Positions 1 to 64,000 of a DNA stretch of 64,000 nt are shown here, piece after piece. A program made the translations under genes and the position numbers. The notes under the pieces were generated by a model. The model searched no databases. It saw nothing but the letters and a program-made list of their open reading frames with translations, and had not been told where the DNA came from. This stretch comes from Candidatus Nanohalarchaeota archaeon. Its GTDB lineage: Archaea > Nanohalarchaeota > Nanosalinia > Nanosalinales > Nanosalinaceae. Where the stretch lies: positions 896,001 to 960,000 of the forward strand of contig JALDAJ010000001.1 in NCBI GenBank assembly GCA_022729235.1, given 5' to 3'. Each line of letters opens with the position of its first letter. Within the stretch, counting starts at the first letter, position 1.

Positions 1-154
1 CTTCACTATTTGCGGTACGGGTTTCGACCATAACCGTGTATAGGATGCGATGTTCTTACATCTAGCGCAAGAACCCTGTTGAGACAAGAAAAAATCCTTA
101 TCTACCTTTTAAAGCTTGGGTTCTATCGGTTGCTATCAAAGGAGGTGTTTAATT

Positions 155-349
155 TTGAAAGGTACAGTAAAATTCTTCCATGACAGGAAGAACTACGGTT
201 TCATCGAGACAGACGAAATGGACGACGACGTATTCTTCCACAAGGAAGAAATGGACGACGATCTACACGTAGAAGAAGGAACTGAAGTCGAATTCGAACA
301 AGAAGAAGGCGACCGTGGACCAAAAGCAGTCAACGTCACAGAAGCGTAA
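155..349 (+). CDS. csp: Cold-shock domain protein
   Basis: KGTVKFF..KNYGFI..DVFFH (RNP1/RNP2) and GPKAVNV; TTG start at 155 preceded by SD GGAGGTG (141-147). Confidence 0.93.
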   Translation: MKGTVKFFHDRKNYGFIETDEMDDDVFFHKEEMDDDLHVEEGTEVEFEQEEGDRGPKAVNVTEA

Positions 350-399
350 GCCCCCTGGGTTTAAGCTTCTGGATACATATCAACCCATATTTTCTCTCA

Positions 400-1095
400 T
401 TATTCTACCCGGTTCTCCATAATATCCAGGAACTCCGGGTCATACTCTTCATCAACATGTTTGACATTCCACAGTCCTGAATCTCTTACCTTTTCCCCGG
501 GACTGTAGTTGCCGAGCCATTCCCCTGGTCTCTCATCGATATTGTACTCTGTACCCAGGTTGCTCAAAAGGGCGACAGCATTCCTCTGGATTACACCCCG
601 TTCACTTTTCGAGCTAGGACGGTCATCTACTTCCATCCACAGCACCTGTAGCTCTCCAAGGAACTCACTGACCTTCTCCTCCAACTCATGCTCCTCGTCC
701 CGTGTACCAGTTTCCGCAGAGCTGTTCCAGTCAGGGTAACGTTCTTCCAGACCATCTCTCTCAATGATAGCCTCACCTACCAGTCTCCGGAGTGCAGAGT
801 TCCGGTGGTTTCCACCACCCGCGTAGTCGCCGGTAGTAGCACCTCTTATCTTCCTCAGACTGTCCCAGAGCGTTGTATCAGTTCCCTGGCTCAGCATATG
901 CGTGCCGACGTGAGTAACCCGTAACTGGCTGGAGTCCTCACGCGTCTCGTCCGGCGCGCAGAGAAAGTAAACACCTCTTTCCGGCCACTTCATATCGCTG
1001 TCACATTCACCTAGCTCCCTGAAACTACCGCACTTCCTCTCTTTTAGTCGCTGAAGAATACTGTAGAAAAGGTTAACATCTTCCTCTCGAGTCAT
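400..1095 (-). CDS. Hypothetical protein, possible GIY-YIG-like nuclease fold
   Basis: 231 aa acidic ORF; GVYFL...RVTHVG...LWDSLR pattern resembles the GIY-YIG core. Confidence 0.55.
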   Translation of the reverse strand: MTREEDVNLFYSILQRLKERKCGSFRELGECDSDMKWPERGVYFLCAPDETREDSSQLRVTHVGTHMLSQGTDTTLWDSLRKIRGATTGDYAGGGNHRNSALRRLVGEAIIERDGLEERYPDWNSSAETGTRDEEHELEEKVSEFLGELQVLWMEVDDRPSSKSERGVIQRNAVALLSNLGTEYNIDERPGEWLGNYSPGEKVRDSGLWNVKHVDEEYDPEFLDIMENRVE

Positions 1096-1180
1096 ACAAC
1101 AAACTGGACACAGCCCGTATAAAGAGATTTCCCAGCATCCTTACCAAACCAATAAAGTATTTACTTTACTACATACTTCT

Positions 1181-1801
1181 GTGGCACAGTCAACATATAC
1201 GGGACAGGATTTTCTGGATGCCTTAGAAGATTTCTCAGGAGCAAATGATAATCTCGAGAGCGCAGCATTTAAGCTAGAGGTGCGTATAGATCACTTCAAG
1301 GAAACCAAGGATTACCACCGGTTAGATAAGGGCATCAACGAACTTACAGGTGCATTGACGGAGATGTGTGATGAGTTCAGGAAAGTCAATAGGATACTGT
1401 CAGGAACGTCTTCTACTGTAGACATGGACCCGCATGACATTATAACCTCTGGCTCCGTCAGAGTCAGAGGCATCAGTAGGCTCGAGGGTGTTGTAAAAGG
1501 AATACACAAGCTCGCATCAGAGTTTGAAAACTATCCTCACAACGTGGATTTCGAGGGCGTGGACTACAGTATTATATGTCCTGCAGTTGCAGGGTTCTAC
1601 AGCCCGCAGAATGTCAACGAAGAATGGGTACAGCTCGGTTATACATACGAGAAGATTGCAAATAATGAAGTCTTGCTCCGAGCCCAACCTACAGCAGGCA
1701 GGACGCCTGTTCAGCGACTCTATGACGAGGACAATGAATTCTACCGTAGCCAGGCTACAGTTATAGAGAGCCAGATGTCGCCAGAAACAGTTGCTGATTA
1801 A
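1181..1801 (+). CDS. Hypothetical protein
   Basis: 206 aa acidic ORF, GTG start downstream of an AT-rich promoter-like stretch. Confidence 0.6.
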   Translation: MAQSTYTGQDFLDALEDFSGANDNLESAAFKLEVRIDHFKETKDYHRLDKGINELTGALTEMCDEFRKVNRILSGTSSTVDMDPHDIITSGSVRVRGISRLEGVVKGIHKLASEFENYPHNVDFEGVDYSIICPAVAGFYSPQNVNEEWVQLGYTYEKIANNEVLLRAQPTAGRTPVQRLYDEDNEFYRSQATVIESQMSPETVAD

Positions 1802-1840
1802 AATTACTTCTGTAATCTAAAACCACTTGACGTCAGCCGC

Positions 1841-1963
1841 CAAATACACGGCGACCTCCAAGACATCTTCCAGAAGATAAACCTGACTCCCGCAACTTCT
1901 GCATGGAACAACTCCCACAGTATTCGTCCTGAAAAGAAGGATTTGGAGCGGCAGAACAGTTAA
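1841..1963 (+). pseudogene. Gene fragment paralogous to the ORF at 3708
   Basis: 1842-1875 matches 3829-3862 at 28/34 nt; QIHGDLQDIFQKI vs EIRGDIQSISQKL; no start codon. Confidence 0.5.
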
Positions 1964-1988
1964 ATCTCTTATAGATACATCTAAGAAT

Positions 1989-2438
1989 GTGAGAACGAGT
2001 CAGGACGAGAGAAGGGTGAACCTAGGGCAGGGACCTCTGCATTACCACCTTATGACCATACCTGACCTCCTTGAAAGCGAATACGACCACTACGACATAG
2101 ATGCTAACCCGCCCTACATCAGGACTGAACCCGTCCTCTCGGGAGAAGAGGTCGACGGCTACTCGATCGAACATTGGGTTGAAAGGGAACTCGAGGTGAG
2201 CATGACTGACTCTCCTATCCGTAACCGCGAGGTCATACTATCCGGTCTGGACAGGAAAGATGGCTTAGACTGGGAAAGGATACTCTCGATAAGAATGGAG
2301 AGCAGAGAGATGGATGCCGAACAAGAAGTTTTCGTGTACGGCTTTACCCTGGACCTCCAGTTCATCATGGCAGACTATGACGAACTAGACTCAGATAGAC
2401 AGGGAGGAACCGGTATATGGGAGTACAGAACCACATAG
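1989..2438 (+). CDS. Hypothetical protein
   Basis: Acidic 149 aa ORF; real start may be the ATG of MTIPD. Confidence 0.55.
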   Translation: MRTSQDERRVNLGQGPLHYHLMTIPDLLESEYDHYDIDANPPYIRTEPVLSGEEVDGYSIEHWVERELEVSMTDSPIRNREVILSGLDRKDGLDWERILSIRMESREMDAEQEVFVYGFTLDLQFIMADYDELDSDRQGGTGIWEYRTT

Positions 2439-2471
2439 ACAGGAACCAGGAAGATCAAGAGAGTGACTTCC

Positions 2472-3026
2472 CTACAACGTGTAAGAAAGCATAAGCACTG
2501 CCATCAGCATCATCCCAAAGTTTTCCACAAGAGTAACCTTTGTCAGCGGGACGTTGAAAACATCCCCGAGACATGCACAAGGCACTTCGTTTCCGTGAAG
2601 AATCTCATTCAGAACACCTACACCTCCGACACCCATCAGGAAGATAGTGGAGATATATGCCGCGACTTCAAGGTTCACGGAGGAACCGGAAAACACGATG
2701 AAGATAAAGAGCAGTCCCAGTCCGATTTCAAGGAAAGGATAAACCGTCGCATAAAAATCGCTTCTCGCCGCCAGCAAGTCATAGCTCTTGAAAGCCCCCC
2801 TGAAACCCTCCATGTTGTAAACCTTGAAACCTCCAAAAGTCAGGAAGAACATCGCCATCAAAGTCTTACCGATCTCCATGACCGCGTACTCACCACGCAA
2901 CACCGAGATAACCGCGGTTGAAACAAAAACAAAACCGAAAACACCCAACAGAGGTGCAAGTTCCTCCAACTTCTTGAAAACTTTCCTGCTCACATAACTG
3001 CTTTCTGCAGACACCGCTAAAAACAT
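2472..3026 (-). CDS. MauE/DoxX-family membrane protein
   Basis: 4-5 TM helices; YDLLA, YPFLE and CACLG motifs typical of MauE-like proteins. Confidence 0.8.
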   Translation of the reverse strand: MFLAVSAESSYVSRKVFKKLEELAPLLGVFGFVFVSTAVISVLRGEYAVMEIGKTLMAMFFLTFGGFKVYNMEGFRGAFKSYDLLAARSDFYATVYPFLEIGLGLLFIFIVFSGSSVNLEVAAYISTIFLMGVGGVGVLNEILHGNEVPCACLGDVFNVPLTKVTLVENFGMMLMAVLMLSYTL

Positions 3027-3115
3027 TTTGATTCCCGTAGAAGCTAGTGTCAGACATCCCTAAGAAAAGATCGCTTCCGCTCCAAAGAAAAACAGTATCC
3101 TGACAACCTATATCA

Positions 3116-3655
3116 CTACAATCCCAGTTTCTCCCTGCGCGCCATCCCAAAACTTGTAACATCCTCTGCTAACACTTCGACATCACATTCAAACAGTTCG
3201 GGAAACACGGCGTGAATCTGGTCCGCAACAATGGCGTTGTACTCAAAGCTCTGGCGGTCGCTGAAAACCGAGAAACCTGTTTCGTCTTCTGGAAAACCTG
3301 GAAACGGTTCATCTCTCGCATAGAAACCCATGTTCTTCGTAGCTCCCTTGATAACCGGTACATCCCATTCATCACTGTAACTGGTAGGGTACACTCTTTC
3401 AAACTCTAGCCGTTGCTCGTCCTCCGCGACGTAAACCCGGGGAACCCAGAAAGAGCTTTCAAAAGTCTCAATCAACTCCTCCATGCTTCCAACAGCAGAA
3501 GAGTAAGCCGTGAAACCTCCTGGCTCCCAGTGAACCACGACCTTGTTTCCCTCGTAACTGAAAGTCCCTTCAACACACTCCTGATCATTACACGAACGGC
3601 GGGCACTCATCAAGGTCTGGAACTCGTAAAGAAGATCATCATCCTCTACCGCCAT
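3116..3655 (-). CDS. Hypothetical protein
   Basis: 179 aa very acidic ORF with ATG start. Confidence 0.6.
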   Translation of the reverse strand: MAVEDDDLLYEFQTLMSARRSCNDQECVEGTFSYEGNKVVVHWEPGGFTAYSSAVGSMEELIETFESSFWVPRVYVAEDEQRLEFERVYPTSYSDEWDVPVIKGATKNMGFYARDEPFPGFPEDETGFSVFSDRQSFEYNAIVADQIHAVFPELFECDVEVLAEDVTSFGMARREKLGL

Positions 3656-3707
3656 AAAAACCCTTTTTTGAGTAAAACTTTAAACCAGACTCGGCGAGAA
3701 CCCCTAC

Positions 3708-4019
3708 ATGAAACAACTCCTCCAGGAGTTAAACCAGCTGGACGAAATCAAGGCGGTCAAGAAGTTCAACGACCGCGTCCTCAAGATACAGTTATTCACC
3801 CGCGACATCAAGGGAAGCGACGCGGTAGAAATCCGCGGCGACATCCAAAGCATCTCCCAGAAACTCATCCGCCGGCTCAACGACGCCGCACGAAAACGAC
3901 CTGGAGGACTACGCCAGGATAATGGAGAGGGAGTTATAGTCTATTCAAGTTCACTCTCAATGTATTCTACTGCTCTATGTAATACTTCCGGGCTCCATGC
4001 ACCAGTTGTCAGTGCGTAG
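3708..4019 (+). CDS. Hypothetical protein, probably 3'-truncated
   Basis: First ~60 codons look coding; the tail overlaps the convergent gene by 79 bp. Confidence 0.45.
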   Translation: MKQLLQELNQLDEIKAVKKFNDRVLKIQLFTRDIKGSDAVEIRGDIQSISQKLIRRLNDAARKRPGGLRQDNGEGVIVYSSSLSMYSTALCNTSGLHAPVVSA

Positions 4020-5113
4020 GTAGATCTATCATCATAATCTACCCGGTCCATAAGCACATTTCCTGCAGCATATGAAGATTCCTTAAATGCGTCATAGAGG
4101 CTCATGCTGCTGTTTTCTACCGTTTGTTCTGCCACAAATTCAGGGTATGACTGGGATAGAACGCTTACGGCTGAGTCAATCTCACCTCGTCTCTCTTGCT
4201 CCTTTACAAACTGTATAAAGGCGCTCCTAGAATTCATGTTGTTTTGAGAGTTATGCCGTAGTATATCAACTCCTTCTTGGGTTACAGGAAGTACATCACC
4301 GTACTCTTCAAGGAATTCCAGCGCCTTTTTGTCACATCTCTTGGCTATACCCTCTATATGTGCCTGTGTAGTAGGTGACCTCGTTACTCTCGGATTAAAC
4401 CTCGGGAATCTGATGCCCTCTGAGTTCGTCTGGTGCACTCCGTGACCTAGTACTTCGTGGAAGTAAGTCCTTATAATATTTGTCGCGTCTACTGTTACTT
4501 CTCCATTATCTTTCAGAACATCGAAGTAATCCTCGCTCATCCTGACCTCGTTATGCTCTCCGTTCCAGCTTGCTCTCTGCTCTCTGTTCGCAGGAATAGA
4601 TACCACATCATACGAGAAGTCATCAGGGAATATGTCATTTTCACGTGCATATTCGTCAACTATCTCCTTAATAATCTGCAGTTCCTCCTTCAAATCAACC
4701 TCTAAATCAGACCTACGAGGATCTACTTTGCTCCGACTTGATGACCTCCAGCTTGACTCATACTCACTTTCGAAATCATACTCCAAGGTATCTTTTCTCA
4801 GTCTGTCATAAGTTCCTTCTCCATGTACCGTATCAACTGCCTCCGGAACCGTAGTATCCGATTTCAGAGTCATGAAATCAGCCATCTCTCTAATAGCATC
4901 TATCCTGTAATCAAGCTCATCCACAACCAGCTCCTCGAACTCGCTATCAGTTTCAACTCCGGAAAGCTGGTTATCGAAGCTATCTAGCTCATCAGCCAAA
5001 CGATCATAACCCACGGGATTAACAGTGCTACTCAGGAAGGCCTCGGTCCTCTTACCCACCATCTCAAAACCATCAACCACTTCCTGAAGCTCATCCGAAA
5101 TCTCAACTTCCAT
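3941..5113 (-). CDS. Putative zinc metallopeptidase (HExxxH type, DUF885-like)
   Basis: YFHEVLGHGVH motif followed by HIEGIA. Confidence 0.55.
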   Translation of the reverse strand: MEVEISDELQEVVDGFEMVGKRTEAFLSSTVNPVGYDRLADELDSFDNQLSGVETDSEFEELVVDELDYRIDAIREMADFMTLKSDTTVPEAVDTVHGEGTYDRLRKDTLEYDFESEYESSWRSSSRSKVDPRRSDLEVDLKEELQIIKEIVDEYARENDIFPDDFSYDVVSIPANREQRASWNGEHNEVRMSEDYFDVLKDNGEVTVDATNIIRTYFHEVLGHGVHQTNSEGIRFPRFNPRVTRSPTTQAHIEGIAKRCDKKALEFLEEYGDVLPVTQEGVDILRHNSQNNMNSRSAFIQFVKEQERRGEIDSAVSVLSQSYPEFVAEQTVENSSMSLYDAFKESSYAAGNVLMDRVDYDDRSTYALTTGAWSPEVLHRAVEYIESELE

Positions 5114-5344
5114 ATTGTCACTTACAAGAATAAACAATTTAAAATCAGGGTCGGAACTGGATCGACCGCCCCCAGAAACAGTACCAAGAGACTAATTTAG
5201 GTTATGATTCTTCTGTAACGGATAGGAAGAGTAGAGGTCATAAACCAGGGCACTATCAAGTGAGTTTGGAGAATTATAACTTGAACTTTTCCGCTGGTAG
5301 AATACGCACAGCTCTATGGAGAAAAACTGTAGAGGGGCAGGAAG

Positions 5345-6562
5345 TTACAGCGAATATGTATCAGTTTTAGGGTCATAAGTTACTATTCTTCCTTGTCGAA
5401 GATCAGTCTCTCTTAACTCCATGAGCGTCTCTCCTGTTTTTCTCAGGGCGTATGTAGATTTGGTTATATCCATGCCATCGTCAAGCGCGAAGTTTGCAAG
5501 CTTTTTTGCCAGATCTATATAACTTGTCTCACCATTTTTCTCAAGATGCTTTATTGCTTGATCAGCAAGCGTTTCAACCTGGCTATCAGGTTCGTAATTG
5601 TTCTCACAGGTGTTATATACTATATCCTTCGAGACTTCTGCTGGTGTATCTTCAGTTATTTTCTCATAGCCATCTTCGAACACAAACTCGCCGAACTCGT
5701 GGACTGCGTCAAGCAGTTCATCGCCTTTCTCAGTTCGATGATACTCGGTGAACGCGCCGGGTTCGACATCAACTACCAAGTCATACTCTTCAAGAGTATC
5801 GAGATTCCAAGCTATATTCTGTATGTCAACGATTCTCTGTATCTCGGAGAAAGATCTGCCCTCGGCCCCTTCAAGTACCTGAAGAGTTCCTGCTGAACCA
5901 GAGCCTATACTATCCCAGTAATCCTCGTCCAGAACGCTTAGTAAATCTTCCTCCTCCAGATGTCCCAGTCCATCTCTTACCCACTCGCCTTCATCCGTCA
6001 GCGTTCTTCCGCCCCCGTCTCTTTCCACCAACTCGAGATTCTCAAACCGGTAAAAAGACTGCGCCGTGAAACTATCGTACGTGCGCTCATCGATATCTCT
6101 GCGGTCGAAATTGTCCTCATCAAGTTCAAATATAATTTCTCTCCGTTCAGGGACTGTAAACGGGCTGAGTACTTCCAGATAATCGCCAAATACCTCTCTG
6201 TCTGTACATCGCTCATCTTCAGAATCATCCGTCTTCTCCTCAAGCCTGCGGAAAATGTCCGCGATATCCTCCTTGCTACCGGGGTCTTCCAAACTACTGA
6301 ACAGGTTAACCAGTCCACCTGGCGCAGAATACTCTGAATACCCCGTGGTCTCATCTTCCTTAATGAGCACTCCCATGTCACAGAGCCGTCCCCTGACTCC
6401 TGATACGGACACAGGGTGGTAACCAAGTTCCTCGGCTAACTCGGCGTTAGTTTTATCGGGATTCAGGAGCGTATTTTCAAGAACTACTAGCTCTGGACGC
6501 GAAAGCTCTGGAACACTTTCTAAATCAGCCGTCTCTGCCTGAGAACTCTCTGTAGCCACCAT
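5345..6562 (-). CDS. Multi winged-helix DNA-binding protein
   Basis: Several wHTH-like repeats (TNAELAEELG..VSGVRGRL..G; LTDEG; SFSEIQR...LEEYDLV..RTEKG). Confidence 0.6.
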   Translation of the reverse strand: MVATESSQAETADLESVPELSRPELVVLENTLLNPDKTNAELAEELGYHPVSVSGVRGRLCDMGVLIKEDETTGYSEYSAPGGLVNLFSSLEDPGSKEDIADIFRRLEEKTDDSEDERCTDREVFGDYLEVLSPFTVPERREIIFELDEDNFDRRDIDERTYDSFTAQSFYRFENLELVERDGGGRTLTDEGEWVRDGLGHLEEEDLLSVLDEDYWDSIGSGSAGTLQVLEGAEGRSFSEIQRIVDIQNIAWNLDTLEEYDLVVDVEPGAFTEYHRTEKGDELLDAVHEFGEFVFEDGYEKITEDTPAEVSKDIVYNTCENNYEPDSQVETLADQAIKHLEKNGETSYIDLAKKLANFALDDGMDITKSTYALRKTGETLMELRETDLRQGRIVTYDPKTDTYSL

Positions 6563-6734
6563 AGACTCACAGTATTTACTAAAATATATAATAATCCGGA
6601 GAAACCAGACCGCTCACAGAAACAGTACCAGGAAATCACAAGGTCCTATGGCAGAGTATTATTAGGTTAGTGTGAAGGGGTAGAGTTTGCCGTGGATAAA
6701 AAGAGGTTTAACTCTACTTGTATGAAATGGCTTT

Positions 6735-7448
6735 ATGGGCTTTGAAGGACTGAAAGCACTGGTTACAGGAGGCTCCAACGGTATAGGAGCAGCCATAGGC
6801 AAAATGCTCGTTGAAGAAGGTGCCGAGGTTATAGTCTTCGACCAGGAGGAGCCCGGGTACGAGGCCGAGTACCACTCAGTTGATGTAAGAGACCACAGCC
6901 AGATAGAGGAAGCCTTCGGACAGATAGAAGAACTCGATATACTCGTGAACAACGCCGGCGTCTACGAACAGGTCCTGACCGAGAACACCGAGCCGGAGCA
7001 GCTGGACAAGATGGTCGACACCAACTTCAAAGGATACTACACTGTCGCCAAGCACGCCCTGCCGTTGCTGAAGGAAAACGAGGGCTCGATAGTCAACATC
7101 TCTTCAGGACTCGGGGAAAGCCCCGAACCTTACTCCCCTGCCTACTCCGCGACCAAAGCGGCGATCAACTCGCTTACAGACGCCTGGGCACAGAAGTACG
7201 CCTCCGACAACATCCGCGTCAACGCGGTGCTTCCAGGACCTATCCACACCGACATGCTGCACGGTGCTTTCGACAGCGAGGAAGAACTCGACGAGTACCG
7301 CGAACTCAACCCGCTCGGCAAGATAGGAGAACCGGAAGACGTCGCCCGCGCAGTCCTCTACCTCGCCGACCCCGGAAACGACTTTGTAACAGGAGCGAAA
7401 CTACCAGTCGACGGCGGAGAATCAGTAGGAACGGTATACACGGAATGA
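6735..7448 (+). CDS. SDR family NAD(P)-dependent oxidoreductase
   Basis: TGGSNGIG, NNAG, YSATK and RVNAVLPG motifs. Confidence 0.95.
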   Translation: MGFEGLKALVTGGSNGIGAAIGKMLVEEGAEVIVFDQEEPGYEAEYHSVDVRDHSQIEEAFGQIEELDILVNNAGVYEQVLTENTEPEQLDKMVDTNFKGYYTVAKHALPLLKENEGSIVNISSGLGESPEPYSPAYSATKAAINSLTDAWAQKYASDNIRVNAVLPGPIHTDMLHGAFDSEEELDEYRELNPLGKIGEPEDVARAVLYLADPGNDFVTGAKLPVDGGESVGTVYTE

Positions 7449-7698
7449 CAGGATGAAGACTCTTCTACTTCTAGTCCAGAAAGGTATCGTCCTTGAAGTA
7501 AAATTAGAATATTGACGAGTAGAATGGCTAAGTTTATCCATAACTGCGGGTTTTGACAAACCATCTTGAGTAGGCAAACTATTTACTCGCCTTAAAAATA
7601 GGTAGGGTGATTTCTCAGATTTCATTTCAACTCAATTTTGCCGGAACTACTGGAACAGCCTCCATTCAACCTTTTAAACAGGAAATCAACTGTTCTAC

Positions 7699-8538
7699 AT
7701 GTCCGAAACAGAGTGTCCAACCTGCGGCAAGTCGGACTTCAGCGATGAAAGCTACATGAAGAGACATCACAAGCTGATTCATGGAGAGAGCCTTCGGCAG
7801 AAATACGAGTGCTCAATTGGAGGATGCAATAATAAATCGTACAATCCGAAATTCTGCAGTCAGGAATGTCTTGGGAAGGCTCGCAGGGCGTATGAGTTCG
7901 GAACTTGTGAAGCACCAGAATGTGACAATGAGACTTACAAGCAGAAATACTGCTCAAACAATTGTGCAAACAAGAATAGTTGGAGGTACAGGGACAACGC
8001 TGCCAAACGGGAAGAAGTAAGGCGAAAATTGTCGGAAATGAGAAAAGGTAAGAAGAACCCTTTTTATGGCGAGACGCACTCTGATGAAGTGAGGGCACAG
8101 ATTTCTGAATCAATAGGCGGAGAAAATCACCCGCACTATGGCGTAACTGGAAAAGATCATCCCAGTTATGGAAAAGTTTCTGGATTGAAACTCCAAACTG
8201 TCGAAGAAACTGGTCATACGGTTAGGTCTAACTGGGAGAAAGAGATCGACCTGATGCTCCATAACGCTGGTATCAACTACGAATACGAGTCAAGGACTTT
8301 TGAGTTGTCAGATGAGCTTACATACACACCGGACTTTATTGTAGAAGATGTAATAATAGAGGTCAAAGGGTGGCCGGATGATAAGTCAAAGCGAAGAGCC
8401 CGGCTTTTTATGCAAGGTTTCTCCCAGTATACCTATCTTGTGATTGGAAATAAGCTTCCATGCGATATATTTATCAAATGGAAAAATAGAGATAGGCTCT
8501 TAGGCATTTTAGAAAAATCGATAGAAAAAGAGAAATAA
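7699..8538 (+). CDS. Zn-finger/NUMOD3/PD-(D/E)XK endonuclease (homing-endonuclease-like)
   Basis: C2H2 finger CPTC..HHKLIH; two Cys4 motifs (FCSQEC, YCSNNC); NUMOD3 KNPFYGETHSDE; RSNWE..YTPDF..IEVKG; AT-richer and less acidic than neighbours. Confidence 0.75.
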   Translation: MSETECPTCGKSDFSDESYMKRHHKLIHGESLRQKYECSIGGCNNKSYNPKFCSQECLGKARRAYEFGTCEAPECDNETYKQKYCSNNCANKNSWRYRDNAAKREEVRRKLSEMRKGKKNPFYGETHSDEVRAQISESIGGENHPHYGVTGKDHPSYGKVSGLKLQTVEETGHTVRSNWEKEIDLMLHNAGINYEYESRTFELSDELTYTPDFIVEDVIIEVKGWPDDKSKRRARLFMQGFSQYTYLVIGNKLPCDIFIKWKNRDRLLGILEKSIEKEK

Positions 8539-8565
8539 GAAAGTGGTGTTAGAGGTAGAGCACCT

Positions 8566-11493
8566 CTAACATTTTGAATAGCCACAACCTGGACACTTCT
8601 TGCAGCCTTCGATGATGGCGAGCATGCCTCCGCAGTCCGGGCATTCTGGTGTTGTGCCGTCTTTGACGAGTTCGGCGGCGTCTGCCTGTTGCTCTACTTC
8701 TGTCTTGCCGGCGTTCTGTGTCTTGGTGTCGTCTTCTTGTTCGAACTCGTCCACTGTCTGCTGTGGTGCGTTTCCGCCTTCGAGGTGGCGTTTGAATGCT
8801 TCGGCGATGGCGTCGGGGACTGAGTGGATCTGTGTTCCCTGGTCCCAGGCAATCTGTGGTGAGCGGATATCGTCCAGTTGCTTAATGACTTCTTCCGCTG
8901 ATGCTCCGCTTCTCAGTGCGAGCGAGGTCATGCGTCCTAGTGCCTGTGTGAAGCTCTGGGTGTATCCTCCGCTCTTGCCAAGGTTTGCGAATACTTCGAA
9001 CGGTCCGTAGCCTTCGGCGTCGTTGATGGTGACGAATAGGTCGCCGTAGGCGGTCTCTATTTCCTGTGTGGTGCCGGAGACCTGTTTCGGTCGTTCCTTG
9101 ACTCCGCGGTCCTGTCCCATGGAGGTGTGTCCGCCGTTGCCTTCTGTGTCGGCTTCTACTCCTTCCTGTGTTATCTCCTGGTCAAGCCCTTCTTCCCTGA
9201 CTTCGAGGTCTGTCTGTGATGCGACTTCTTCGAACTCGTTGCTCTGCAGTAGGGATTCTGCTCCGCCGAATTCTTCGACGATTTCGTGGAGCATGTCGAC
9301 CTTGTCCATGTCGGTGAGCTGGTTGTCAGCGTTCTGTTTCATGACTTCTGTCTCGCGTGTTCCATCTCTGTACACGGTCATGCCTTTGATTCCCTTGTCG
9401 TACGCCCTCATGTATGCGTCGCGTACATCCTGTTTGGATGCGTCGTTTGGGAAGTTGCAGGTCTTGCTGATGCCGGAGTGGTTGTGCTCCTGGAATGCTG
9501 CCTGGATGTCGACGTGTTCCTCTGGTTTGACTCTATCAGAGGTGACGAAGAGTTCCTTCATCGCTGGCGGTAGGACGTCGTTGCTTAACGAGTCGACTCC
9601 TTCCCATTCGTTGTTCCGCATCTTCTCCTCTACTTCTTCACGTACCTGGTCGACGTCGATGCCGTTGGCTTCCAGCGCTTTGATGAAGTAGTCGTCGAAC
9701 TCGACGAGCATGTCCTCGCCCTGGATGTCCTTGGCGACGTTCTTAAAGTAGGCGACCTGGAAGATCGGTTCGCATCCTCCTGAGGTGTTGCCTATCATGC
9801 TCGTGGTCCCGGTGGGTGCGATGGTAACCGTGTTGTGGTTTCTCATCTCCAGTCCGTCTTCGAAATCTTCAGCGTCGTATCCGCCGCTCATCTTGTGGAA
9901 CCATTCCTCATACTCGGTTGGTTCAGCCCACTTGGATTTCTCCCATTCTCCGAACGTTCCTCTCACGTCCGCGAGCCTGTGGCTTTCCTCGACGGAGAAC
10001 CTTGTGATTAGTCTCTGGATTTCTTTTGCGGCTGCCTGTGATTCTTCAGAGCCGTACCGGATTCCGAGCTGGACAAGCATCTGTGCGAATCCCATGAGTC
10101 CTAACCCGACTTTTCTCATCTCACTGACTTTTTCCTCGATTTCTTCGAGAGGGAAGTCGCTCATCGTCACGACGTTGTCGAGGAACCGTGTCCCGATTTT
10201 TGCGATTCTTTCGAGTTCGTCAACCTTCATGGCTTCCTGGACGTACTCCTGCATCGCGATGTCGAGTTCTTCCTCGTCGCTGTACTCGATGTCGTGTTCA
10301 GCGCACCATTCGTGGAAGTTGAGTCCCATGCCGTCGCCCTGGTCCTCTACCAGTAGCGAGAGGTTGATGTGTCCGAGGTTGCATGCCTCGTAGTTTTCAA
10401 GCGGTTGCTCCGCACAAGGGTTAGTTGCTTCCATGCGGTGTTCCGGGTGTTTTTCGACGTCGAATGAGTGCTTGTCGTTCGCCTCGTCGTAGACGTAGAA
10501 TCCTGGTTCTCCGTTTCTCCAGGCACCGTCGACCAGGGTCTCCCAGATGAACCTTGCCGGGAGCGTCATCTCTTCGCCCGGTTCGAGTTCTATGTCGAAC
10601 TCTTCGATTTCTTCGCCGAAAGTCTGCGCGAAGTCTCTCCAGAAGTTGTCATCCTTGCCCTGGTCGCTTCCGGATGCTTCAGGGTACCAGTCTTCGTCGC
10701 TGTTGTAGAACTCCGCGGTCTTTTCAGTTACGGTGTGTGGTTCGTTGTCGGAAGGATTGACAAGTGTGTATTCTTCATCGTTCTTCACCGCCTCCATGAA
10801 GTCGTGTGTTAAGCCAACTGAAATGTTGAAGTTGGATAGGTTGCCTTCCTTTCTCTTCGAGGTTATGAACCGGAGTACGTCAGGGTGATCGATGCGCATG
10901 ATTCCCATCTGTGCGCCCCTTCTTTTTCCGCCCTGTTTGATTGTTCCGCACATGGTGTCGAAGACCTGCTGGAAAGTCATCGGTCCGGAGGCGATTCCTC
11001 CTGTCGATGAAACGGCGTCTCCTTTAGGTCGTAGCAGGTGGAATGGGTATCCTACGCCTCCTCCTGTCTGGAAGATGTTCGCCGCGTCGTGTACCGCTCC
11101 GAAGATCGAGTCCATGTCGTCCTCCGGGTGTACCACGAAGCACGCGCTCAACTGCTGGAGTTCTGCTCCCGCGTTCATCAGTGTCGGCGAGTTAGGCATG
11201 AACTTCAGGTTGGTCATCAGTTCGTAGAACTGTTTCCACGACTTCTCATAGTCTACGTCATCGTATTCTTTATCCGGCTGCGCCACATTCTTTGCTACAC
11301 GTTCGAACATCTCCTCCGGAGTCTCCGTCAAGTTGCCGTCCCTGTCTTTGAGGAGGTATCGTGCGGGCAGTATCCGTTCGTACGCGTTCTCCGTCAGTCG
11401 TTCTTCTACTGTGTCACCTGTCACACGTTTGACAGGTAGCTGGAATTCAGATTTTGAGGAAACATCGTTGGTTTCGGTAACAGTGTCAGTCAT
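8566..11493 (-). CDS. nrdJ: Class II adenosylcobalamin-dependent ribonucleotide reductase with C-terminal TSCPD/Zn-ribbon
   Basis: [31 protein letters not shown] and C-terminal [15 protein letters not shown]. Confidence 0.96.
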
Positions 11494-11569
11494 TTGTGGT
11501 AATCCCCCATTGAGTATGATTCGAAAGTTGATGTGTTGGAACTTTGATGTGAATTATGAGTTGTGATTA

Positions 11570-12010
11570 TCATTTTTCTTGTAACGCCTCGACTTCTTCC
11601 TGGAATGATTCAGCGTTTTCGAACGAGTCGTATACGGATGCGAACCTGATATAGGCGACCTCGTTCCGCCTCTTTAATTCCTGCTTCACGAGTTCTCCTA
11701 TCTCCTCCGTGGTGACTTCTTTCCGATCCATTACCTGTCTTTTAACATCCTCGACTGTTGACTCGATGTCGTCTTCTTCAAGAGGAGTTTTTTCGGCAGC
11801 CTTCTCGATACCGTCTCGTATTTTCTCTTCATCGAACTCCATGATGTCACCGGAGCGCTTTGTTACCTGGATGTCGTATTTCTCCACGGTTTCGTAAGTA
11901 GTGAACCGTCTATCGCAGTCACTGCATTCACGTCTCCTCCTGATTCTTTCACTGGATTCCCGTGTGTCAACGACGTTGGTCGAGCATTTTCCACAGTATG
12001 GGCATTTCAT
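11570..12010 (-). CDS. nrdR: Transcriptional repressor NrdR
   Basis: MKCPYC..VVDTR..IRRRREC..C..RFTTYE, ATP cone, VAYIRFASVY. Confidence 0.96.
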   Translation of the reverse strand: MKCPYCGKCSTNVVDTRESSERIRRRRECSDCDRRFTTYETVEKYDIQVTKRSGDIMEFDEEKIRDGIEKAAEKTPLEEDDIESTVEDVKRQVMDRKEVTTEEIGELVKQELKRRNEVAYIRFASVYDSFENAESFQEEVEALQEK

Positions 12011-12054
12011 GCGATATACTTACCTCTAGCTGCTTATACGGACTTATGCACCAT

Positions 12055-12103
12055 CCACTACATGTTGGGGAGAATCTATCCCCTTCCCCCGCATATGTCG
12101 TGC
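12055..12103. promoter_or_regulatory. Tandem NrdR boxes
   Basis: ccaCTAcATgTTGggg (12055-12070) and cccgcAtATgTcGtgc (12088-12103) vs consensus acaCwAtATaTwGtgt; starts 33 bp apart, upstream of nrdR-nrdJ. Confidence 0.7.
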
Positions 12104-12269
12104 TTTCGCAATCCGAGTTTTGTCTCTGGTACTTATAAACTCTGCCATGTTGAAATCGCGTGAACTGTGTAATCAAGAAGAACATATTCGATACTCAATT
12201 TATGTTGTAACTTCTAGATAACAACACTTATTTAAAGAGGCATGAGTAATGTTACTTTAAGGTGACAAA

Positions 12270-12404
12270 ATGGGATACGGACTAGGTGCAGACACGGCTC
12301 AAGATGTACTCAATCAGACTGCGGAAGCTTCCAGTACTATAGACGATACAGTCTATACGCTTGAGGAGAAGTGTTTTGATCCAGAAGACATGTTAGGGGA
12401 GTAA
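12270..12404 (+). CDS. Small acidic protein (44 aa), not in the ORF track
   Basis: TATTTAAA box, SD AGGTGA, MGYGLGADTAQDVLNQTAEASSTIDDTVYTLEEKCFDPEDMLGE, pyrimidine-rich tract after the stop. Confidence 0.5.
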   Translation: MGYGLGADTAQDVLNQTAEASSTIDDTVYTLEEKCFDPEDMLGE

Positions 12405-12459
12405 GTCTCTCCTTTTTCTCTCCTTCTTATTTTTCAAACTTGGCTATAAGTGATAATAT

Positions 12460-14259
12460 ATGACAGACGAAATCGTACCCGATACATCGATACTTATCGA
12501 CGGTAAGCTTTCCGGGCTCGCGGAAGATGGCGAGCTGGATGGAGCTGTAGTGATACCTGAGTTTGTTGTCGATGAGTTAGAGAACCAGGCGAACCGCGGA
12601 CTCGAGGTAGGTTACGCAGGGATAGAGGAGATCAAGAGGATACGAGAGCTTGCGGAGGAGAAAGGTTTTGACCTATCCTTCACCGGTAGACGTCCGACAC
12701 AGGAGGAGATAGATCTGGCGTCCAGTGGTAGAATCGATGCGTTGATAAGAGATATAGCCGAGGAAAGAGACGCCACTCTTTACACAGGCGACATCGTCCA
12801 GGGGAAGATGGCTGAGGCGAAGGGTATCGAGGTAAGAGTATTTGAGAAGGAGCGGGTTGAGAGGTTTCCGCTTGAAGACTACTTTGACGAAGAGACTATG
12901 TCTGTTCACCTGAAGCAGGGAAGCGTCCCAAAAGCTAAGAGAGGACTGCCCGGGGAGTTCGGGCTTGAAGACATCGGCGACGAGGAGATGACAAGGGACG
13001 ATATAGAGAGGATAATACAAGATACTATAGAAACCGCGGAGACCTCGGATGAGGGACTTATCGAGCTTGAGAAAGAAGGTGCCACAGTAATCCAGCTGGG
13101 GCGTTACAGGATAGCTATCTCGCGTCCTCCTTTCTCCGAGGCGCCGGAAGTTACCGCGGTGCGCCCGGTCGCGAAGGTAGGGCTAGAGGACTACGACCTG
13201 TCAGACAAGCTCCTTAACAGGCTGGAAGAGACTGCGGAAGGGATACTCATCTCTGGTGCGCCAGGACACGGTAAATCTACGTTCGCACAGGCGCTGGTCG
13301 AGTACTACGAGGATCAGGGCAATATCATGAAGACAATGGAGAAACCCCGCGACCTGGATGTCGGACCTGACATCACCCAGTACGCGGCGCTTGAGGATGA
13401 GATGGAGAACACTGGCGACTTCCTCCTGCTTGTCAGACCTGACTACACTGTTTACGATGAGGTCAGAAAAACCAGTGACTTCGAAGTCTACAGCGACATG
13501 AGGATGGCAGGAGTCGGGATGATCGGAGTGGTCCACGCATCAGAAGCTGTCGATGCCGTCCAGCGTTTAATCGGTCGTGTTGAGATGGGAATGATACCGC
13601 AGATAGTTGATACAGTAATCCACATCGAGAACGCATCGGTCGCGAAGGTCTACAAACTGGAGCTGACTGTCAAGGTTCCGGAGGGTATGACAGAAGCAGA
13701 TCTTGCCCGACCAGTTGTGCTCATCAGCGACCTCGGAACGGGTGAACCAGAGTACGAAATATACACTTACGGAGAGGAGACAGTCGTCCTCCCCATCGAC
13801 GGCGACAGAGAAATCTCCGGCACGCAAAAACTGGCTCAGGATCAGCTTGAACACGTTTTACAGGCGAGAGGTATCGACGATGCACGCATCGAGTTCATCT
13901 CCGACGACCATATCAGACTTCTAGTGGACGAGGAAGAAATCCCTCACATTATAGGACACGGCGGGGAAAACATCGACCAGCTAGAGGAAGAACTCGGACT
14001 CAGTATAACAGTCGAGCCACGGACAGGTACCCTGAAGAGCGAAGTCAGCGGTTACGGCGTTGAGGAACGCGGTAACTCGGTGATAATCAGTGTTGGAGAG
14101 GACATGTCCGGGAAAGAGGTCGATGTCTACGACGGCGACGAATTCCTGTTAACCGCGACCGTTGGAAAGACTGGTGAAGTGTCTGTCACCAAGCAGAGCG
14201 ATCTTGCGTCCAGAATTCTTGGGGCGTCAGAGAGCGGGAAGCTGGAAGTAAGGGTCTAA
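12460..14259 (+). CDS. PINc/VapC-family ATPase with KH domain (PINA-like)
   Basis: N-terminal PIN (VPDTS..VVDELE), Walker A GAPGHGKST, YDEVR, KH motif IIGHGGENI. Confidence 0.92.
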   Translation: MTDEIVPDTSILIDGKLSGLAEDGELDGAVVIPEFVVDELENQANRGLEVGYAGIEEIKRIRELAEEKGFDLSFTGRRPTQEEIDLASSGRIDALIRDIAEERDATLYTGDIVQGKMAEAKGIEVRVFEKERVERFPLEDYFDEETMSVHLKQGSVPKAKRGLPGEFGLEDIGDEEMTRDDIERIIQDTIETAETSDEGLIELEKEGATVIQLGRYRIAISRPPFSEAPEVTAVRPVAKVGLEDYDLSDKLLNRLEETAEGILISGAPGHGKSTFAQALVEYYEDQGNIMKTMEKPRDLDVGPDITQYAALEDEMENTGDFLLLVRPDYTVYDEVRKTSDFEVYSDMRMAGVGMIGVVHASEAVDAVQRLIGRVEMGMIPQIVDTVIHIENASVAKVYKLELTVKVPEGMTEADLARPVVLISDLGTGEPEYEIYTYGEETVVLPIDGDREISGTQKLAQDQLEHVLQARGIDDARIEFISDDHIRLLVDEEEIPHIIGHGGENIDQLEEELGLSITVEPRTGTLKSEVSGYGVEERGNSVIISVGEDMSGKEVDVYDGDEFLLTATVGKTGEVSVTKQSDLASRILGASESGKLEVRV

Positions 14260-15017
14260 GATAGTTTAGCAAGATCGACTTCGTCGGAAATACAGTATGA
14301 GTTATGTCCGCCGCGACCATCTTTCTTGAGCATACCTGCTTGTGTTAAGTCATCAAGCTTGTCCAACGCTCCAGAGTTAGTTTGATTCAGGTAGTCGGCG
14401 ACATCGCTAGTATGTGCTTCTCCTCCCTGCTGCTGGATGTAATCCATAATGTCTCCACCATATGGTATTTCTCTTGCGAAAAACTGCTCAGGTCTCTCCA
14501 CGAGTTGAATCAATTCCCTCTCTGATAAGTAAAGGGTTTTACTTCCGTGGACATCGATAAATTCCAGGAGTTCTTGAGTTTCCGGGACGCATCTTAATAT
14601 TCCGTGTCCACAGTACTCTATCTTTTCCACCTCCTCAGGCAAGCGCTGGGCGAGAAGATTTGAAGCTCTTCTCGAGTGACCGTCAGCCCTGATACCGAAT
14701 TCGATGTAAGGTCGGTCAGTTATGAAGTCAAGATCCTCTACGGTTATCTCGGCAGAGTAAGTCACTTTTCCCGAGTTATTCCTGCCAAAAAAGTTATCAG
14801 GAAACTCGGCAGTATACTCGATGTAGTCTTCTCCTCTAGACGTTACTTGAGGTCCAAATTCATCAAAGTCTCCCATATTGCCACGGAGCTCTTTCTCAGC
14901 GAGTTCCGTTAAGTTCTCCCAGGCAGGAGGTAAAAGTTCACGAGTGAAATCCTGCCAGGGGGCAATCCTGATTATATCCTTGGAGATACGCTCCTTCAAG
15001 ACTTCAAACCGGGGCAT
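14256..15017 (-). CDS. Hypothetical protein with C-terminal wHTH
   Basis: TSDVADYL..GALDKLDDL..AGMLKK C-terminal helix-turn-helix. Confidence 0.6.
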   Translation of the reverse strand: MPRFEVLKERISKDIIRIAPWQDFTRELLPPAWENLTELAEKELRGNMGDFDEFGPQVTSRGEDYIEYTAEFPDNFFGRNNSGKVTYSAEITVEDLDFITDRPYIEFGIRADGHSRRASNLLAQRLPEEVEKIEYCGHGILRCVPETQELLEFIDVHGSKTLYLSERELIQLVERPEQFFAREIPYGGDIMDYIQQQGGEAHTSDVADYLNQTNSGALDKLDDLTQAGMLKKDGRGGHNSYCISDEVDLAKLS

Positions 15018-15058
15018 AAGACAAGATATAAAGCCAAGAATTATTAGATTTTCTAGAT

Positions 15059-16219
15059 GTGAGACAGCTCCAGGTAACGGTTCCGAAAAAGTTCAAGAGT
15101 GATACGGAGGATATCCTCGAAGGATACTCCAGCGACATCTCTTCGAGTGAGGTGGAGAAGGATGATAGAAAGGCCGTTGAGTTCACTGTTTCTGTTGAGT
15201 CGGAGGATATAGATGAACTAACTGAAGAACTGAAGGATATCGAGGACCTGGAGTCCGGTGAGCTTTCTATCCGTGTCCAGGAGCAGGAGTCTCTTATCAA
15301 GAAAGGTCAGAAGACCAAGGGCTCGGGTTCTGCATTGTCACAGGAGGAGCTTTACTCTAAGGCGCAGGAGGCAGCCGTGTTCAACAACGCACAGTGGGGA
15401 CTGATAGCAGTTGCTTCTGCTATCGCCGCGTATGGCTTGGCTCTGGATAATGTTATTGTTGTAGTCGGTGCGATGATGCTTGCGCCGATACTTGCCCCGC
15501 TGGTTTCCAACACGATTTCTCTCGTAGTTGGAGACCGGTCATTGATGAAAGACTCTCTTTTCTCGGGAGGTATAAGTGTTCTCGTGGTGATAGCGGTATC
15601 ATTTATCGCTGTAACCCCGTTCCCTGTAGGTATGAACTCCACGCTGGAGATGGTCGTGTCTTCGAGTGTTCTTGGAGTCCTGCTATCGCTCCTGGTCGGT
15701 TCCGCCGCAGCATTATCGTTTGCAACAGGATATAGAGACCAGATAGCTGGAGTTGCAGTGGCTATCGCGATTGTTCCTCCGCTTGCCGCGGTCGGTATAG
15801 GGCTTAACATGCAAAATTTCCTGCTCTCTGTCCAGGCAGCTACCGTGGCATCGATGAATATCCTTGCGGTTCTGGTTTCAGGATTCCTGACATTCAAAAT
15901 CCTTGGTCTTAAGCCTTCAACTTACTACCGACAGGAGCAGGCTGAAAAGATGAAATACGTGGTTCCAGCGGCGTTAATCCTTTTTGGACTGCTCGCCGCT
16001 CCATTAATATATTCTTCATACAACAGCTACCAGGAGCATGTTTCCCAGCAGGAGGTAAGGGATGTGGCAGAAGACTTTTTCGGGGAAGACCTGCTGGAAG
16101 TAAGAGTTGATGGTTCATCGATGACTATCATCGTCATGGGGGAACAAGACACTGAGAAGTTCAGAACGCAGTTATCAGCGGAACAAGAAGTAGAAATCCG
16201 GCAACTCAGTACCGAGTAG
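15059..16219 (+). CDS. DUF389/TIGR00341-family membrane protein
   Basis: VVVGAMMLAPIL and GVAVAIAIVPPLA motifs. Confidence 0.88.
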   Translation: MRQLQVTVPKKFKSDTEDILEGYSSDISSSEVEKDDRKAVEFTVSVESEDIDELTEELKDIEDLESGELSIRVQEQESLIKKGQKTKGSGSALSQEELYSKAQEAAVFNNAQWGLIAVASAIAAYGLALDNVIVVVGAMMLAPILAPLVSNTISLVVGDRSLMKDSLFSGGISVLVVIAVSFIAVTPFPVGMNSTLEMVVSSSVLGVLLSLLVGSAAALSFATGYRDQIAGVAVAIAIVPPLAAVGIGLNMQNFLLSVQAATVASMNILAVLVSGFLTFKILGLKPSTYYRQEQAEKMKYVVPAALILFGLLAAPLIYSSYNSYQEHVSQQEVRDVAEDFFGEDLLEVRVDGSSMTIIVMGEQDTEKFRTQLSAEQEVEIRQLSTE

Positions 16220-16250
16220 TTATTTAAAAAAGCATCGGGAACGCTTTAGT

Positions 16251-16610
16251 ATGACTATGGGAGAGCTTATCCTCGCAGTTAACACGGCGGGGACTTTGGC
16301 TATCGGAGCTATCTGTTTCTTCATAGTCTACACCACCTTCAAGGGTATAGAAGACAGCAAGATACAGGAGTTCTCCCGGCGTTTCATGATGGCTATCGCC
16401 GTTTTAATCCTGTACGTGTCGTATCTAATGACATACGAGGCATTCTTCCCTGACTCCACAATCGCGCAGTACCCGCTCTACATCATACTGATTTTCGTCT
16501 TTATCTACATGATATACGCGGCGATAGCGTTTGAGAAAGTCGCGGAGTCATACGGTATCTCCCAGGATGCCAAGCTTGAGAAGATGGAGCAAGAAGAGAT
16601 AGGTAAATAA
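16251..16610 (+). CDS. Membrane protein (3 TM)
   Basis: Three hydrophobic helices. Confidence 0.7.
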   Translation: MTMGELILAVNTAGTLAIGAICFFIVYTTFKGIEDSKIQEFSRRFMMAIAVLILYVSYLMTYEAFFPDSTIAQYPLYIILIFVFIYMIYAAIAFEKVAESYGISQDAKLEKMEQEEIGK

Positions 16611-16701
16611 GTTCAAAGGATATATTCCGCCATCTAAGAAGCTTCCCAGCCATCCTTACCTCTTCATATAGAGAGTAAAATTTAGTGGAAAGAGGAGTTT
16701 T

Positions 16702-17871
16702 TCAGCGGTGCTCTGTGCGTTTCTCGTGCTCCTTCCTGATGATGGTGTTGAGCTGGTTAAGTGCCTCATCAAGCGTGTCAAGTAACTCCCATCCTTCCTC
16801 ATCAACCGAGGTAACACCGTACTCGCTTACGAGCTGCATCTCAAGTTCCCAGCGGTGTTTCTTGCCATCTTTCTCCTTCTTCCTGACCCGGAGCTTGAGC
16901 TCTTCAGGTCTCTTCAGTTTTCTTCCTAGCGACCCTCTCAGCTGGTTTCTTATCTTGTTATGAAGCGCGGCTTTCTCTTCTGGCAGGTCTACCCCTGTCA
17001 GCTGGACAAGTATCGTCTGCTGTTCCGCAAGTTCTGCGAGGTGGTCAACAAGGTCTTTCAATGTGATTATTTCCTCTGGGTACCCGTCTTCGACAAAGAT
17101 TATCTCATCCTCGTCCTCTTCCTGCATCTTCTGGATAGCTTCCGTCCCAGTCATGTGCTCCTCGCTCGTGGAAACGCTGTTCTGCATCAGTTGATCGACC
17201 GTTATCTCGGACATCTTGTCCTTTTCCTTCCCGCCTGCGATGTTCACTTCTTCCGTACCTTCTCTCCTTCCTGAGGTCCCGCCAGCAGACTGGCGCTCTC
17301 TCTTGATCATCATCCTGAGAACGTCAACACTGTCGAGCTTCCCTGTTAACTCTCCATCATCAATAACGGGTAGACGGGAGATATTGTTGTCAAGCATGGC
17401 GTGTCGTGCCTGGTCAATAAGATCATCTTCTTCGACCATGACAACGTTGAAGTTTGCGAACCTGCTGGTGGAGACATCTCCTAGTTCTTCAACTTCTCCA
17501 AGGATTTCAAGAAACTCCTGGTCGCCGATGACCCCGGCAAGTTTGTCGCCGTTGAGTGAGACCAGCATCTTCCGGCCCGAGTTAATCCTCAGGTCTGAAA
17601 GCTCAACCAGGTTATCCCCGGTCTCGAACTCCGGCGGCTGGTGCATCATCTTTTCCGGCGCGGTTATCTCGGGGTTGAACTGTACAAATCTTACAAGCTC
17701 CCGGTAACCTACCGCGCCTGCGAAGTCTCCGTTCTCATCGACTACAGGAATAACTCTCAGCTCATGCTCCTCCATCCTGTTCTTTATCTGCGACACTGAC
17801 TCCTCAGTAGAGGCTGTCAATGGGTCGGTGTTCATGACTTCTTCTGCAGAAATCTCGAACGCGGACCTCAT
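16702..17871 (-). CDS. Tandem-CBS protein with C-terminal HPF/RaiA-like domain (candidate ribosome hibernation factor)
   Basis: Four CBS repeats; basic C-terminal domain with beta-alpha-beta-beta-beta-alpha pattern ending GWELLDTLDEALNQL. Confidence 0.75.
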   Translation of the reverse strand: MRSAFEISAEEVMNTDPLTASTEESVSQIKNRMEEHELRVIPVVDENGDFAGAVGYRELVRFVQFNPEITAPEKMMHQPPEFETGDNLVELSDLRINSGRKMLVSLNGDKLAGVIGDQEFLEILGEVEELGDVSTSRFANFNVVMVEEDDLIDQARHAMLDNNISRLPVIDDGELTGKLDSVDVLRMMIKRERQSAGGTSGRREGTEEVNIAGGKEKDKMSEITVDQLMQNSVSTSEEHMTGTEAIQKMQEEDEDEIIFVEDGYPEEIITLKDLVDHLAELAEQQTILVQLTGVDLPEEKAALHNKIRNQLRGSLGRKLKRPEELKLRVRKKEKDGKKHRWELEMQLVSEYGVTSVDEEGWELLDTLDEALNQLNTIIRKEHEKRTEHR

Positions 17872-17874
17872 ACC

Positions 17875-18384
17875 TTAATTTCCTCCGTTAACCAGGTACT
17901 TGTCGGCTTTATCATCCATGTCTATGAAATTATCCGCTGCTTCCCTTAACTCTTTGGCGCTTGACCGGCCGAAGCTCATGACTTCAACACGGCATCCGCG
18001 AGCCTTGAGGTGGTCGACAAGTGAGGCAAAATCCCCGTCACCTGTAACCAGGACCACGGTGTCAAGCTTCTGAGCCTGTTCTATCATGTCGATAGTCATT
18101 CCAAGGTCCCAGTCACCCTTCTTCTGTCCGCCGTAGAACTCCTTGAGTTCCTTGATCTTGACCTCATAACCTATCCTTCGGAGAGCTTCAAAGAAATCCT
18201 CCTCGTCAGGCGTATCAGCCTTGATAACGTAGGCACTTGCTCTTATGAGCTTGCGGTTCATCACCGCTGAGTCAAGCAGTTTTGAGAAATCTACTTTTGC
18301 ATCGTAAAGGTTTTTTGCGCTGTAGTACATGTTTTGGACGTCGACGTATACGCCGACTCTCTGATCTTTATGTATATCTGACAT
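17875..18384 (-). CDS. NYN/LabA-DUF88 family PIN-like ribonuclease
   Basis: VYVDVQN, KGDWD, VTGDGDF and ELREAADNF motifs. Confidence 0.92.
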   Translation of the reverse strand: MSDIHKDQRVGVYVDVQNMYYSAKNLYDAKVDFSKLLDSAVMNRKLIRASAYVIKADTPDEEDFFEALRRIGYEVKIKELKEFYGGQKKGDWDLGMTIDMIEQAQKLDTVVLVTGDGDFASLVDHLKARGCRVEVMSFGRSSAKELREAADNFIDMDDKADKYLVNGGN

Positions 18385-18503
18385 CTTTTTCACCAAAAGA
18401 AAAGCCGAACTGTAATCGACTTTATACATGTACGAAACCGGGGAACACACTTAAAAGCGTACCCTATCGCTCAAAGAGTTTTTAACAACTTTTATGTGGT
18501 AAA

Positions 18504-18851
18504 GTGTATATGAACGAGGATGGACTTACGCGGAGGGAAGTTTTTACTGCAATCGTCGCTCCTGTAGCCGCTATAGGCTCAGGTTGTTTAGAAGAGGAGT
18601 GGGAGGAAACAAGGCTGGAACTAGAAGAAGATAATAGTTCTCACAGTGAAACAGTTAACGATACTGAATACAATTTTACCTATAGTAACTTAGATGATTA
18701 CAGTTTAGAAATCACAGTTTATGCAAATGGAACAGAATTCTTTAATGACGAAATATTCTCTAATGAGATCATTTATCCAGGAGGTAGTGAAGAAGTACGT
18801 ATTCAGTACGATTCTGAGGACGGAGCACTGTACATAGAAACACGAAGTTGA
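18504..18851 (+). CDS. Putative Tat-type lipoprotein
   Basis: TRREV signal and GSGC lipobox-like cysteine. Confidence 0.55.
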   Translation: MYMNEDGLTRREVFTAIVAPVAAIGSGCLEEEWEETRLELEEDNSSHSETVNDTEYNFTYSNLDDYSLEITVYANGTEFFNDEIFSNEIIYPGGSEEVRIQYDSEDGALYIETRS

Positions 18852-18853
18852 AC

Positions 18854-19762
18854 TTATGTTCTGCGCCTAAACCACTCCATGATAGCTCCGGTCACACCCT
18901 GTCTGATGAAGTAGAACATGGAGACGTACATGACTGCCTCTCCCGACATCTGTGAGGCGATGAAGAGCGCGATCGCGATTCCTTTCGAGCCGGAGGCGAA
19001 CCCTAGGGCGCGGGCTTCCGGTTCCATGAATCCTGATACACGGGACAGGAAGTAACCAGCACCGAAAGTGAAAAGGACGAACCCTGCCATCAATGCCGCG
19101 CCAAGTCCGATATTTTGGAGAAAAGCGAGTCCGTGTGTGTTGTATACCAGCCGGAACTGGACGAGCATAACAAGTATTATCAGCCAGAGACCAACTTTGG
19201 AGAAGTGGTGCCTGAGGTCATCAAACAGGACGTTCTCGAACCTCTGGGCGAAAATACCCAGTGCGAGCGGTCCTGCCAGGAAGAGAAGGTTATCAACCGC
19301 GATTTCTGTGACGTCAAGCCCTATATCGAATCCTGTCAGTAGTAAAGGGATTAGCAGGAAAGCGAGTAAAAGAGATGTTCCGCCGACTATCAGCGCAAGC
19401 TCTCCCTTACCCTTGCTCAGGTTGGAGAATACTACAGGCGAGCCCATCGCCGCGGATGAAACACCTATAGCGATGAATGCCTGTCCCAGGGCTCCGCCCA
19501 CCATGTGGTAGACGCCGAACGCGGTTAGCGGGGCGAGGATGAACACAACAGCCCACCCCAGGGCGACCTCTCTCTTGTGGTGCGCACACTTCTTCATGCT
19601 ATCTATGTCCAGGTGAAGTCCTATCAGGAAGAAAAGTACAGATATCAGCGCGGTAAATAGTGCGTTAGACACGATGCTGCCGGAGACGTAGTATGCAACA
19701 GCTCCCGCCACAACTACTATGCCGAGGAACTCAAGATCCAGCTTTATCCCGTGTGTGGGCAT
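18854..19762 (-). CDS. Bile acid:sodium symporter family transporter
   Basis: ~10 TM; LFFLIGL, FSNLSKG and LGFASG motifs. Confidence 0.8.
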   Translation of the reverse strand: MPTHGIKLDLEFLGIVVVAGAVAYYVSGSIVSNALFTALISVLFFLIGLHLDIDSMKKCAHHKREVALGWAVVFILAPLTAFGVYHMVGGALGQAFIAIGVSSAAMGSPVVFSNLSKGKGELALIVGGTSLLLAFLLIPLLLTGFDIGLDVTEIAVDNLLFLAGPLALGIFAQRFENVLFDDLRHHFSKVGLWLIILVMLVQFRLVYNTHGLAFLQNIGLGAALMAGFVLFTFGAGYFLSRVSGFMEPEARALGFASGSKGIAIALFIASQMSGEAVMYVSMFYFIRQGVTGAIMEWFRRRT

Positions 19763-19933
19763 AGAGAATCCTTGCCCTCACCTGTTTATTATAGTTAGCA
19801 GACAGATCAAGGTGATGTCTGTGCAGTCAAAAAACAGGTATTTTAGACAATATATTTGATTTAAAACCTGTAAACCGGTGTATCTTTTCATTTAAATCAA
19901 ACTAATCTTTTTTACCAACTGAAAGGTGATATA

Positions 19934-20290
19934 ATGAATGGAAATTCGGATAAAACACATAGACGCCCGGAAAACCGTGTAAGTGAAATATTTGATGCGC
20001 TTTCATCAGGGACACGTAGACATACACTTGACTACCTTAGAGACTGGGAACAGAGCATTCACAGGGCAGATATAGCACGGCAGATAGAAGACAGGTTGAA
20101 AGAAGATGTTGAAGAAATCAATGTGCGTCTCGGACACGTACACCTCCCGATGCTGGATGACATAGGTGCCGTCGACTATGATAGAGACATGGAAGACGCC
20201 CGATACCAGGGCGACGACCTTATCGAAGAGGCGCTAGACATCGCTCTCCAGCTTGAAGAACAGGTTGGTGACAGGACAGACTATCTTTGA
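19934..20290 (+). CDS. Haloarchaeal-type wHTH protein (DUF7344-like)
   Basis: IFDALS..TRR..L..L and LGHVHLPML..GAVDYD motifs. Confidence 0.8.
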   Translation: MNGNSDKTHRRPENRVSEIFDALSSGTRRHTLDYLRDWEQSIHRADIARQIEDRLKEDVEEINVRLGHVHLPMLDDIGAVDYDRDMEDARYQGDDLIEEALDIALQLEEQVGDRTDYL

Positions 20291-20346
20291 TGTAGCCCTG
20301 CACCAGGAAAACATTAATAAGTGCTACCAAGTAATAACAACATATT

Positions 20347-21603
20347 ATGACTGAAGAACGTACTAGTTCACGGAGACATTTTATGAAAACAGCTGCTGGT
20401 GCAGCAGCACTTCTAGCAGGATGTAATACGTCCGGAGATACAGAGACACAGAGTGAATCAGACGACGTAGATATGGATGGAGTCAACGAGAACCTGGACC
20501 CCCAAGAAGACGGGCAGCATGAAGAACTAGCAGATACTGAAACTGTTGAAGATGCTATCGAGGAATACAGTGAACATGTTTCAGATAACTACGATGGAAT
20601 TGAAGGAAAAGAACTGGTAAGTCTTACTGATACAGGATCCTATAACAGGCAGTCACTGAAAGTAGATGTCAAGCTGGATGAAGTGTTTGATGCAGCAGAC
20701 ATTGACATCGATGAGCTGAACGCCTACGAGATTCTGAAATCGAGAGACATGGATCACTTCGCTGATCACGTGGGATCCACGATTAGAGAGGACTTCATAG
20801 ATCCGCTTCTGGATATTACAGGCGAATATGCGAGCACTGAGCATGATAATGACGAAGGATATGCGTTCTTTTCGCTTAGAATGCACTCCGCTGACGACAC
20901 GGAGTTCGGACTTACGGTTAACGCCGATACCCTTGATGAGGTAAGCAACGAACTGGAACAGGCTGAAAACGAAAACTCGGTGGTAGAAGACCTTGTTCAG
21001 GAACACACGGGCGCCACAGCACCCAAAGAAATGCGTGATGGCAGAATATTCATCCCTGAGGGTATGAGGAGAACAGTGGAAATCAACGGAGCGGAGACTG
21101 AGATATACATTGAGGATGTGACCAGAGACGATAATGGAACCGGATGGGCGTACGTGGATATCAATAATCGAGGGGAAGATGACGATGGTCATATACTTAC
21201 GGCCGAGGGCAGCAACCGTCTCGTTGGATGCAGCTGGCTGGAGAAAGACGAGGTCTCTATCAACCCAGATCCTTACAGCGACGGTGTCTGGTTCGAACTG
21301 GACCAGGACTCTTTAAGCGAGTACCACGGCGAGTGCGCCTGCGACCCCAAGAACGATCATCTGGCGACAGGTCAAGAGGAGACCTATACCGTGGGACACC
21401 AGGAAACGACCGCTGAAGTCGTCGCGGTCGATGAAAGCGATGAGGCGTTAATAAGGATAGACGGCGAACTTGCCTATATCGAGGAGGGAGAAACGTATAA
21501 CACTGATAACGGCTTCAGCTACAGGGCAGAAAATATATTCGACATGGAGCACGAAGAAGGAGTCGTAGAGCTCGCCGTCGCCGAGGACGAGTGCTACGAG
21601 TAA
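20347..21603 (+). CDS. Tat-exported surface lipoprotein
   Basis: SRRHFMK twin-arginine signal, LLAGC lipobox, very acidic. Confidence 0.75.
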   Translation: MTEERTSSRRHFMKTAAGAAALLAGCNTSGDTETQSESDDVDMDGVNENLDPQEDGQHEELADTETVEDAIEEYSEHVSDNYDGIEGKELVSLTDTGSYNRQSLKVDVKLDEVFDAADIDIDELNAYEILKSRDMDHFADHVGSTIREDFIDPLLDITGEYASTEHDNDEGYAFFSLRMHSADDTEFGLTVNADTLDEVSNELEQAENENSVVEDLVQEHTGATAPKEMRDGRIFIPEGMRRTVEINGAETEIYIEDVTRDDNGTGWAYVDINNRGEDDDGHILTAEGSNRLVGCSWLEKDEVSINPDPYSDGVWFELDQDSLSEYHGECACDPKNDHLATGQEETYTVGHQETTAEVVAVDESDEALIRIDGELAYIEEGETYNTDNGFSYRAENIFDMEHEEGVVELAVAEDECYE

Positions 21604-21616
21604 ATCTCTCTCGTTC

Positions 21617-22459
21617 TTAGTCCCTCAACTCTCTTATCTTCTCTATATTCTCTTTATAGCTCTTCCCGTCGCTTGTAGGCGTTTCAAGCATCATGGGTAG
21701 GTCTTCAAACTGTTCCGCGTTGATAACGTTCCTGAACCCTTTTTCTCCTATATTACCTTCTCCGATATGTTCGTGGTTGTCTTTTTCACTGCCCTTTTCA
21801 TCCTTTGAATCGTTGAGGTGCAGGACCTTCACCCGTTCAAGTCCGATGTCCTCCTCGATTTCCTGCAACATGTCCCGGAAACCTTTCTCCTCCCTGAGTT
21901 CATAACCGGCGGCGTGGGCGTGGCAGGTGTCGATGCAGACACCGATTTTTTCATCCGGTGTGTCCGCGGAGTCTATCATCTCCCGTAGTTCTCCGAACGT
22001 TTTTCCGAGCGTTGTACCCTTTCCGGCAGTGTTCTCAAGCAGAAGCGTGACGCTTTCCGGGATGTCAAGGGAGTCGATACCTTCCGCGATACGTTCGATA
22101 CCGTTTTCGCGACCACTCCCCGTGTGTGCGCCAGGGTGGAAAACAATGTATTTGACGCCAAGTTTTTCAGCAGCGTCCAGTTCGTCCTGGAGGCAGTTAA
22201 CTGACTTCTCGAACAGGTCGTCTTTCGGTGTTGCCAGGTTGACGAGGTATGTCGAGTGGATTACATATGGCTTCTGATCATTATCCGCCATGAGTTCCTG
22301 GAAATTTTCGCCTTCTTCATCGCTGTATTCCGCGACTTTCCAGCCCCGCGGACTCCCTGCGAATATCTGTCCGCAGTTACCGCCGACTTCTTTCTGTCTT
22401 TCGATTGCTTTTTCAACTCCACCAGAAACCGAAACGTGTGCACCTACTCTGAAAGTCAT
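21617..22459 (-). CDS. nfo: Endonuclease IV
   Basis: GAHVS, HSTYLVNLA, FHPG, ENTAG, DTCH, HLNDS and HEHIGEG motifs. Confidence 0.96.
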   Translation of the reverse strand: MTFRVGAHVSVSGGVEKAIERQKEVGGNCGQIFAGSPRGWKVAEYSDEEGENFQELMADNDQKPYVIHSTYLVNLATPKDDLFEKSVNCLQDELDAAEKLGVKYIVFHPGAHTGSGRENGIERIAEGIDSLDIPESVTLLLENTAGKGTTLGKTFGELREMIDSADTPDEKIGVCIDTCHAHAAGYELREEKGFRDMLQEIEEDIGLERVKVLHLNDSKDEKGSEKDNHEHIGEGNIGEKGFRNVINAEQFEDLPMMLETPTSDGKSYKENIEKIRELRD

Positions 22460-22596
22460 GGAACTGTTTTGGACAGGAGCTTCAAAAACTGTTTTGGTGA
22501 CCTACTTCTCGACTATATCTCCCCTGATATTCTCGTCAATGTCTGTAGTTCAGGGGAATCGAAAGAAATTAAATTTCTGCCTGAATTTCCTAGTTT

Positions 22597-23511
22597 ATGG
22601 TTTTGATATCTGATTTTATTTTATTTGCTATTTTAGCTTCTGTTTTCTGGGCTGTTTCACTTGTAATTAAAAAAGACGTTATATCTAACAGAATCGATAG
22701 TTCAGTAACAGTTGCCTTAATCGCCGGTGTAACCAGTTTTCTCGTCTCTCTTTCGCTGCTTTTAACCGGTAATATAGCGTTTCCAAGTCTCTACTTGTTT
22801 GGAGTTCTAGTATTCAGTGGCGTACTATATATGGGAGGTGTACTTGGATTGTTTGAGGCTATGAAAATAGGAGAGGTTTCACGTCTTTCTTCCATGACAA
22901 AACTTTCCTCCGTTTTTACCCTTGTTCTCGCCACAATTTTTCTGAACGAATACTTTACTCTTCAGAAATATGCAGGCATCACGATGATTATCGGAGGTGC
23001 CGTGATGGTATCTTCAGAGGATTTTGGCCGTGAGTTCTTTGATTTGAAGGCTAATCGTGCTTTCTGGACGATGTTTGTCTCCATGTTTTCTATCGGAGCC
23101 AGCTGGGTTGTCATGAAGTATGCTACTGAACTATCCAGTTACTGGAACGTGTTTTTCTGGTCCCGGCTCGGTGTTGCCATGACTGCGCTATTAGTGCTTT
23201 TGTATCCTCCTGTACGTTCACCGGTCTTTGGAGTTATCAGAAATTTCCGGGTTAAGAGACCTGACTTCATAGCAGTAGCCGAGGTTGCGAACACGTCAGG
23301 AGTCTTCCTGAACACTTTGGCATTAAGCCTAGGACCTGTTTCTCTAGTAGCGGCTGCATCTTCTACAACACCGCTGTTTGTATTATCAATTGTCATACTT
23401 CTGACTTTGATTAAGAAAAAAAGTTTCAGGGATGACATAGGTAGGAAACCGTTTCTGATGAAGATTTCTGCTGCTACCATGGTAGTTATCGGTATTTATC
23501 TGATAAGCTAA
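22597..23511 (+). CDS. EamA/DMT family transporter
   Basis: Two 5-TM repeats; AMKIGEVS and ALSLGPVSLV. Confidence 0.85.
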   Translation: MVLISDFILFAILASVFWAVSLVIKKDVISNRIDSSVTVALIAGVTSFLVSLSLLLTGNIAFPSLYLFGVLVFSGVLYMGGVLGLFEAMKIGEVSRLSSMTKLSSVFTLVLATIFLNEYFTLQKYAGITMIIGGAVMVSSEDFGREFFDLKANRAFWTMFVSMFSIGASWVVMKYATELSSYWNVFFWSRLGVAMTALLVLLYPPVRSPVFGVIRNFRVKRPDFIAVAEVANTSGVFLNTLALSLGPVSLVAAASSTTPLFVLSIVILLTLIKKKSFRDDIGRKPFLMKISAATMVVIGIYLIS

Positions 23512-23542
23512 TAACGCAGGGGAAAAAATAAGGGGGTGATAG

Positions 23543-23698
23543 TTAATGAGTGTCCTCGATGCCCTGACGGATCTCGTCTTCTTCCAGCTCCATTTCGTGT
23601 TCTTCGCGGGCATGGCTCTGTACTATGTCAACGAGTTCGTTTTCTCTATCAGCCACAGGTTCCGCACCGCACACAGGGCAGGTGAATGCTACTGCCAT
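23543..23698 (-). CDS. DUF1059-like small metal-binding protein (51 aa), not in the ORF track
   Basis: MAVAFTCPVCG...ELVDIVQSHAREEH; SD GAGGTG upstream. Confidence 0.8.
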   Translation of the reverse strand: MAVAFTCPVCGAEPVADRENELVDIVQSHAREEHEMELEEDEIRQGIEDTH

Positions 23699-23765
23699 TT
23701 TCAACACCTCTCACTGTAGAGTCAAGCTCGTTTAAAATAAGCACTGCTATAGAGGACTGTATCAT

Positions 23766-24326
23766 TCACGTGTCGTGGTCCTGGTAAGGCTCCCCATACT
23801 TGTCGCTGAGCAGGTTGACCGCTGCCTTTGTTCCGTCTCCCATCGCGAACGCGGTCTGATAAACCCAGTAACGGATCAGTCCTGCAGCGTAGAGACCGCC
23901 CATGACCTTGTTGTCCTCATCTGTGACGATGTGCCTGTCCATCCAGTACGGACCTTCCTTACTCTCTTCAAACTCCACGTCAAGAGGCTTAAGGTAGTCA
24001 GTCATACCCGCACTTGCCAGGACAACGTACTCAGCCTCATATTCATTTTCTTCAGCAGTCACTAGAAAGCCGTTATCCGTCTTCTCCAGTTTCTCGACCT
24101 TTTCCTCACGGAACTCGCCATTGAAATCCTCCAGTTTTTCTCTTCCGTTCCTGAGAAGCTCCTGTCCAGCGATATAGTCATGACCGACCAGGTTCTGGAT
24201 GTTGGAAGTGTTGTAGACCAGACTCTCATCGGAGTCAAGAACAAGTGTGTCCTCGCCGGCTTTTGCAGTGTAGACAGCAGCCTGTAACCCGGCGATACCG
24301 CCACCGATAACGACTACATCTTTCAT
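23766..24326 (-). CDS. Short NAD(P)/FAD-dependent oxidoreductase (TrxB-like)
   Basis: VVIGGGIAG, VLASG and GLYAAG motifs. Confidence 0.88.
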   Translation of the reverse strand: MKDVVVIGGGIAGLQAAVYTAKAGEDTLVLDSDESLVYNTSNIQNLVGHDYIAGQELLRNGREKLEDFNGEFREEKVEKLEKTDNGFLVTAEENEYEAEYVVLASAGMTDYLKPLDVEFEESKEGPYWMDRHIVTDEDNKVMGGLYAAGLIRYWVYQTAFAMGDGTKAAVNLLSDKYGEPYQDHDT

Positions 24327-24374
24327 ACAAAGTAATAGAGATAGAAAAAATAAGAAATGAAGGGCTGTATAGCC

Positions 24375-24977
24375 CTAATGTATTTCGACTATGTCCTGGT
24401 AGCGCTCCTGTACGCTTGACCAGTCGACTACGTCGAAGAAGTTGTCGATGAAGTCTCCGCGGTCAGGTCCGTAGTCGTGGTAGTAGCTGTGCTCCCAGAC
24501 GTCGAGCGCGAGTACCGGGTGTGCGCCCCAGACTGCTCCCTGGTCGTGCTTGTCGACGACCACGTTGTGCAGCTCGTCGCTGTACGGTATGTAGACGAGT
24601 AGCGCCCAGCCTCCTGCAGCCTTCGCAGCTTCTACAAACTCCTGTTTCCAGTTCTCGTAGGAGCCGAACTCTTCCTCGATACGTTCCCTGAGCTCGCCTT
24701 CAGGCTCTCCTCCACCACTTGCGGACATGGAGTTCCAGAACACGTCGTGCAGGATGTTCCCACAGAAGTTGTGCGTGAAACTTCTCAGGATAGAGCCGGT
24801 CCCGGAGAAGTCGCCTGACTCCCGCTGGTTTTCCAGGTCTTCCTCCGCCTGGTTCCACCCGTTGACGTACCCCTGGTGGTGTGTCTTGTGGTGCCAGTTT
24901 ACTACCTGTTCGGATATCGCAGGTTCGAGAGCGTCTTCATCGTATGGAAGTTCTATAAGTCTTTGTTGTTCTGTCAT
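24375..24977 (-). CDS. sod: Fe/Mn superoxide dismutase
   Basis: HHKTHHQGYV, LHDVFW and DVWEHSYY motifs. Confidence 0.97.
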   Translation of the reverse strand: MTEQQRLIELPYDEDALEPAISEQVVNWHHKTHHQGYVNGWNQAEEDLENQRESGDFSGTGSILRSFTHNFCGNILHDVFWNSMSASGGGEPEGELRERIEEEFGSYENWKQEFVEAAKAAGGWALLVYIPYSDELHNVVVDKHDQGAVWGAHPVLALDVWEHSYYHDYGPDRGDFIDNFFDVVDWSSVQERYQDIVEIH

Positions 24978-25095
24978 TGTAGAATTCACCTTAAAATGTA
25001 ATGCGGGAGCTACGTTAAACTGTTTTTGGAGTCTTCTCTGGATAGAAATAAAAATAGAAAGAAATGTGGTGGTAAACCCTTAAGGAGGCTCAGGT

Positions 25096-25776
25096 TTACT
25101 CTTCTTCGGTTTCTTCCTCAGTTTGCTCTCCGAGTTCCTCTTCCAGTTCTTCTTCATCTATCTCTGGCTGCTGCATCCCCTGTTCCTGCATCATTTCCAT
25201 CTGCTGGATAGCCTGGTCAATATTCTCTCCCTGAGGGAATAGGATTTCTCCATCCGGTGAAACGTACATCTCTACGGTCTGGGTATCTATCTCTCCTTCC
25301 ATCGTCTGTCCCTCCATCGATATCTCTGCCAGCCACATACCGTTTCTCTCGGTAACTGCCTCTACCTGTACATCTTCAAGCTGATCCATTCCTGAAGCAG
25401 CATCCGCATACGCCTGTACTGATTCCTCTACATCACCGGGCGCCACCTCCGTATCCACACCATCTAATCCTGGAACGGACACGAAACTGGCGGCTACAAG
25501 ACCTGCAACAAGTCCTAGAACTAGACCTCCAACGAGGGCAGAACTAGGTGAGATCGAGCTGAGAAACATTTCGTCGACAGCTTCTTCTGCTCCTTCTTCC
25601 TTCATCTCTTCCTCAAGCCTTTTCTCGAGCCACTGCCTGACCGTTTTCCTATTCTTTCCTTCTGCTTCTGCCTCTAGAAGCCTCTCATAATCAGGATCTT
25701 CCAGCTCAAGGATCTCGTTTTTAGCCTCCTCTACAGTACCACTGAGAATGTCCTCGTAACTATCGTTATCAGCCAT
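25096..25776 (-). CDS. Single-pass membrane protein
   Basis: Central TM helix; N-terminal EAEAEGKNRKTV and C-terminal YVSPDG.ILF motifs. Confidence 0.7.
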   Translation of the reverse strand: MADNDSYEDILSGTVEEAKNEILELEDPDYERLLEAEAEGKNRKTVRQWLEKRLEEEMKEEGAEEAVDEMFLSSISPSSALVGGLVLGLVAGLVAASFVSVPGLDGVDTEVAPGDVEESVQAYADAASGMDQLEDVQVEAVTERNGMWLAEISMEGQTMEGEIDTQTVEMYVSPDGEILFPQGENIDQAIQQMEMMQEQGMQQPEIDEEELEEELGEQTEEETEEE

Positions 25777-25854
25777 GTTTCTACTTACTAGAAAGAATCT
25801 TTTAAAAACACCTGTGGACACACATGAGAAGAGACACTGAACGGAAAGGAGAGT

Positions 25855-25873
25855 TGGGGTGGGAGGGATTTGA
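25855..25873 (-). repeat. 19-bp duplicate of the tRNA-Trp 3' end
   Basis: tggggtgggagggatttga is identical at 25855-25873 and 25928-25946. Confidence 0.9.
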
Positions 25874-25927
25874 GTCGAAGAAACAAGTTCTTCTCAATCA
25901 AATCGCTCCTGGAGCATATCTCTGATA

Positions 25928-26103
25928 TGGGGTGGGAGGGATTTGAACCCGCAACCTTCCGCTAGCTCCTGCAAGTTTTAATCATCGGAATCGAAGGCAA
26001 GCCTTCTCAAACCGACACGTCAGACGAGTCGGTGTTCCTCATACCTCCAAAGTTGGAAAACTGCTCTGGAGGCGGACGCTCTCCCAAGTTGAGCTACCAC
26101 CCC
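25928..26103 (-). tRNA. tRNA-Trp(CCA) with 102-nt intron at 37/38 (intron 25964-26065)
   Basis: Acceptor GGGGTGG/CCACCCC, anticodon stem TCCGC/GCGGA, CTCC/GGAG central BHB helix, GGTTCAAATCC T-arm. Confidence 0.93.
25979..26052 (-). ncRNA. Intron-encoded box C/D guide motif predicted to target Cm34 of tRNA-Trp
   Basis: Guide CTTTGGAGG complementary to tRNA 31-39, then T and D-type box ATGA; C-type box ATGATTA; closing stem GGAA/TTCC; the N+5 rule gives C34. Confidence 0.7.
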
Positions 26104-26149
26104 TTTTAGTGGCTCTTAACAAGACGGGGTGCGGCAAGAGTTTAAAATG

Positions 26150-26440
26150 CTATCCTATCAGCGACAGCCTTGCCGCGGTTAATGAGGCGAAAAGCACCAC
26201 CATGAGCAGAGAGGTTACGGAGATAACATCAAGAAACCGTGTCCAGTCATCCTCCAGTTCTTTCGCCAGTCCTGCAGAAACAAACGCTATTGACGATAGA
26301 ACAGCCAGACCCATCATAGTGCCAGCAAAATTTACAGAGACCAGTAAAGATGCACCTGTCAGGAATGCGAATCCGTAGAATAGCGGTCGGGAAATCTCGA
26401 CAAGCATTTCCTGGCTTACATCAAGCTGGTCTTCTAACAT
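26150..26440 (-). CDS. Small membrane protein
   Basis: 3 TM helices from MLEDQ. Confidence 0.65.
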   Translation of the reverse strand: MLEDQLDVSQEMLVEISRPLFYGFAFLTGASLLVSVNFAGTMMGLAVLSSIAFVSAGLAKELEDDWTRFLDVISVTSLLMVVLFASLTAARLSLIG

Positions 26441-26514
26441 GTTAGAGCCTTTGTAGCGCTCGTATTTAAAGAACAAGGTGGTTTTGTAACATTTCACATC
26501 TATGACGATAACAC

Positions 26515-27474
26515 GTGATAAAGGAGAAAGACGGGATACATCTAGAACTTGGTGAAAAAGTTGTCGCGGACAGCCGTAAAGCTGTTGGAGATATCAACAT
26601 AGTTTCTCACGCCCACTTCGACCACCTGCATCGAGGAGAGACAGAAGTGGTTTGCTCCGCGGAGACAGCGGGCATCGGCTCGGTGCGTTCAGGGAAGGAG
26701 ATAGAGTTTTCCGAAGATCACAACTCCGTTGAACTCCTGCCCTCTGGACACATAATCGGTTCCCGCGCCGCTCTTATAGAGGACGATAAAAGCATACTTT
26801 ACACCGGTGACGTTTCAACCCGTGACAGGTTCTATCTGGAAGGCTTTGAACCCGTGAACGCTGATATTCTCGTGGTGGAGACGACTTACGGCGTTCCCGC
26901 GTACAGTTTTCCTTCACAGGAAGAAATTATAGACGAGATAACAGGATGGGTACAGGACAATGAAAAACCTTTGCTACTGTTCGGATATTCGCTCGGTAAG
27001 GCGCAGAAGATACAGCATCACGTTCAGGAAGCAACCGACAGACCATTACTTGCTCACGGATCAGTAATAGAGATGAACCATGCAGTCGAGAAGTCAACTG
27101 ATCTCGAGTTCCGCGCGAAACCTTACGAGGGAAATAAGGACCTGTTCAAGGAAGAAGGTATACTGGTAGCTCCCCCGGGAAGCAGAAAAGCTGAGTGGGT
27201 GAAGCGGCTTGAGAATAAAAAGGAGGTATTAACCGCCGGTTTCTCGGGCTGGGCGGTCAACAACTCCATGGGCTACAGCCGGTACGACCGCGCGTTCCCG
27301 CTCAGCGACCACTGTGGGTTCGACGAACTTGTGGAGCTCGTGGAGAAGGTCGACCCGGAGCGAGTTTATACTCACCACGGGTTTGATGAAGCGTTCGCCA
27401 GCTACCTGAGAAAAGAACTGGGCATTCACGCGCGGGCGCTGAAGAAGAACCAGGCGACGCTGGAAGAGTTCTAA
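26515..27474 (+). CDS. MBL-fold beta-CASP nuclease
   Basis: SHAHFDH, GHIIGS, YTGD, ETTYG, YSLGKAQ, LSDH and THHG motifs. Confidence 0.92.
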   Translation: MIKEKDGIHLELGEKVVADSRKAVGDINIVSHAHFDHLHRGETEVVCSAETAGIGSVRSGKEIEFSEDHNSVELLPSGHIIGSRAALIEDDKSILYTGDVSTRDRFYLEGFEPVNADILVVETTYGVPAYSFPSQEEIIDEITGWVQDNEKPLLLFGYSLGKAQKIQHHVQEATDRPLLAHGSVIEMNHAVEKSTDLEFRAKPYEGNKDLFKEEGILVAPPGSRKAEWVKRLENKKEVLTAGFSGWAVNNSMGYSRYDRAFPLSDHCGFDELVELVEKVDPERVYTHHGFDEAFASYLRKELGIHARALKKNQATLEEF

Positions 27475-27526
27475 AAATAGGTTCAATTCATCTACAGGAG
27501 TTAATTTTATACCTCTAAACAGAACT

Positions 27527-27841
27527 ATGCAGTATATGAGATTATCCAAAGAAGAAATCTTTGAACGTCTAGATGATGAAAGACCTGAACTTGAAGAGTT
27601 AGGCGTGGAAAAATTGGGAGTTTTCGGCTCTCAAGTAAGAGGAAACGCTGATGAAGAAAGCGACATTGATTTCCTAGTAATTTTCAAGGAGGAAGAAAAA
27701 ACGTACAGTAATTACATGGACTTGAAACGCTTCCTTGAGAACCTGTTTGATACAGAAATTGATCTCGCAACCCGTGAATCTCTCAAGCCGTCCATAGAAT
27801 CACGGGTACTTAACGAGGTAGAATATGCCAAGAAAGCATGA
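27527..27841 (+). CDS. MNT nucleotidyltransferase antitoxin
   Basis: FGSQVRG..SDIDFLV motif. Confidence 0.92.
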   Translation: MQYMRLSKEEIFERLDDERPELEELGVEKLGVFGSQVRGNADEESDIDFLVIFKEEEKTYSNYMDLKRFLENLFDTEIDLATRESLKPSIESRVLNEVEYAKKA

Positions 27842-28163
27842 AGCCTATCTCGAGGATATTCTGGAATGTATAAAACGAGTTGAAAAGTATACCGAAGGAG
27901 CGGATTATGAAGAATTTTCCAATGATGAAAAGACAGTTGACGCAGTTCTGAAAAATCTTGAAAATATAGGAGAAGCCGTGAAAAACCTCCCGGAAGAGGT
28001 CAAAAACGAGCGTTCAGATCTAGAATGGAGTGATATTGCCGGTTTTCGAGACTTTATCACTCATCAATACTTCAGAGCTGATAAAGAAATAACTTGGGAC
28101 ATTGTCCAGAACGAGGTTCCCATCCTTAAACAGGCTGTCAGAGAGATCCAGAAGAACCAATAA
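27825..28163 (+). CDS. HEPN/DUF86 (HepT-like) RNase toxin
   Basis: LENIGEAVK and RDFITHQY (Rx4HxY); overlaps the MNT gene. Confidence 0.92.
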   Translation: MPRKHEAYLEDILECIKRVEKYTEGADYEEFSNDEKTVDAVLKNLENIGEAVKNLPEEVKNERSDLEWSDIAGFRDFITHQYFRADKEITWDIVQNEVPILKQAVREIQKNQ

Positions 28164-28165
28164 CA

Positions 28166-28386
28166 TTACTCGATGTCATCTCCACTAAGTTTTGACTCGA
28201 TACTCTCAATTACCTGCGACTGTTCCTCAAGACGTTCCTCCACAACTTTTCTCGTACAATCAAAGTGGAACTTCTCAAGATTGTTTCTCAACCTTTCTTT
28301 TTCTGTTTCCCTGAACCAGTCGAGTGATTCCTGGCAAACTCTTCCCTCAGTCTTAACTTCAGTTCTTCAAGCTCGTTTTCTTCCAT
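28166..28386 (-). pseudogene. Small acidic ORF interrupted by a 1-nt frameshift
   Basis: MEENELEELKLRLREEFA continues in the -1 frame as QESLDWFRETEKERLRNNLEK...DDIE*; span 221 nt. Confidence 0.5.
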
Positions 28387-28390
28387 CTTA

Positions 28391-28948
28391 TCACTTAATG
28401 TTTACGTCATCCATTTCGTCGAAAAGCTTCCAGAAACTGTCAAGCTCTTCGTGGTGCTTCCTACCTATTCTTCGACCGGTCTCTGTCTGCAACTTCTCAA
28501 AGCACTTCTCCTCGATTTCCCGAGTGTGCTCCAGCGACTCCCTGAAGCCTTTTTCTCGTGCACCCACATCACAAGCTATCTCGCGCATGATTCCGAACGG
28601 TCCGACCACCTGCAGCTTGTCCGCATCAAACACGACTTTCGCCTCGACTGTCTCTGCTTCGTCGATGTTCTCTAGTTCGGAACAGCGGACACAGTGAGCC
28701 AGTTCCTCTACCAGGTCTTCGTCAATACCTGTACTCTCTAGGAACTCTCTCACTTCACCGGCGTCATGAATCTGGTGGAGCGATGCTCCAAGCCTAACTA
28801 CTTCCCTGTCCGCTCCTTCTTTCTCCGCCAGGTATTCAGCGAGTTCAATCGTTCTCTCCATGTGCTCGATACCGTGGGTTTCATCGAGCTGTATGTAATG
28901 ATTCCTGGCAAACTCTTCGATTTCTTCAAGTTTTCCTTCCTCGACCAT
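28391..28948 (-). CDS. HD-domain protein
   Basis: THGIEHMER, LHQI at the usual HD position, and EAKVVFDADKL. Confidence 0.8.
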   Translation of the reverse strand: MVEEGKLEEIEEFARNHYIQLDETHGIEHMERTIELAEYLAEKEGADREVVRLGASLHQIHDAGEVREFLESTGIDEDLVEELAHCVRCSELENIDEAETVEAKVVFDADKLQVVGPFGIMREIACDVGAREKGFRESLEHTREIEEKCFEKLQTETGRRIGRKHHEELDSFWKLFDEMDDVNIK

Positions 28949-28949
28949 T

Positions 28950-29375
28950 CTATCCCCTGAAAAACAGTCCGTCCAGCTTTGCCTCCACAAACTTGTCTTC
29001 CCTGGAGTGGAAGAGCGGTCTTATATCCTCGATGCACCTTCGTCCTGTTGATGTGAGCTGGGCTCCAAACTCTTTTCTTGAAGCACGAACTACATCAACT
29101 TCCTCCTCCAGCGCCTGGGCTATCTCCCTGTTCTGTTCCTTTCCGTGTTCGTCGAAGTCGGTCAGTACTGCAACTCTTTTCGCACCACGGGACACGTCTT
29201 CCACGAGATCCTTGAGTTTCCGCTCCGCGGAGAGAAATATTTTGCCGTTGAATCCCAGCTGTTGCAGGACTTTCTTATCGCTGAAACCCTCGACGATTAT
29301 CGAGTCAACGTCCCTGTCGAGCCGTTCAACAACTTTTTCCAGTTCTTTTCTTTCCCTAAATTTTCTCTTTTCCAT
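28950..29375 (-). CDS. Small TOPRIM-domain protein
   Basis: IIVEG..D and LTDFDEHG motifs. Confidence 0.88.
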   Translation of the reverse strand: MEKRKFRERKELEKVVERLDRDVDSIIVEGFSDKKVLQQLGFNGKIFLSAERKLKDLVEDVSRGAKRVAVLTDFDEHGKEQNREIAQALEEEVDVVRASRKEFGAQLTSTGRRCIEDIRPLFHSREDKFVEAKLDGLFFRG

Positions 29376-29409
29376 AACGAAGTTAACGCTTGCAAGACTT
29401 AAATCCTGT

Positions 29410-30015
29410 ATGGAGTCGAACAACGCGCTCGTTGACTACCTGGAAAGAGGAGACCACATCAGGACCGAGAGGGTTAGAGAAGCTTTCAGGTCTGTTGACA
29501 GGGAAAGATTTGTACCAGAGGAGCATAGCAACGATGCGTACAGCGATGTCCCGCTACCTATAGGTGAAGGTGCGACGATTTCCGCGCCCCACATGGTGGC
29601 TATTAACACCGAACTACTCGACGTGGGTGAGGGCGATACTGTCCTGGAAATCGGTTCCGGTTCCGGGTATCAGCTAGCTGTAATCGCGGAACTCACTAAC
29701 GCGGAGGTAGCGGGTGTTGAGAGGATAGAAGAATTGGTGGAGAGATCACGCGATGGACTGGAGCATTGGGAAAACGTGCGTGTAGTCCACGGGAATGGGC
29801 TGGACGCGGTTGAAGGAGAGTTCGACCGTATCCTGTTCTCATGCGGTATCGACACCTTTGATCTAGGGAAAGAGTACCTAGAAGACGACGGTATCATGGT
29901 GGCGCCGGTGAACGTGGACAGGGGGCAGATGCTTCAGAAGTACATCGATAGTGAGAGCAAGATTGAGAGCCATGGTCGTGTCAGGTTTGTGCCGTACCGC
30001 GACAAGCCGGTCTAG
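29410..30015 (+). CDS. pcm: Protein-L-isoaspartate O-methyltransferase
   Basis: AYSDVPLPIG, TISAPHM, LEIGSGSGY and VRFVP motifs. Confidence 0.94.
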   Translation: MESNNALVDYLERGDHIRTERVREAFRSVDRERFVPEEHSNDAYSDVPLPIGEGATISAPHMVAINTELLDVGEGDTVLEIGSGSGYQLAVIAELTNAEVAGVERIEELVERSRDGLEHWENVRVVHGNGLDAVEGEFDRILFSCGIDTFDLGKEYLEDDGIMVAPVNVDRGQMLQKYIDSESKIESHGRVRFVPYRDKPV

Positions 30016-31286
30016 ACAGTCCTGCTCACTTTTCTTCCAACGACCGGGTTGACTGCTGACTGGTAGACGCTCCTGACTGCTTCTTTGAATGATTCAAGGG
30101 ATTCCTCGCCCTGGCTGTACTGTACCTCCAGTTCCGGTGTTATCTCTATGTTTTCACGGAACCTGTTGCCTATCATCTCACCTATCTCCCGGGTGTTGAG
30201 GAACTGGTCTTTCACACTGGAGGCTGCCTCCTCCGGCATCGCGACCTCGATGCTGTGTTCAACATCGTCCACGGATTCGACTCTCGCCCGGATTCCGATG
30301 CCTGCCCTATCCCTTATCTCAACGTAGCTGTCGCCGTATTCTCTCTCGACCGGTATCTTCGGGGTGAACAGTTCCAGGACTTCCTCGGGCGACACGATTC
30401 CTGCGGTCTCTCTTATATCCGACCTGAGCTCTCCGGGGCGGGAAAGGTAGTTTGAGTCACGCTCTGGGAAAGTATTGATAACAGTATAGTAAACCGGTCT
30501 TTCTACCTCCTCTATCCTGCTCTTTATCTCCTCTACCTTATCCTCTATCTCGTCCACTGAGTCCTCTGAGTAGGGTACGTCGAAGAGGAATATCTCGTTG
30601 CGCCTGCTGTGCTTCACCACCGCATCCACAGGGATGTTGTAGTCATATGAGTCTAGTGGAGGCTTCTCAAGTTCCAGTCCGACGAACTCTCTTTCCAGGT
30701 CTTCAAGTTTTTTGATACCGCGACTTACTCTTCTCTCGAAAGGCTTGATGCTGTTGAAAAGAAGTCTTGCCTGGCTGTGAGACAGTTGCTCTCTCTCCAC
30801 CATTTTAGCGACATCCCGGACTACTTTCTCCGTGTCCGTGTAGACCAGTTCGCGCTGGAGGAACTGGTGTAGTTTTGGAAAATCTACTTGCTCATATCCC
30901 TCTGGAGAAGCACCAGGAGTCGTTACAAATATACCTCTTATATCGTGCTCGGCAAGTTCAGAAAGTTCCAGTCCTACATCGACAGGGTTACCTTTTACCA
31001 TCCCGACATATTTTTCCATGCGTTCCAGGTCTTCACTGTCAACCTCGCCCTTGTTCTTCGCATCGATTATCCATATCTCTTTTTTGTTCTCCCTCGTTAC
31101 GCGGGCGAAACAGTCGGGGCGTGAATCGCTCAGGCTTCCAACGCGTTCAAAGAAGTCGAAGTAGCCCTGGTACTGCCTTAGAACGTCGAGAACATCTGTC
31201 TGGAACACGCTCCAGTCCGTCATACGAAAACCTCCGTTCGGCTTCGGTTTTCTCCAATCGGGATCTTGGGGAGAACCCTCATTCAA
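30012..31286 (-). CDS. Hypothetical protein with N-terminal PD-(D/E)XK-like motif
   Basis: RPDCFA...IIDAK...MEKY. Confidence 0.55.
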   Translation of the reverse strand: MNEGSPQDPDWRKPKPNGGFRMTDWSVFQTDVLDVLRQYQGYFDFFERVGSLSDSRPDCFARVTRENKKEIWIIDAKNKGEVDSEDLERMEKYVGMVKGNPVDVGLELSELAEHDIRGIFVTTPGASPEGYEQVDFPKLHQFLQRELVYTDTEKVVRDVAKMVEREQLSHSQARLLFNSIKPFERRVSRGIKKLEDLEREFVGLELEKPPLDSYDYNIPVDAVVKHSRRNEIFLFDVPYSEDSVDEIEDKVEEIKSRIEEVERPVYYTVINTFPERDSNYLSRPGELRSDIRETAGIVSPEEVLELFTPKIPVEREYGDSYVEIRDRAGIGIRARVESVDDVEHSIEVAMPEEAASSVKDQFLNTREIGEMIGNRFRENIEITPELEVQYSQGEESLESFKEAVRSVYQSAVNPVVGRKVSRTV

Positions 31287-32190
31287 CCACCTCGTAGTCG
31301 TCTATTTTTCCATCGCCGTCCATGTCGAGTCCCCGGATTATCCTGTAGAACCCCTTACCCCCTTCGTAACCATCTATTAGCTCTTCCAGGTTTTTGAATG
31401 CTCTTACCGCGCCTTCAGTACCACGGTTCCTGATACCTGCAACCAGGTAAATCGCTTTCCCAGGGTTTTCCGGGTTCGGTATCTTCTGGATTACGCCTAT
31501 AGAATCGCCTGAGTACGTGTTCTCCGGCGTCTGTAGTTCATGGTATGGAAAACTTTCTGTTGAGAAGCTGGCAGGGAAATGGTCGTTAAAGCGACGGGTT
31601 ACCGTGTTCGTCAGTAGTCCTCCGAGGAGAACCAGGTTTTTTCCAAAGGATTCTTCGCGGACTATCTCTGTATCAAAACATGTCTCGAGCCCGTCACATG
31701 TTCCAAAATTACCTAGTTTAGAGCCTATCTCTCCGGCTAGATGTCCATCTCTTGCCCTTACCTGGTGCTCGCCGTGCTGGTCCGGTGAACCCACCACTAT
31801 ATTTCCTTTAATGGCTCCTTTCTCCACGAGCGGGTCCAGGAACTCTTTCTTGTCGTCCGCCGGGGGCAACAGGGTTTTTTCTCCACCTGAACCCAGGTCC
31901 AGGAGATAACCGTGTGATGAGGGTCGGTAGAACGTTGCCATACCACCCGACTTTTTCTCCGTTCTGTCCTCCACTAACAAATCTGCTTCCTGAAGTTTCT
32001 GGAAATGGTAGTACGCTTTCTGCTTGCTGATACCGAGTTTTGAGGCTACCTCTGCAGGATATGCAGGTTCTTCTGACAGCATCTCCATTATCTTTCTCCG
32101 GGTCTCATCTGTCATCGCCTTTATCTTATCACAGTCAAGCTTATCCGCATCAACGACTTCATCCCTGTGGCGTCTGATAAACTCTGGCAT
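31279..32190 (-). CDS. ArsR-type wHTH regulator with conserved archaeal C-terminal domain
   Basis: YPAEVASKLG..KAYYHFQKL; VVGSPDQHG, NLVLLGG..N and VAGI..GT. Confidence 0.8.
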   Translation of the reverse strand: MPEFIRRHRDEVVDADKLDCDKIKAMTDETRRKIMEMLSEEPAYPAEVASKLGISKQKAYYHFQKLQEADLLVEDRTEKKSGGMATFYRPSSHGYLLDLGSGGEKTLLPPADDKKEFLDPLVEKGAIKGNIVVGSPDQHGEHQVRARDGHLAGEIGSKLGNFGTCDGLETCFDTEIVREESFGKNLVLLGGLLTNTVTRRFNDHFPASFSTESFPYHELQTPENTYSGDSIGVIQKIPNPENPGKAIYLVAGIRNRGTEGAVRAFKNLEELIDGYEGGKGFYRIIRGLDMDGDGKIDDYEVVE

Positions 32191-32345
32191 TAAAACAACT
32201 ATTCAACCAGTAACATAAAAGTTTTACCGGTTGGAGACATATTAAAGAGGGTTAGCCGTGAATTATAAGAAATGTACAAAAACCAGTCAAAAAAGCCTGA
32301 AACCGGATTTTTTATAATGTACAGGCGTTATTACAGACTGTAGCC

Positions 32346-34076
32346 ATGTGCGGTATAATAGGTTATTCTGGAGATGAAGAAGCAGCGGAAAAGGTCGTTG
32401 AAGGTCTTAAGAAGCTGGAGTACCGCGGCTACGACTCTGCAGGAATAGCTACAGCCGGTAATCCTTCAGTAAAAGTAGAGAAAGATGTCGGAACAATCGA
32501 TGAGGATCTTTCCCAGAACCTGGATGGAACAACAGGTATCGGACACACCCGCTGGGCGACACACGGCGAAGTAAATGAAATGAACGCCCATCCACACCTT
32601 GACTGCGAGGGAAGAATCGCGGTCGTACACAACGGCATAATAAACAATCACCGTGAGCTGAAGGAAGAACTGGATAACCACGAGTTCAAATCGGATACGG
32701 ATACAGAGGTTATACCGCACCTGATGGAAGAGAAACTTGAAGAGGAGGGAAAATCCCTGGAGGATGCGGCGGAAGATGTAATGGATATGCTTGAGGGCTC
32801 ATACGCAGTTGTCGCCACCCTTGACACCGGAGAGATAGTTGCGTTCCGGCAGAACTCTCCTCTAGTTCTCGGGATTCAAGATAACCATCTCTTCATCGCG
32901 TCGGATGTAACCCCGTTTCTTGAGTACACCGATCAGGGAATATTCCTTGAGAACGGCGATATAGCAGTGATAGATGGCGACTACAACATCTACAACGATG
33001 GAGAGCCGGTGGAGCGCGAGGTCAAAGAAATCAAGTGGGACGCGCAGGAAGCATCCAAGACAGGTCACGACCACTTCATGCAGAAAGAGATACTGGAACA
33101 GCCGAACACAATCAAACGTTCCGTGTTCCAGGACCGGTCAGAGCTTGAAGAGGCAGTGGAAATGATAGAAGATGCCGAAAACGTGTACCTGACCGCCTGC
33201 GGAACCGCGGGTATCGCCGCGTCACTCGGCGCGAAGTATCTACGGGAGGCAGGTCACTGCCCTGAAGCGGAGCTTTCGCACGAGATGGAGTACCGGACAG
33301 ATGAAATCGGGAAAGACGACCTAGTAATCGCAGTCAGTCAGAGCGGAGAAACTGCCGACCTTCTCTCCGTTCTGAGAGATGTAGACGCAGACGTACTTGG
33401 CATCGTGAACGTTGTAGGCTCAACTCTAGCCAGAGAAGCCGACCACACACTATTTGTCAACGCTGGACCAGAGATAGGGGTCGCATCTACCAAGGCATTC
33501 ACTGCGCAGGTATCGGTCTTGAAACTTCTGAAGTACGCGCTTGAAGGAGAAATAGAAGAAGGGAGAACATCGCTTCTTGAGACAGCTGATAAAGTAGAGG
33601 AAGTTATAGAGAAAAACAGGGAGACAGTTGAGGAAGTCAGCGAATACTTCACCGGAAAGGATGACGTATACTTTATAGGACGGAATAAAGGCTACGAGCT
33701 CGCACGTGAAGCTGCTCTCAAACTGAAAGAGCTTTCGTACATCCACGCGGAGGCGTTCCCAGGCGGCGAGTTCAAGCACGGGACTCTCGCGCTTGTAGAA
33801 GACGGTACTCCTGTCATGAGCTTTTTGAAAAGCGAGGGCTACGAGGACATACTAACCAACACAGCGGAAGCCAAGGGTCGGGGCGCGGATATAATCGCGG
33901 TCGGAAACGAAGCGCCTGAGGACGGTGTCGAGTACTTCATAGAGATCCCAGAAGACGATAACCCTGAGATCCTAGAAGTAGTTCCGTTCCAGATGCTAGC
34001 CTACAAAACCGCAGTCAAGCTCGGGAACAACCCCGACAAACCGAGGAATCTGGCGAAAAGCATCACTGTGAAATAG
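32346..34076 (+). CDS. glmS: Glutamine-fructose-6-phosphate transaminase
   Basis: MCGII, HTRWATHG, SQSGET and PRNLAKSITV motifs. Confidence 0.97.
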   Translation: MCGIIGYSGDEEAAEKVVEGLKKLEYRGYDSAGIATAGNPSVKVEKDVGTIDEDLSQNLDGTTGIGHTRWATHGEVNEMNAHPHLDCEGRIAVVHNGIINNHRELKEELDNHEFKSDTDTEVIPHLMEEKLEEEGKSLEDAAEDVMDMLEGSYAVVATLDTGEIVAFRQNSPLVLGIQDNHLFIASDVTPFLEYTDQGIFLENGDIAVIDGDYNIYNDGEPVEREVKEIKWDAQEASKTGHDHFMQKEILEQPNTIKRSVFQDRSELEEAVEMIEDAENVYLTACGTAGIAASLGAKYLREAGHCPEAELSHEMEYRTDEIGKDDLVIAVSQSGETADLLSVLRDVDADVLGIVNVVGSTLAREADHTLFVNAGPEIGVASTKAFTAQVSVLKLLKYALEGEIEEGRTSLLETADKVEEVIEKNRETVEEVSEYFTGKDDVYFIGRNKGYELAREAALKLKELSYIHAEAFPGGEFKHGTLALVEDGTPVMSFLKSEGYEDILTNTAEAKGRGADIIAVGNEAPEDGVEYFIEIPEDDNPEILEVVPFQMLAYKTAVKLGNNPDKPRNLAKSITVK

Positions 34077-34079
34077 GCT

Positions 34080-34385
34080 TTATCCTTTCCCCGATTCTTC
34101 TCCTTCCCATATCTCCTCTTCGATGTCTTCTCCTTCATCGATCCTTTCAAGTATAGTCCTGAAGTAGTTGGGTGAGAACCAGGTCTGCTGCCTGTTCTCA
34201 AGCACAAACCGTTTACCTTGATCCGTGTCGACCACCCTTACCCTTGTCCTGGTCCTGTCCTCTATCTGGTCGACCCTCTGTCTGAGTTCTTCAAGCTCCT
34301 CCTGTGTCTTATCGATAAGCTCTATCAGGTCTCTGAGCGTGTAGTCTTCAGCCGTTTTCCCGCCTTCCTCAGCCATCTCATTCAC
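34080..34385 (-). CDS. Hypothetical protein
   Basis: Acidic ORF with coiled-coil segment. Confidence 0.6.
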   Translation of the reverse strand: MNEMAEEGGKTAEDYTLRDLIELIDKTQEELEELRQRVDQIEDRTRTRVRVVDTDQGKRFVLENRQQTWFSPNYFRTILERIDEGEDIEEEIWEGEESGKG

Positions 34386-34438
34386 CGGTTGAAGTAGCAG
34401 GTTGAGCGCTCTTAAACAAAACTGTAATTCATACCACT

Positions 34439-35065
34439 CTATTCCAGTATTTCACAACTGATATTCCTATCCTCAAGCTCAGTCTTCAGGGGCTGCGCGT
34501 TAAGATCATCGAAGAACGGCTCACCGTAGTGGTACGGCACAACCACATCCGGCTTTATCCTGACAGCTGCCTGGACTGCATCCTCTATATCCATGGTGTA
34601 TACTCCCTCGACAGGCAGGAATGCCATATCAACCCTATTCTCAAGCTCATAGAACTCATCTATCAGTCCTGTGTCTCCAGCGACATAGAACGCGTTTCCA
34701 GCCATTACAACCCGGTAACCAAGTCCTTCCTCTCTAGAGGGTTCATCGTTATACATCGGTATGCCCTCGATTTTTACACCGTAGATGTCAACGATTTCAC
34801 CCTCTTCAATAACTTCTACATCCATACAGGGAACATCCCTATCTGACATCGATTCCGGCAGAACTACACAGGTCCTATCTCCACATACATCTTTCAACTG
34901 CTCAGGGTCAAAATGTCCTTCATCATCGTGCGTTATCAATACTACATCCGCCTGGAAACCAGGAGAAACCTTTGAATACGGATCTACAGCGACCGTAAAA
35001 CCATCATCGACGAACCTCAATGATGCGTGTCCATCCCACCTGATTTCGATACTGTTGTACTCCAT
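34439..35065 (-). CDS. MBL-fold metallo-hydrolase (UPF0173-like)
   Basis: WDGHAS, VDPY, THDDEGH, YVAGDT and VPYHY; start at MEYNSI. Confidence 0.85.
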   Translation of the reverse strand: MEYNSIEIRWDGHASLRFVDDGFTVAVDPYSKVSPGFQADVVLITHDDEGHFDPEQLKDVCGDRTCVVLPESMSDRDVPCMDVEVIEEGEIVDIYGVKIEGIPMYNDEPSREEGLGYRVVMAGNAFYVAGDTGLIDEFYELENRVDMAFLPVEGVYTMDIEDAVQAAVRIKPDVVVPYHYGEPFFDDLNAQPLKTELEDRNISCEILE

Positions 35066-35203
35066 CTCCTGTAAAATCCGGGAGCAAGGAGTTTTAAATC
35101 GATTTCCCGGCAAAGAGATTGCAATTAAAAAGCTGTGTCCCAGCAAGTAAACATACTGAGCATGCAGGGTCGAAGACCTGGAAAGGTCTTCTGTACCAAC
35201 ATA

Positions 35204-35228
35204 TTTACCCCATGCGGGGGTAGCCAAG
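35204..35228 (+). repeat. 25-bp duplicate of the tRNA-Leu leader plus 5' end
   Basis: tttaccccatgcgggggtagccaag is identical at 35204-35228 and 35267-35291. Confidence 0.9.
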
Positions 35229-35276
35229 AATAGCTTGCCAACCCCCTCAAAAACAATAGGCAAGCCTTTACCCCAT

Positions 35277-35435
35277 GCGGGGGTAGCCAAGTGGTCAAAG
35301 GCGCAGCGTTGAGGTCCGGCTTTTCTTCCACAAGGAAGATGACCGGTCGAGAAAATCCTTGACTTTCGAAATGGGATTTTCGATTCAAATGCGCTGTCTC
35401 GTAGGAGTTCCGGGGTTCGAATCCTCGCCCCCGCA
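35277..35435 (+). tRNA. tRNA-Leu(GAG) with 76-nt intron at 37/38 (intron 35315-35390)
   Basis: Acceptor GCGGGGG/CCCCCGC, anticodon stem CAGCG/CGCTG, TTGA/TCAA central helix with 3-nt bulges GGT and ATG, long variable arm, GGTTCGAATCC. Confidence 0.9.
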
Positions 35436-35523
35436 TCCTTACTTTCAGTTCTATGCGGATAATTAGAGGGTTATTCCGGGCGAGAGACAACTTATTTATA
35501 TAGAATAGAGAAAGTGTGGAACA

Positions 35524-36672
35524 ATGGCACTAGAGTTCATGGATGTTCAGCAGAAGGATAACCAGCTTTACATGTTACTGATTACGATGTTTGCCACCGC
35601 GCTCGGAGTAGCGTGGGTAGGTCACCACTATGTTTCACTCCTGATAACCGGTGTTATCGGTCTTCTTATCGCGGTACACCTTCACAGGGAGAAGATGGAC
35701 TCCATGGATACTGTTGTCTGCCCGATAGGAGAGCACTGTTTCGACGTGATTACAAGTAAATACTCCGTGTTCCTTGGCGTCTCTGTCGAGGTCTACGGGA
35801 TACTGTACTACGGACTTATACTTACAGGATACCTTATCGCAACCTTATTCACTGTTCCAGCATGGTTCACATTCTTCCTGATTGGAAACACAGCAATCGC
35901 ACTACTGTTCTCAGCATACCTTACATGGATCCAGGCAGTCCCGCTTGGAAAATGGTGTATCTGGTGTGTTACCTCGGCACTGGCATGTGTAGCGATCTTT
36001 GCTTTCGCAGTACTTGGTCTCAGCATGCCTTTAGCTGAACTCCTGGCACAGTTCCAGGCTATCCCTCACGCGGTCTACGTATTCAGCATAGCGTTAGGAA
36101 TGGGTGCTGCGCTTTCAGGTGATGCACTCTTCCTCAAGTTCCTGAAAGACTTTGAGATGTCAGAGATGGGTTCCAAGGCTATTAACACGCTCTGGGAAGT
36201 TATGTGGGCGTCCATGGCATTCATTGTTCTCGGAGGGTTTGGTTACTTCTACGCCAATCCTTCACTCATCTATGAGCCAGCGAACATGGTATCCTTACTG
36301 GCTATCGGTATCCTGGTAGTCAACGGTAAACTACTCTACCTTTACGTATCCCACAACCTGACAGAGATAAGATTCAAGACTGGTGAGGAAGATGAAGAGA
36401 ACGTTGAACACGTGGAGGGACTCCCTGCGCACGTCAAGAAGACCCGGAGAAGAGCATTCATGCTCACAGGTATCTCTGGAGCATCGTGGTTAACAGTGTT
36501 CTTCCTGACATTTGCACAGATTCCAGGACAGTTTGCCGCAGTAAATATGCTGCTTTCAGCTTACCTGGCGATGATACTCATCGGTCTCTTTTCAGGGTTT
36601 TCAGCAGAGTTCGCCCTGAAGAAAAGCGCTCAGGGACAGCTGAAGTCAAGGATTCCTCTACTCTTCGACTGA
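35524..36672 (+). CDS. Vitamin K epoxide reductase (VKOR) family protein with extra C-terminal TM domain
   Basis: CPIGEHC..V..SKYS and WCIWC redox motif. Confidence 0.88.
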   Translation: MALEFMDVQQKDNQLYMLLITMFATALGVAWVGHHYVSLLITGVIGLLIAVHLHREKMDSMDTVVCPIGEHCFDVITSKYSVFLGVSVEVYGILYYGLILTGYLIATLFTVPAWFTFFLIGNTAIALLFSAYLTWIQAVPLGKWCIWCVTSALACVAIFAFAVLGLSMPLAELLAQFQAIPHAVYVFSIALGMGAALSGDALFLKFLKDFEMSEMGSKAINTLWEVMWASMAFIVLGGFGYFYANPSLIYEPANMVSLLAIGILVVNGKLLYLYVSHNLTEIRFKTGEEDEENVEHVEGLPAHVKKTRRRAFMLTGISGASWLTVFFLTFAQIPGQFAAVNMLLSAYLAMILIGLFSGFSAEFALKKSAQGQLKSRIPLLFD

Positions 36673-36737
36673 TGCATTCATAGAACTTTGAACGAGCTAC
36701 CAGAAGCTTCTAAAAGAAGCTTTAACACACCTATTTT

Positions 36738-37280
36738 ATGAGACGGGAGCTTGTAGCACGGTTCTTGGGAAAGGATATCGGGATAAACTATTCGGATAAA
36801 AGCGTTGTTTACTCTATACTCTCACTAAGGATTGTGATGGCATGGGTTTTCCTGCAGTCTGGAGTACAGAAACTTCTTGACCCTACATGGACTGCAGGAG
36901 GTTTCCTCGGAGGTATTTCCGAGACAAATCCCTTCACAGGTCTATGGACTCTTATGGCAGGAGCTCCCGCCGTTGATCCTCTAGTTGTCTACGGCCAGAT
37001 CTTTATCGGTCTTGGACTCCTATTTGGTGCATTCTTCAGGTTCTCCGCACTTATGGGTGGACTCCAGATGCTGCTTTTCTGGATGGCTTCACTTGAGGCA
37101 GGACTGCTTGCTGGACTGCCTGTAGCACATGGATATGTCATCAGCCAGCACATAGTGTACGCACTCATCCTGTTCGGGCTTGGCGCGTTTAATGCAGGAC
37201 GCATCTACGGTGTTGACAACTACCTGGAGGAGACAGAACTGGTGAGGAAAGTACCACAACTCAGGTACCTGCTGGGGTAA
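36738..37280 (+). CDS. DoxX/DoxD-family membrane protein
   Basis: LRIVMAWVFLQSG..K and GRIYGVD motifs. Confidence 0.85.
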   Translation: MRRELVARFLGKDIGINYSDKSVVYSILSLRIVMAWVFLQSGVQKLLDPTWTAGGFLGGISETNPFTGLWTLMAGAPAVDPLVVYGQIFIGLGLLFGAFFRFSALMGGLQMLLFWMASLEAGLLAGLPVAHGYVISQHIVYALILFGLGAFNAGRIYGVDNYLEETELVRKVPQLRYLLG

Positions 37281-37345
37281 AAAACCTTTGAAAGAGGAAC
37301 AAGTTTTTGACTTGCAGGAACGAAGTATAGCACAGGTGACCCAAA

Positions 37346-37543
37346 TTGTTTGACAGACTACAGAACGCTCTTGAAGAAAAAGGTGAAATCATGATCCGTT
37401 TCGACTCCGGTGAAACAGCTGAACTGCACCTACACAACACCGAGTTCCTGGACGACCCGATAATCAAGGTCGACGGCGGTGACGCGGTTCACTGGTTCAA
37501 CGCGGAGAAAGTAGAGAGCTACTGGATCCACGACGACTTCTGA
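37346..37543 (+). CDS. Small hypothetical protein
   Basis: TTG start, SD AGGTGA upstream, T-rich tract after the stop. Confidence 0.7.
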   Translation: MFDRLQNALEEKGEIMIRFDSGETAELHLHNTEFLDDPIIKVDGGDAVHWFNAEKVESYWIHDDF

Positions 37544-37591
37544 ACTTCGTACTTCTTTCTTCTTATTCCTTATTTTTCTCTCAAGAAAAAG

Positions 37592-38143
37592 TTAGTTTCC
37601 TGCCGGTACTACTCTTCCCGACGCGATGTATCCACTGACTTCACGATCTCCAGGTCTTTCCTTATCAAGGTCCGGGACTCTTACAGGAGCTCCTGAACTT
37701 TCCAGCGCAGTTTCTATTCCCTGCCTGGCTTCTACAGGGATTTTTTCCATCACTTCTTTGAGGACTCCTGCATGTATCTCGGCTGATTCGTTGACCCGTG
37801 TCCTAACTTCCTGTCTATCATCTCTTGGCAGGTCTTCTGTTATTTCTTCCGCCTTAGACATCTGTTCTACGTACTCCTTCATCACCTTCTCAGTATCATC
37901 CGACCTGTTCATGTCCGAGAGTTCTCTTGCCTCAGCCAGTCTCTTCTCTGCGATATCCAGTCTTTTCTCAGCTTCAGCTTTATCTGAAAACGTGAAAGCA
38001 AGACTTACCGATTCTATTGCACGGTCTATACTGTATGTGATCGATCCCGGCAGTGACGATGGCTCCTGTAGAGAATCTGCAGGCTGGGCGAAGGCTACTG
38101 ATGTCATGACCAGTACTGCTGTAAATACTGCAAGAGCCCTCAT
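37592..38143 (-). CDS. Secreted DUF5667-like protein
   Basis: Signal peptide; LPGS..Y.IDRAIE..SL.FTF and AEKRLAEA. Confidence 0.75.
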   Translation of the reverse strand: MRALAVFTAVLVMTSVAFAQPADSLQEPSSLPGSITYSIDRAIESVSLAFTFSDKAEAEKRLDIAEKRLAEARELSDMNRSDDTEKVMKEYVEQMSKAEEITEDLPRDDRQEVRTRVNESAEIHAGVLKEVMEKIPVEARQGIETALESSGAPVRVPDLDKERPGDREVSGYIASGRVVPAGN

Positions 38144-38217
38144 AGAGCTTTCTTTGATTCTACAGTATTTAAAGCCGGGTCGTTTTTTTAAGACTCTGAA
38201 ACCGGTAAACTGTTATC

Positions 38218-39339
38218 GTGCGCAGAGATATCGACCTTGGAGATAGAAAAGTAACCCTTGTAGGGACAGCTCACATATCAGAAGAGAGCAGGAAAGAGGT
38301 TGAAGAAACGATAGAAGAAATAGAGCCAGATCTGGTAGGCGTAGAACTTGACGAGAAACGGTTTGAATCCCTGAACGACAGGGACGGATGGAAAGACCTT
38401 GACCTGGCAGAGGCTATCCGGGACGGCAAGGGATACCTTCTACTCATGAACCTTTTACTTGCAGTTTACCAGCGACGCCTAGGTCTTGAAGAGGGAATAG
38501 AGCCCGGAGAGGAACTGATGGCTGCAGTAGAGATGGCGGAGAATAATAATATAGATTATGCGTTAATCGACCGTGATATCTCGGAGACTTTTGAACGGTT
38601 GCGGGGTGAGATGACCCTGAAAGAGAAGCTATTTTTCCTCGCTGGTCTATCTCTCGGAACTGAAGACTATGAAATCGAGGAACTTAAAGAGACAAATATA
38701 CTTGACCAGCTGATGCGTGAACTGGAGGATGACTTTCCTTCCGTGAAACGCGTATTCCTTGATGAACGGAACGCATACATGGTTGAAAAACTGCTGGAAC
38801 GCGATTTTGACCATGCAGTGGTTGTTGTCGGAGCCGCTCACGTAGAAGGTATGTGTGAGATGATCCAGGACCGGGAAATAGAAGTCCCTACTACAAGCAA
38901 AAGTATTCCCTGGATGAAAATTTTCAAGTACGGCTTCCCACTGGCGATAATTGCGATGATAACATACACGTTCTACCAGATCGGGTTCTCCGCAGGCATC
39001 GGCGGGATACAGTTCTGGGTGCTTGCAAACGGTTTCCTTGCGATGATAGGTGCGATACTTGCTCGGTCACATATAGCGACCTGGATAACTTCTTTCCTAG
39101 TATCACCTATAACCTCGCTTTACCCGGTTGTAGGTGCAGGAATGGTAGCTGCCTACGTAGAGGGGAAAATTTATCCTCCCAAAGTAGAAGAGATGGAGCA
39201 ACTACCATACACCACCGAGTACCGGGACCTGTGGAACAACCAGGCAGGAAGGATACTTCTCACATTCTTCCTGGTCAGCATAGGAAGCTCTTTAGCAGCG
39301 TTCGCAGGCGCAGGATACATAGCATCAATCATACTTTGA
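38218..39339 (+). CDS. TraB/PrgY-family protein
   Basis: LVGTAHIS, VELD..R, LIDRD, DERN and VVGAAH motifs. Confidence 0.92.
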   Translation: MRRDIDLGDRKVTLVGTAHISEESRKEVEETIEEIEPDLVGVELDEKRFESLNDRDGWKDLDLAEAIRDGKGYLLLMNLLLAVYQRRLGLEEGIEPGEELMAAVEMAENNNIDYALIDRDISETFERLRGEMTLKEKLFFLAGLSLGTEDYEIEELKETNILDQLMRELEDDFPSVKRVFLDERNAYMVEKLLERDFDHAVVVVGAAHVEGMCEMIQDREIEVPTTSKSIPWMKIFKYGFPLAIIAMITYTFYQIGFSAGIGGIQFWVLANGFLAMIGAILARSHIATWITSFLVSPITSLYPVVGAGMVAAYVEGKIYPPKVEEMEQLPYTTEYRDLWNNQAGRILLTFFLVSIGSSLAAFAGAGYIASIIL

Positions 39340-39343
39340 ACCT

Positions 39344-39970
39344 CTAGTCCAGCATCCACTTCTCCTCCCATTCCTTTATGCGCTGGCGCCACTGATATTC
39401 AATGTCTTCCTCCTCTTCCTGACTGAGAAATGGCTCATCTCTAAGACGGTAACCGATAAAGACTCCTGCAACCATTCCGAGGAGGTGTGCCTCGTGCGCC
39501 ACACCGGTTGTAGCGGCTGAAAGACCGACCACATCGATGAATGCGTAAGCGATAAGTACCGACCACATCGGGGCGGGTACACCCAGCGCGAGACCTGGCT
39601 TCCGGGGACGGTAAACCGCTAGCGCAGCAAGTACACCCATGGCACCTCCAGAAGCCCCGATCACTGTGGTCTCTGGGAAGAAGATGAACGCGGACAGGTT
39701 GGCGATTACTGCGGATACAAAGAAAGTTTTCAGGAACATTCTTTGAGAGGTAAGTCTCTCGTATATCGAGCCGAACAGTGCGATGAAGAACGCGTTGTTG
39801 AACAGGTGCTCCATGCTACCGTGACCGAAGAACGACGTGAAGAACTTCCACCACGGCGACTCCGCAGCGTTAAAGCCAGGGTTGAAACCTGTAAACACCT
39901 GTCCCAGATAAACCACTAGAAACACGAACACCAGCTGCAGAGCCATGAAGTTGAATTTTTCTTCCGACAT
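39344..39970 (-). CDS. Rhomboid intramembrane serine protease
   Basis: HLFNN, GASGG and AHLLG motifs. Confidence 0.93.
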   Translation of the reverse strand: MSEEKFNFMALQLVFVFLVVYLGQVFTGFNPGFNAAESPWWKFFTSFFGHGSMEHLFNNAFFIALFGSIYERLTSQRMFLKTFFVSAVIANLSAFIFFPETTVIGASGGAMGVLAALAVYRPRKPGLALGVPAPMWSVLIAYAFIDVVGLSAATTGVAHEAHLLGMVAGVFIGYRLRDEPFLSQEEEEDIEYQWRQRIKEWEEKWMLD

Positions 39971-40063
39971 GTGAAGACTGGGTTCTTGGATACTTAACTA
40001 ACTTGAGTCGGAATAGGTGGCAGGAACAAACAAGTATTATTAAGGCTAGAGGAGTAGTCTTCC

Positions 40064-40708
40064 ATGTTTATGATCGAGGACTCCCTGAAATACTCTCTTA
40101 GAGGAGAGAATGTACTTGAAACGTACCTCATAGCGGGAGTAGTTATGATAGCCTCTATACTCATCATTCCGTTATTATTCTTCCTGGGTTATCTTCTCAG
40201 GATTGGAGAACAGTCCTCTCAGGGATCAGAAGACCTTGCGAAGTTCTCAGATTTCAAGCAGCTTTTTGTGGATGGGCTAAAATTCTTTGCAGTAGTAATA
40301 TCCTACCTAGTACTGGGATCGCTACTACTGTCTGCGGCAGGTTCTATGTACCCCGACGGCGCAGTTGTAACTCTTGCTTTAGCCCTCGGTATCATTGTCT
40401 ACCTCGCTTTTCTCCTCGCTATACCTATGGCTCTAATAGGTGTTGCCAGCGAAGGAACCCTGAAAGCAGCTTTCCGGAGAGAAAGTTTTGAATACATCCT
40501 GACCCGTTCTTACTGGGTTGCGGCATTCTCCGCACTCATGCTGAGTATCTTAGGGACAGTAGTTCTATTCATCATAGGATTTGTTCTGTCGATAACTGTC
40601 GTAGGAATCGTTCTCATACCTTTCCTCTGGATAGCCTGGAGCATCTACTTCTATATCTTCTTTTTCCGGGTATTTGGACTTGCCTACAGCGATATCACAG
40701 AAAACTGA
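40064..40708 (+). CDS. DUF4013 membrane protein
   Basis: LGYLLR, LFVDGLK and LKAAF motifs. Confidence 0.8.
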   Translation: MFMIEDSLKYSLRGENVLETYLIAGVVMIASILIIPLLFFLGYLLRIGEQSSQGSEDLAKFSDFKQLFVDGLKFFAVVISYLVLGSLLLSAAGSMYPDGAVVTLALALGIIVYLAFLLAIPMALIGVASEGTLKAAFRRESFEYILTRSYWVAAFSALMLSILGTVVLFIIGFVLSITVVGIVLIPFLWIAWSIYFYIFFFRVFGLAYSDITEN

Positions 40709-40716
40709 TATCTTGA

Positions 40717-41139
40717 CTACCTATCAGAATATCCTATCTTGCTTGCCTCTTCTCTCATGAACTCTTCGACAAGCTCTGGCTTATGACCTGAAGCATCTAT
40801 AGTATCTTGGGCTGATGCCTCTGAGAACGTTTTGAGCCAGTCTTCAGACATGTCTTCATCCTTTGCAGCATAAACTACTCCTTCAATCTGCGCCCAGCAG
40901 ATAGCTGCCATACACATCGGACAGGGTTCGTGAGTCGTATACAGCCAGCAACCCTCGAGCGTGTGGCTGTCCAGTTCTTTGCATGCCTTTCTGATAGCGT
41001 TGATCTCAGAATGTCCCGTTGCATCGGGCTCCTGGAAAATCGTCCCGCCTGTCTTCACGATAACTTCTCCATCTTTCACAACGAGGGCGCCTACAGTATC
41101 ATATTCCTGTTCAAGACCAAATTCTATAGCCTCAATCAT
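40717..41139 (-). CDS. Nucleoside/guanine deaminase (CDA superfamily)
   Basis: HSEINAIR and EPCPMC motifs. Confidence 0.92.
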   Translation of the reverse strand: MIEAIEFGLEQEYDTVGALVVKDGEVIVKTGGTIFQEPDATGHSEINAIRKACKELDSHTLEGCWLYTTHEPCPMCMAAICWAQIEGVVYAAKDEDMSEDWLKTFSEASAQDTIDASGHKPELVEEFMREEASKIGYSDR

Positions 41140-41217
41140 CAGGATGCTGCACGAGTCAGTCCACAATGTGTGTTTCTAGGCTAAAAATATAAGCATTTAG
41201 CGAATAAGGAGTTTTGT

Positions 41218-41850
41218 ATGAGGATTATATCGCAACTACTAGGAAGTTCAAATGAACCTGACTTCTACGCTAACGAACCGCAAATTGATGATAGAACTGT
41301 TGACACGTTATGGGAGCTTATATATCAGGGGGACGGCCTAAATAGGATTGAACTTCATGGTTTGACCTTTCTTTCGAACGTCTACTTTGTTGAAAACGAC
41401 TTGGAACAGCTTGATGCCGAGTGGGAGCCCGACTACCATGGAGTCTCCTCAGAGGATGTTGACACAGCACTTCAATCGGAGGACCTAGCTGGAGATCCCG
41501 ATATGGAGGGTGAAGGGATAACTTTCGATAATAACCTATTGTTCGAATTTAACACGGACGTAAAAAAACAGGTTAAACCGGAAATAGAATCAGCAGCACA
41601 TACCGTCTTGGATGAAACAGACTACTATGTTGAAAGGGAACTCCAAGCCAACACTGCTTCAGGAGTTCCAGGGTTTTTTGACATTCTATTTCCGCGTTAC
41701 GATGAGAGATACGTTGACAAAAACGGAGATGGCTGGTTACAAAATCATCCCGCCCGTGAAGCAACGGGTTTCGGAGAGAAAGTTGACTTTGAAAGATATA
41801 GACGAGGTATCAACTATAACGCTATAACTCCTACTTTCAGTTCAGAATAG
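41218..41850 (+). CDS. Hypothetical protein, weak Panacea/SocA (DUF4065)-like
   Basis: LHGLTFL..Y and WEPDYHGVSSEDV resemble the LQKLLY / YGP motifs. Confidence 0.5.
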   Translation: MRIISQLLGSSNEPDFYANEPQIDDRTVDTLWELIYQGDGLNRIELHGLTFLSNVYFVENDLEQLDAEWEPDYHGVSSEDVDTALQSEDLAGDPDMEGEGITFDNNLLFEFNTDVKKQVKPEIESAAHTVLDETDYYVERELQANTASGVPGFFDILFPRYDERYVDKNGDGWLQNHPAREATGFGEKVDFERYRRGINYNAITPTFSSE

Positions 41851-41868
41851 ACCGATTATAAATCCCGT

Positions 41869-43467
41869 TTAAATCTGCCGCAGTATCTCTGTCGCGTCCT
41901 CTCTACCTATCGAGAGTATCAGTCTTGAGAGCCGCGGTCCCTGCTCCCGTGACAGTAAGACCTGGTAGGCGGTGGTAAAGAACTTGCCTGTTCCCAGTTC
42001 TGAATCGTCCTTCACATCGAATACCAGGCTGTCCAGTTCGTCCTGGTTCTCGAACTCTTCCTCTTCAAGCGCGTCCGCGAGTAGTTCCATCGCCTCTCTC
42101 TGTTCCTCGCTTAAGTTCTGGACAACGTCTTCCGGCACCTCAAAGTTTATCTCGTAGCGGTAGTCCTCCGAGGCGTGTTCTCTCGCCCAGTTCTTCGCCT
42201 TCTCAAGTCTCTCCACGACTTGCTCCACGCCTTTCTCGGCGATATCCTCGGGCACGTGGTCGGTTCTCTTCAAGGACTCAACCGCTTTCGTCTCCCACTC
42301 CTCTTCAGGCACTGTCTGTGCGACAAACGCGGCGTGCTGGAACGGAACCCTTACCGGCTGATCCTCGGGTATCTCTACCATCGCGCGCTCGTAGACCCGT
42401 TTCCAGTGCTCTCTTTTCCTGTCGTTCTCCATCTTCTCCGGGTTGAAGTATGCGTCCTCTATCTTATCGAACCGCTCGTAACGGTTGAAAACATCCTCAC
42501 CGAAGGGTATCTCAAACGCCTTATTCGGCTTGGTCTCGGAGAACAGGAAACGCACCATCTCCGGCGTGTAGACCTGTTTCAAATCGGTTAGTGTAAACGC
42601 GTCCTCTCCTTCACTACCTGATATCTTCGCACCGTCCTTAGTCACGAACTCGTACATCTGGTGGACTGGCGGCTCGTCTCCGTAGACCTCTCTAACTAAC
42701 TCATTCGCGGTATCGCGCGAGCCTCCAGCAGCGGAGTGCTCCTTGCCTGCGGGCTCGTACGAGACCTGTTCATAGTGCCACCTCATAGGCCAGTCAACAC
42801 GCCACGGCAGTTTCACGTGACCCTCTTCTGAGAAGTCGAGCTCCCGCTCCTCTTCACATTCCTCGCAGTAGTATGTTACAGTATATTCGCCGTTGTATTC
42901 CCTGACTTCCGTGAAGTCCTTGCCACATTCCGTGCAGTATACTCTCAGCGGGCAGTAAGGCTCTTCTAACGGTTCTTTCCGGTACTTGTCAAGTATCTCT
43001 TTGATCTTCCCTCTATTATTCATCGCCTGCTTGATAAGGTCGGCGTATTCGCAGTTACGGAACCTCTCACTCTGTCTTATGAACTCGATATCCATGTGCA
43101 TATCCTTAAGCTCTTCTTCCAGCCGGGCTTCGAAGTGCTCCGCGTAGCTGTTGTGACAATCCTCTGGGTCAGGCACCTCTGTAAGTGGTAAACCGATATA
43201 CTGCTCCCACTCGTCAGGTACGTTCGCGGGCACTTTCCTGAACCGGTCGTAGTCGTCCCAGAAATAGATGAACCGGACATCCTCGCCGCGCTCCTTGAGA
43301 GATTTCACAACGAAATCGACCGTTATTATCTCCCGGAAGTTCCCGGCATGGACAATCCCGGAAGGTGAGATGCCTGCCGCGCACACGTACTCTTCTCTGT
43401 CAGAGAATTTCTGTGTTACCGCGTACGCCAGCTGGTCCGACCAATAGATGGGTTGATCCTCTGTCAT
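41869..43467 (-). CDS. lysS: Class I lysyl-tRNA synthetase
   Basis: YWSD, GISPSG.VHAGN, WDDYD, KLPWRVDWPMRW, GKEH and GPRL motifs. Confidence 0.96.
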   Translation of the reverse strand: MTEDQPIYWSDQLAYAVTQKFSDREEYVCAAGISPSGIVHAGNFREIITVDFVVKSLKERGEDVRFIYFWDDYDRFRKVPANVPDEWEQYIGLPLTEVPDPEDCHNSYAEHFEARLEEELKDMHMDIEFIRQSERFRNCEYADLIKQAMNNRGKIKEILDKYRKEPLEEPYCPLRVYCTECGKDFTEVREYNGEYTVTYYCEECEEERELDFSEEGHVKLPWRVDWPMRWHYEQVSYEPAGKEHSAAGGSRDTANELVREVYGDEPPVHQMYEFVTKDGAKISGSEGEDAFTLTDLKQVYTPEMVRFLFSETKPNKAFEIPFGEDVFNRYERFDKIEDAYFNPEKMENDRKREHWKRVYERAMVEIPEDQPVRVPFQHAAFVAQTVPEEEWETKAVESLKRTDHVPEDIAEKGVEQVVERLEKAKNWAREHASEDYRYEINFEVPEDVVQNLSEEQREAMELLADALEEEEFENQDELDSLVFDVKDDSELGTGKFFTTAYQVLLSREQGPRLSRLILSIGREDATEILRQI

Positions 43468-43519
43468 AGTTACCGGTTACTGGCTGAGTTTTTAAAGTTG
43501 CAGTGCCGCTTGAAATAAT

Positions 43520-44728
43520 ATGTTCGAGGTAAACCCGAGACTGATCTTTGCGATAGTATTCGTCACCGCGCTCTCGCTTTTTATGTGGCGTGACAGGGAA
43601 AACGTGGAGCGCCACTTTATACTGTTCTACAGGAGGACGGAGCATGGGCTTGAATACATCGATGCCATAGCCAAGAAGTTCCCGCGTTTCTGGAAAGTTT
43701 ACGGCTCTCTGGGCGTGGTGGTTGGACTCCTGAGCCTGGTGGTCATAACCGGGTTTACTGGCATGATGTTTGTTGACATGGTCGCGACCCAGACGATAAA
43801 TGATGGATTCGCTCTAGTGCTTCCTGGTCTTGAGTCGTCTGATACAGGAATGGGTATGGATGAACCTGAGGCAGGTGCTATGTTCGTGCCTGTTGAGTAC
43901 TGGGTTATCGCCATCGCAGTGCTTATGTTTGTCCACGAGATGAGTCACGGCATCGTTGCGAGGATAGAAGGGTTTGAGATAAACTCGGTTGGATGGATAG
44001 TACTTGGAATCATACCCGGGGCATTTGTGGAGCCGAAAGGGGAGAACATGCTACCCGGAGGCGATAGTGACCCTTCAGAGTCACATACTATATGGGAAGG
44101 CGGTGGCTGGAAGTCAAGACTGAAAGTCCTGTGTGCAGGAAGTTTCGCGAACTACGTGACCGCGGCAGTGTTTTTCCTATTGCTTTTAGGGCTCTCCACA
44201 GGTGTAAGCAGTTATGCGATACAGGAAACGGAACACCTTAACTACCAGGCTGTAGAAGGATATCCTGCATATGAGGCAGGTATGACGCAGGGTGAGTTAT
44301 ACGAGGTGAATGGTGTCGAAATCGGTTCAGTTGAAGACCTCAGGAACGCTACCGCAGATATTGCGCCTGGAGATGAGGTGGTTATGAATACTTCAGAAGG
44401 CGAATTCACCCTGGAGACTGTTGAGAGAGACGGATTTGATGGTGGCTACATAGGCATAGGGCTGGGCAACGTTGAGTGGAAGGAAAGTTTTGAACCCTAC
44501 CAGGGAGTCTTCCAGTGGTTCACCTCTCTACTATTTGTCGTAGGATCGCTCAACCTGTTCATCGGTCTGTTCAACATGCTACCTATCAAGCCGCTTGACG
44601 GCGGTCTGTCCGTTGAGACCCTGATAACAGAGTTCTGGGGAGAGGATAAAGTAACTTACCTGAACAGGTTCTCCCTGATAGGCTGGGCGCTCATCCTTGG
44701 TACGATCACTCTTGCCCTGGTGCTCTGA
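43520..44728 (+). CDS. Site-2 (M50) protease with PDZ domain
   Basis: HEMSH, GAFVEP and NMLPIKPLDGG motifs. Confidence 0.93.
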   Translation: MFEVNPRLIFAIVFVTALSLFMWRDRENVERHFILFYRRTEHGLEYIDAIAKKFPRFWKVYGSLGVVVGLLSLVVITGFTGMMFVDMVATQTINDGFALVLPGLESSDTGMGMDEPEAGAMFVPVEYWVIAIAVLMFVHEMSHGIVARIEGFEINSVGWIVLGIIPGAFVEPKGENMLPGGDSDPSESHTIWEGGGWKSRLKVLCAGSFANYVTAAVFFLLLLGLSTGVSSYAIQETEHLNYQAVEGYPAYEAGMTQGELYEVNGVEIGSVEDLRNATADIAPGDEVVMNTSEGEFTLETVERDGFDGGYIGIGLGNVEWKESFEPYQGVFQWFTSLLFVVGSLNLFIGLFNMLPIKPLDGGLSVETLITEFWGEDKVTYLNRFSLIGWALILGTITLALVL

Positions 44729-44737
44729 ATGTCCTAA

Positions 44738-45139
44738 CCTATTTGATTCTTACACTCGCCTCCTGTAGTATGACGCATACAATAGAAGTAATCGATCGAG
44801 GCGACAAAGTCGAAGCAGAGGACGGTCAGACCATACTCAACGCGTTGCTTGAAGGCGGTGTCGAGTGGCTGCACGCGTGCGGAGGTTTCTGCAACTGTAC
44901 CACGTGCCGGGTGAAAATCGAGGAGGGTGAGGAAAACATCTCTGACATGGAAGAGGATGAGAAGAATACTCTGAGACGTTTCCAGGGAGATGAAGTGCTG
45001 GATGGACCCTTCCGACTGAGCTGCCAGGTAAAAGTCTATGGAGACGTGAAGATAAGCGAGCCTGAGTGGCTCTAGGCAGTTTTGACCACCTGTAAAAATC
45101 CAGTAGAAACTGACTGAACCAAGCCTATTTGATTCTTAC
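44738..45139 (+). repeat. 16-bp direct repeat flanking the ferredoxin gene
   Basis: cctatttgattcttac at 44738-44753 and 45124-45139. Confidence 0.8.
44770..45075 (+). CDS. 2Fe-2S ferredoxin
   Basis: HACGG.CNCTTC...RLSCQ; ATG at 44770. Confidence 0.93.
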   Translation: MTHTIEVIDRGDKVEAEDGQTILNALLEGGVEWLHACGGFCNCTTCRVKIEEGEENISDMEEDEKNTLRRFQGDEVLDGPFRLSCQVKVYGDVKISEPEWL

Positions 45140-45162
45140 CTATTCAGTAAATTAACATATAG

Positions 45163-46230
45163 ATGAAAGACCTGATAATCGTTGGCGCAGGACCCGTAGG
45201 TTCACACCTCGCGAAGAAGTTCTCGGAGAAAGGAAACGATGTACTGGTTATTGAGCAGAGCGACGAGATCGGGAAGCCGCTCGCCTGTTCTGGCCACGTA
45301 TCGCCGGATATCTGGAAGTTCGTCCCGGAAGACAAGAGAGACCGGCTGGAGCAGAACCAGATAAGTGGTGCTCGTTTCCACGATGACGGGGATGAGTACC
45401 GGTTCTACAAGGAGAACGAGACGGTTTCCTACGTTATCGACAGAGTTGAACTGGACAGGGTTAAGGCAGAGGAAGCACAGGAAGCAGGAGCAGATTACAG
45501 GCTTGGAGAGAAAGTTATGGATGTGAATGAACACGATAGATACGTGGAAGTCCAAACCCAGGGAGACTCCTACAACGCGAAGATGGTAGCAGGTTGCGAC
45601 GGCGCCAGCTCAACAGTAAGACACAAGCTGGACCTCCCGGAGCCAGACCAATTCTACCAGGGCGTGCTCTGTTTCTCGGACGAAGATGACAGCGGAGACT
45701 TCGTCGACGTTTTCCTGGAGGTTCCAGAGTTCTTCGGCTGGAGGATTCCCAGGAGCGACAGCGTAGAGTACGGTGCCGCAGTACCGAAGGGAGAGGAACC
45801 GATGAAATGGCTTGACCGAATCCTCGAACGATATGATGTCGAGAAGCAGAAAGTATGTGCCGGTGCTATACCTATCGGACCACCCTCAACCGTCACAAGT
45901 GACCGCGTATTCCTGGTCGGTGACGCGGCAGCCCAGACCAAACCCTTTACCGGGGGCGGAATACTTTACGGGATGAGATCGTCAGACGTAGCATCCCGGA
46001 CAATAGATATAGACAGCCCATCAACCCTGGATACTTACGAGAAAGGATGGAGAGAAGAGCTTATATGGGATATACGGATCGGACAGGTTATAAAGAGTTC
46101 ATATTCCATGCCCTCTATAGCGCAGAAAATGGGTATGTGGCTTTTCCAGGGCGAGATAGGAGTCCACATGGACCGTCCTACGTCTCTATTCAGTCTAGCA
46201 CAGCTAAAATCACTTCTCAGACGCAACTAA
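45163..46230 (+). CDS. Geranylgeranyl reductase family flavoprotein
   Basis: VGAGPVG, PLAC.G, GCDG, FGWRIP, GDAA and PFTGGG motifs. Confidence 0.88.
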   Translation: MKDLIIVGAGPVGSHLAKKFSEKGNDVLVIEQSDEIGKPLACSGHVSPDIWKFVPEDKRDRLEQNQISGARFHDDGDEYRFYKENETVSYVIDRVELDRVKAEEAQEAGADYRLGEKVMDVNEHDRYVEVQTQGDSYNAKMVAGCDGASSTVRHKLDLPEPDQFYQGVLCFSDEDDSGDFVDVFLEVPEFFGWRIPRSDSVEYGAAVPKGEEPMKWLDRILERYDVEKQKVCAGAIPIGPPSTVTSDRVFLVGDAAAQTKPFTGGGILYGMRSSDVASRTIDIDSPSTLDTYEKGWREELIWDIRIGQVIKSSYSMPSIAQKMGMWLFQGEIGVHMDRPTSLFSLAQLKSLLRRN

Positions 46231-46267
46231 CAGGTTTAATTAAAAAGTTAGTTGTGAACCAGAATAT

Positions 46268-46939
46268 ATGCATCTAGGAGTTATTCCAGACGGCAACCGG
46301 CGCTACGCCAGAGAGAATAACGTAGAGAAGAAAGAGGCTTACAGAAGAGCTAAAGACGTTATATTAGACATTTTTGAAGATATGAGCGAACTGCCTGCAG
46401 ATATCCAGGAAGTAACGTTCTACCTGCTCTCCGAGGACAACCTGGAGCGGAGCGATGACGATCTGAATACCCTTTTCGAACTTCTGCAGGAGCAAATACA
46501 GGAGACAGCCTCACAGTTCAACGGCAACGGATTCAGCTTTAACTGGGTCTCAACACAACCCCGGGCTATACCTAGAGGGCTGAGGAAAAAACTGGAGAAG
46601 CTTGAGAAAAAGCACAGCGACGGGGATAAACAGCTCAACGCTCTCATCTCCTATTCCGGTAGAACCGATATAGTGAAGGCTGCGGAAGAGATAAGCGAGA
46701 ACGGGGACAGCTTCAGCAGGGACGCGCTTAAGTCCCACCTGGAGATAGAAACCGACATCGATTTTGTAATCAGGACAGGAAACAATCCTACAAGAGAGTG
46801 CCTATCCGGCTTCCCTATCTGGAACTCTTCCTACTCCGAGTACTACCACATACAGAAGCACTTCCCTGAAGTGACTATGGAAGATATAACTACGGCACTT
46901 GAGCACTACAAAGAGTTAAGACGGAAGAAAGGCGAGTAA
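46268..46939 (+). CDS. uppS: cis-prenyltransferase (undecaprenyl diphosphate synthase family)
   Basis: HLGVIPDGNRRYA, SYSGR, IRTG, LSGF..W and YSE motifs. Confidence 0.92.
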   Translation: MHLGVIPDGNRRYARENNVEKKEAYRRAKDVILDIFEDMSELPADIQEVTFYLLSEDNLERSDDDLNTLFELLQEQIQETASQFNGNGFSFNWVSTQPRAIPRGLRKKLEKLEKKHSDGDKQLNALISYSGRTDIVKAAEEISENGDSFSRDALKSHLEIETDIDFVIRTGNNPTRECLSGFPIWNSSYSEYYHIQKHFPEVTMEDITTALEHYKELRRKKGE

Positions 46940-46945
46940 TTAACA

Positions 46946-47053
46946 GTGGTAGACAAAACCTGCTGGAACTGCGGAGCAGAAATGTTGAAAAGACCGGACT
47001 GCGAACTTGAATGCAGGAAATGCGGATTAATACGTGACTGCAGCGACCCCTAG
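46946..47053 (+). CDS. Small Cys-rich zinc-finger protein (35 aa), not in the ORF track
   Basis: GTG start; CWNCG...C.LECRKCG..RDCSDP fills the gap between uppS and DUF192. Confidence 0.75.
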   Translation: MVDKTCWNCGAEMLKRPDCELECRKCGLIRDCSDP

Positions 47054-47542
47054 GTGAAACCGATGAACGTGCCTTCGACAACCAGAAAGAACAGGGTCAT
47101 ACTTCTTGGAGCTGTTTTAATCCTTGCAGCAGTTGCTTTAATGTCAACTCTCCAGACAGAAGCAAAAGCCACGTTCGTCTCCGACGGCGAAGAACTCGCA
47201 ACGGTAACGCTCGAGGTAGCAGATACCGGGGAGGAACGCCAGCAGGGCTTGATGCACAGGCAGTCACTCGCGGAAAACCACGGCATGATTTTCGTTTATT
47301 CTGATGAGGACACACGGACTTTCTGGATGAAGAACACCTACATCCCGCTCGACATGATATTCATAGCGGAAGACGGTACGATCGTCGACATACAGGAAGC
47401 CGATCCTGAACCAAACACGCCTGACCATGAACTTGAACGCTACACAAGTCTGGAACCAGCGATGTATGTTATAGAAGTTAACCAGGGATTCTCAGAGAAG
47501 CATGGCATAGAGATCGGTGACCAGATTCTACTGGACTACTAG
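47054..47542 (+). CDS. DUF192 family protein
   Basis: EVADT..R..GLM, GMIF, FWMKNT.IPLD and VIEV motifs. Confidence 0.93.
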   Translation: MKPMNVPSTTRKNRVILLGAVLILAAVALMSTLQTEAKATFVSDGEELATVTLEVADTGEERQQGLMHRQSLAENHGMIFVYSDEDTRTFWMKNTYIPLDMIFIAEDGTIVDIQEADPEPNTPDHELERYTSLEPAMYVIEVNQGFSEKHGIEIGDQILLDY

Positions 47543-47595
47543 TCGCTCGGTCTTCGACTGATGAATTTAATAATCTTGCTCGTGTTCTCAAATGC

Positions 47596-47952
47596 ATGAA
47601 CCTGGAGAAGCTTATACCTGATGACTATGGAACACTTGAAAACGATGATTTAGCACTTTCCGAGGGTCGTATCGCCCGTCTTGTAAGAGAGAACATGGAT
47701 GAGGAGCAGACTCTTGACGGTGATGTACCTCACGTTATCAACTGCGTTCTCTCCCGCTTACTGGATGAGATTATCGACAGCATGATGAAGGAGGCTGACA
47801 TGATGGCGAAGGTGAAAGAGGCTCACGCACGTTCCGCGCTTAGAAACATCGAAATCGACGAGCAGTACTCCGCGAGAACCGAGGCGTTTATCGACCAGTT
47901 GAGATCTATCTCAGACGAGATGGAGGAGACGGCAGACCGCCTCGAGCAGTGA
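47596..47952 (+). CDS. Histone-fold protein with C-terminal helical extension
   Basis: L..GRIARLVRE / long central helix / KVKEAH..AL pattern of a histone fold. Confidence 0.55.
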   Translation: MNLEKLIPDDYGTLENDDLALSEGRIARLVRENMDEEQTLDGDVPHVINCVLSRLLDEIIDSMMKEADMMAKVKEAHARSALRNIEIDEQYSARTEAFIDQLRSISDEMEETADRLEQ

Positions 47953-48066
47953 TGAGAGATAAGGTCTTTAACAGGATTTTAAGAAGGTTAGCGGTTTTAT
48001 CCTCGTTAAATAGTGTCGTTAACCTTTTTAATTTCAATTTATCAATCGAAGGATAGGTGAATAACG

Positions 48067-48291
48067 ATGGCAGAAGTTAACTACTTGGATTGGGCTTCCC
48101 TCGTGCTCGTAATCGTAGGAGCACTGAACTGGGGTCTCGTAGGACTGGGCGAGTTCGCTGAACAGAACCTGAACATAGTGAACCTCATCCTAGGAGGCAT
48201 CCCGGAAGCAGAAGCACTGGTCTATGTCCTAGTAGGTCTGGCAGGACTTTACCAGGTCTACTTCGGCTACCAGCTCTACGAGGAGCAGTAA
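48067..48291 (+). CDS. DUF378 membrane protein
   Basis: LVIVGALNWGLVG..YVLVGLAG; SD AGGTGA. Confidence 0.92.
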   Translation: MAEVNYLDWASLVLVIVGALNWGLVGLGEFAEQNLNIVNLILGGIPEAEALVYVLVGLAGLYQVYFGYQLYEEQ

Positions 48292-48318
48292 GTTCCTCGA
48301 CCACTTCTTTCCTTTTTA

Positions 48319-48519
48319 TTATCCGTCATCCTGGTCTTCCAGACCGTCCTCATCAGGCACCATTTCATCCAGTCCCTCGGTCATATCCATCATCTCACCC
48401 ATCTGATCCTGCAGAGTACCGAGTTGCCTCTTCATCTTCCACCTGAGATAGAAAAGCGCGGCACCAACACCGATGAGGAAACCGACTAAGAGACCGGCTA
48501 AAAACCATATAGTTGTCAT
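48319..48519 (-). CDS. Small membrane-anchored protein
   Basis: N-terminal TM helix, acidic tail. Confidence 0.65.
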   Translation of the reverse strand: MTTIWFLAGLLVGFLIGVGAALFYLRWKMKRQLGTLQDQMGEMMDMTEGLDEMVPDEDGLEDQDDG

Positions 48520-48589
48520 AAACAGCTATTCTCTCCACGCCCTTAATAATCTGAACCTTTATAAAGTAATACATCGTAATACAATCGAT

Positions 48590-48901
48590 ATGGCGGTCGA
48601 GCCAAAAAGACGACGTAACCAGAGACAAGGAGAACTAAGCCCTCATGAATTAGCAAGTAAACTTGAATACAGCAGCGCTGATGAACTCTACTCTCTTGTG
48701 AAAGGCATACTGACTGCGAGCGAGAACGGAAAGATGCAGGTCAGAGAGATGCAGAACCAAATACCTGATCTTGAGAAATATGATGAAGATCATATTGCAA
48801 GAGTCGTTACGTCTCTTACCAACTTTCACCACGACTACAATGGGATAGTGACCTACCTAGACGGGAACGGTAATCCCGGATTTTTCCTCGAAGAATACTA
48901 G
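48590..48901 (+). CDS. Hypothetical protein
   Basis: ATG at 48590 downstream of TTTATAAA. Confidence 0.55.
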   Translation: MAVEPKRRRNQRQGELSPHELASKLEYSSADELYSLVKGILTASENGKMQVREMQNQIPDLEKYDEDHIARVVTSLTNFHHDYNGIVTYLDGNGNPGFFLEEY

Positions 48902-48965
48902 GAATAGCCTCTCAGGAATTCTAACTACTTTAAAATCAAAGATTTTTCTGCCGGGCATAACGCCT

Positions 48966-49775
48966 TCAAGGCTTTCTTTTTCTAATAACCTCTGCCCTGT
49001 GACCGTCTTCTTGACTTTCCTTAGACCGGTCATAAGCAGTCTTGAGCAGGTATAATCCGAATAACGGGAGAATCAGGGTAGGCAGCATCATTTCGGGATC
49101 CTGCACGTATATCGGTGGAGCGTTAGCATAGAAATCGACTACGCCCCGTGCAGGTTCGTACAACTCAGCTGATAAAAGACCAGCGCCTACCGCTCCTGCC
49201 CCTCCTAAAGCTCTTCCTGCCGCACTACGTTTTTTGAGGCTTGACAGCTCTTCCAGGTTATTCACGTGCTCGCTTACTCTACCCCTATTACGCTCCAGTG
49301 CTCTCTCATAGTCTGCTCTCAACTCCTCAAGTTCCTCCTCCAGTCCCTCTATCACTTCTATCTGTTCTCCAGTAAGTTCTTCGTACCTTACCTGGAGCTC
49401 TCTGAACCTTGATATAGAACTTTCCAGGCTCTCTACGTAGTCAGGTCCTACTTCTCCGTACTCTTCGAGTAGATCTTCGATATCACGTTCCAATCTCTTA
49501 AGAGCGCGCTGGAATCTTTCATCATTCTCTATCCTCCCTGCTCCACCAATTTCCAGTTCCTGTTTTCTATTCTCCAGTTCACCGATATATCTTGCAGTAT
49601 CTTCCAGCAGCAGTTCTCTTCTCTCCCTGAAATCATATACTGTTTCCTCTTCTCCTGTACTTCCCCCGTCAGTCATGACTTTAGGAGGCTCTAGCGCAGT
49701 GTTTAACTCCCTATAACCAGTAGAAGTAGCTTCTAGCGTTTGATCGACAGTATCATTCTGATTATCTCGTCCCAT
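48966..49775 (-). CDS. Coiled-coil protein with C-terminal TM segments
   Basis: Long E/L/R-rich heptads and two hydrophobic segments. Confidence 0.65.
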   Translation of the reverse strand: MGRDNQNDTVDQTLEATSTGYRELNTALEPPKVMTDGGSTGEEETVYDFRERRELLLEDTARYIGELENRKQELEIGGAGRIENDERFQRALKRLERDIEDLLEEYGEVGPDYVESLESSISRFRELQVRYEELTGEQIEVIEGLEEELEELRADYERALERNRGRVSEHVNNLEELSSLKKRSAAGRALGGAGAVGAGLLSAELYEPARGVVDFYANAPPIYVQDPEMMLPTLILPLFGLYLLKTAYDRSKESQEDGHRAEVIRKRKP

Positions 49776-49871
49776 CGCGTGTTTTGGGCAGTCCCAGCCA
49801 GACTTAAACGTTAAGCTTTAGGACAACGCATACAAACTTGTTAAATAACTCCGAATCACCGGTGTATTTTT

Positions 49872-50075
49872 ATGGATCGTAAAAAGATGGAGTACAGGCT
49901 GGCGATTTACTCCCTCGCCATCCATGTCGCCGCCCTGTTTTTCGGAGTCGCTGCATTCTTCCTGGCAGGACTGACCGCATCAATAATAGTATTCTTCCTG
50001 GCAGTCGCTATTCTTCTCGGAGTAGTCTACTGGAGAACTACTAGAACTCTAGAAGAAGAGAACAAGAACGGCTGA
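49872..50075 (+). CDS. Small membrane protein
   Basis: Two TM helices. Confidence 0.6.
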   Translation: MDRKKMEYRLAIYSLAIHVAALFFGVAAFFLAGLTASIIVFFLAVAILLGVVYWRTTRTLEEENKNG

Positions 50076-50573
50076 AACCCCGGCTATAAGGAAGAAGACG
50101 GGTTTGCTGTACCTGTAAACTGACTGTCCGTCCAGCCCTGCCGCCGGTATCATGTTGAACAGGGCGAGCCACGCATTAATCCGGAGCCCGTACTCTCCTA
50201 CCATGCCAGGTACTGCGAGAAACACTAGCGCCAGCACGATATTCGTGACCGGTCCTGCAACACTGATAAGCATCTGCTGCCTGTCAGTTCTCCTGCCGCG
50301 GGAGTAAACTGCACCAGGTGCAGCGAAGATAAATCCGGCGAGCGAGGCAAGAAAGGCGAACCCGAGCATCCTGTAATCCGCCACGAACTCTGCCCAGAGC
50401 CCGAACCTCTGCGCCACCACCTTGTGCGCAAGCTCGTGAATCAGGAATCCTATACCTGCAGTGAAGAGAGCTATCGCGATCGGACGCGGACTTAATCCTC
50501 CGAGCAGATTGGCAAACGCCAGGCTGAGTATCACCCACGCAGCAATCAAGTCACGGATTTCTCTCTGCTCCAT
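50049..50573 (-). CDS. M50-like membrane metalloprotease
   Basis: HELAH, AAPGAV, AGPVTN and FNMIP..LDG motifs. Confidence 0.9.
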   Translation of the reverse strand: MEQREIRDLIAAWVILSLAFANLLGGLSPRPIAIALFTAGIGFLIHELAHKVVAQRFGLWAEFVADYRMLGFAFLASLAGFIFAAPGAVYSRGRRTDRQQMLISVAGPVTNIVLALVFLAVPGMVGEYGLRINAWLALFNMIPAAGLDGQSVYRYSKPVFFLIAGVSAVLVLFF

Positions 50574-50622
50574 ATCACTAGTACTGTTTCCATAAAGTAA
50601 AAAGAGGTTTTTCTCCAGAGCA

Positions 50623-51600
50623 TCAGAGACCAAGAAGCAACGTCGCAACACCAAAGTAAATCAACAACGCAGTGATGTCTTTGATAGTTGTAACCATCGG
50701 ATCTGAAACCGCGGCAGGGTCGTAACCAGTCCTGTCAACCATACCCGGTATTAACGTCCCGATCACCGAGGCAACGGTACAGGTAAGAAACAGGGATATA
50801 GAGATAACTGACGCTATCCCGATACCCTGCCAGAAATAGATGACAGCACCAGCAAGAACGCCTACGATTAAGCCTATGATCCCGCCAACCAGCGCCTCTC
50901 TAAACACTCGACGCCATATATTTCCCTCCTCTATACTTCCAAGCGCAAGCCCTCTGACAAATATCGTTGACGACTGCGTTCCCACATTACCTCCCATGTC
51001 CATAATCACCGGAATGAAAAACGCCAGGACGACAAGAGCCTGTAGCTCATGCTCGAAAGCCTCTATAACTGTACCCGCGATGATACCTCCTGCAAGCGCG
51101 AATACCAGCCATGGAAGTCTTGCAACTACAGTTTCTCTAATCGAAGCGTTAAGCATCTTCTCACTCCTATAAAACTCCTTCGAGCCTATAACACCCGCCT
51201 TCTTGAAGATATCCTCGGTCGCCTCCTCGTCAAGCACCTCAACCATGTCATCCAACCGTAAGATACCTTCTAGCCTACCCTTCTCCACCACAGGAATCGC
51301 ACGGTAATCATACTCCGCCATCACGCGGGCGACATCCTCCATATCCTCGTCCAGTCCGACAGTCACCATATCCTGGTCCATCGCCGCCTCTAAGGACTCC
51401 GAGTTCATCAACTCCTTGACCGAGGCGATGCCTTCAAGCTTGCCGTCATCCTCTATGTAGACGTAGTATATCGACGGTCTGTCCTCAACAGTATCATGTT
51501 CCCCGAACTTCTCCAGCGCCCTGTCAACCGATGTATCAAGAGAGACAGAGACAAAGTCCGTTCTCAAAAGATCACGTGCTTGGAGCTTTTCATCGTCCAT
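50623..51600 (-). CDS. mgtE: Magnesium transporter MgtE
   Basis: CBS pair, RLPWL, FIP.IMDMGGNVGTQ and DPA..S.P..TT..D motifs. Confidence 0.94.
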   Translation of the reverse strand: MDDEKLQARDLLRTDFVSVSLDTSVDRALEKFGEHDTVEDRPSIYYVYIEDDGKLEGIASVKELMNSESLEAAMDQDMVTVGLDEDMEDVARVMAEYDYRAIPVVEKGRLEGILRLDDMVEVLDEEATEDIFKKAGVIGSKEFYRSEKMLNASIRETVVARLPWLVFALAGGIIAGTVIEAFEHELQALVVLAFFIPVIMDMGGNVGTQSSTIFVRGLALGSIEEGNIWRRVFREALVGGIIGLIVGVLAGAVIYFWQGIGIASVISISLFLTCTVASVIGTLIPGMVDRTGYDPAAVSDPMVTTIKDITALLIYFGVATLLLGL

Positions 51601-51690
51601 GTAAACTGTTGAGGTCACGCCTAACTAAAAGCTTGCCAGACACAACCGGAAAAACAATATTAATGCTGTTGGTAAGTCGATGATAACACA

Positions 51691-52338
51691 GTGTTCGGAA
51701 ATATATCTGATTACAACAAAACTAGGCTTGAGACCGTATACCGAGATGGAGGGATCTATCACACTGATCGATCCTGCATGCCTGATATCATAGTCGGTCT
51801 ATCATTCGGCGCACACACTGACGAGGGCTCTCCAAATTATCATCTGGCTGAGGCGGTAGATATCGCTATGACGGTATTCCCCGAAACTCCCGCACTCGTC
51901 CAGCCCGAAATAGGGAGAATTGAAACCGATAGAGGACGCCTCGAGTCTTATGAACAAGTTTATACCGTAGCAGAACCAATACAAGGTAAGAATAATATAA
52001 AGCCTGATGTTGATACATGGGACGCCATCGAAAAATCATTAGAAATTGCAGAGGAAGAAGACGTGGACGCTTATGAAGCGCTCTACGTGGCACATCCTGC
52101 CCACGTATCAAGAGTTATGAAGACAGGAAGCTACCTGGGTCTGGACGGGGAACCTTTTATTTCAGAGAATAGGCAATGGAGTTCTGAAGATTCTCAATGG
52201 TGGGTAAGAGGACCGATGAGATGGGCGGCTAAGGAACTATTCCTTGCGCGACCATACTGCCACCTGAAAGGGAATACCAGAAGACTCGCAAGCATACCAG
52301 AAGAACTACAGGACATAAGTCAAGAAAGATTTTCGTAA
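51691..52338 (+). CDS. Hypothetical protein (possibly DUF218-like)
   Basis: SFG..N..LA, Q.EI, DT and VAHPAH..R. Confidence 0.5.
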   Translation: MFGNISDYNKTRLETVYRDGGIYHTDRSCMPDIIVGLSFGAHTDEGSPNYHLAEAVDIAMTVFPETPALVQPEIGRIETDRGRLESYEQVYTVAEPIQGKNNIKPDVDTWDAIEKSLEIAEEEDVDAYEALYVAHPAHVSRVMKTGSYLGLDGEPFISENRQWSSEDSQWWVRGPMRWAAKELFLARPYCHLKGNTRRLASIPEELQDISQERFS

Positions 52339-52373
52339 ATGGACTCTCCCAAAATGAGGAAAGCACTGATTTT

Positions 52374-53222
52374 TCAAGATGTTCGTTTCACAAACTTATA
52401 GGTATACTGCTTTAGAACCCCTTTCTGTATTGTCAGGAGCTGGTAAATTCCTGTGAGCCCGTGGTTGACCTGCATCTTTTCCGTCTTGCCAACTGCGCGC
52501 GTCAGGAAACCTATCGGGAGTAAAAGAACGGCAGCGAGAAAAATCCTGTAGGAAGAAGGCTTTATCCTCTCAGTTATGTCCTCCTTTTCATCAAGTTCAA
52601 GAGGCGTTTTTTCGGCAGCCTCCTCCAGATCGTCCGTGTGAATTAGTCCTTCAAGCAGCCATCCTCGGCACATCTTGTTCTCCAGGTATCTCTCGAGCCC
52701 CGACTTTTCATCTAGATCCGTGAAACCGTCGGAGAGGATTAGAATTCCGTCTTCTTTCAGCAGGTCCGAGAACTGAGAGACCGTGCCCTCGATGTCTTTG
52801 CAGTAACAGAAAGTCTCTATGCCGAATATAAGGTCGAAGCTTTCTTCGGTGTCGATCGACTCAAAATCCGTCTCCCGGAACTCTATCAAGTCCTCGACTC
52901 CTTCCTCCTGCGCTTTCTCTCTGGCTATCTCCAGCGCTTCACCGTTGATGTCGATACCTATGAACTTCGCACCGGTTAACTTTGCCAGCCTGATGGCGTT
53001 ACCTCCCATTCCACACCCTATCTCCAGAATTTTGCTGTCCTCGTTGAGTTCGGCTTTTTCCAGTATCCTTTCCGCCCTTCTCTTCACGGCATCGTCAAAG
53101 CCGTCCGCCTCACCATCGTGGATGCCATAGTGCATCATCCCATGAGAATCAGAGTTCCAGACAAGGTTGTAATGGTAGCGTGAAAGGTTATAGTACTTAT
53201 TGAGTTCCTCTCTCCCGTACAT
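52374..53222 (-). CDS. Class I SAM-dependent methyltransferase (tocopherol/sterol MT-like)
   Basis: MHYG, ILEIGCGMGG and LLKEDG motifs. Confidence 0.88.
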   Translation of the reverse strand: MYGREELNKYYNLSRYHYNLVWNSDSHGMMHYGIHDGEADGFDDAVKRRAERILEKAELNEDSKILEIGCGMGGNAIRLAKLTGAKFIGIDINGEALEIAREKAQEEGVEDLIEFRETDFESIDTEESFDLIFGIETFCYCKDIEGTVSQFSDLLKEDGILILSDGFTDLDEKSGLERYLENKMCRGWLLEGLIHTDDLEEAAEKTPLELDEKEDITERIKPSSYRIFLAAVLLLPIGFLTRAVGKTEKMQVNHGLTGIYQLLTIQKGVLKQYTYKFVKRTS

Positions 53223-53250
53223 CGCTGTTCACTTCCCAAGCTTATTCTTA

Positions 53251-53324
53251 TGGACTCTCGGGGATTTGAACCCCGGGCCTCTTCCATGCCAAGGAAGCGT
53301 TCTGCCAGGCTGAACTAAGAGCCC
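53251..53324 (-). tRNA. tRNA-Ala(GGC)
   Basis: GGGCTCT/AGAGTCC acceptor with G3:U70; CTTCC-TTGGCAT-GGAAG anticodon arm. Confidence 0.96.
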
Positions 53325-53375
53325 CTTAACTTACATACGAAACTCAGCAGGTAAAACCTAAATAACCTGTTGGAG

Positions 53376-54098
53376 CTAAAGCCTCTGCTTGATTTTATCG
53401 ACATACTTATCCGCGAGCCTTGTCGGCTCCGGAAGCTTGTATCCTCCGCCCGTCTTCTCGACTAAATCGACTGCAGTGTCCTCGCTGACACGATGACCGG
53501 AACTGATGTAGAGCGGGTTGATACCTCTCGAAGTCTGTCTGGACTGGTAGGCATAGCCTATGAGCTCTCCGTCCCCAGTTTCAACTGAATCATCCGCAAC
53601 TACTGGTACTCTTTCTCCCTCGTCCAGATCATTTACCTCATCAGTTGTTCGTCCACAAAGCAGTTTTTTCGCAACACCGATAGCAGGAATGTCGAAAAGA
53701 ACCCCTATGTGGGTGGCGATCCCTGCCTGCCGGAAATGGATACGCCCGGAGCCGTCGAGCATCAGTAAGTCTGGTTTAGCGGACAGGCTTTCGAGCGCCT
53801 CGATGATGCAGGAACCCTCTCTGAACGCGAGGAGACCTGGGATGTAAGATATCTCGAGCTCCGCAACCCCGTGACCCCTCTCCATGACCTCCCCGTTCTC
53901 CATCACCACGACTCCACTGACCGCTTTCTCATCTATGAATGCCTGGTCGATGCCCGCGACCTTAACATCTTCCAGCGACCGCGGGAAGTCAAAGTTGTCC
54001 TCGAAGACTGCTTCTTCTGCTATTTCATACTGGAGTTTTTCCATCTCTTTCCGTGATAGTCCGGGCGAGGGCAGGTACTGGGGTTTCTCCGGTTTCAT
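53376..54098 (-). CDS. nfi: Endonuclease V
   Basis: AGIDQ, YIPGLLAFRE, DGSGRIH, GVAK and LPEPTRLAD motifs. Confidence 0.95.
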   Translation of the reverse strand: MKPEKPQYLPSPGLSRKEMEKLQYEIAEEAVFEDNFDFPRSLEDVKVAGIDQAFIDEKAVSGVVVMENGEVMERGHGVAELEISYIPGLLAFREGSCIIEALESLSAKPDLLMLDGSGRIHFRQAGIATHIGVLFDIPAIGVAKKLLCGRTTDEVNDLDEGERVPVVADDSVETGDGELIGYAYQSRQTSRGINPLYISSGHRVSEDTAVDLVEKTGGGYKLPEPTRLADKYVDKIKQRL

Positions 54099-54146
54099 GT
54101 TTGTTTCCTTACTGTGTGAAAAATAAAAGAGAAAAGATAGACAGAG

Positions 54147-55592
54147 TTACTCCTTCATCATCGGGAAGAGGATGACATCTCTTATCGACTGCTGGTTGGT
54201 GAGGAGCATCACTAAACGGTCAATACCGATACCGAGTCCTCCTGTCGGCGGCATCCCCAGTCCCAGTGCGTTCACAAAGTCCATGTCTATAGGATGTACC
54301 TCGTCATCGCCTTCCTGCTGGCGACGTTGTTCCTCCTCGAAGAGCTCTCTCTGCTGGACCGGGTCACGTAACTCGGTGTAGGCGTTGGTCAGCTCCATTC
54401 CTGCGACGAATGACTCGAACCTCTCTATCAGCCCCTCTTCTTCTCTATGACCCATGCATAGGGGTGTGGTCTCCTGCGGATGATCAACGATATGTGTCGG
54501 CTGGACGAGGTGCTCCTCGGCGACTTCTTCGAAGAGCTCAGCTACTGCTAGTCCCCGTTCATAGTCTGAGTCGAGTTCCGCGCCATGTTCTTCCATTCTC
54601 TGCTGTATTTCCTGATCGCTCAACTCCTCTACGTCGAAACCGCCGTATTCCCGGATCGCTTCTCTCATGGTAAGCCTTCGCCAGGGAGCGGAGAAGTCGA
54701 TTATCTGTCCGCCGTACTCTACCTCCGTGGACCCTGTGACCTGAACAGCTATGTGCTCGACCATCTCTTCTGTCAGCTCCATCATGTCCTCGTAATCGGC
54801 GTAAGCCTGGTAGAGCTCCATCATGGTGAACTCCGGGTTGTGCGTGGTGTCTATCGACTCGTTCCTGAAGTTCCTCGCGACTTCGAATATCCGCTCGAAT
54901 CCGCCTATAACAAGTCTCTTGAGGTACAGCTCCGGCGATATCCTGAGGTAGGCATCCATATCCCGGTCGTTGACGTAGGTCTCGAACGGTCTTGCGTTTG
55001 CACCTCCGTACACCGGCTGGACCACAGGCGTCTCTACCTCAATGAAGTCCCGTTCCTCGAGGAACCGTCTCATCTCTCTGATCACCCGGCTTCTCGTCCT
55101 GAAGGTTTCACGTGCGTCCATATCCACTGTAAGGTGGAGCGGTCTGTCCCGGTATCTCGTTTCCTCATCTTCAAGACCATAGTAATCAGAAGGGATCGTA
55201 CGGACGCCTTTTGTCAGGACCTCCAGTTCGGAGACGTCTAGGGATAGTTCTCCTCTGTCTGTGTAGGTCAGTGTTCCCGTAACTCCGATGATGTCTCCCC
55301 TGTGAAGTCGCTCCTCGATGGATTCAAGGACGGCTTCTTGACGTACCACTGCCTGGATATCCTCTCTTTCGCCTCTGAGATCAAGGAAGGTCAAGTTTCC
55401 GAACTCCCGGATTTCCATCACTCTCCCGGCGATTCTGAACTCGCGGTCAGGCAGCTCCTCATCATTTCCATATTCGACTGCGTCTTCTATCCTGTGCGAG
55501 CGCTCGAAGTTGTAGGCAAAAGCCTCTTCCTGCTCACGTAACTGATGCAGAAGCTCTTCTCTCACTTCTCTTTCAGAACTCACTGGAGACAC
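54147..55592 (-). CDS. lysS: Class II lysyl-tRNA synthetase
   Basis: OB-fold AGRV; EVETP, GGANARPF, LRISPELYLKRL, FRNE..D..HNPEFT and GMPPTGGLGIGIDRL. Confidence 0.96.
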   Translation of the reverse strand: MSPVSSEREVREELLHQLREQEEAFAYNFERSHRIEDAVEYGNDEELPDREFRIAGRVMEIREFGNLTFLDLRGEREDIQAVVRQEAVLESIEERLHRGDIIGVTGTLTYTDRGELSLDVSELEVLTKGVRTIPSDYYGLEDEETRYRDRPLHLTVDMDARETFRTRSRVIREMRRFLEERDFIEVETPVVQPVYGGANARPFETYVNDRDMDAYLRISPELYLKRLVIGGFERIFEVARNFRNESIDTTHNPEFTMMELYQAYADYEDMMELTEEMVEHIAVQVTGSTEVEYGGQIIDFSAPWRRLTMREAIREYGGFDVEELSDQEIQQRMEEHGAELDSDYERGLAVAELFEEVAEEHLVQPTHIVDHPQETTPLCMGHREEEGLIERFESFVAGMELTNAYTELRDPVQQRELFEEEQRRQQEGDDEVHPIDMDFVNALGLGMPPTGGLGIGIDRLVMLLTNQQSIRDVILFPMMKE

Positions 55593-55709
55593 CGGTATAG
55601 CTGGGACTAGAAGGATTTTGAAGGGTTCTATACGTGTTCGACCTTAAAGCAGTCACCAGTCATTGCAGAACAAGATTAAACAGCAAGCCTTAAAAATCAT
55701 TACTTTATC

Positions 55710-55753
55710 TACGAATATCGTAAAAATATTCATATCTGGATACGAATTTAGAA
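55710..55753. promoter_or_regulatory. Pair of LysM/Lrp-type operators between class II lysS and DUF5794-dapA-dapB
   Basis: TACGAATATCGTA (55710-55722) and TACGAATTTAGAA (55741-55753), 31 bp apart. Confidence 0.7.
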
Positions 55754-55787
55754 AGACTATATAAAAGTTAACTCAAATCCTCAAAAC

Positions 55788-56519
55788 ATGGTTCTTGGAA
55801 ACCTTGATCAGGGTACCCGGAAGCTGATATTTATCTTATGTCTTCCTTTAATAGACGGAGTATTTCCTACGTTACTCGTAACAGGAGCTGTTTCAACGTT
55901 TTCTGATATACTGGCTATAGCCATTACGATATTCGCAGGTGCCGGGGCGCTTGCAGTTCTTTACTCCTATTCGGATTCAGTAAGAGATGCCCAGAGAATG
56001 GTTATCCAATCAGCACCGCTACTTTTGGCAGGAGTTTTCCTGACTGCGTTGGTAGCCCCGATTTTCGAGCAATTATTTTACATCGAGAGACTTAGGTATG
56101 CGGCAGGTCTCGCACTGATAATTATAGGCGCTCAACTGGCAGAAGTATCGCTATCAGAAAGTATACCTGCTTCGGCAATAATAATCGCAGGGATGACCGT
56201 GTCTGTAAAGAACCCTTCCGCATTTGTTATTAACCTTGGATACGTGGCTCCAGCACTAGCAACTGCAATAGCCTCTCTTACTCTTCTGTACCTTGCAACT
56301 TTCCTGAGAAATATTGAGATGTCAATAACACGTCTCCAGAGAGGCTCTGCGATCGTATTATTCACAGTAAGCCTCTCGATGTTCGGATTTAACGTACCAA
56401 CCGAGTTAGGACTTGCGATCTTTGGCGGAGCATTCATCATGTCACTTCAAAGACCTGATATATCCGAAATCAATCCTTTTTACAGAATACTAGAGATGAT
56501 TAACAATGGCAGAATTTGA
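55788..56519 (+). CDS. DUF5794-like multi-pass membrane protein
   Basis: LCLPLIDGVFPTL N-terminal motif, ~7 TM; overlaps the dapA start. Confidence 0.7.
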   Translation: MVLGNLDQGTRKLIFILCLPLIDGVFPTLLVTGAVSTFSDILAIAITIFAGAGALAVLYSYSDSVRDAQRMVIQSAPLLLAGVFLTALVAPIFEQLFYIERLRYAAGLALIIIGAQLAEVSLSESIPASAIIIAGMTVSVKNPSAFVINLGYVAPALATAIASLTLLYLATFLRNIEMSITRLQRGSAIVLFTVSLSMFGFNVPTELGLAIFGGAFIMSLQRPDISEINPFYRILEMINNGRI

Positions 56520-57456
56520 ACCAGTAGGGATCTTTCCCGCACTCCCTACACCCATCACCGATGATGGATCGATCAATTACGAAGCAGCACAAAACCATAT
56601 AGAATTTCTCGAAGAGCAGGGCGTCCACGGGATAGTGCCCGCCGGGTGTACTGGACACGCCGCAACACTGGGAGACCAGGGAGAGGAAGTGTACGATGAA
56701 CACGTCGAGTTTGTTTCCCGTATCGCAGACATGACCTCGCTACCCATTATCGCAGGAGACGGCATGAACTCGACGGAACAGACGCTTGAGCTCGCATCCA
56801 GGATAGAGGAAGAGGCGGATATCGACGCCCACCTCGTGATCTCGCCTTACCAGAACTGTCCTCCACAGGACCTTATAGTCGAGCACTACCGTAGACTCGC
56901 GGAAGAACTTGAGAAACCGATTATCGCATACAACGTTCCGGGGCGGACAGGAAGGAACATCGAGGCAGAGACTACGCTGGAGCTGGCGAGGATTGATGGT
57001 GTAATAGGCATCAAGGAGGCGTCACTTGACTACCACCAGATACACAGGATAGGAAGGATGCTCCAGGCAGAAGGAATCGACGACTTCTATCTTGGTTCAG
57101 GCGACGACTCTGCGAACCACTTCGTCTTCGAGCAGGGCGGAAGTTTCGCGATTTCAGTATCCGGGAACGTACACCCTGAAGCAGTGGTGGAAGTATGGAG
57201 AGAAGGATACGAGAACCAGGACGCCGTAGCAGCTTACGAGAGAAACCAGGAACTTATGCCTTTACATGACGCGATGTTCCAGCCCGGCGAGAAAAACCCT
57301 ATCTCGGTACAGTATGCGTTGAATCTGGTAGGATTCGACTTTGGAACTCCGCGGGCACCGCTGGACAGGATGCCAAGGCAGGACGATGAATACAGTAACC
57401 AGGAAGAGTTGAGAAACGTACTTGATAGTTACTCCCTCCTTGATGCGGTACAGTGA
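56506..57456 (+). CDS. dapA: DapA-family (HTPA synthase-like) aldolase with divergent active site
   Basis: ALPTP, YNVPGRTG, GIKEAS and SGDD present; GCTGH and PYQN replace GTTGE and PYYN. Confidence 0.8.
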   Translation: MAEFEPVGIFPALPTPITDDGSINYEAAQNHIEFLEEQGVHGIVPAGCTGHAATLGDQGEEVYDEHVEFVSRIADMTSLPIIAGDGMNSTEQTLELASRIEEEADIDAHLVISPYQNCPPQDLIVEHYRRLAEELEKPIIAYNVPGRTGRNIEAETTLELARIDGVIGIKEASLDYHQIHRIGRMLQAEGIDDFYLGSGDDSANHFVFEQGGSFAISVSGNVHPEAVVEVWREGYENQDAVAAYERNQELMPLHDAMFQPGEKNPISVQYALNLVGFDFGTPRAPLDRMPRQDDEYSNQEELRNVLDSYSLLDAVQ

Positions 57457-57460
57457 TAGA

Positions 57461-58201
57461 ATGCTGAAAATAGCTGTTACCGGTGCAGAGGGCAGAATGG
57501 GGTCTGAGGTAAGGGATGCTATCGCGGAAAAAAGCGGCGTGCAGACAGTTCTGGCAGTTGACCAATCACCTACAGAAGCCGAAGACGAGGAGAACTTTCA
57601 GGAGCTTATAAGTGAACACAACGCGGATATAGTGATAGATTTCACCACCCCCGAAGCTACTCTTCGCTACGCCGAGATATGCGCTGGGGAAGAAGTACCC
57701 CTGGTTACCGGGACCACTGGCTTAAGCGAGGAAGAGTTTGAACAACTGGAGGAGCTCTCACTTGATACAGCGATACTCCACGCCTCGAACTTCTCACAGG
57801 GTATACAGGCGCTCAGGAACGCTCTTCAAGACGCCGTGTCATCACTCCCAGGATATGATATAGAGATAGTCGAGACCCACCATAACAGGAAAACTGACGC
57901 GCCGAGCGGGACCGCGAAGACGATACTGGAAGATGTACAGGCGCAGAGAGAGGTAGAATCGACGGTTCACGGCAGAGAAGGCGAACAGCCGAGAGATGAC
58001 GGAGAAATCGGTGTTCACGCGGTCCGGGCTGGTAATGTGAGAGGAGAGCACAGAGTGATAATCGCAGGAAATGATGAAGTTCTCTCTATCAACCACCGAT
58101 CCGAGTCCCGCCAGGTATTTGCACAGGGTGCTATAGAAGCAGCGGAATGGCTTGTAAAGCAGGATAAAGGATTCTACAGTTTCGAGGAAGTACTGGAATA
58201 G
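57461..58201 (+). CDS. dapB: 4-hydroxy-tetrahydrodipicolinate reductase
   Basis: GAEGRMG, IDFT, GTTG, NFS.G, ETHHNRK.DAPSGTA and FAQGA motifs. Confidence 0.95.
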   Translation: MLKIAVTGAEGRMGSEVRDAIAEKSGVQTVLAVDQSPTEAEDEENFQELISEHNADIVIDFTTPEATLRYAEICAGEEVPLVTGTTGLSEEEFEQLEELSLDTAILHASNFSQGIQALRNALQDAVSSLPGYDIEIVETHHNRKTDAPSGTAKTILEDVQAQREVESTVHGREGEQPRDDGEIGVHAVRAGNVRGEHRVIIAGNDEVLSINHRSESRQVFAQGAIEAAEWLVKQDKGFYSFEEVLE

Positions 58202-58603
58202 TCACGTGCTCCGGGTGTTGAGAACCGTAAATGTTGTCGTGTCGGAGACTCCATCTAGGGCTCTGATAGCGTCGAGAACACTGTTGACCTGCTGCATGCT
58301 CTCACGGGAAAACCGGACTATAAGATCGTACCCTCCAGCGACCTCGTATACCTCAAGACTTCCAGGCATCTCCTCGGAGAGACCGTTTATGTTCACATTG
58401 GGCTCGAGATCGACCATCACTACCGCTGATGCTTCATCAGATACCTCGACCGTAAATCTCTCTATCGCTCCTTCCTCCTTTAAACTTTCAACCCGGTTCC
58501 TGACGGTTCCCTCGGAGACCCCGAGTTCATCCGCTATATCGGTGTAGGGTGTCCGGGCGTCCTCTTTCAAAACATCCAGTATCTTTCGATCAGTCTCGTC
58601 CAT
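58202..58603 (-). CDS. Lrp/AsnC-family regulator (LysM-like)
   Basis: MD.TD..IL..L..DAR.PY..IA..LGVSEGTVR.R; EVAGGYD; divergent from lysW. Confidence 0.92.
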   Translation of the reverse strand: MDETDRKILDVLKEDARTPYTDIADELGVSEGTVRNRVESLKEEGAIERFTVEVSDEASAVVMVDLEPNVNINGLSEEMPGSLEVYEVAGGYDLIVRFSRESMQQVNSVLDAIRALDGVSDTTTFTVLNTRST

Positions 58604-58636
58604 ACAGTTACACTCTCACCCGACGGTTAAATATAT

Positions 58637-58649
58637 TTCGATTTTCGTA
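58637..58649. promoter_or_regulatory. LysM/Lrp-type operator between lrp and lysW
   Basis: TTCGATTTTCGTA. Confidence 0.7.
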
Positions 58650-58708
58650 ATAATATTAGAGAAGTTTTAAAATATTTGGACATATATCTTCGATTTACAG
58701 GTGATAAG

Positions 58709-58885
58709 ATGACAAATCAAACAGCAGAATGTGTTGAATGCGGTTCAAGCTTGGAAATCCCGGAAGATGTTGAAAGAGGCGAGATTATCGACTGCAGTAC
58801 GTGCGGAGCAGAACTGGAAGTAGTTGAAGAAGATCCGGTAGATATCGAGGAAGCTCCTGAACTCGAAGAGGACTGGGGGGAATAG
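58709..58885 (+). CDS. lysW: Amino-group carrier protein LysW
   Basis: CxxCG...GEIIDCxxCGAELEV and C-terminal EDWGE; SD AGGTGA. Confidence 0.97.
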   Translation: MTNQTAECVECGSSLEIPEDVERGEIIDCSTCGAELEVVEEDPVDIEEAPELEEDWGE

Positions 58886-58888
58886 ATT

Positions 58889-59746
58889 TTGCATATCGGA
58901 TTCCTTTACTCCCGTATAAGAAAGGACGAGAAGCTCCTCCTCAATGAATTACGAGACAGAGGTCACGAAGTGACCAAGATAGATATTAGAGAGCAGCAGT
59001 TCGGGCTTTCCGGACCTAAAGGAGATTCTGTGGATGTCAGCGATCTCGATATAATACTGAACCGGTGTATGTCGACGTCCCGGGGTATATACGCCACCAG
59101 GATGTACGAATCATACGGCGTAAAAGTTGTGAACAGCTCTGGCACAGCAGAAACCTGTGCAGACAAGGTCGAGACCAGCCTTACGTTAAAAGAAGCTGGA
59201 GTACCTACTCCCCGGACCGAGGTCGCATTCACAGAAGAAAGTGCGCTCGAGGTTATCGAGAGGTTCGGTTACCCATGTGTCGTGAAACCAGTCACAGGGT
59301 CGTGGGGAAGACTGCTTGCAAAGGTGGACAGCCGTCATTCAGCAGAGGCTGTTCTTGAACACAAGTCTACCCTTGGTCACTACGAGCACAGTATTTTCTA
59401 TATACAGGAGTTCGTAGAGAAACCCGGCCGCGACATAAGAGTACTCGCCGTCGACGGCGAACCTGTAGCTTCTATCGCGAGAAAGGCTGACCACTGGATA
59501 ACCAATACTTCACGCGGGGCAGAATCCGAACAGTTCGAACTGGACGAAGAAGCCAGGGAAATAGTCAGGGACGCAAACAACGCAGTTGGAGGAGGACTCC
59601 TGGGAATCGATCTCATGGAGACCGGTGACAGCTATACTGTCCACGAGGTAAACCACGGCACGGAGTTCAAGAACATACACCGCGTTACCGATGTCGATGT
59701 CCCTGCAGGTATAATTAACTGGATAGAGTCAGAGGTGGAAAGATGA
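58889..59746 (+). CDS. lysX: LysX/ArgX ATP-grasp ligase (LysW loading enzyme)
   Basis: R.DEK.L, KP..GSWGRL, FYIQE, HWITNT.RG and EVN..EFK motifs. Confidence 0.94.
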   Translation: MHIGFLYSRIRKDEKLLLNELRDRGHEVTKIDIREQQFGLSGPKGDSVDVSDLDIILNRCMSTSRGIYATRMYESYGVKVVNSSGTAETCADKVETSLTLKEAGVPTPRTEVAFTEESALEVIERFGYPCVVKPVTGSWGRLLAKVDSRHSAEAVLEHKSTLGHYEHSIFYIQEFVEKPGRDIRVLAVDGEPVASIARKADHWITNTSRGAESEQFELDEEAREIVRDANNAVGGGLLGIDLMETGDSYTVHEVNHGTEFKNIHRVTDVDVPAGIINWIESEVER

Positions 59747-60762
59747 GTGAGTACACCGCATCGATAATAGGCGGGAGCGGTTACACTGGAGGCGAACTAC
59801 TGAGAATACTCCGGAAACACCCTGACTTCGAAGCAGTCCAGACTACAAGCCGTAGTTACTCTGGTAGAAAGGTAGGCTCGATACACCCCGACCTGAGAGA
59901 TGCAGACCTGAGATTTTCAGAAGGTGAAGAACTCGAAGAGGTAGATGTGCTTTTCTCTGCAACGCCAAAAGGCGTGACGATGGAGAATATCGACAGGTAC
60001 AGGGCGGTGGCGGATAAGGTTGTAGACTTGAGCTCTGACTTCAGGCTTAACGATATAGACGCGTACCGTGAATGGTACGGAGAGCACGAACGACCAGACA
60101 TTATCCAGCAGTTCGAGTACGCACTGCCAGAAGTCAACCGGGAAAACCTCTCCAGTGCAGACCTCATCGCAGCAGGCGGGTGCAACGCGACAGCATCCAT
60201 TCTCGGTCTCTACCCGCTGAGAGAGATACTGTCGGAGGATATAAAGATCATAGTTGACGCAAAGGTCGGGTCGTCAGAGGGCGGTTCCGGTGGCGGAAGG
60301 TCGTCTTCGCATGCCGAAAGGTCGGGTATTATCCGTCCGTATGCACCCACAGAACACAGGCACGCCGCCGAGGTCAGCCAGGCAGTAGGTGTTGAAGCAG
60401 ACTTCACAGCCCACGCCGTGGAGATGGTGAGAGGTGCGTACGCGACGATTCACGTTATGCAGGATATTGAGAAAAAGGATATGTGGAAAAGGTTCAGGGA
60501 AGAATATGGGGAAGAACCCTTTGTACGGTTCACCTCAGGCTCCGGCATCTACAGGTATCCCCAGCCGAAGAACGTTGCAGGCACTAACTACGGCGAAATC
60601 GGTTTTGAGACAGGTGAAGGAAGGGTCGTGATTTTCTCGGCTATAGACAACCTGGTGAAAGGTTCAGCAGGACAGGCTGTCCAGGCAGTAAACATATCTC
60701 TCGGTCTCGAAGAGACTCGTGGTCTTGGATTTGAAGGTATACACCCCTCTGGAACGCCTTAA
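59743..60762 (+). CDS. lysY: LysW-aminoacyl-phosphate reductase LysY/ArgC
   Basis: GGSGYTGGEL, DLS.DFR, GCNATA, H.ER, HRH and DNLVKG.AGQA motifs. Confidence 0.92.
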   Translation: MSEYTASIIGGSGYTGGELLRILRKHPDFEAVQTTSRSYSGRKVGSIHPDLRDADLRFSEGEELEEVDVLFSATPKGVTMENIDRYRAVADKVVDLSSDFRLNDIDAYREWYGEHERPDIIQQFEYALPEVNRENLSSADLIAAGGCNATASILGLYPLREILSEDIKIIVDAKVGSSEGGSGGGRSSSHAERSGIIRPYAPTEHRHAAEVSQAVGVEADFTAHAVEMVRGAYATIHVMQDIEKKDMWKRFREEYGEEPFVRFTSGSGIYRYPQPKNVAGTNYGEIGFETGEGRVVIFSAIDNLVKGSAGQAVQAVNISLGLEETRGLGFEGIHPSGTP

Positions 60763-61772
60763 TCCGTTAGTTCTTCGACCAGGTTCTCAAGCACGCGGAC
60801 CGACTTTTCAAAATCTCCAAGGTCCAGCCGCTCACCAGGAGTGTGGTCCAGCTCAGAGTTGCCAGGACCATACGTGGCCATGGGGCAGTCCCAGACCTCT
60901 GCGTACCGGTTCATGTCGCAGGTCCCTGTCTTCCTGATCATCCGGGGCTCACCGCCTATATCCCTGATACCGGAGCGGAAGATACGTGCTATCTCGCTTC
61001 TTGGACTCTTCATAACGGGTGGCGTACTCCTTAACCATTCGATACTTCCGTTCTCCATGTGTTCCTCTATACGATTCTTCACATCCTCTATTTTCTCTGC
61101 TGGCGGTACACGTACCTGGAAACGGATACTTGCTCTGGTGGATAGTCCTTCTTCCTGTCCGCCATCGATAGATAGAGGTTTGACATTAACAGCTTCAAAA
61201 CCGTCTCCCGCGAACTCGTCTTCGATACGTGACCAGAAACTGACTGCTCTCTGTATCGCGTTCGGCTCGGGGCGCGAGGAATGGAAGAGTTCTTCCTCGA
61301 CACTGTACACCCCGACAATAGAACCTCTATACCCCAGTGCAATGCCATTCCAACCGGTCGGCTCGCCGTTTATCACGTAACCCGGCTCCTCCATGTCCTG
61401 GGTCAGGTACTCTGCGCCTTTCGAATCCGTCTCCTCTCTCACGACGCCGGCAAAGTCTGCTCCGGTATTCACCGCAACTACGGCCATCGTAGCGAGAGGT
61501 CCTTTTGCGTCGACACTCCCTCTGCCGTGTAAAGTACCGTCCTCAACCTTTACCTCAAGGTCGCCGGGAACGGTGTCGATGTGCGAGGTCAGGAGAACCT
61601 CGTTTCCCGGAGCCCGGACGTTTCCTACCCCATCTATCCAGACCTCTCTATCATTGTTTTCAAAGAACTCTACAAGCAGCTCCGCGCATTTTCTCTCCTC
61701 ACCAGATGGCGAAGGCGTATCAACCAGTTCTACAAGCAACTCTCTAGCCTCTTCTAGACCGACTTCACTCGT
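60759..61772 (-). CDS. lysK: LysW-amino acid hydrolase LysK/ArgE (M20)
   Basis: SPSGEE, SHIDTV, GRGSVDAKG, REE, GEP, KTGTCD and DHT; start either ACG at 61772 or TTG at 61739. Confidence 0.9.
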   Translation of the reverse strand, partial: TSEVGLEEARELLVELVDTPSPSGEERKCAELLVEFFENNDREVWIDGVGNVRAPGNEVLLTSHIDTVPGDLEVKVEDGTLHGRGSVDAKGPLATMAVVAVNTGADFAGVVREETDSKGAEYLTQDMEEPGYVINGEPTGWNGIALGYRGSIVGVYSVEEELFHSSRPEPNAIQRAVSFWSRIEDEFAGDGFEAVNVKPLSIDGGQEEGLSTRASIRFQVRVPPAEKIEDVKNRIEEHMENGSIEWLRSTPPVMKSPRSEIARIFRSGIRDIGGEPRMIRKTGTCDMNRYAEVWDCPMATYGPGNSELDHTPGERLDLGDFEKSVRVLENLVEELTD

Positions 61773-62901
61773 AATCCTCTATCACCTTCTCAAGCGCCTC
61801 AACGAACTTGTCGACGTGACCCTCTTCTATAGTTAGTGGCGGTAGAAGTCTGAGGACTGTCCTACCAGTCGGTAGCGCCAGAACGCCGTGCTCCAGCGCG
61901 AGATTCTTCAATACCTTGTTGGCATCCCTTCTTAATTCAACTCCGACCATCAGACCCTCTCCCCTCACATCTCTTATGAAGGAGTGCCTGTTTTCAAGTT
62001 CTTCCAGCCGAGACATCATGTAGCTCCCGACCTCAGAGGCATTCTCTACCAGACCCTCGTCTTCTATAACGGACAGAGTGGCTCTACCGGCGGCAGTCAC
62101 GGCAGGGCTGCCACTGAACGTCGATCCGTGAGGTCCCGCGTTTTCTGCTATCCAGTCCCTGCATATTGTGGCTCCTAGCGGGAAGCCTCCTGCAAGACCT
62201 TTCGCAACTGTGATTATATCGGGGGTTACCTCCACTGACTCACATCTCCACATCTCTCCTGTCCTGCCGAGACCTGTCTGTATCTCATCCAGTACAAGTA
62301 CCGCATCGTTCTCTTCAGTTATCTCTCTCGCTGTCTGCAGGTATTCCCGGGTCGCAGGGTGTAATCCGCCCTCTCCCTGGATGGGCTCCAGTATAACTGC
62401 TGCGGTATCCTCGTCAACCACCGCCTCTAGTTCTTCAATATCATTGTACCTTACAAACTCTGCATCGAGAAGTGGTTCAAATGGCTCCCTGTACTTTTTC
62501 TTCCACGTGGCGGATAGAGAACCTGCTGTCCTGCCGTGGAAACCTCTCTTCGCCGCCACTATCTTTGACCCTGTGGTCGCGCTCCTGGCAAACTTTAATG
62601 CTGCCTCGTTAGCCTCGGAACCGGAGTTCGATAGCCAGACGTTAGATAACCCCTCCGGCGCAGCTGATACCAGTTCCTCCTCGAAGCTCTTGCGGACGCT
62701 GTTGGGATAGGATGACTGGACGTAGATAAGTTCATCGAGCTGGTCTTTTACGGCTTCAACCACTTGGGGATGGTTGTGACCTGTTACAGTAACGGCGTAG
62801 CTCGCGCCGAAGTCCAGGTATTCTTCTCCGTTTTCGTCATAAAGATATGGACCGTCACCTTTCTCTACCTGTATCGGCTTCTTGTTGATTACAAATCCCA
62901 T
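61765..62901 (-). CDS. lysJ: LysW-semialdehyde aminotransferase LysJ/ArgD (class III PLP)
   Basis: SGSEANE, FHGRT, EPIQGEGG, DEIQTG.GRTG and AKGLAGG motifs. Confidence 0.93.
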   Translation of the reverse strand: MGFVINKKPIQVEKGDGPYLYDENGEEYLDFGASYAVTVTGHNHPQVVEAVKDQLDELIYVQSSYPNSVRKSFEEELVSAAPEGLSNVWLSNSGSEANEAALKFARSATTGSKIVAAKRGFHGRTAGSLSATWKKKYREPFEPLLDAEFVRYNDIEELEAVVDEDTAAVILEPIQGEGGLHPATREYLQTAREITEENDAVLVLDEIQTGLGRTGEMWRCESVEVTPDIITVAKGLAGGFPLGATICRDWIAENAGPHGSTFSGSPAVTAAGRATLSVIEDEGLVENASEVGSYMMSRLEELENRHSFIRDVRGEGLMVGVELRRDANKVLKNLALEHGVLALPTGRTVLRLLPPLTIEEGHVDKFVEALEKVIEDYE

Positions 62902-62902
62902 T

Positions 62903-63721
62903 CTAGACTGCTCCCGGAGTGAATCCTGTTCCGCGCCCTCCCAGCGCTTCTGTAACAGGTTTTTCTGTGTCTGCATCTGATATGGTTACCGATTCAGCGC
63001 CTTCCTCAAGCGCCTCGCCTGAGGCCATCACTTTCTTGGTCATAAAGCCTTCTGCTGCTTCCCGGGCACGTTCCATGTCTTCCGGGGTTTCAATGTCCTC
63101 TATAAGCGTGTCCATGTCCTCTGGATCCTCGAAAACACCGGGTACGTCAGTGATTATCACAAGATCTGCTTCCATCTCACCTGCTATAGCCGCTGCCGCC
63201 CTATCTCCGTCCGCGTTTACGGGGGTTCCGTCGTCAGCCAGCATAGGGAGAGAGATGACAGGCAGGTATTCCCTGTCCATAAGTGTGCGGAGTAAGTCCG
63301 TATTAACTTCTTCTACTTTCCCAGAGTGTTCTCCTCTTCTTATCTTTTTACGGCCGTTTTCCATAACCTTTACCGCGGACTTTCTCGGTCCAGTAAGCAG
63401 TGCCCCATCGACACCTGAAAGACCTACTGCGTTGACATCAAGATCCTGTAGCCGGGATGTGTAATCCACGTTAAGCTCCCCTGCCATGACCATGTTGAAA
63501 ACTTTCATCGTCTCTTCATCAGTAAAACGGCTTTTAACTCCACCCGGTGTCTCGACGTATTCCGGTTCTTCTCCCATAAGCTCAAGCACCTCATCGAGCC
63601 TGCCGGAACCCCCGTGCACTACTATTAACTCTCTACCACTTTCCCATAATCCTGCGATGTCTTCGATTACAGCTCCCATTTCTAAATCACTGGATCCACT
63701 TATTTTTACGACTACAGCCAT
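62903..63721 (-). CDS. lysZ: LysW-amino acid kinase LysZ/ArgB
   Basis: VVK.SG, VHGG, SRFTD, basic loop RK..GRKKIRR, N.DGDRAA and TDVPG. Confidence 0.93.
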   Translation of the reverse strand: MAVVVKISGSSDLEMGAVIEDIAGLWESGRELIVVHGGSGRLDEVLELMGEEPEYVETPGGVKSRFTDEETMKVFNMVMAGELNVDYTSRLQDLDVNAVGLSGVDGALLTGPRKSAVKVMENGRKKIRRGEHSGKVEEVNTDLLRTLMDREYLPVISLPMLADDGTPVNADGDRAAAAIAGEMEADLVIITDVPGVFEDPEDMDTLIEDIETPEDMERAREAAEGFMTKKVMASGEALEEGAESVTISDADTEKPVTEALGGRGTGFTPGAV

Positions 63722-63778
63722 ATTATATCACAGAAAACGTAAATTTATTATAAATACTCATAATTCTACTTGTTTTGA

Positions 63779-63791
63779 TTCGAATTTCGTA
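63779..63791. promoter_or_regulatory. LysM/Lrp-type operator between lysZ and the divergent next gene
   Basis: TTCGAATTTCGTA. Confidence 0.7.
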
Positions 63792-63849
63792 AGAAAAAGC
63801 CAGAACTCAGTAATATCAATATAAAAGTTTATCCGAGATCAAGTAGATT

Positions 63850-64000
63850 ATGGCGACCTCTACATCCACGCAGGACTACGATCTACAATCAGAACTGGAA
63901 GAACTGAGTGAGGAAAACCCTTATCCCGGTTACCAGGATTCCTGGTCCATGGGAGAGGATTTACTCGGCATATTCTCCCGCTCGATAGTAGGCACCTGGG
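63850..64000 (+). CDS. 5' part of an unidentified gene running off the window
   Basis: Open frame MATSTSTQDYDLQSELEELSEENPYPGYQDSW... after TATAAAA. Confidence 0.55.
   Translation, partial: MATSTSTQDYDLQSELEELSEENPYPGYQDSWSMGEDLLGIFSRSIVGTW

Follow-up and report, generated by a model that had tools for sequence, protein, structure and literature searches.

Two probable partial lysine pathways lie side by side under a putative common operator in a small halophilic symbiotic archaeon

The window, the stretch of 64,000 nucleotides that was analysed, belongs to the nanohaloarchaeal genome G000, a single contig of 1,027,595 bp (completeness 95.15), and was compared within a set of 70 genomes of the order (G000 and 69 others). 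Genes were called by Pfam and NCBIfam profile searches, and the profile matches agree with the gene inventory that the initial annotation had given for this island. The features are the following.

54147-55592, minus strand: lysS, class II lysyl-tRNA synthetase (NF001756, 610.9 bits versus a cut-off of 468)
55710-55723, no strand: putative operator 1, TACGAATATCGTAA, palindromic core, in the divergent promoter region between lysS and DUF5794-dapA-dapB
55788-56519, plus strand: DUF5794 multi-pass membrane protein (PF19107, E 1.7e-18)
56506-57456, plus strand: dapA-like gene, DHDPS family (PF00701, E 1.1e-47)
57422-58201, plus strand: dapB, 4-hydroxy-tetrahydrodipicolinate reductase, intact (TIGR00036, 221.4 bits versus a cut-off of 122)
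58202-58603, minus strand: lysM, LysM-like Lrp/AsnC regulator (PF13404 and PF01037)
58637-58650, no strand: putative operator 2, TTCGATTTTCGTAA, in the divergent promoter region between lysM and lysW
58676/58710-58885, plus strand: lysW, amino-group carrier protein (PF21344, E 1.8e-17; TIGR01206, 56.2 bits versus 53.2)
58889-59746, plus strand: lysX, ATP-grasp ligase (TIGR02144, 309.7 bits versus 275.6)
59743-60762, plus strand: lysY/argC-type acyl-phosphate reductase (TIGR01850, 340.9 bits)
60759-61739, minus strand: lysK, M20 [LysW]-lysine/ornithine hydrolase (NF003367, 428.1 bits versus 363)
61765-62976, minus strand: lysJ, class III aminotransferase (PF00202, E 3.1e-115; TIGR00707, 424 bits versus 410)
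62903-63721, minus strand: lysZ/argB-type carrier-substrate kinase (NF010661, 391.3 bits versus 251)
63779-63792, no strand: putative operator 3, TTCGAATTTCGTAA, 58 bp from the lysZ start and 58 bp from the orfU start
63850-64722 (G000:C1:959850-960722), plus strand: orfU, 290 aa, seventh cassette gene, running beyond the window end at 64000 (homology to a gene of G056)

The sequence TWCGAWWWTCGTAA occurs three times in the window versus none in 100 shuffles, and exactly three times in the whole genome, once per intergenic region (at 55710, 58637 and 63779); this count is partly circular, since the operator pattern was built from these three sites. Independent support for the putative operator is provided by the relatives, in which the palindrome, with at most one mismatch, lies upstream of dapA or lysM in seven of the 11 loci scanned; equivalents of operator 1 with one mismatch precede dapA in G007, G011, G014, G017, G012 and G030. 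Upstream of orfU in G056 there are two-mismatch, half-site-like matches. The common operator that had been proposed for all three intergenic promoter regions is borne out.

The lysS gene is part of an ancestral backbone: orthologues with 66-72% identity adjoin dapA in G007, G023, G020, G056, G060 and G061. The same applies to lysM, orthologues of which (42-57% identity) adjoin dapA in all the relatives' loci that were searched; its NF040947 (LysM) score is 123.2 bits, under the cut-off of 180. The DUF5794 gene, whose product has about six hydrophobic segments by hydropathy, opens the dapA-dapB operon and adjoins dapA also in G012 and G024; it is a second paralogue in G000, P0394 being encoded on the same contig. 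The dapA product scores slightly below the TIGR00674 cut-off (200.6 versus 206.15 bits). Alignment with PDB structures shows that it retains the Schiff-base Lys and the substrate-site Tyr and Arg, and that Cys and Gln replace T44 and Y107 of E. coli. The corresponding GCTGHA and PYQN motifs are found in 10 of the 11 aligned orthologues, including those of genomes with a full DAP (diaminopimelate) cluster; deviations in the clade alignment are GCTGMS in G030 and PYKV/PYQV in G030/G020. The HHNRKTDAPSGTA motif of DapB could be aligned to PDB 3qy9.

In G007, G023, G014, G061 and G060 the locus consists of dapD, lysA and lysS, followed by dapA, dapB, ask and asd, and then lysM. A conventional DAP cluster with the same predicted operator thus occupies this locus in relatives, and is eroding in many lineages. 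Intact or broken (G060), dapB is present in nine of the 70 genomes, as is dapD; frameshifts affect lysA in G024 and dapD in G023, and seven genomes (G008, G011, G012, G017, G020, G024 and G030) have dapA without dapB. Relatives carry ask-asd between dapB and lysM, whereas in G000 the stops of these two genes abut, so that the ask-asd slot is empty. The same clean deletion, with lysM abutting dapB, is seen in G051, in which (at 81% completeness) asd, lysA and a LysX orthologue were not found.

Searches for the missing genes covered the whole one-contig genome, beyond the window. No PF00696 match large enough for ask was found genome-wide (the only ones being lysZ and two short kinases), nor asd, since lysY is the sole Semialdhyde_dh protein (PF01118, a single match). 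Likewise, the G000 genome yielded no dapD, DAP epimerase (dapF), Orn/DAP decarboxylase (lysA), DapL-grade aminotransferase, OTCase (argF), HMGL-like gene (homocitrate synthase), aconitase, Iso_dh (isocitrate/isopropylmalate-type dehydrogenase) or OFOR. The absences listed in the initial annotation therefore hold genome-wide for ask, asd, dapD, dapF, lysA, the homocitrate route and argF, but not for argG and argH, which lie beside argS at C1:270368-272867, 680 kb from the cassette. The full conventional DAP set that might have been encoded elsewhere was not found in G000.

The remaining genes form the LysW cassette. The probable start of lysW is the ATG at 58710, giving a protein of 58 aa with Zn-ribbon Cys pairs and a C-terminus (...EAPELEEDWGE) that has the EDWGE end. 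The true start of lysJ is likely near 62901, directly after the lysZ stop, judging from the alignment with its G056 orthologue, which begins at residue 26. For orfU no Pfam or NCBIfam match was obtained; it has 436 homologues, and its product is 43% identical (E 9e-72) to that of the gene immediately upstream of lysW in G056. An AF2 model (pLDDT 89.8) aligns with H-NOX 4u99_A over 172 residues (VIA Z 9.7, rmsd 4.1), and orfU is thus predicted to be a new H-NOX-like gene; its family is acidic and uncharacterised, with a predicted H-NOX/V4R-like fold.

A LysX orthologue is encoded in only two of the 70 genomes, G000 and G056 (76% identity; remaining matches at most 31%), and in both the cassette adjoins dapAB. 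The synteny of dapAB with LysW genes thus recurs, in one of the 69 other genomes of the order. In G056 the W-X-Y, K-J-Z order is retained, orfU is displaced by circular permutation, and the insertion point differs, lying downstream of lysS. In G000 the cassette sits between lysM and the Metallophos and TFIIB genes; in G056 a Metallophos gene immediately follows lysM, and in other relatives only an unannotated ORF of similar size was seen beside lysM. Cassette divergence between G000 and G056 (61-76% amino acid identity) equals that of the backbone (lysS 68%, dapA 74%), and all ten genes have pN of 0.15-0.38 versus a saturated pS of 0.73-0.92.

LysX was aligned to structures of the T. thermophilus and T. 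kodakarensis enzymes and to haloarchaeal ArgX. Its specificity signature (182/192/203/258/259 in T. thermophilus numbering) reads L-I-T-N-I in G000, I-I-T-N-I in G056 and Q-I-T-N-I in P0002. According to Table 1 of PMC12998189, LysX enzymes have F-I-T-NS, bifunctional enzymes Y-I-T-NA and ArgX I-Y-V-GF; an engineered I-I-T-NS variant accepts both substrates, and F182I alone permits glutamate loading by Thermus LysX. In the phylogenetic tree, nanohaloarchaeal and haloarchaeal sequences form a clade (SH-aLRT 100) in which the nanohaloarchaeal ones fall outside a haloarchaeal-only clade (99), and the next sister group carries x-I-T-N-V. The G000 enzyme is thus sister to the glutamate-only ArgX of haloarchaea, and it retains LysX/bifunctional-type residues. 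These pocket residues make alpha-aminoadipate (leading to lysine) the most likely substrate, and glutamate (leading to ornithine) probably one too. Two points temper this assignment: it is based on five residues, which counts against the reading developed below, and the signature is not fully predictive, because motif swaps left the specificity of the Natrinema enzyme unaltered (PMC10433800).

The explanation that we favour, to which we give about an even chance, is that two partial pathways are co-regulated: a DAP remnant, and a module that converts aminoadipate to lysine, and probably glutamate to ornithine as well, for whose precursor no source is known. The island would be a lysine regulon with two layers of different age. 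The first would be the ancestral nanohaloarchaeal locus of lysS, dapA-dapB(-ask-asd) and lysM, controlled by the LysM-like Lrp regulator through the TWCGA-N3-TCGWA operator; G000 would have lost ask and asd from the locus and dapD, dapF and lysA from the genome, dapA and dapB staying intact. The second would be the seven-gene cassette (lysW-lysX-lysY, lysK-lysJ-lysZ and orfU), inserted between lysM and its usual neighbour, with the layer-1 operator at both cassette promoters. LysX would couple a dicarboxylic amino acid, through its alpha-amino group, to the Glu at the C-terminus of LysW, in line with the EDWGE end; LysZ would then phosphorylate the distal carboxyl, LysY reduce it to the semialdehyde, LysJ transaminate the latter and LysK release the product. 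In the absence of homocitrate synthase, aconitase and Iso_dh, the proposed substrate aminoadipate is left without a known source in G000; it would be supplied by the host, presumably a haloarchaeon, or come from another route. The evidence so far makes dapA-dapB a remnant that is still under selection, or a pair with a separate function, co-regulated with the cassette. The null model of the initial annotation, two pathways that are merely co-regulated, thus fits best, given the conventional cluster of relatives, the G051 deletion and the lone dapA genes. Against it count that the host has to be assumed to supply aminoadipate, the haloarchaea studied making lysine via the DAP route (PMC8305020, PMC10433800), that any ornithine made would meet no OTCase to use it, and that the G056 ask and asd (still 79-81% identity to those of G007, one frameshift each) imply long coexistence of the upper DAP half with the cassette.

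A functional link, rather than co-regulation only, is what the placement of the cassette beside dapAB at two insertion points would predict, which also counts against our reading. The corresponding alternative, which we consider unlikely but conceivable, is a true hybrid: ask-asd-dapA-dapB in G056, or dapA-dapB acting on host-derived aspartate semialdehyde in G000, would yield tetrahydrodipicolinate/2-amino-6-oxopimelate, C7 would be lost, either in an oxidative decarboxylation that gives alpha-aminoadipate or when a keto acid bound to the carrier is decarboxylated, and the LysW cassette would finish lysine. Both cassette genomes of the 70 retain intact dapA-dapB, with pN well under pS, and both are without lysA-type, dapD, dapF and HMGL-like genes (the last found in none of the four genomes of the G056 genus). 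Moreover, the G056 cassette occupies the place of the relatives' lysA, dapE and dapD downstream of lysS, a single operator serves dapAB and both cassette halves in G000, LysX has a large-pocket signature, and G000 has a 2-oxoacid dehydrogenase E1. However, these two genomes are kin, and no candidate enzyme was found for the joining step: orfU, the sole unassigned cassette gene, has a predicted ligand-binding fold and no recognisable enzyme fold, there is no OFOR, and the single E1 is also present in G001, which lacks dapA and the cassette. In addition, DapA has no endogenous substrate in G000 without ask and asd, and G051 kept dapB, and seven genomes dapA, without a LysX orthologue. We know of no conversion of tetrahydrodipicolinate to aminoadipate, and literature searches on Nanohaloarchaea, LysW and lysine yielded nothing relevant. 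G056 lends this model of the initial annotation some circumstantial support, but no joining enzyme was found.

It is unlikely that the cassette is solely an ArgW-type glutamate-to-ornithine module like that of haloarchaea, with its lysine-gene and LysM-operator setting a historical accident or cross-regulation. All six enzymes have their nearest sequenced relatives among proteins of haloarchaeal arginine clusters (LysX 59-70%, LysY 56-65%, LysZ 53-61%, LysJ 55-63% and LysK 44-60% identity), glutamate is the sole candidate substrate that can be assumed in the cell, argG-argH are present, LysX resembles ArgX in having an aliphatic residue (L or I) at position 182, F182I alone being sufficient for glutamate loading by Thermus LysX (PMC12998189), and the haloarchaeal pathway is arginine-only in Natrinema (PMC10433800). 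Yet without OTCase ornithine cannot reach citrulline, the G000 module falls outside the haloarchaeal clade, none of 80 haloarchaeal-type loci is adjoined by dapA, dapB, lysS or lysM, and lysZ-J-K of G056 follow lysS on the same strand after a 94-bp gap.

The protein-protected DAP route, in which LysW-aspartate would be processed by LysZ and LysY in place of Ask and Asd, by DapA and DapB on the carrier-bound semialdehyde and by LysJ and LysK to LL-diaminopimelate, is highly improbable. The family matches on which it was built do hold (LysZ, LysY, LysJ and LysK belong to the AA kinase, semialdehyde dehydrogenase, class III aminotransferase and M20 hydrolase families), and in G000, which lacks ask and asd, the cassette is located past their vacant slot. 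Nevertheless, diaminopimelate would still require the missing DapF and LysA, G056 has the cassette plus ask-asd, and ask-asd were also lost in G051, where no LysX orthologue was found. Ring closure would need a free amino group, so that an N-blocked semialdehyde should not give the cyclic product that DapB reduces. The LysX pocket also has residues of enzymes for longer, not shorter, substrates (PMC12998189). Equally remote is replacement of DapD/DapC/DapE by LysW, LysX, LysJ and LysK, which would protect 2-amino-6-oxopimelate, transaminate it and remove the protection to give LL-diaminopimelate, a reading for which dapD absence, the dapD/dapE/lysA position of the G056 cassette and the doubling of E. 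coli ArgD as DapC (PMC10433800) speak, but which leaves the conserved LysZ and LysY without a role, finds no DapF or LysA to reach lysine, and would serve no apparent need for diaminopimelate itself in this archaeon.

In G000, a DAP remnant would thus stand beside an inserted carrier module for whose starting compound no source is known. The premise that haloarchaea use LysW for ornithine is right, their ArgX loading glutamate and not aminoadipate in vitro (PMC10433800), but the G000 module differs from the haloarchaeal type. Haloarchaeal-type loci are mostly argG-argH-X-C-B-D-E, whereas argG-argH of G000 lie far from the cassette, which argues against an ornithine-only function. Finally, haloarchaeal ArgX has the signature [LV]-M-A-A-L (76 of 77 readable metagenome loci), from which LysX of G000 differs at four of the five positions, agreeing instead with the LysX types at 192, 203 and 258 and sharing with ArgX the aliphatic residue at 182.

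At the end of the window, the class II lysS gene (minus strand) is followed by a DUF5794 gene, dapA and dapB (plus), a gene for a LysM-like Lrp regulator (minus), lysW-lysX-lysY (plus) and lysK-lysJ-lysZ (minus), as assigned with Pfam and NCBIfam. DapB, LysW, LysX, LysK and LysZ exceeded their NCBIfam cut-offs, with 221.4 bits against 122 for DapB (TIGR00036) and 56.2 against 53.2 for LysW (TIGR01206; PF21344, E 1.8e-17); DapA fell just short of its equivalog cut-off (200.6 bits, cut-off 206.15). LysX, LysZ, LysY, LysJ and LysK, which are clustered, scored 309.7 (TIGR02144), 391.3 (NF010661), 340.9 (TIGR01850), 424 (TIGR00707) and 428.1 bits (NF003367), respectively. LysW has the CxxC...CxxC zinc ribbon and ends in EAPELEEDWGE, with Glu as the last residue. 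Both an AsnC-type helix-turn-helix and a ligand-binding domain were found in the regulator, whose best model, NF040947, gave 123.2 bits (cut-off 180).

Each of the three intergenic regions contains one copy of a 14 bp operator, TWCGAWWWTCGTAA, which is found nowhere else in the 1,027,595-bp genome and had no match in any of 100 shuffled versions of the window. A scan of the genome for other genes under LysM control yielded 19 one-mismatch matches outside the island, all of them within open reading frames or in an apparent repeated element (202325, 259649). The two stretches concerned, G000:C1:202320-202345 and 259644-259669 (G000 being the complete genome to which the window belongs), are near-identical, ATTCGAAAATCG[GA]AGATTTTC, and appear to be copies of one short repeat. 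G000 also has two DUF5794 membrane-protein paralogues on its one contig that are 54% identical, one at 55788-56519 of the window and one recorded as P0394. The additional paralogue is the first gene of the dapA-dapB operon, and in the relatives G012 and G024, too, dapA has a DUF5794 gene beside it; searches for its function in the atlas and among homologues returned only DUF5794 proteins, from Nanohaloarchaea and other archaea.

The genome of G000 is a single contig of 1.03 Mb (completeness 95.15), and all of it was searched with HMMs that, family by family, matched in 9 to 14 of 14 control genomes. These searches detected no ask-sized amino acid kinase, no semialdehyde dehydrogenase besides lysY, no DAP epimerase (dapF) and no ornithine/DAP decarboxylase of the lysA type in G000. 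Neither was dapD detected, with a model that matched in six control genomes, in three of them above the cut-off. The homocitrate-route families PF00682 (HMGL-like), PF00330 (aconitase) and PF00180 (Iso_dh) had no match in the complete genome, and homocitrate synthase is present in neither lineage that bears the LysW cassette (G000, and none of four genomes of the genus of G056, a relative from another genus). When the relatives' ask, asd, lysA, dapD and dapE were used as tblastn queries against G000, only dapA, dapB and a dapE-lysK match at 24% were obtained. The sole general class I/II aminotransferase of G000 is AspAT-like and reached 151 bits against 593 with the DapL model.

No protein of G000 matched PF00185, and hence the genome has neither an ornithine transcarbamylase (argF) nor an aspartate carbamoyltransferase. 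The argG and argH genes are present 680 kb from the island, adjoining argS. This cluster (G000:C1:270368-274742, corresponding to 8368-12742 of locus L002) has an agmatinase-like gene upstream. The lack of a PF00185 protein together with the presence of argG-argH-argS points to citrulline salvage and to the absence of de novo pyrimidine synthesis in G000. The gene inventory and the shared operator of the initial annotation were thus borne out, and the absences it listed for ask, asd, dapD, dapF, lysA, the homocitrate genes and argF extend to the whole genome. Of the conventional set that it suggested looking for elsewhere, only argG and argH are there; ask, asd, dapD, dapF, lysA and argF are not.

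Of the 70 genomes in the order, two have a true LysX orthologue, namely G000 and G056 (76% identity). All remaining matches belong to a RimK-like paralogue of at most 31% identity, which G000 possesses too. The synteny of dapAB with the LysW genes, for which a recurrence had been sought, therefore has a second case. In G056 the order is orfU-lysW-lysX-lysY (plus), lysK-lysJ-lysZ-lysS (minus), dapA-dapB-ask-asd (plus) and lysM (minus), where orfU denotes the gene that in G000 lies directly after lysZ. The cassette thus consists of seven genes that were inserted, their order differing between the two genomes by a circular permutation. In G000 they stand between lysM on one side and the Metallophos and TFIIB genes on the other, and in G056, where Metallophos directly follows lysM, they stand downstream of lysS, in the slot occupied by lysA, dapE and dapD in relatives. 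Amino acid identities between G000 and G056 are 61-76% for the cassette genes (48% for orfU), comparable to those of lysS (68%) and dapA (74%). As synonymous sites were saturated, dN/dS could not be computed and pN and pS were compared instead; pN was far below pS for all ten genes. Judged from these values, the cassette is old in both lineages, and all genes, including dapA, dapB and orfU, have been under purifying selection. A metagenome scan with LysX uncovered no more cassettes of the nanohaloarchaeal type, all 80 loci being of the haloarchaeal type (GC 0.55-0.73).

The locus into which the cassette was inserted is itself conserved. DapA orthologues were detected in 11 of 40 relatives, and the one-contig genome G007 has lysM, asd-ask-dapB-dapA, lysS-lysA and dapD, all NCBIfam-confirmed. 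The same core locus is present in G023, G014, G061 and G060, and a variant of it in G003; the operator palindrome, allowing one mismatch, was found upstream of dapA or lysM in seven of the 11 relatives' loci scanned. Because relatives share both the core of the locus and the operator, the lysS, dapA-dapB-ask-asd, lysM backbone and its operator are ancestral in the family of G000. In G007, which has ask, asd, dapA, dapB, dapD and lysA, DAP epimerase was without a match. The congener of G000, G001, has a DapF-like gene (C32:2037-2822) and no dapA, lysA or LysX orthologue. Around the dap cluster of G003 (locus L018, G003:C91; 3622-5130, 6705-7757 and 10325-13598) we observed a second divergent lysS-like gene (43%), a second DHDPS-family gene (37%), an ablB-like GNAT gene and two more M20 genes. 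Several relatives also carry, with or without lysA beside it, a gene for a second type of Orn/Arg/DAP-decarboxylase fold of 470-482 aa (G007:C1:892330-892989, G011:C1:559988-560647, G021:C50 and G056:C60:700-1359), which is missing from G000.

Across the order this backbone is eroding. Nine of 70 genomes have dapB, and nine have dapD. Single frameshifts or stops affect dapB in G060, where it is broken (L117, 9390-10138), dapD in G023 (L016, 4720-5587), lysA in G024 (L119, 2003-3212) and, with one frameshift each in the assembly, ask and asd in G056 (L035, 3190-5504; one of the two lies at an A8 run). Either these genes are decaying into pseudogenes or the assemblies contain errors. In G051, a congener of G007, lysM and dapB adjoin in just the way they do in the window, and a DNA alignment of the two congeners reveals a clean loss of ask-asd; dapD is present in G051, and asd, lysA and a LysX orthologue were not found in this 81% complete genome. 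Seven genomes have dapA without dapB, usually with lysM adjoining (G008, G011, G012, G017, G020, G024 and G030). Their dapA is intact, and asd and lysA-type genes were absent where searched (loci L120, L019, L022, L021, L020, L119 and L023, respectively). That DapA is conserved on its own and linked to LysM in these genomes suggests that it acts outside the DAP route. Our main argument is that, since both the loss of ask-asd with dapB kept and the long persistence of dapA alone occur without the LysW module, the dapAB genes of the window are not necessarily coupled to that module.

The DapB motif HHxxKxDxPSGTA is present as ETHHNRKTDAPSGTA. Alignment to DHDPS structures indicated that DapA (56506-57456) has kept the Schiff-base Lys (GIKEAS) and the substrate-site Tyr and Arg (YNVPGRTGRN), K161, Y133 and R138 in E. 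coli numbering. GCTGHA and PYQN replace GTTGES and PYYN of the structurally characterised enzymes, which places Cys and Gln at the positions of the catalytic-triad residues Thr44 and Tyr107. Nearly the whole nanohaloarchaeal DapA clade has this Cys/Gln pair (L015-L023, L034/L035). Because most aligned orthologues share both residues, those of genomes with a full DAP cluster among them, the variant may be compatible with DHDPS activity.

We favour, with middling confidence, the view that the island combines two incomplete pathways under common regulation, in a cell that depends on a host. The LysM-like regulator, whose namesake controls the lys genes of Sulfolobus, would bind the operator and so tie lysS, DUF5794-dapAB, lysWXY, lysZJK and orfU to lysine status. 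The alternative of a third, hybrid lysine route, one form of which the initial annotation put forward, appears unlikely. Aspartate semialdehyde and pyruvate would feed DapA, and the DapA/DapB product (tetrahydrodipicolinate or 2-amino-6-oxopimelate) would be joined to the carrier module by a step that removes one carbon, either yielding free aminoadipate or acting on a LysW-bound keto acid, with orfU as a cassette accessory or sensor. If true, this route would stand in for DapD/C/E/F/LysA, and the homocitrate branch would not be needed. In both cassette genomes dapAB is intact and lysA-type, dapD and dapF genes are missing, in G056 the cassette takes the place of the lower DAP genes, and a single decarboxylating step would make the two halves complete. 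Against this, no candidate for the joining enzyme was found, G000 lacks ask and asd, G051 and the genomes with a lone dapA provide precedents, and the cassette genomes number two. The shared operator and the retained dapAB fit the proposal, which as a whole has been neither demonstrated nor refuted.

The substrate of the cassette was approached through LysX. Natrinema gari ArgX loads glutamate, not aminoadipate, onto ArgW in vitro, deletion of argW, argX, argB or argD results in arginine auxotrophy, and a dapB mutant is unable to use aminoadipate (PMC10433800). Specificity has been tied to positions 182, 192, 203, 258 and 259 of Thermus LysX, with F-I-T-NS for LysX, I-Y-V-GF for ArgX and Y-I-T-NA for bifunctional enzymes (PMC12998189, Table 1). 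We mapped these positions by alignment to the Thermus and Thermococcus structures and to haloarchaeal proteins, the haloarchaeal motif being derived from our own alignments.

LysX signatures at Thermus positions 182, 192, 203, 258 and 259
G000: L-I-T-N-I
G056: I-I-T-N-I
Metagenomic relative (protein P0002): Q-I-T-N-I
Haloarchaea: [LV]-M-A-A-L

LysX of G000 has the residues of the pattern x-I-T-N-x of the aminoadipate-accepting types at 192, 203 and 258 and differs from the haloarchaeal ArgX signature. The latter was present in 76 of the 77 readable signatures from the 80 metagenome loci, all of the high-GC haloarchaeal type, and its Ala-Leu agrees with PMC10433800. Most of these loci that are long enough have the order argG-argH-X-C-B-D-E (argW and argF were not scored), and dapA, dapB, lysS or lysM was found near the LysX-type gene in none of the 80. 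The best database matches of LysX are haloarchaeal, with 64-69% identity among the named ones checked. In a tree of 102 rows (quick LG+G4, drawn with midpoint rooting) the nanohaloarchaeal and haloarchaeal proteins form one clade (SH-aLRT 100), within which a haloarchaea-only clade (99) leaves the three nanohaloarchaeal rows outside; the next sister clade (95) has x-I-T-N-V. The simplest reading is that the nanohaloarchaeal LysX would have kept an ancestral LysX/bifunctional pocket and that haloarchaea specialised on glutamate. Thermus LysX loads both substrates after the single change F182I (PMC12998189), and by analogy with this I-I-T-NS variant nanohaloarchaeal LysX is expected to accept aminoadipate and probably glutamate too. 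Motif swaps in the Natrinema protein did not transfer specificity (PMC10433800), so the signature is not fully predictive.

On the reading as two partial pathways, the cassette would carry out the usual reactions of carrier-bound substrates with aminoadipate and probably with glutamate as well. That it serves ornithine synthesis only is quite improbable, the cassette being most closely related to the haloarchaeal arginine module but OTCase being missing and both the LysX signature and the gene context disagreeing. The LysW-aspartate route through DapA and DapB, also put forward in the initial annotation, is disfavoured to the point of being very improbable indeed, as the LysX pocket type, G056 and G051 all conflict with it and DapF and LysA would still be required.

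The seventh cassette gene, orfU, extends past the window end (63850-64722; G000:C1:959850-960722) and directly follows lysZ. In G056, the product of the gene immediately preceding lysW is 43% identical to it (E 9e-72). For the family (about 280 aa) 436 homologues were detected, none of them named; most come from Chloroflexota (Caldilineaceae), Gemmatimonadota, Acidobacteriota and Latescibacterota, and one is a Bathyarchaeota record. The family has the invariant blocks ILPSAVYL, GEAQHHSSR (with an invariant HH) and ETDDFDP; none of 26 members had a Pfam match below E 0.02. The AlphaFold model is confident (pLDDT 89.8) and was matched to ligand-binding domains of the H-NOX, V4R and Bet3 types (VIA Z 9.7, rmsd 4.1 over 172 residues, identity 8-12%), with weak Foldseek values (E 1.7e-3, TMq 0.36). 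The predicted fold resembles H-NOX/V4R, and OrfU seems more likely to bind or sense something than to be the missing enzyme. Two sub-threshold atlas leads, one unnamed (0.83) and one to ATC_hydrolase (0.79), were set aside. At 80 loci outside Nanohaloarchaea (L121-L200), lysW, X, Y, Z or K was found within 10 kb of orfU in no case; a lysJ-like aminotransferase gene occurred at two, a DHDPS-family gene (26-28%) at two and argG at five. Ten annotated neighbours were mutually unrelated (a TPR protein, GluRS, a 2-hydroxyacid dehydrogenase, an APH kinase, TraX and others) and gave no functional clue.

Nanohaloarchaea are usually described as lacking amino-acid synthesis. A literature search on Nanohaloarchaea, LysW and lysine found no paper on lysine genes in the group, and a term search of the 2026 GapMind paper (PMC13759103) gave no hit for LysW or aminoadipate. 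New here are a predicted lysine-type carrier cassette in Nanohaloarchaea whose sister is the haloarchaeal arginine module, the finding that an eroding LysM-dap regulon has recruited this cassette, and a conserved seventh cassette gene without family assignment, which defines a widespread protein family with a confidently predicted fold. In some nanohaloarchaeal lineages, a once complete DAP operon under LysM control is being lost stepwise. Lysine-type residues in a cassette of two lineages bear on the specialisation of the lysine and arginine carrier pathways, with which PMC12998189 and PMC10433800 are concerned. Two half-pathways for which neither a join nor a precursor source was found imply either that the cell relies on its host for an unusual metabolite or that new biochemistry links the two halves.

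Among known systems, the amino-group-carrier pathways of Streptomyces secondary metabolism extend carrier-bound semialdehydes by C-C bond formation. The likeness is one of idea alone, a LysW-type carrier handing a semialdehyde to a C-C bond-forming enzyme; the cassette has no transketolase-type or other extension enzyme, and we infer that ring closure after the DapA reaction depends on a free amino group. The lysine pathway of Thermus thermophilus and the bifunctional pathway of Thermococcus kodakarensis and Sulfolobus share with G000 all six components, the EDWGE end of LysW, the GSWGR stretch and x-I-T-N-x residues of LysX and an adjoining LysM-like Lrp regulator. G000 differs from them in having no aminoadipate-making genes, in the arrangement of the genes as two convergent halves (W-X-Y and K-J-Z), in the seventh conserved gene orfU and in being a DPANN symbiont of about 1 Mb. 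Moreover, Ile259 with Leu or Ile at 182 is a combination outside the published types (PMC12998189).

In sequence, the cassette is nearest to the ArgW pathway known from Halobacteria (Natrinema gari J7-2, Haloferax volcanii). Its LysW has the same C-terminus, APELEEDWGE, as the peptide reported for NgArgW, whereas the glutamate-only ArgX has [LV]-M-A-A-L in place of L-I-T-N-I, and the haloarchaeal genes lie in a full arg cluster that includes argF (PMC10433800). In G000 the neighbours are instead lysS, dapAB and lysM, and argF is absent. Finally, the conventional succinylase DAP cluster of G007, G061 and Halobacteria has orthologues of dapA and dapB (76-84% and 50% identical to those in G007 and G061). 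Devoid of ask, asd, dapD, dapF and lysA, G000 retains of this cluster the first two committed steps alone, at the same lysS-lysM position and with the same operator.
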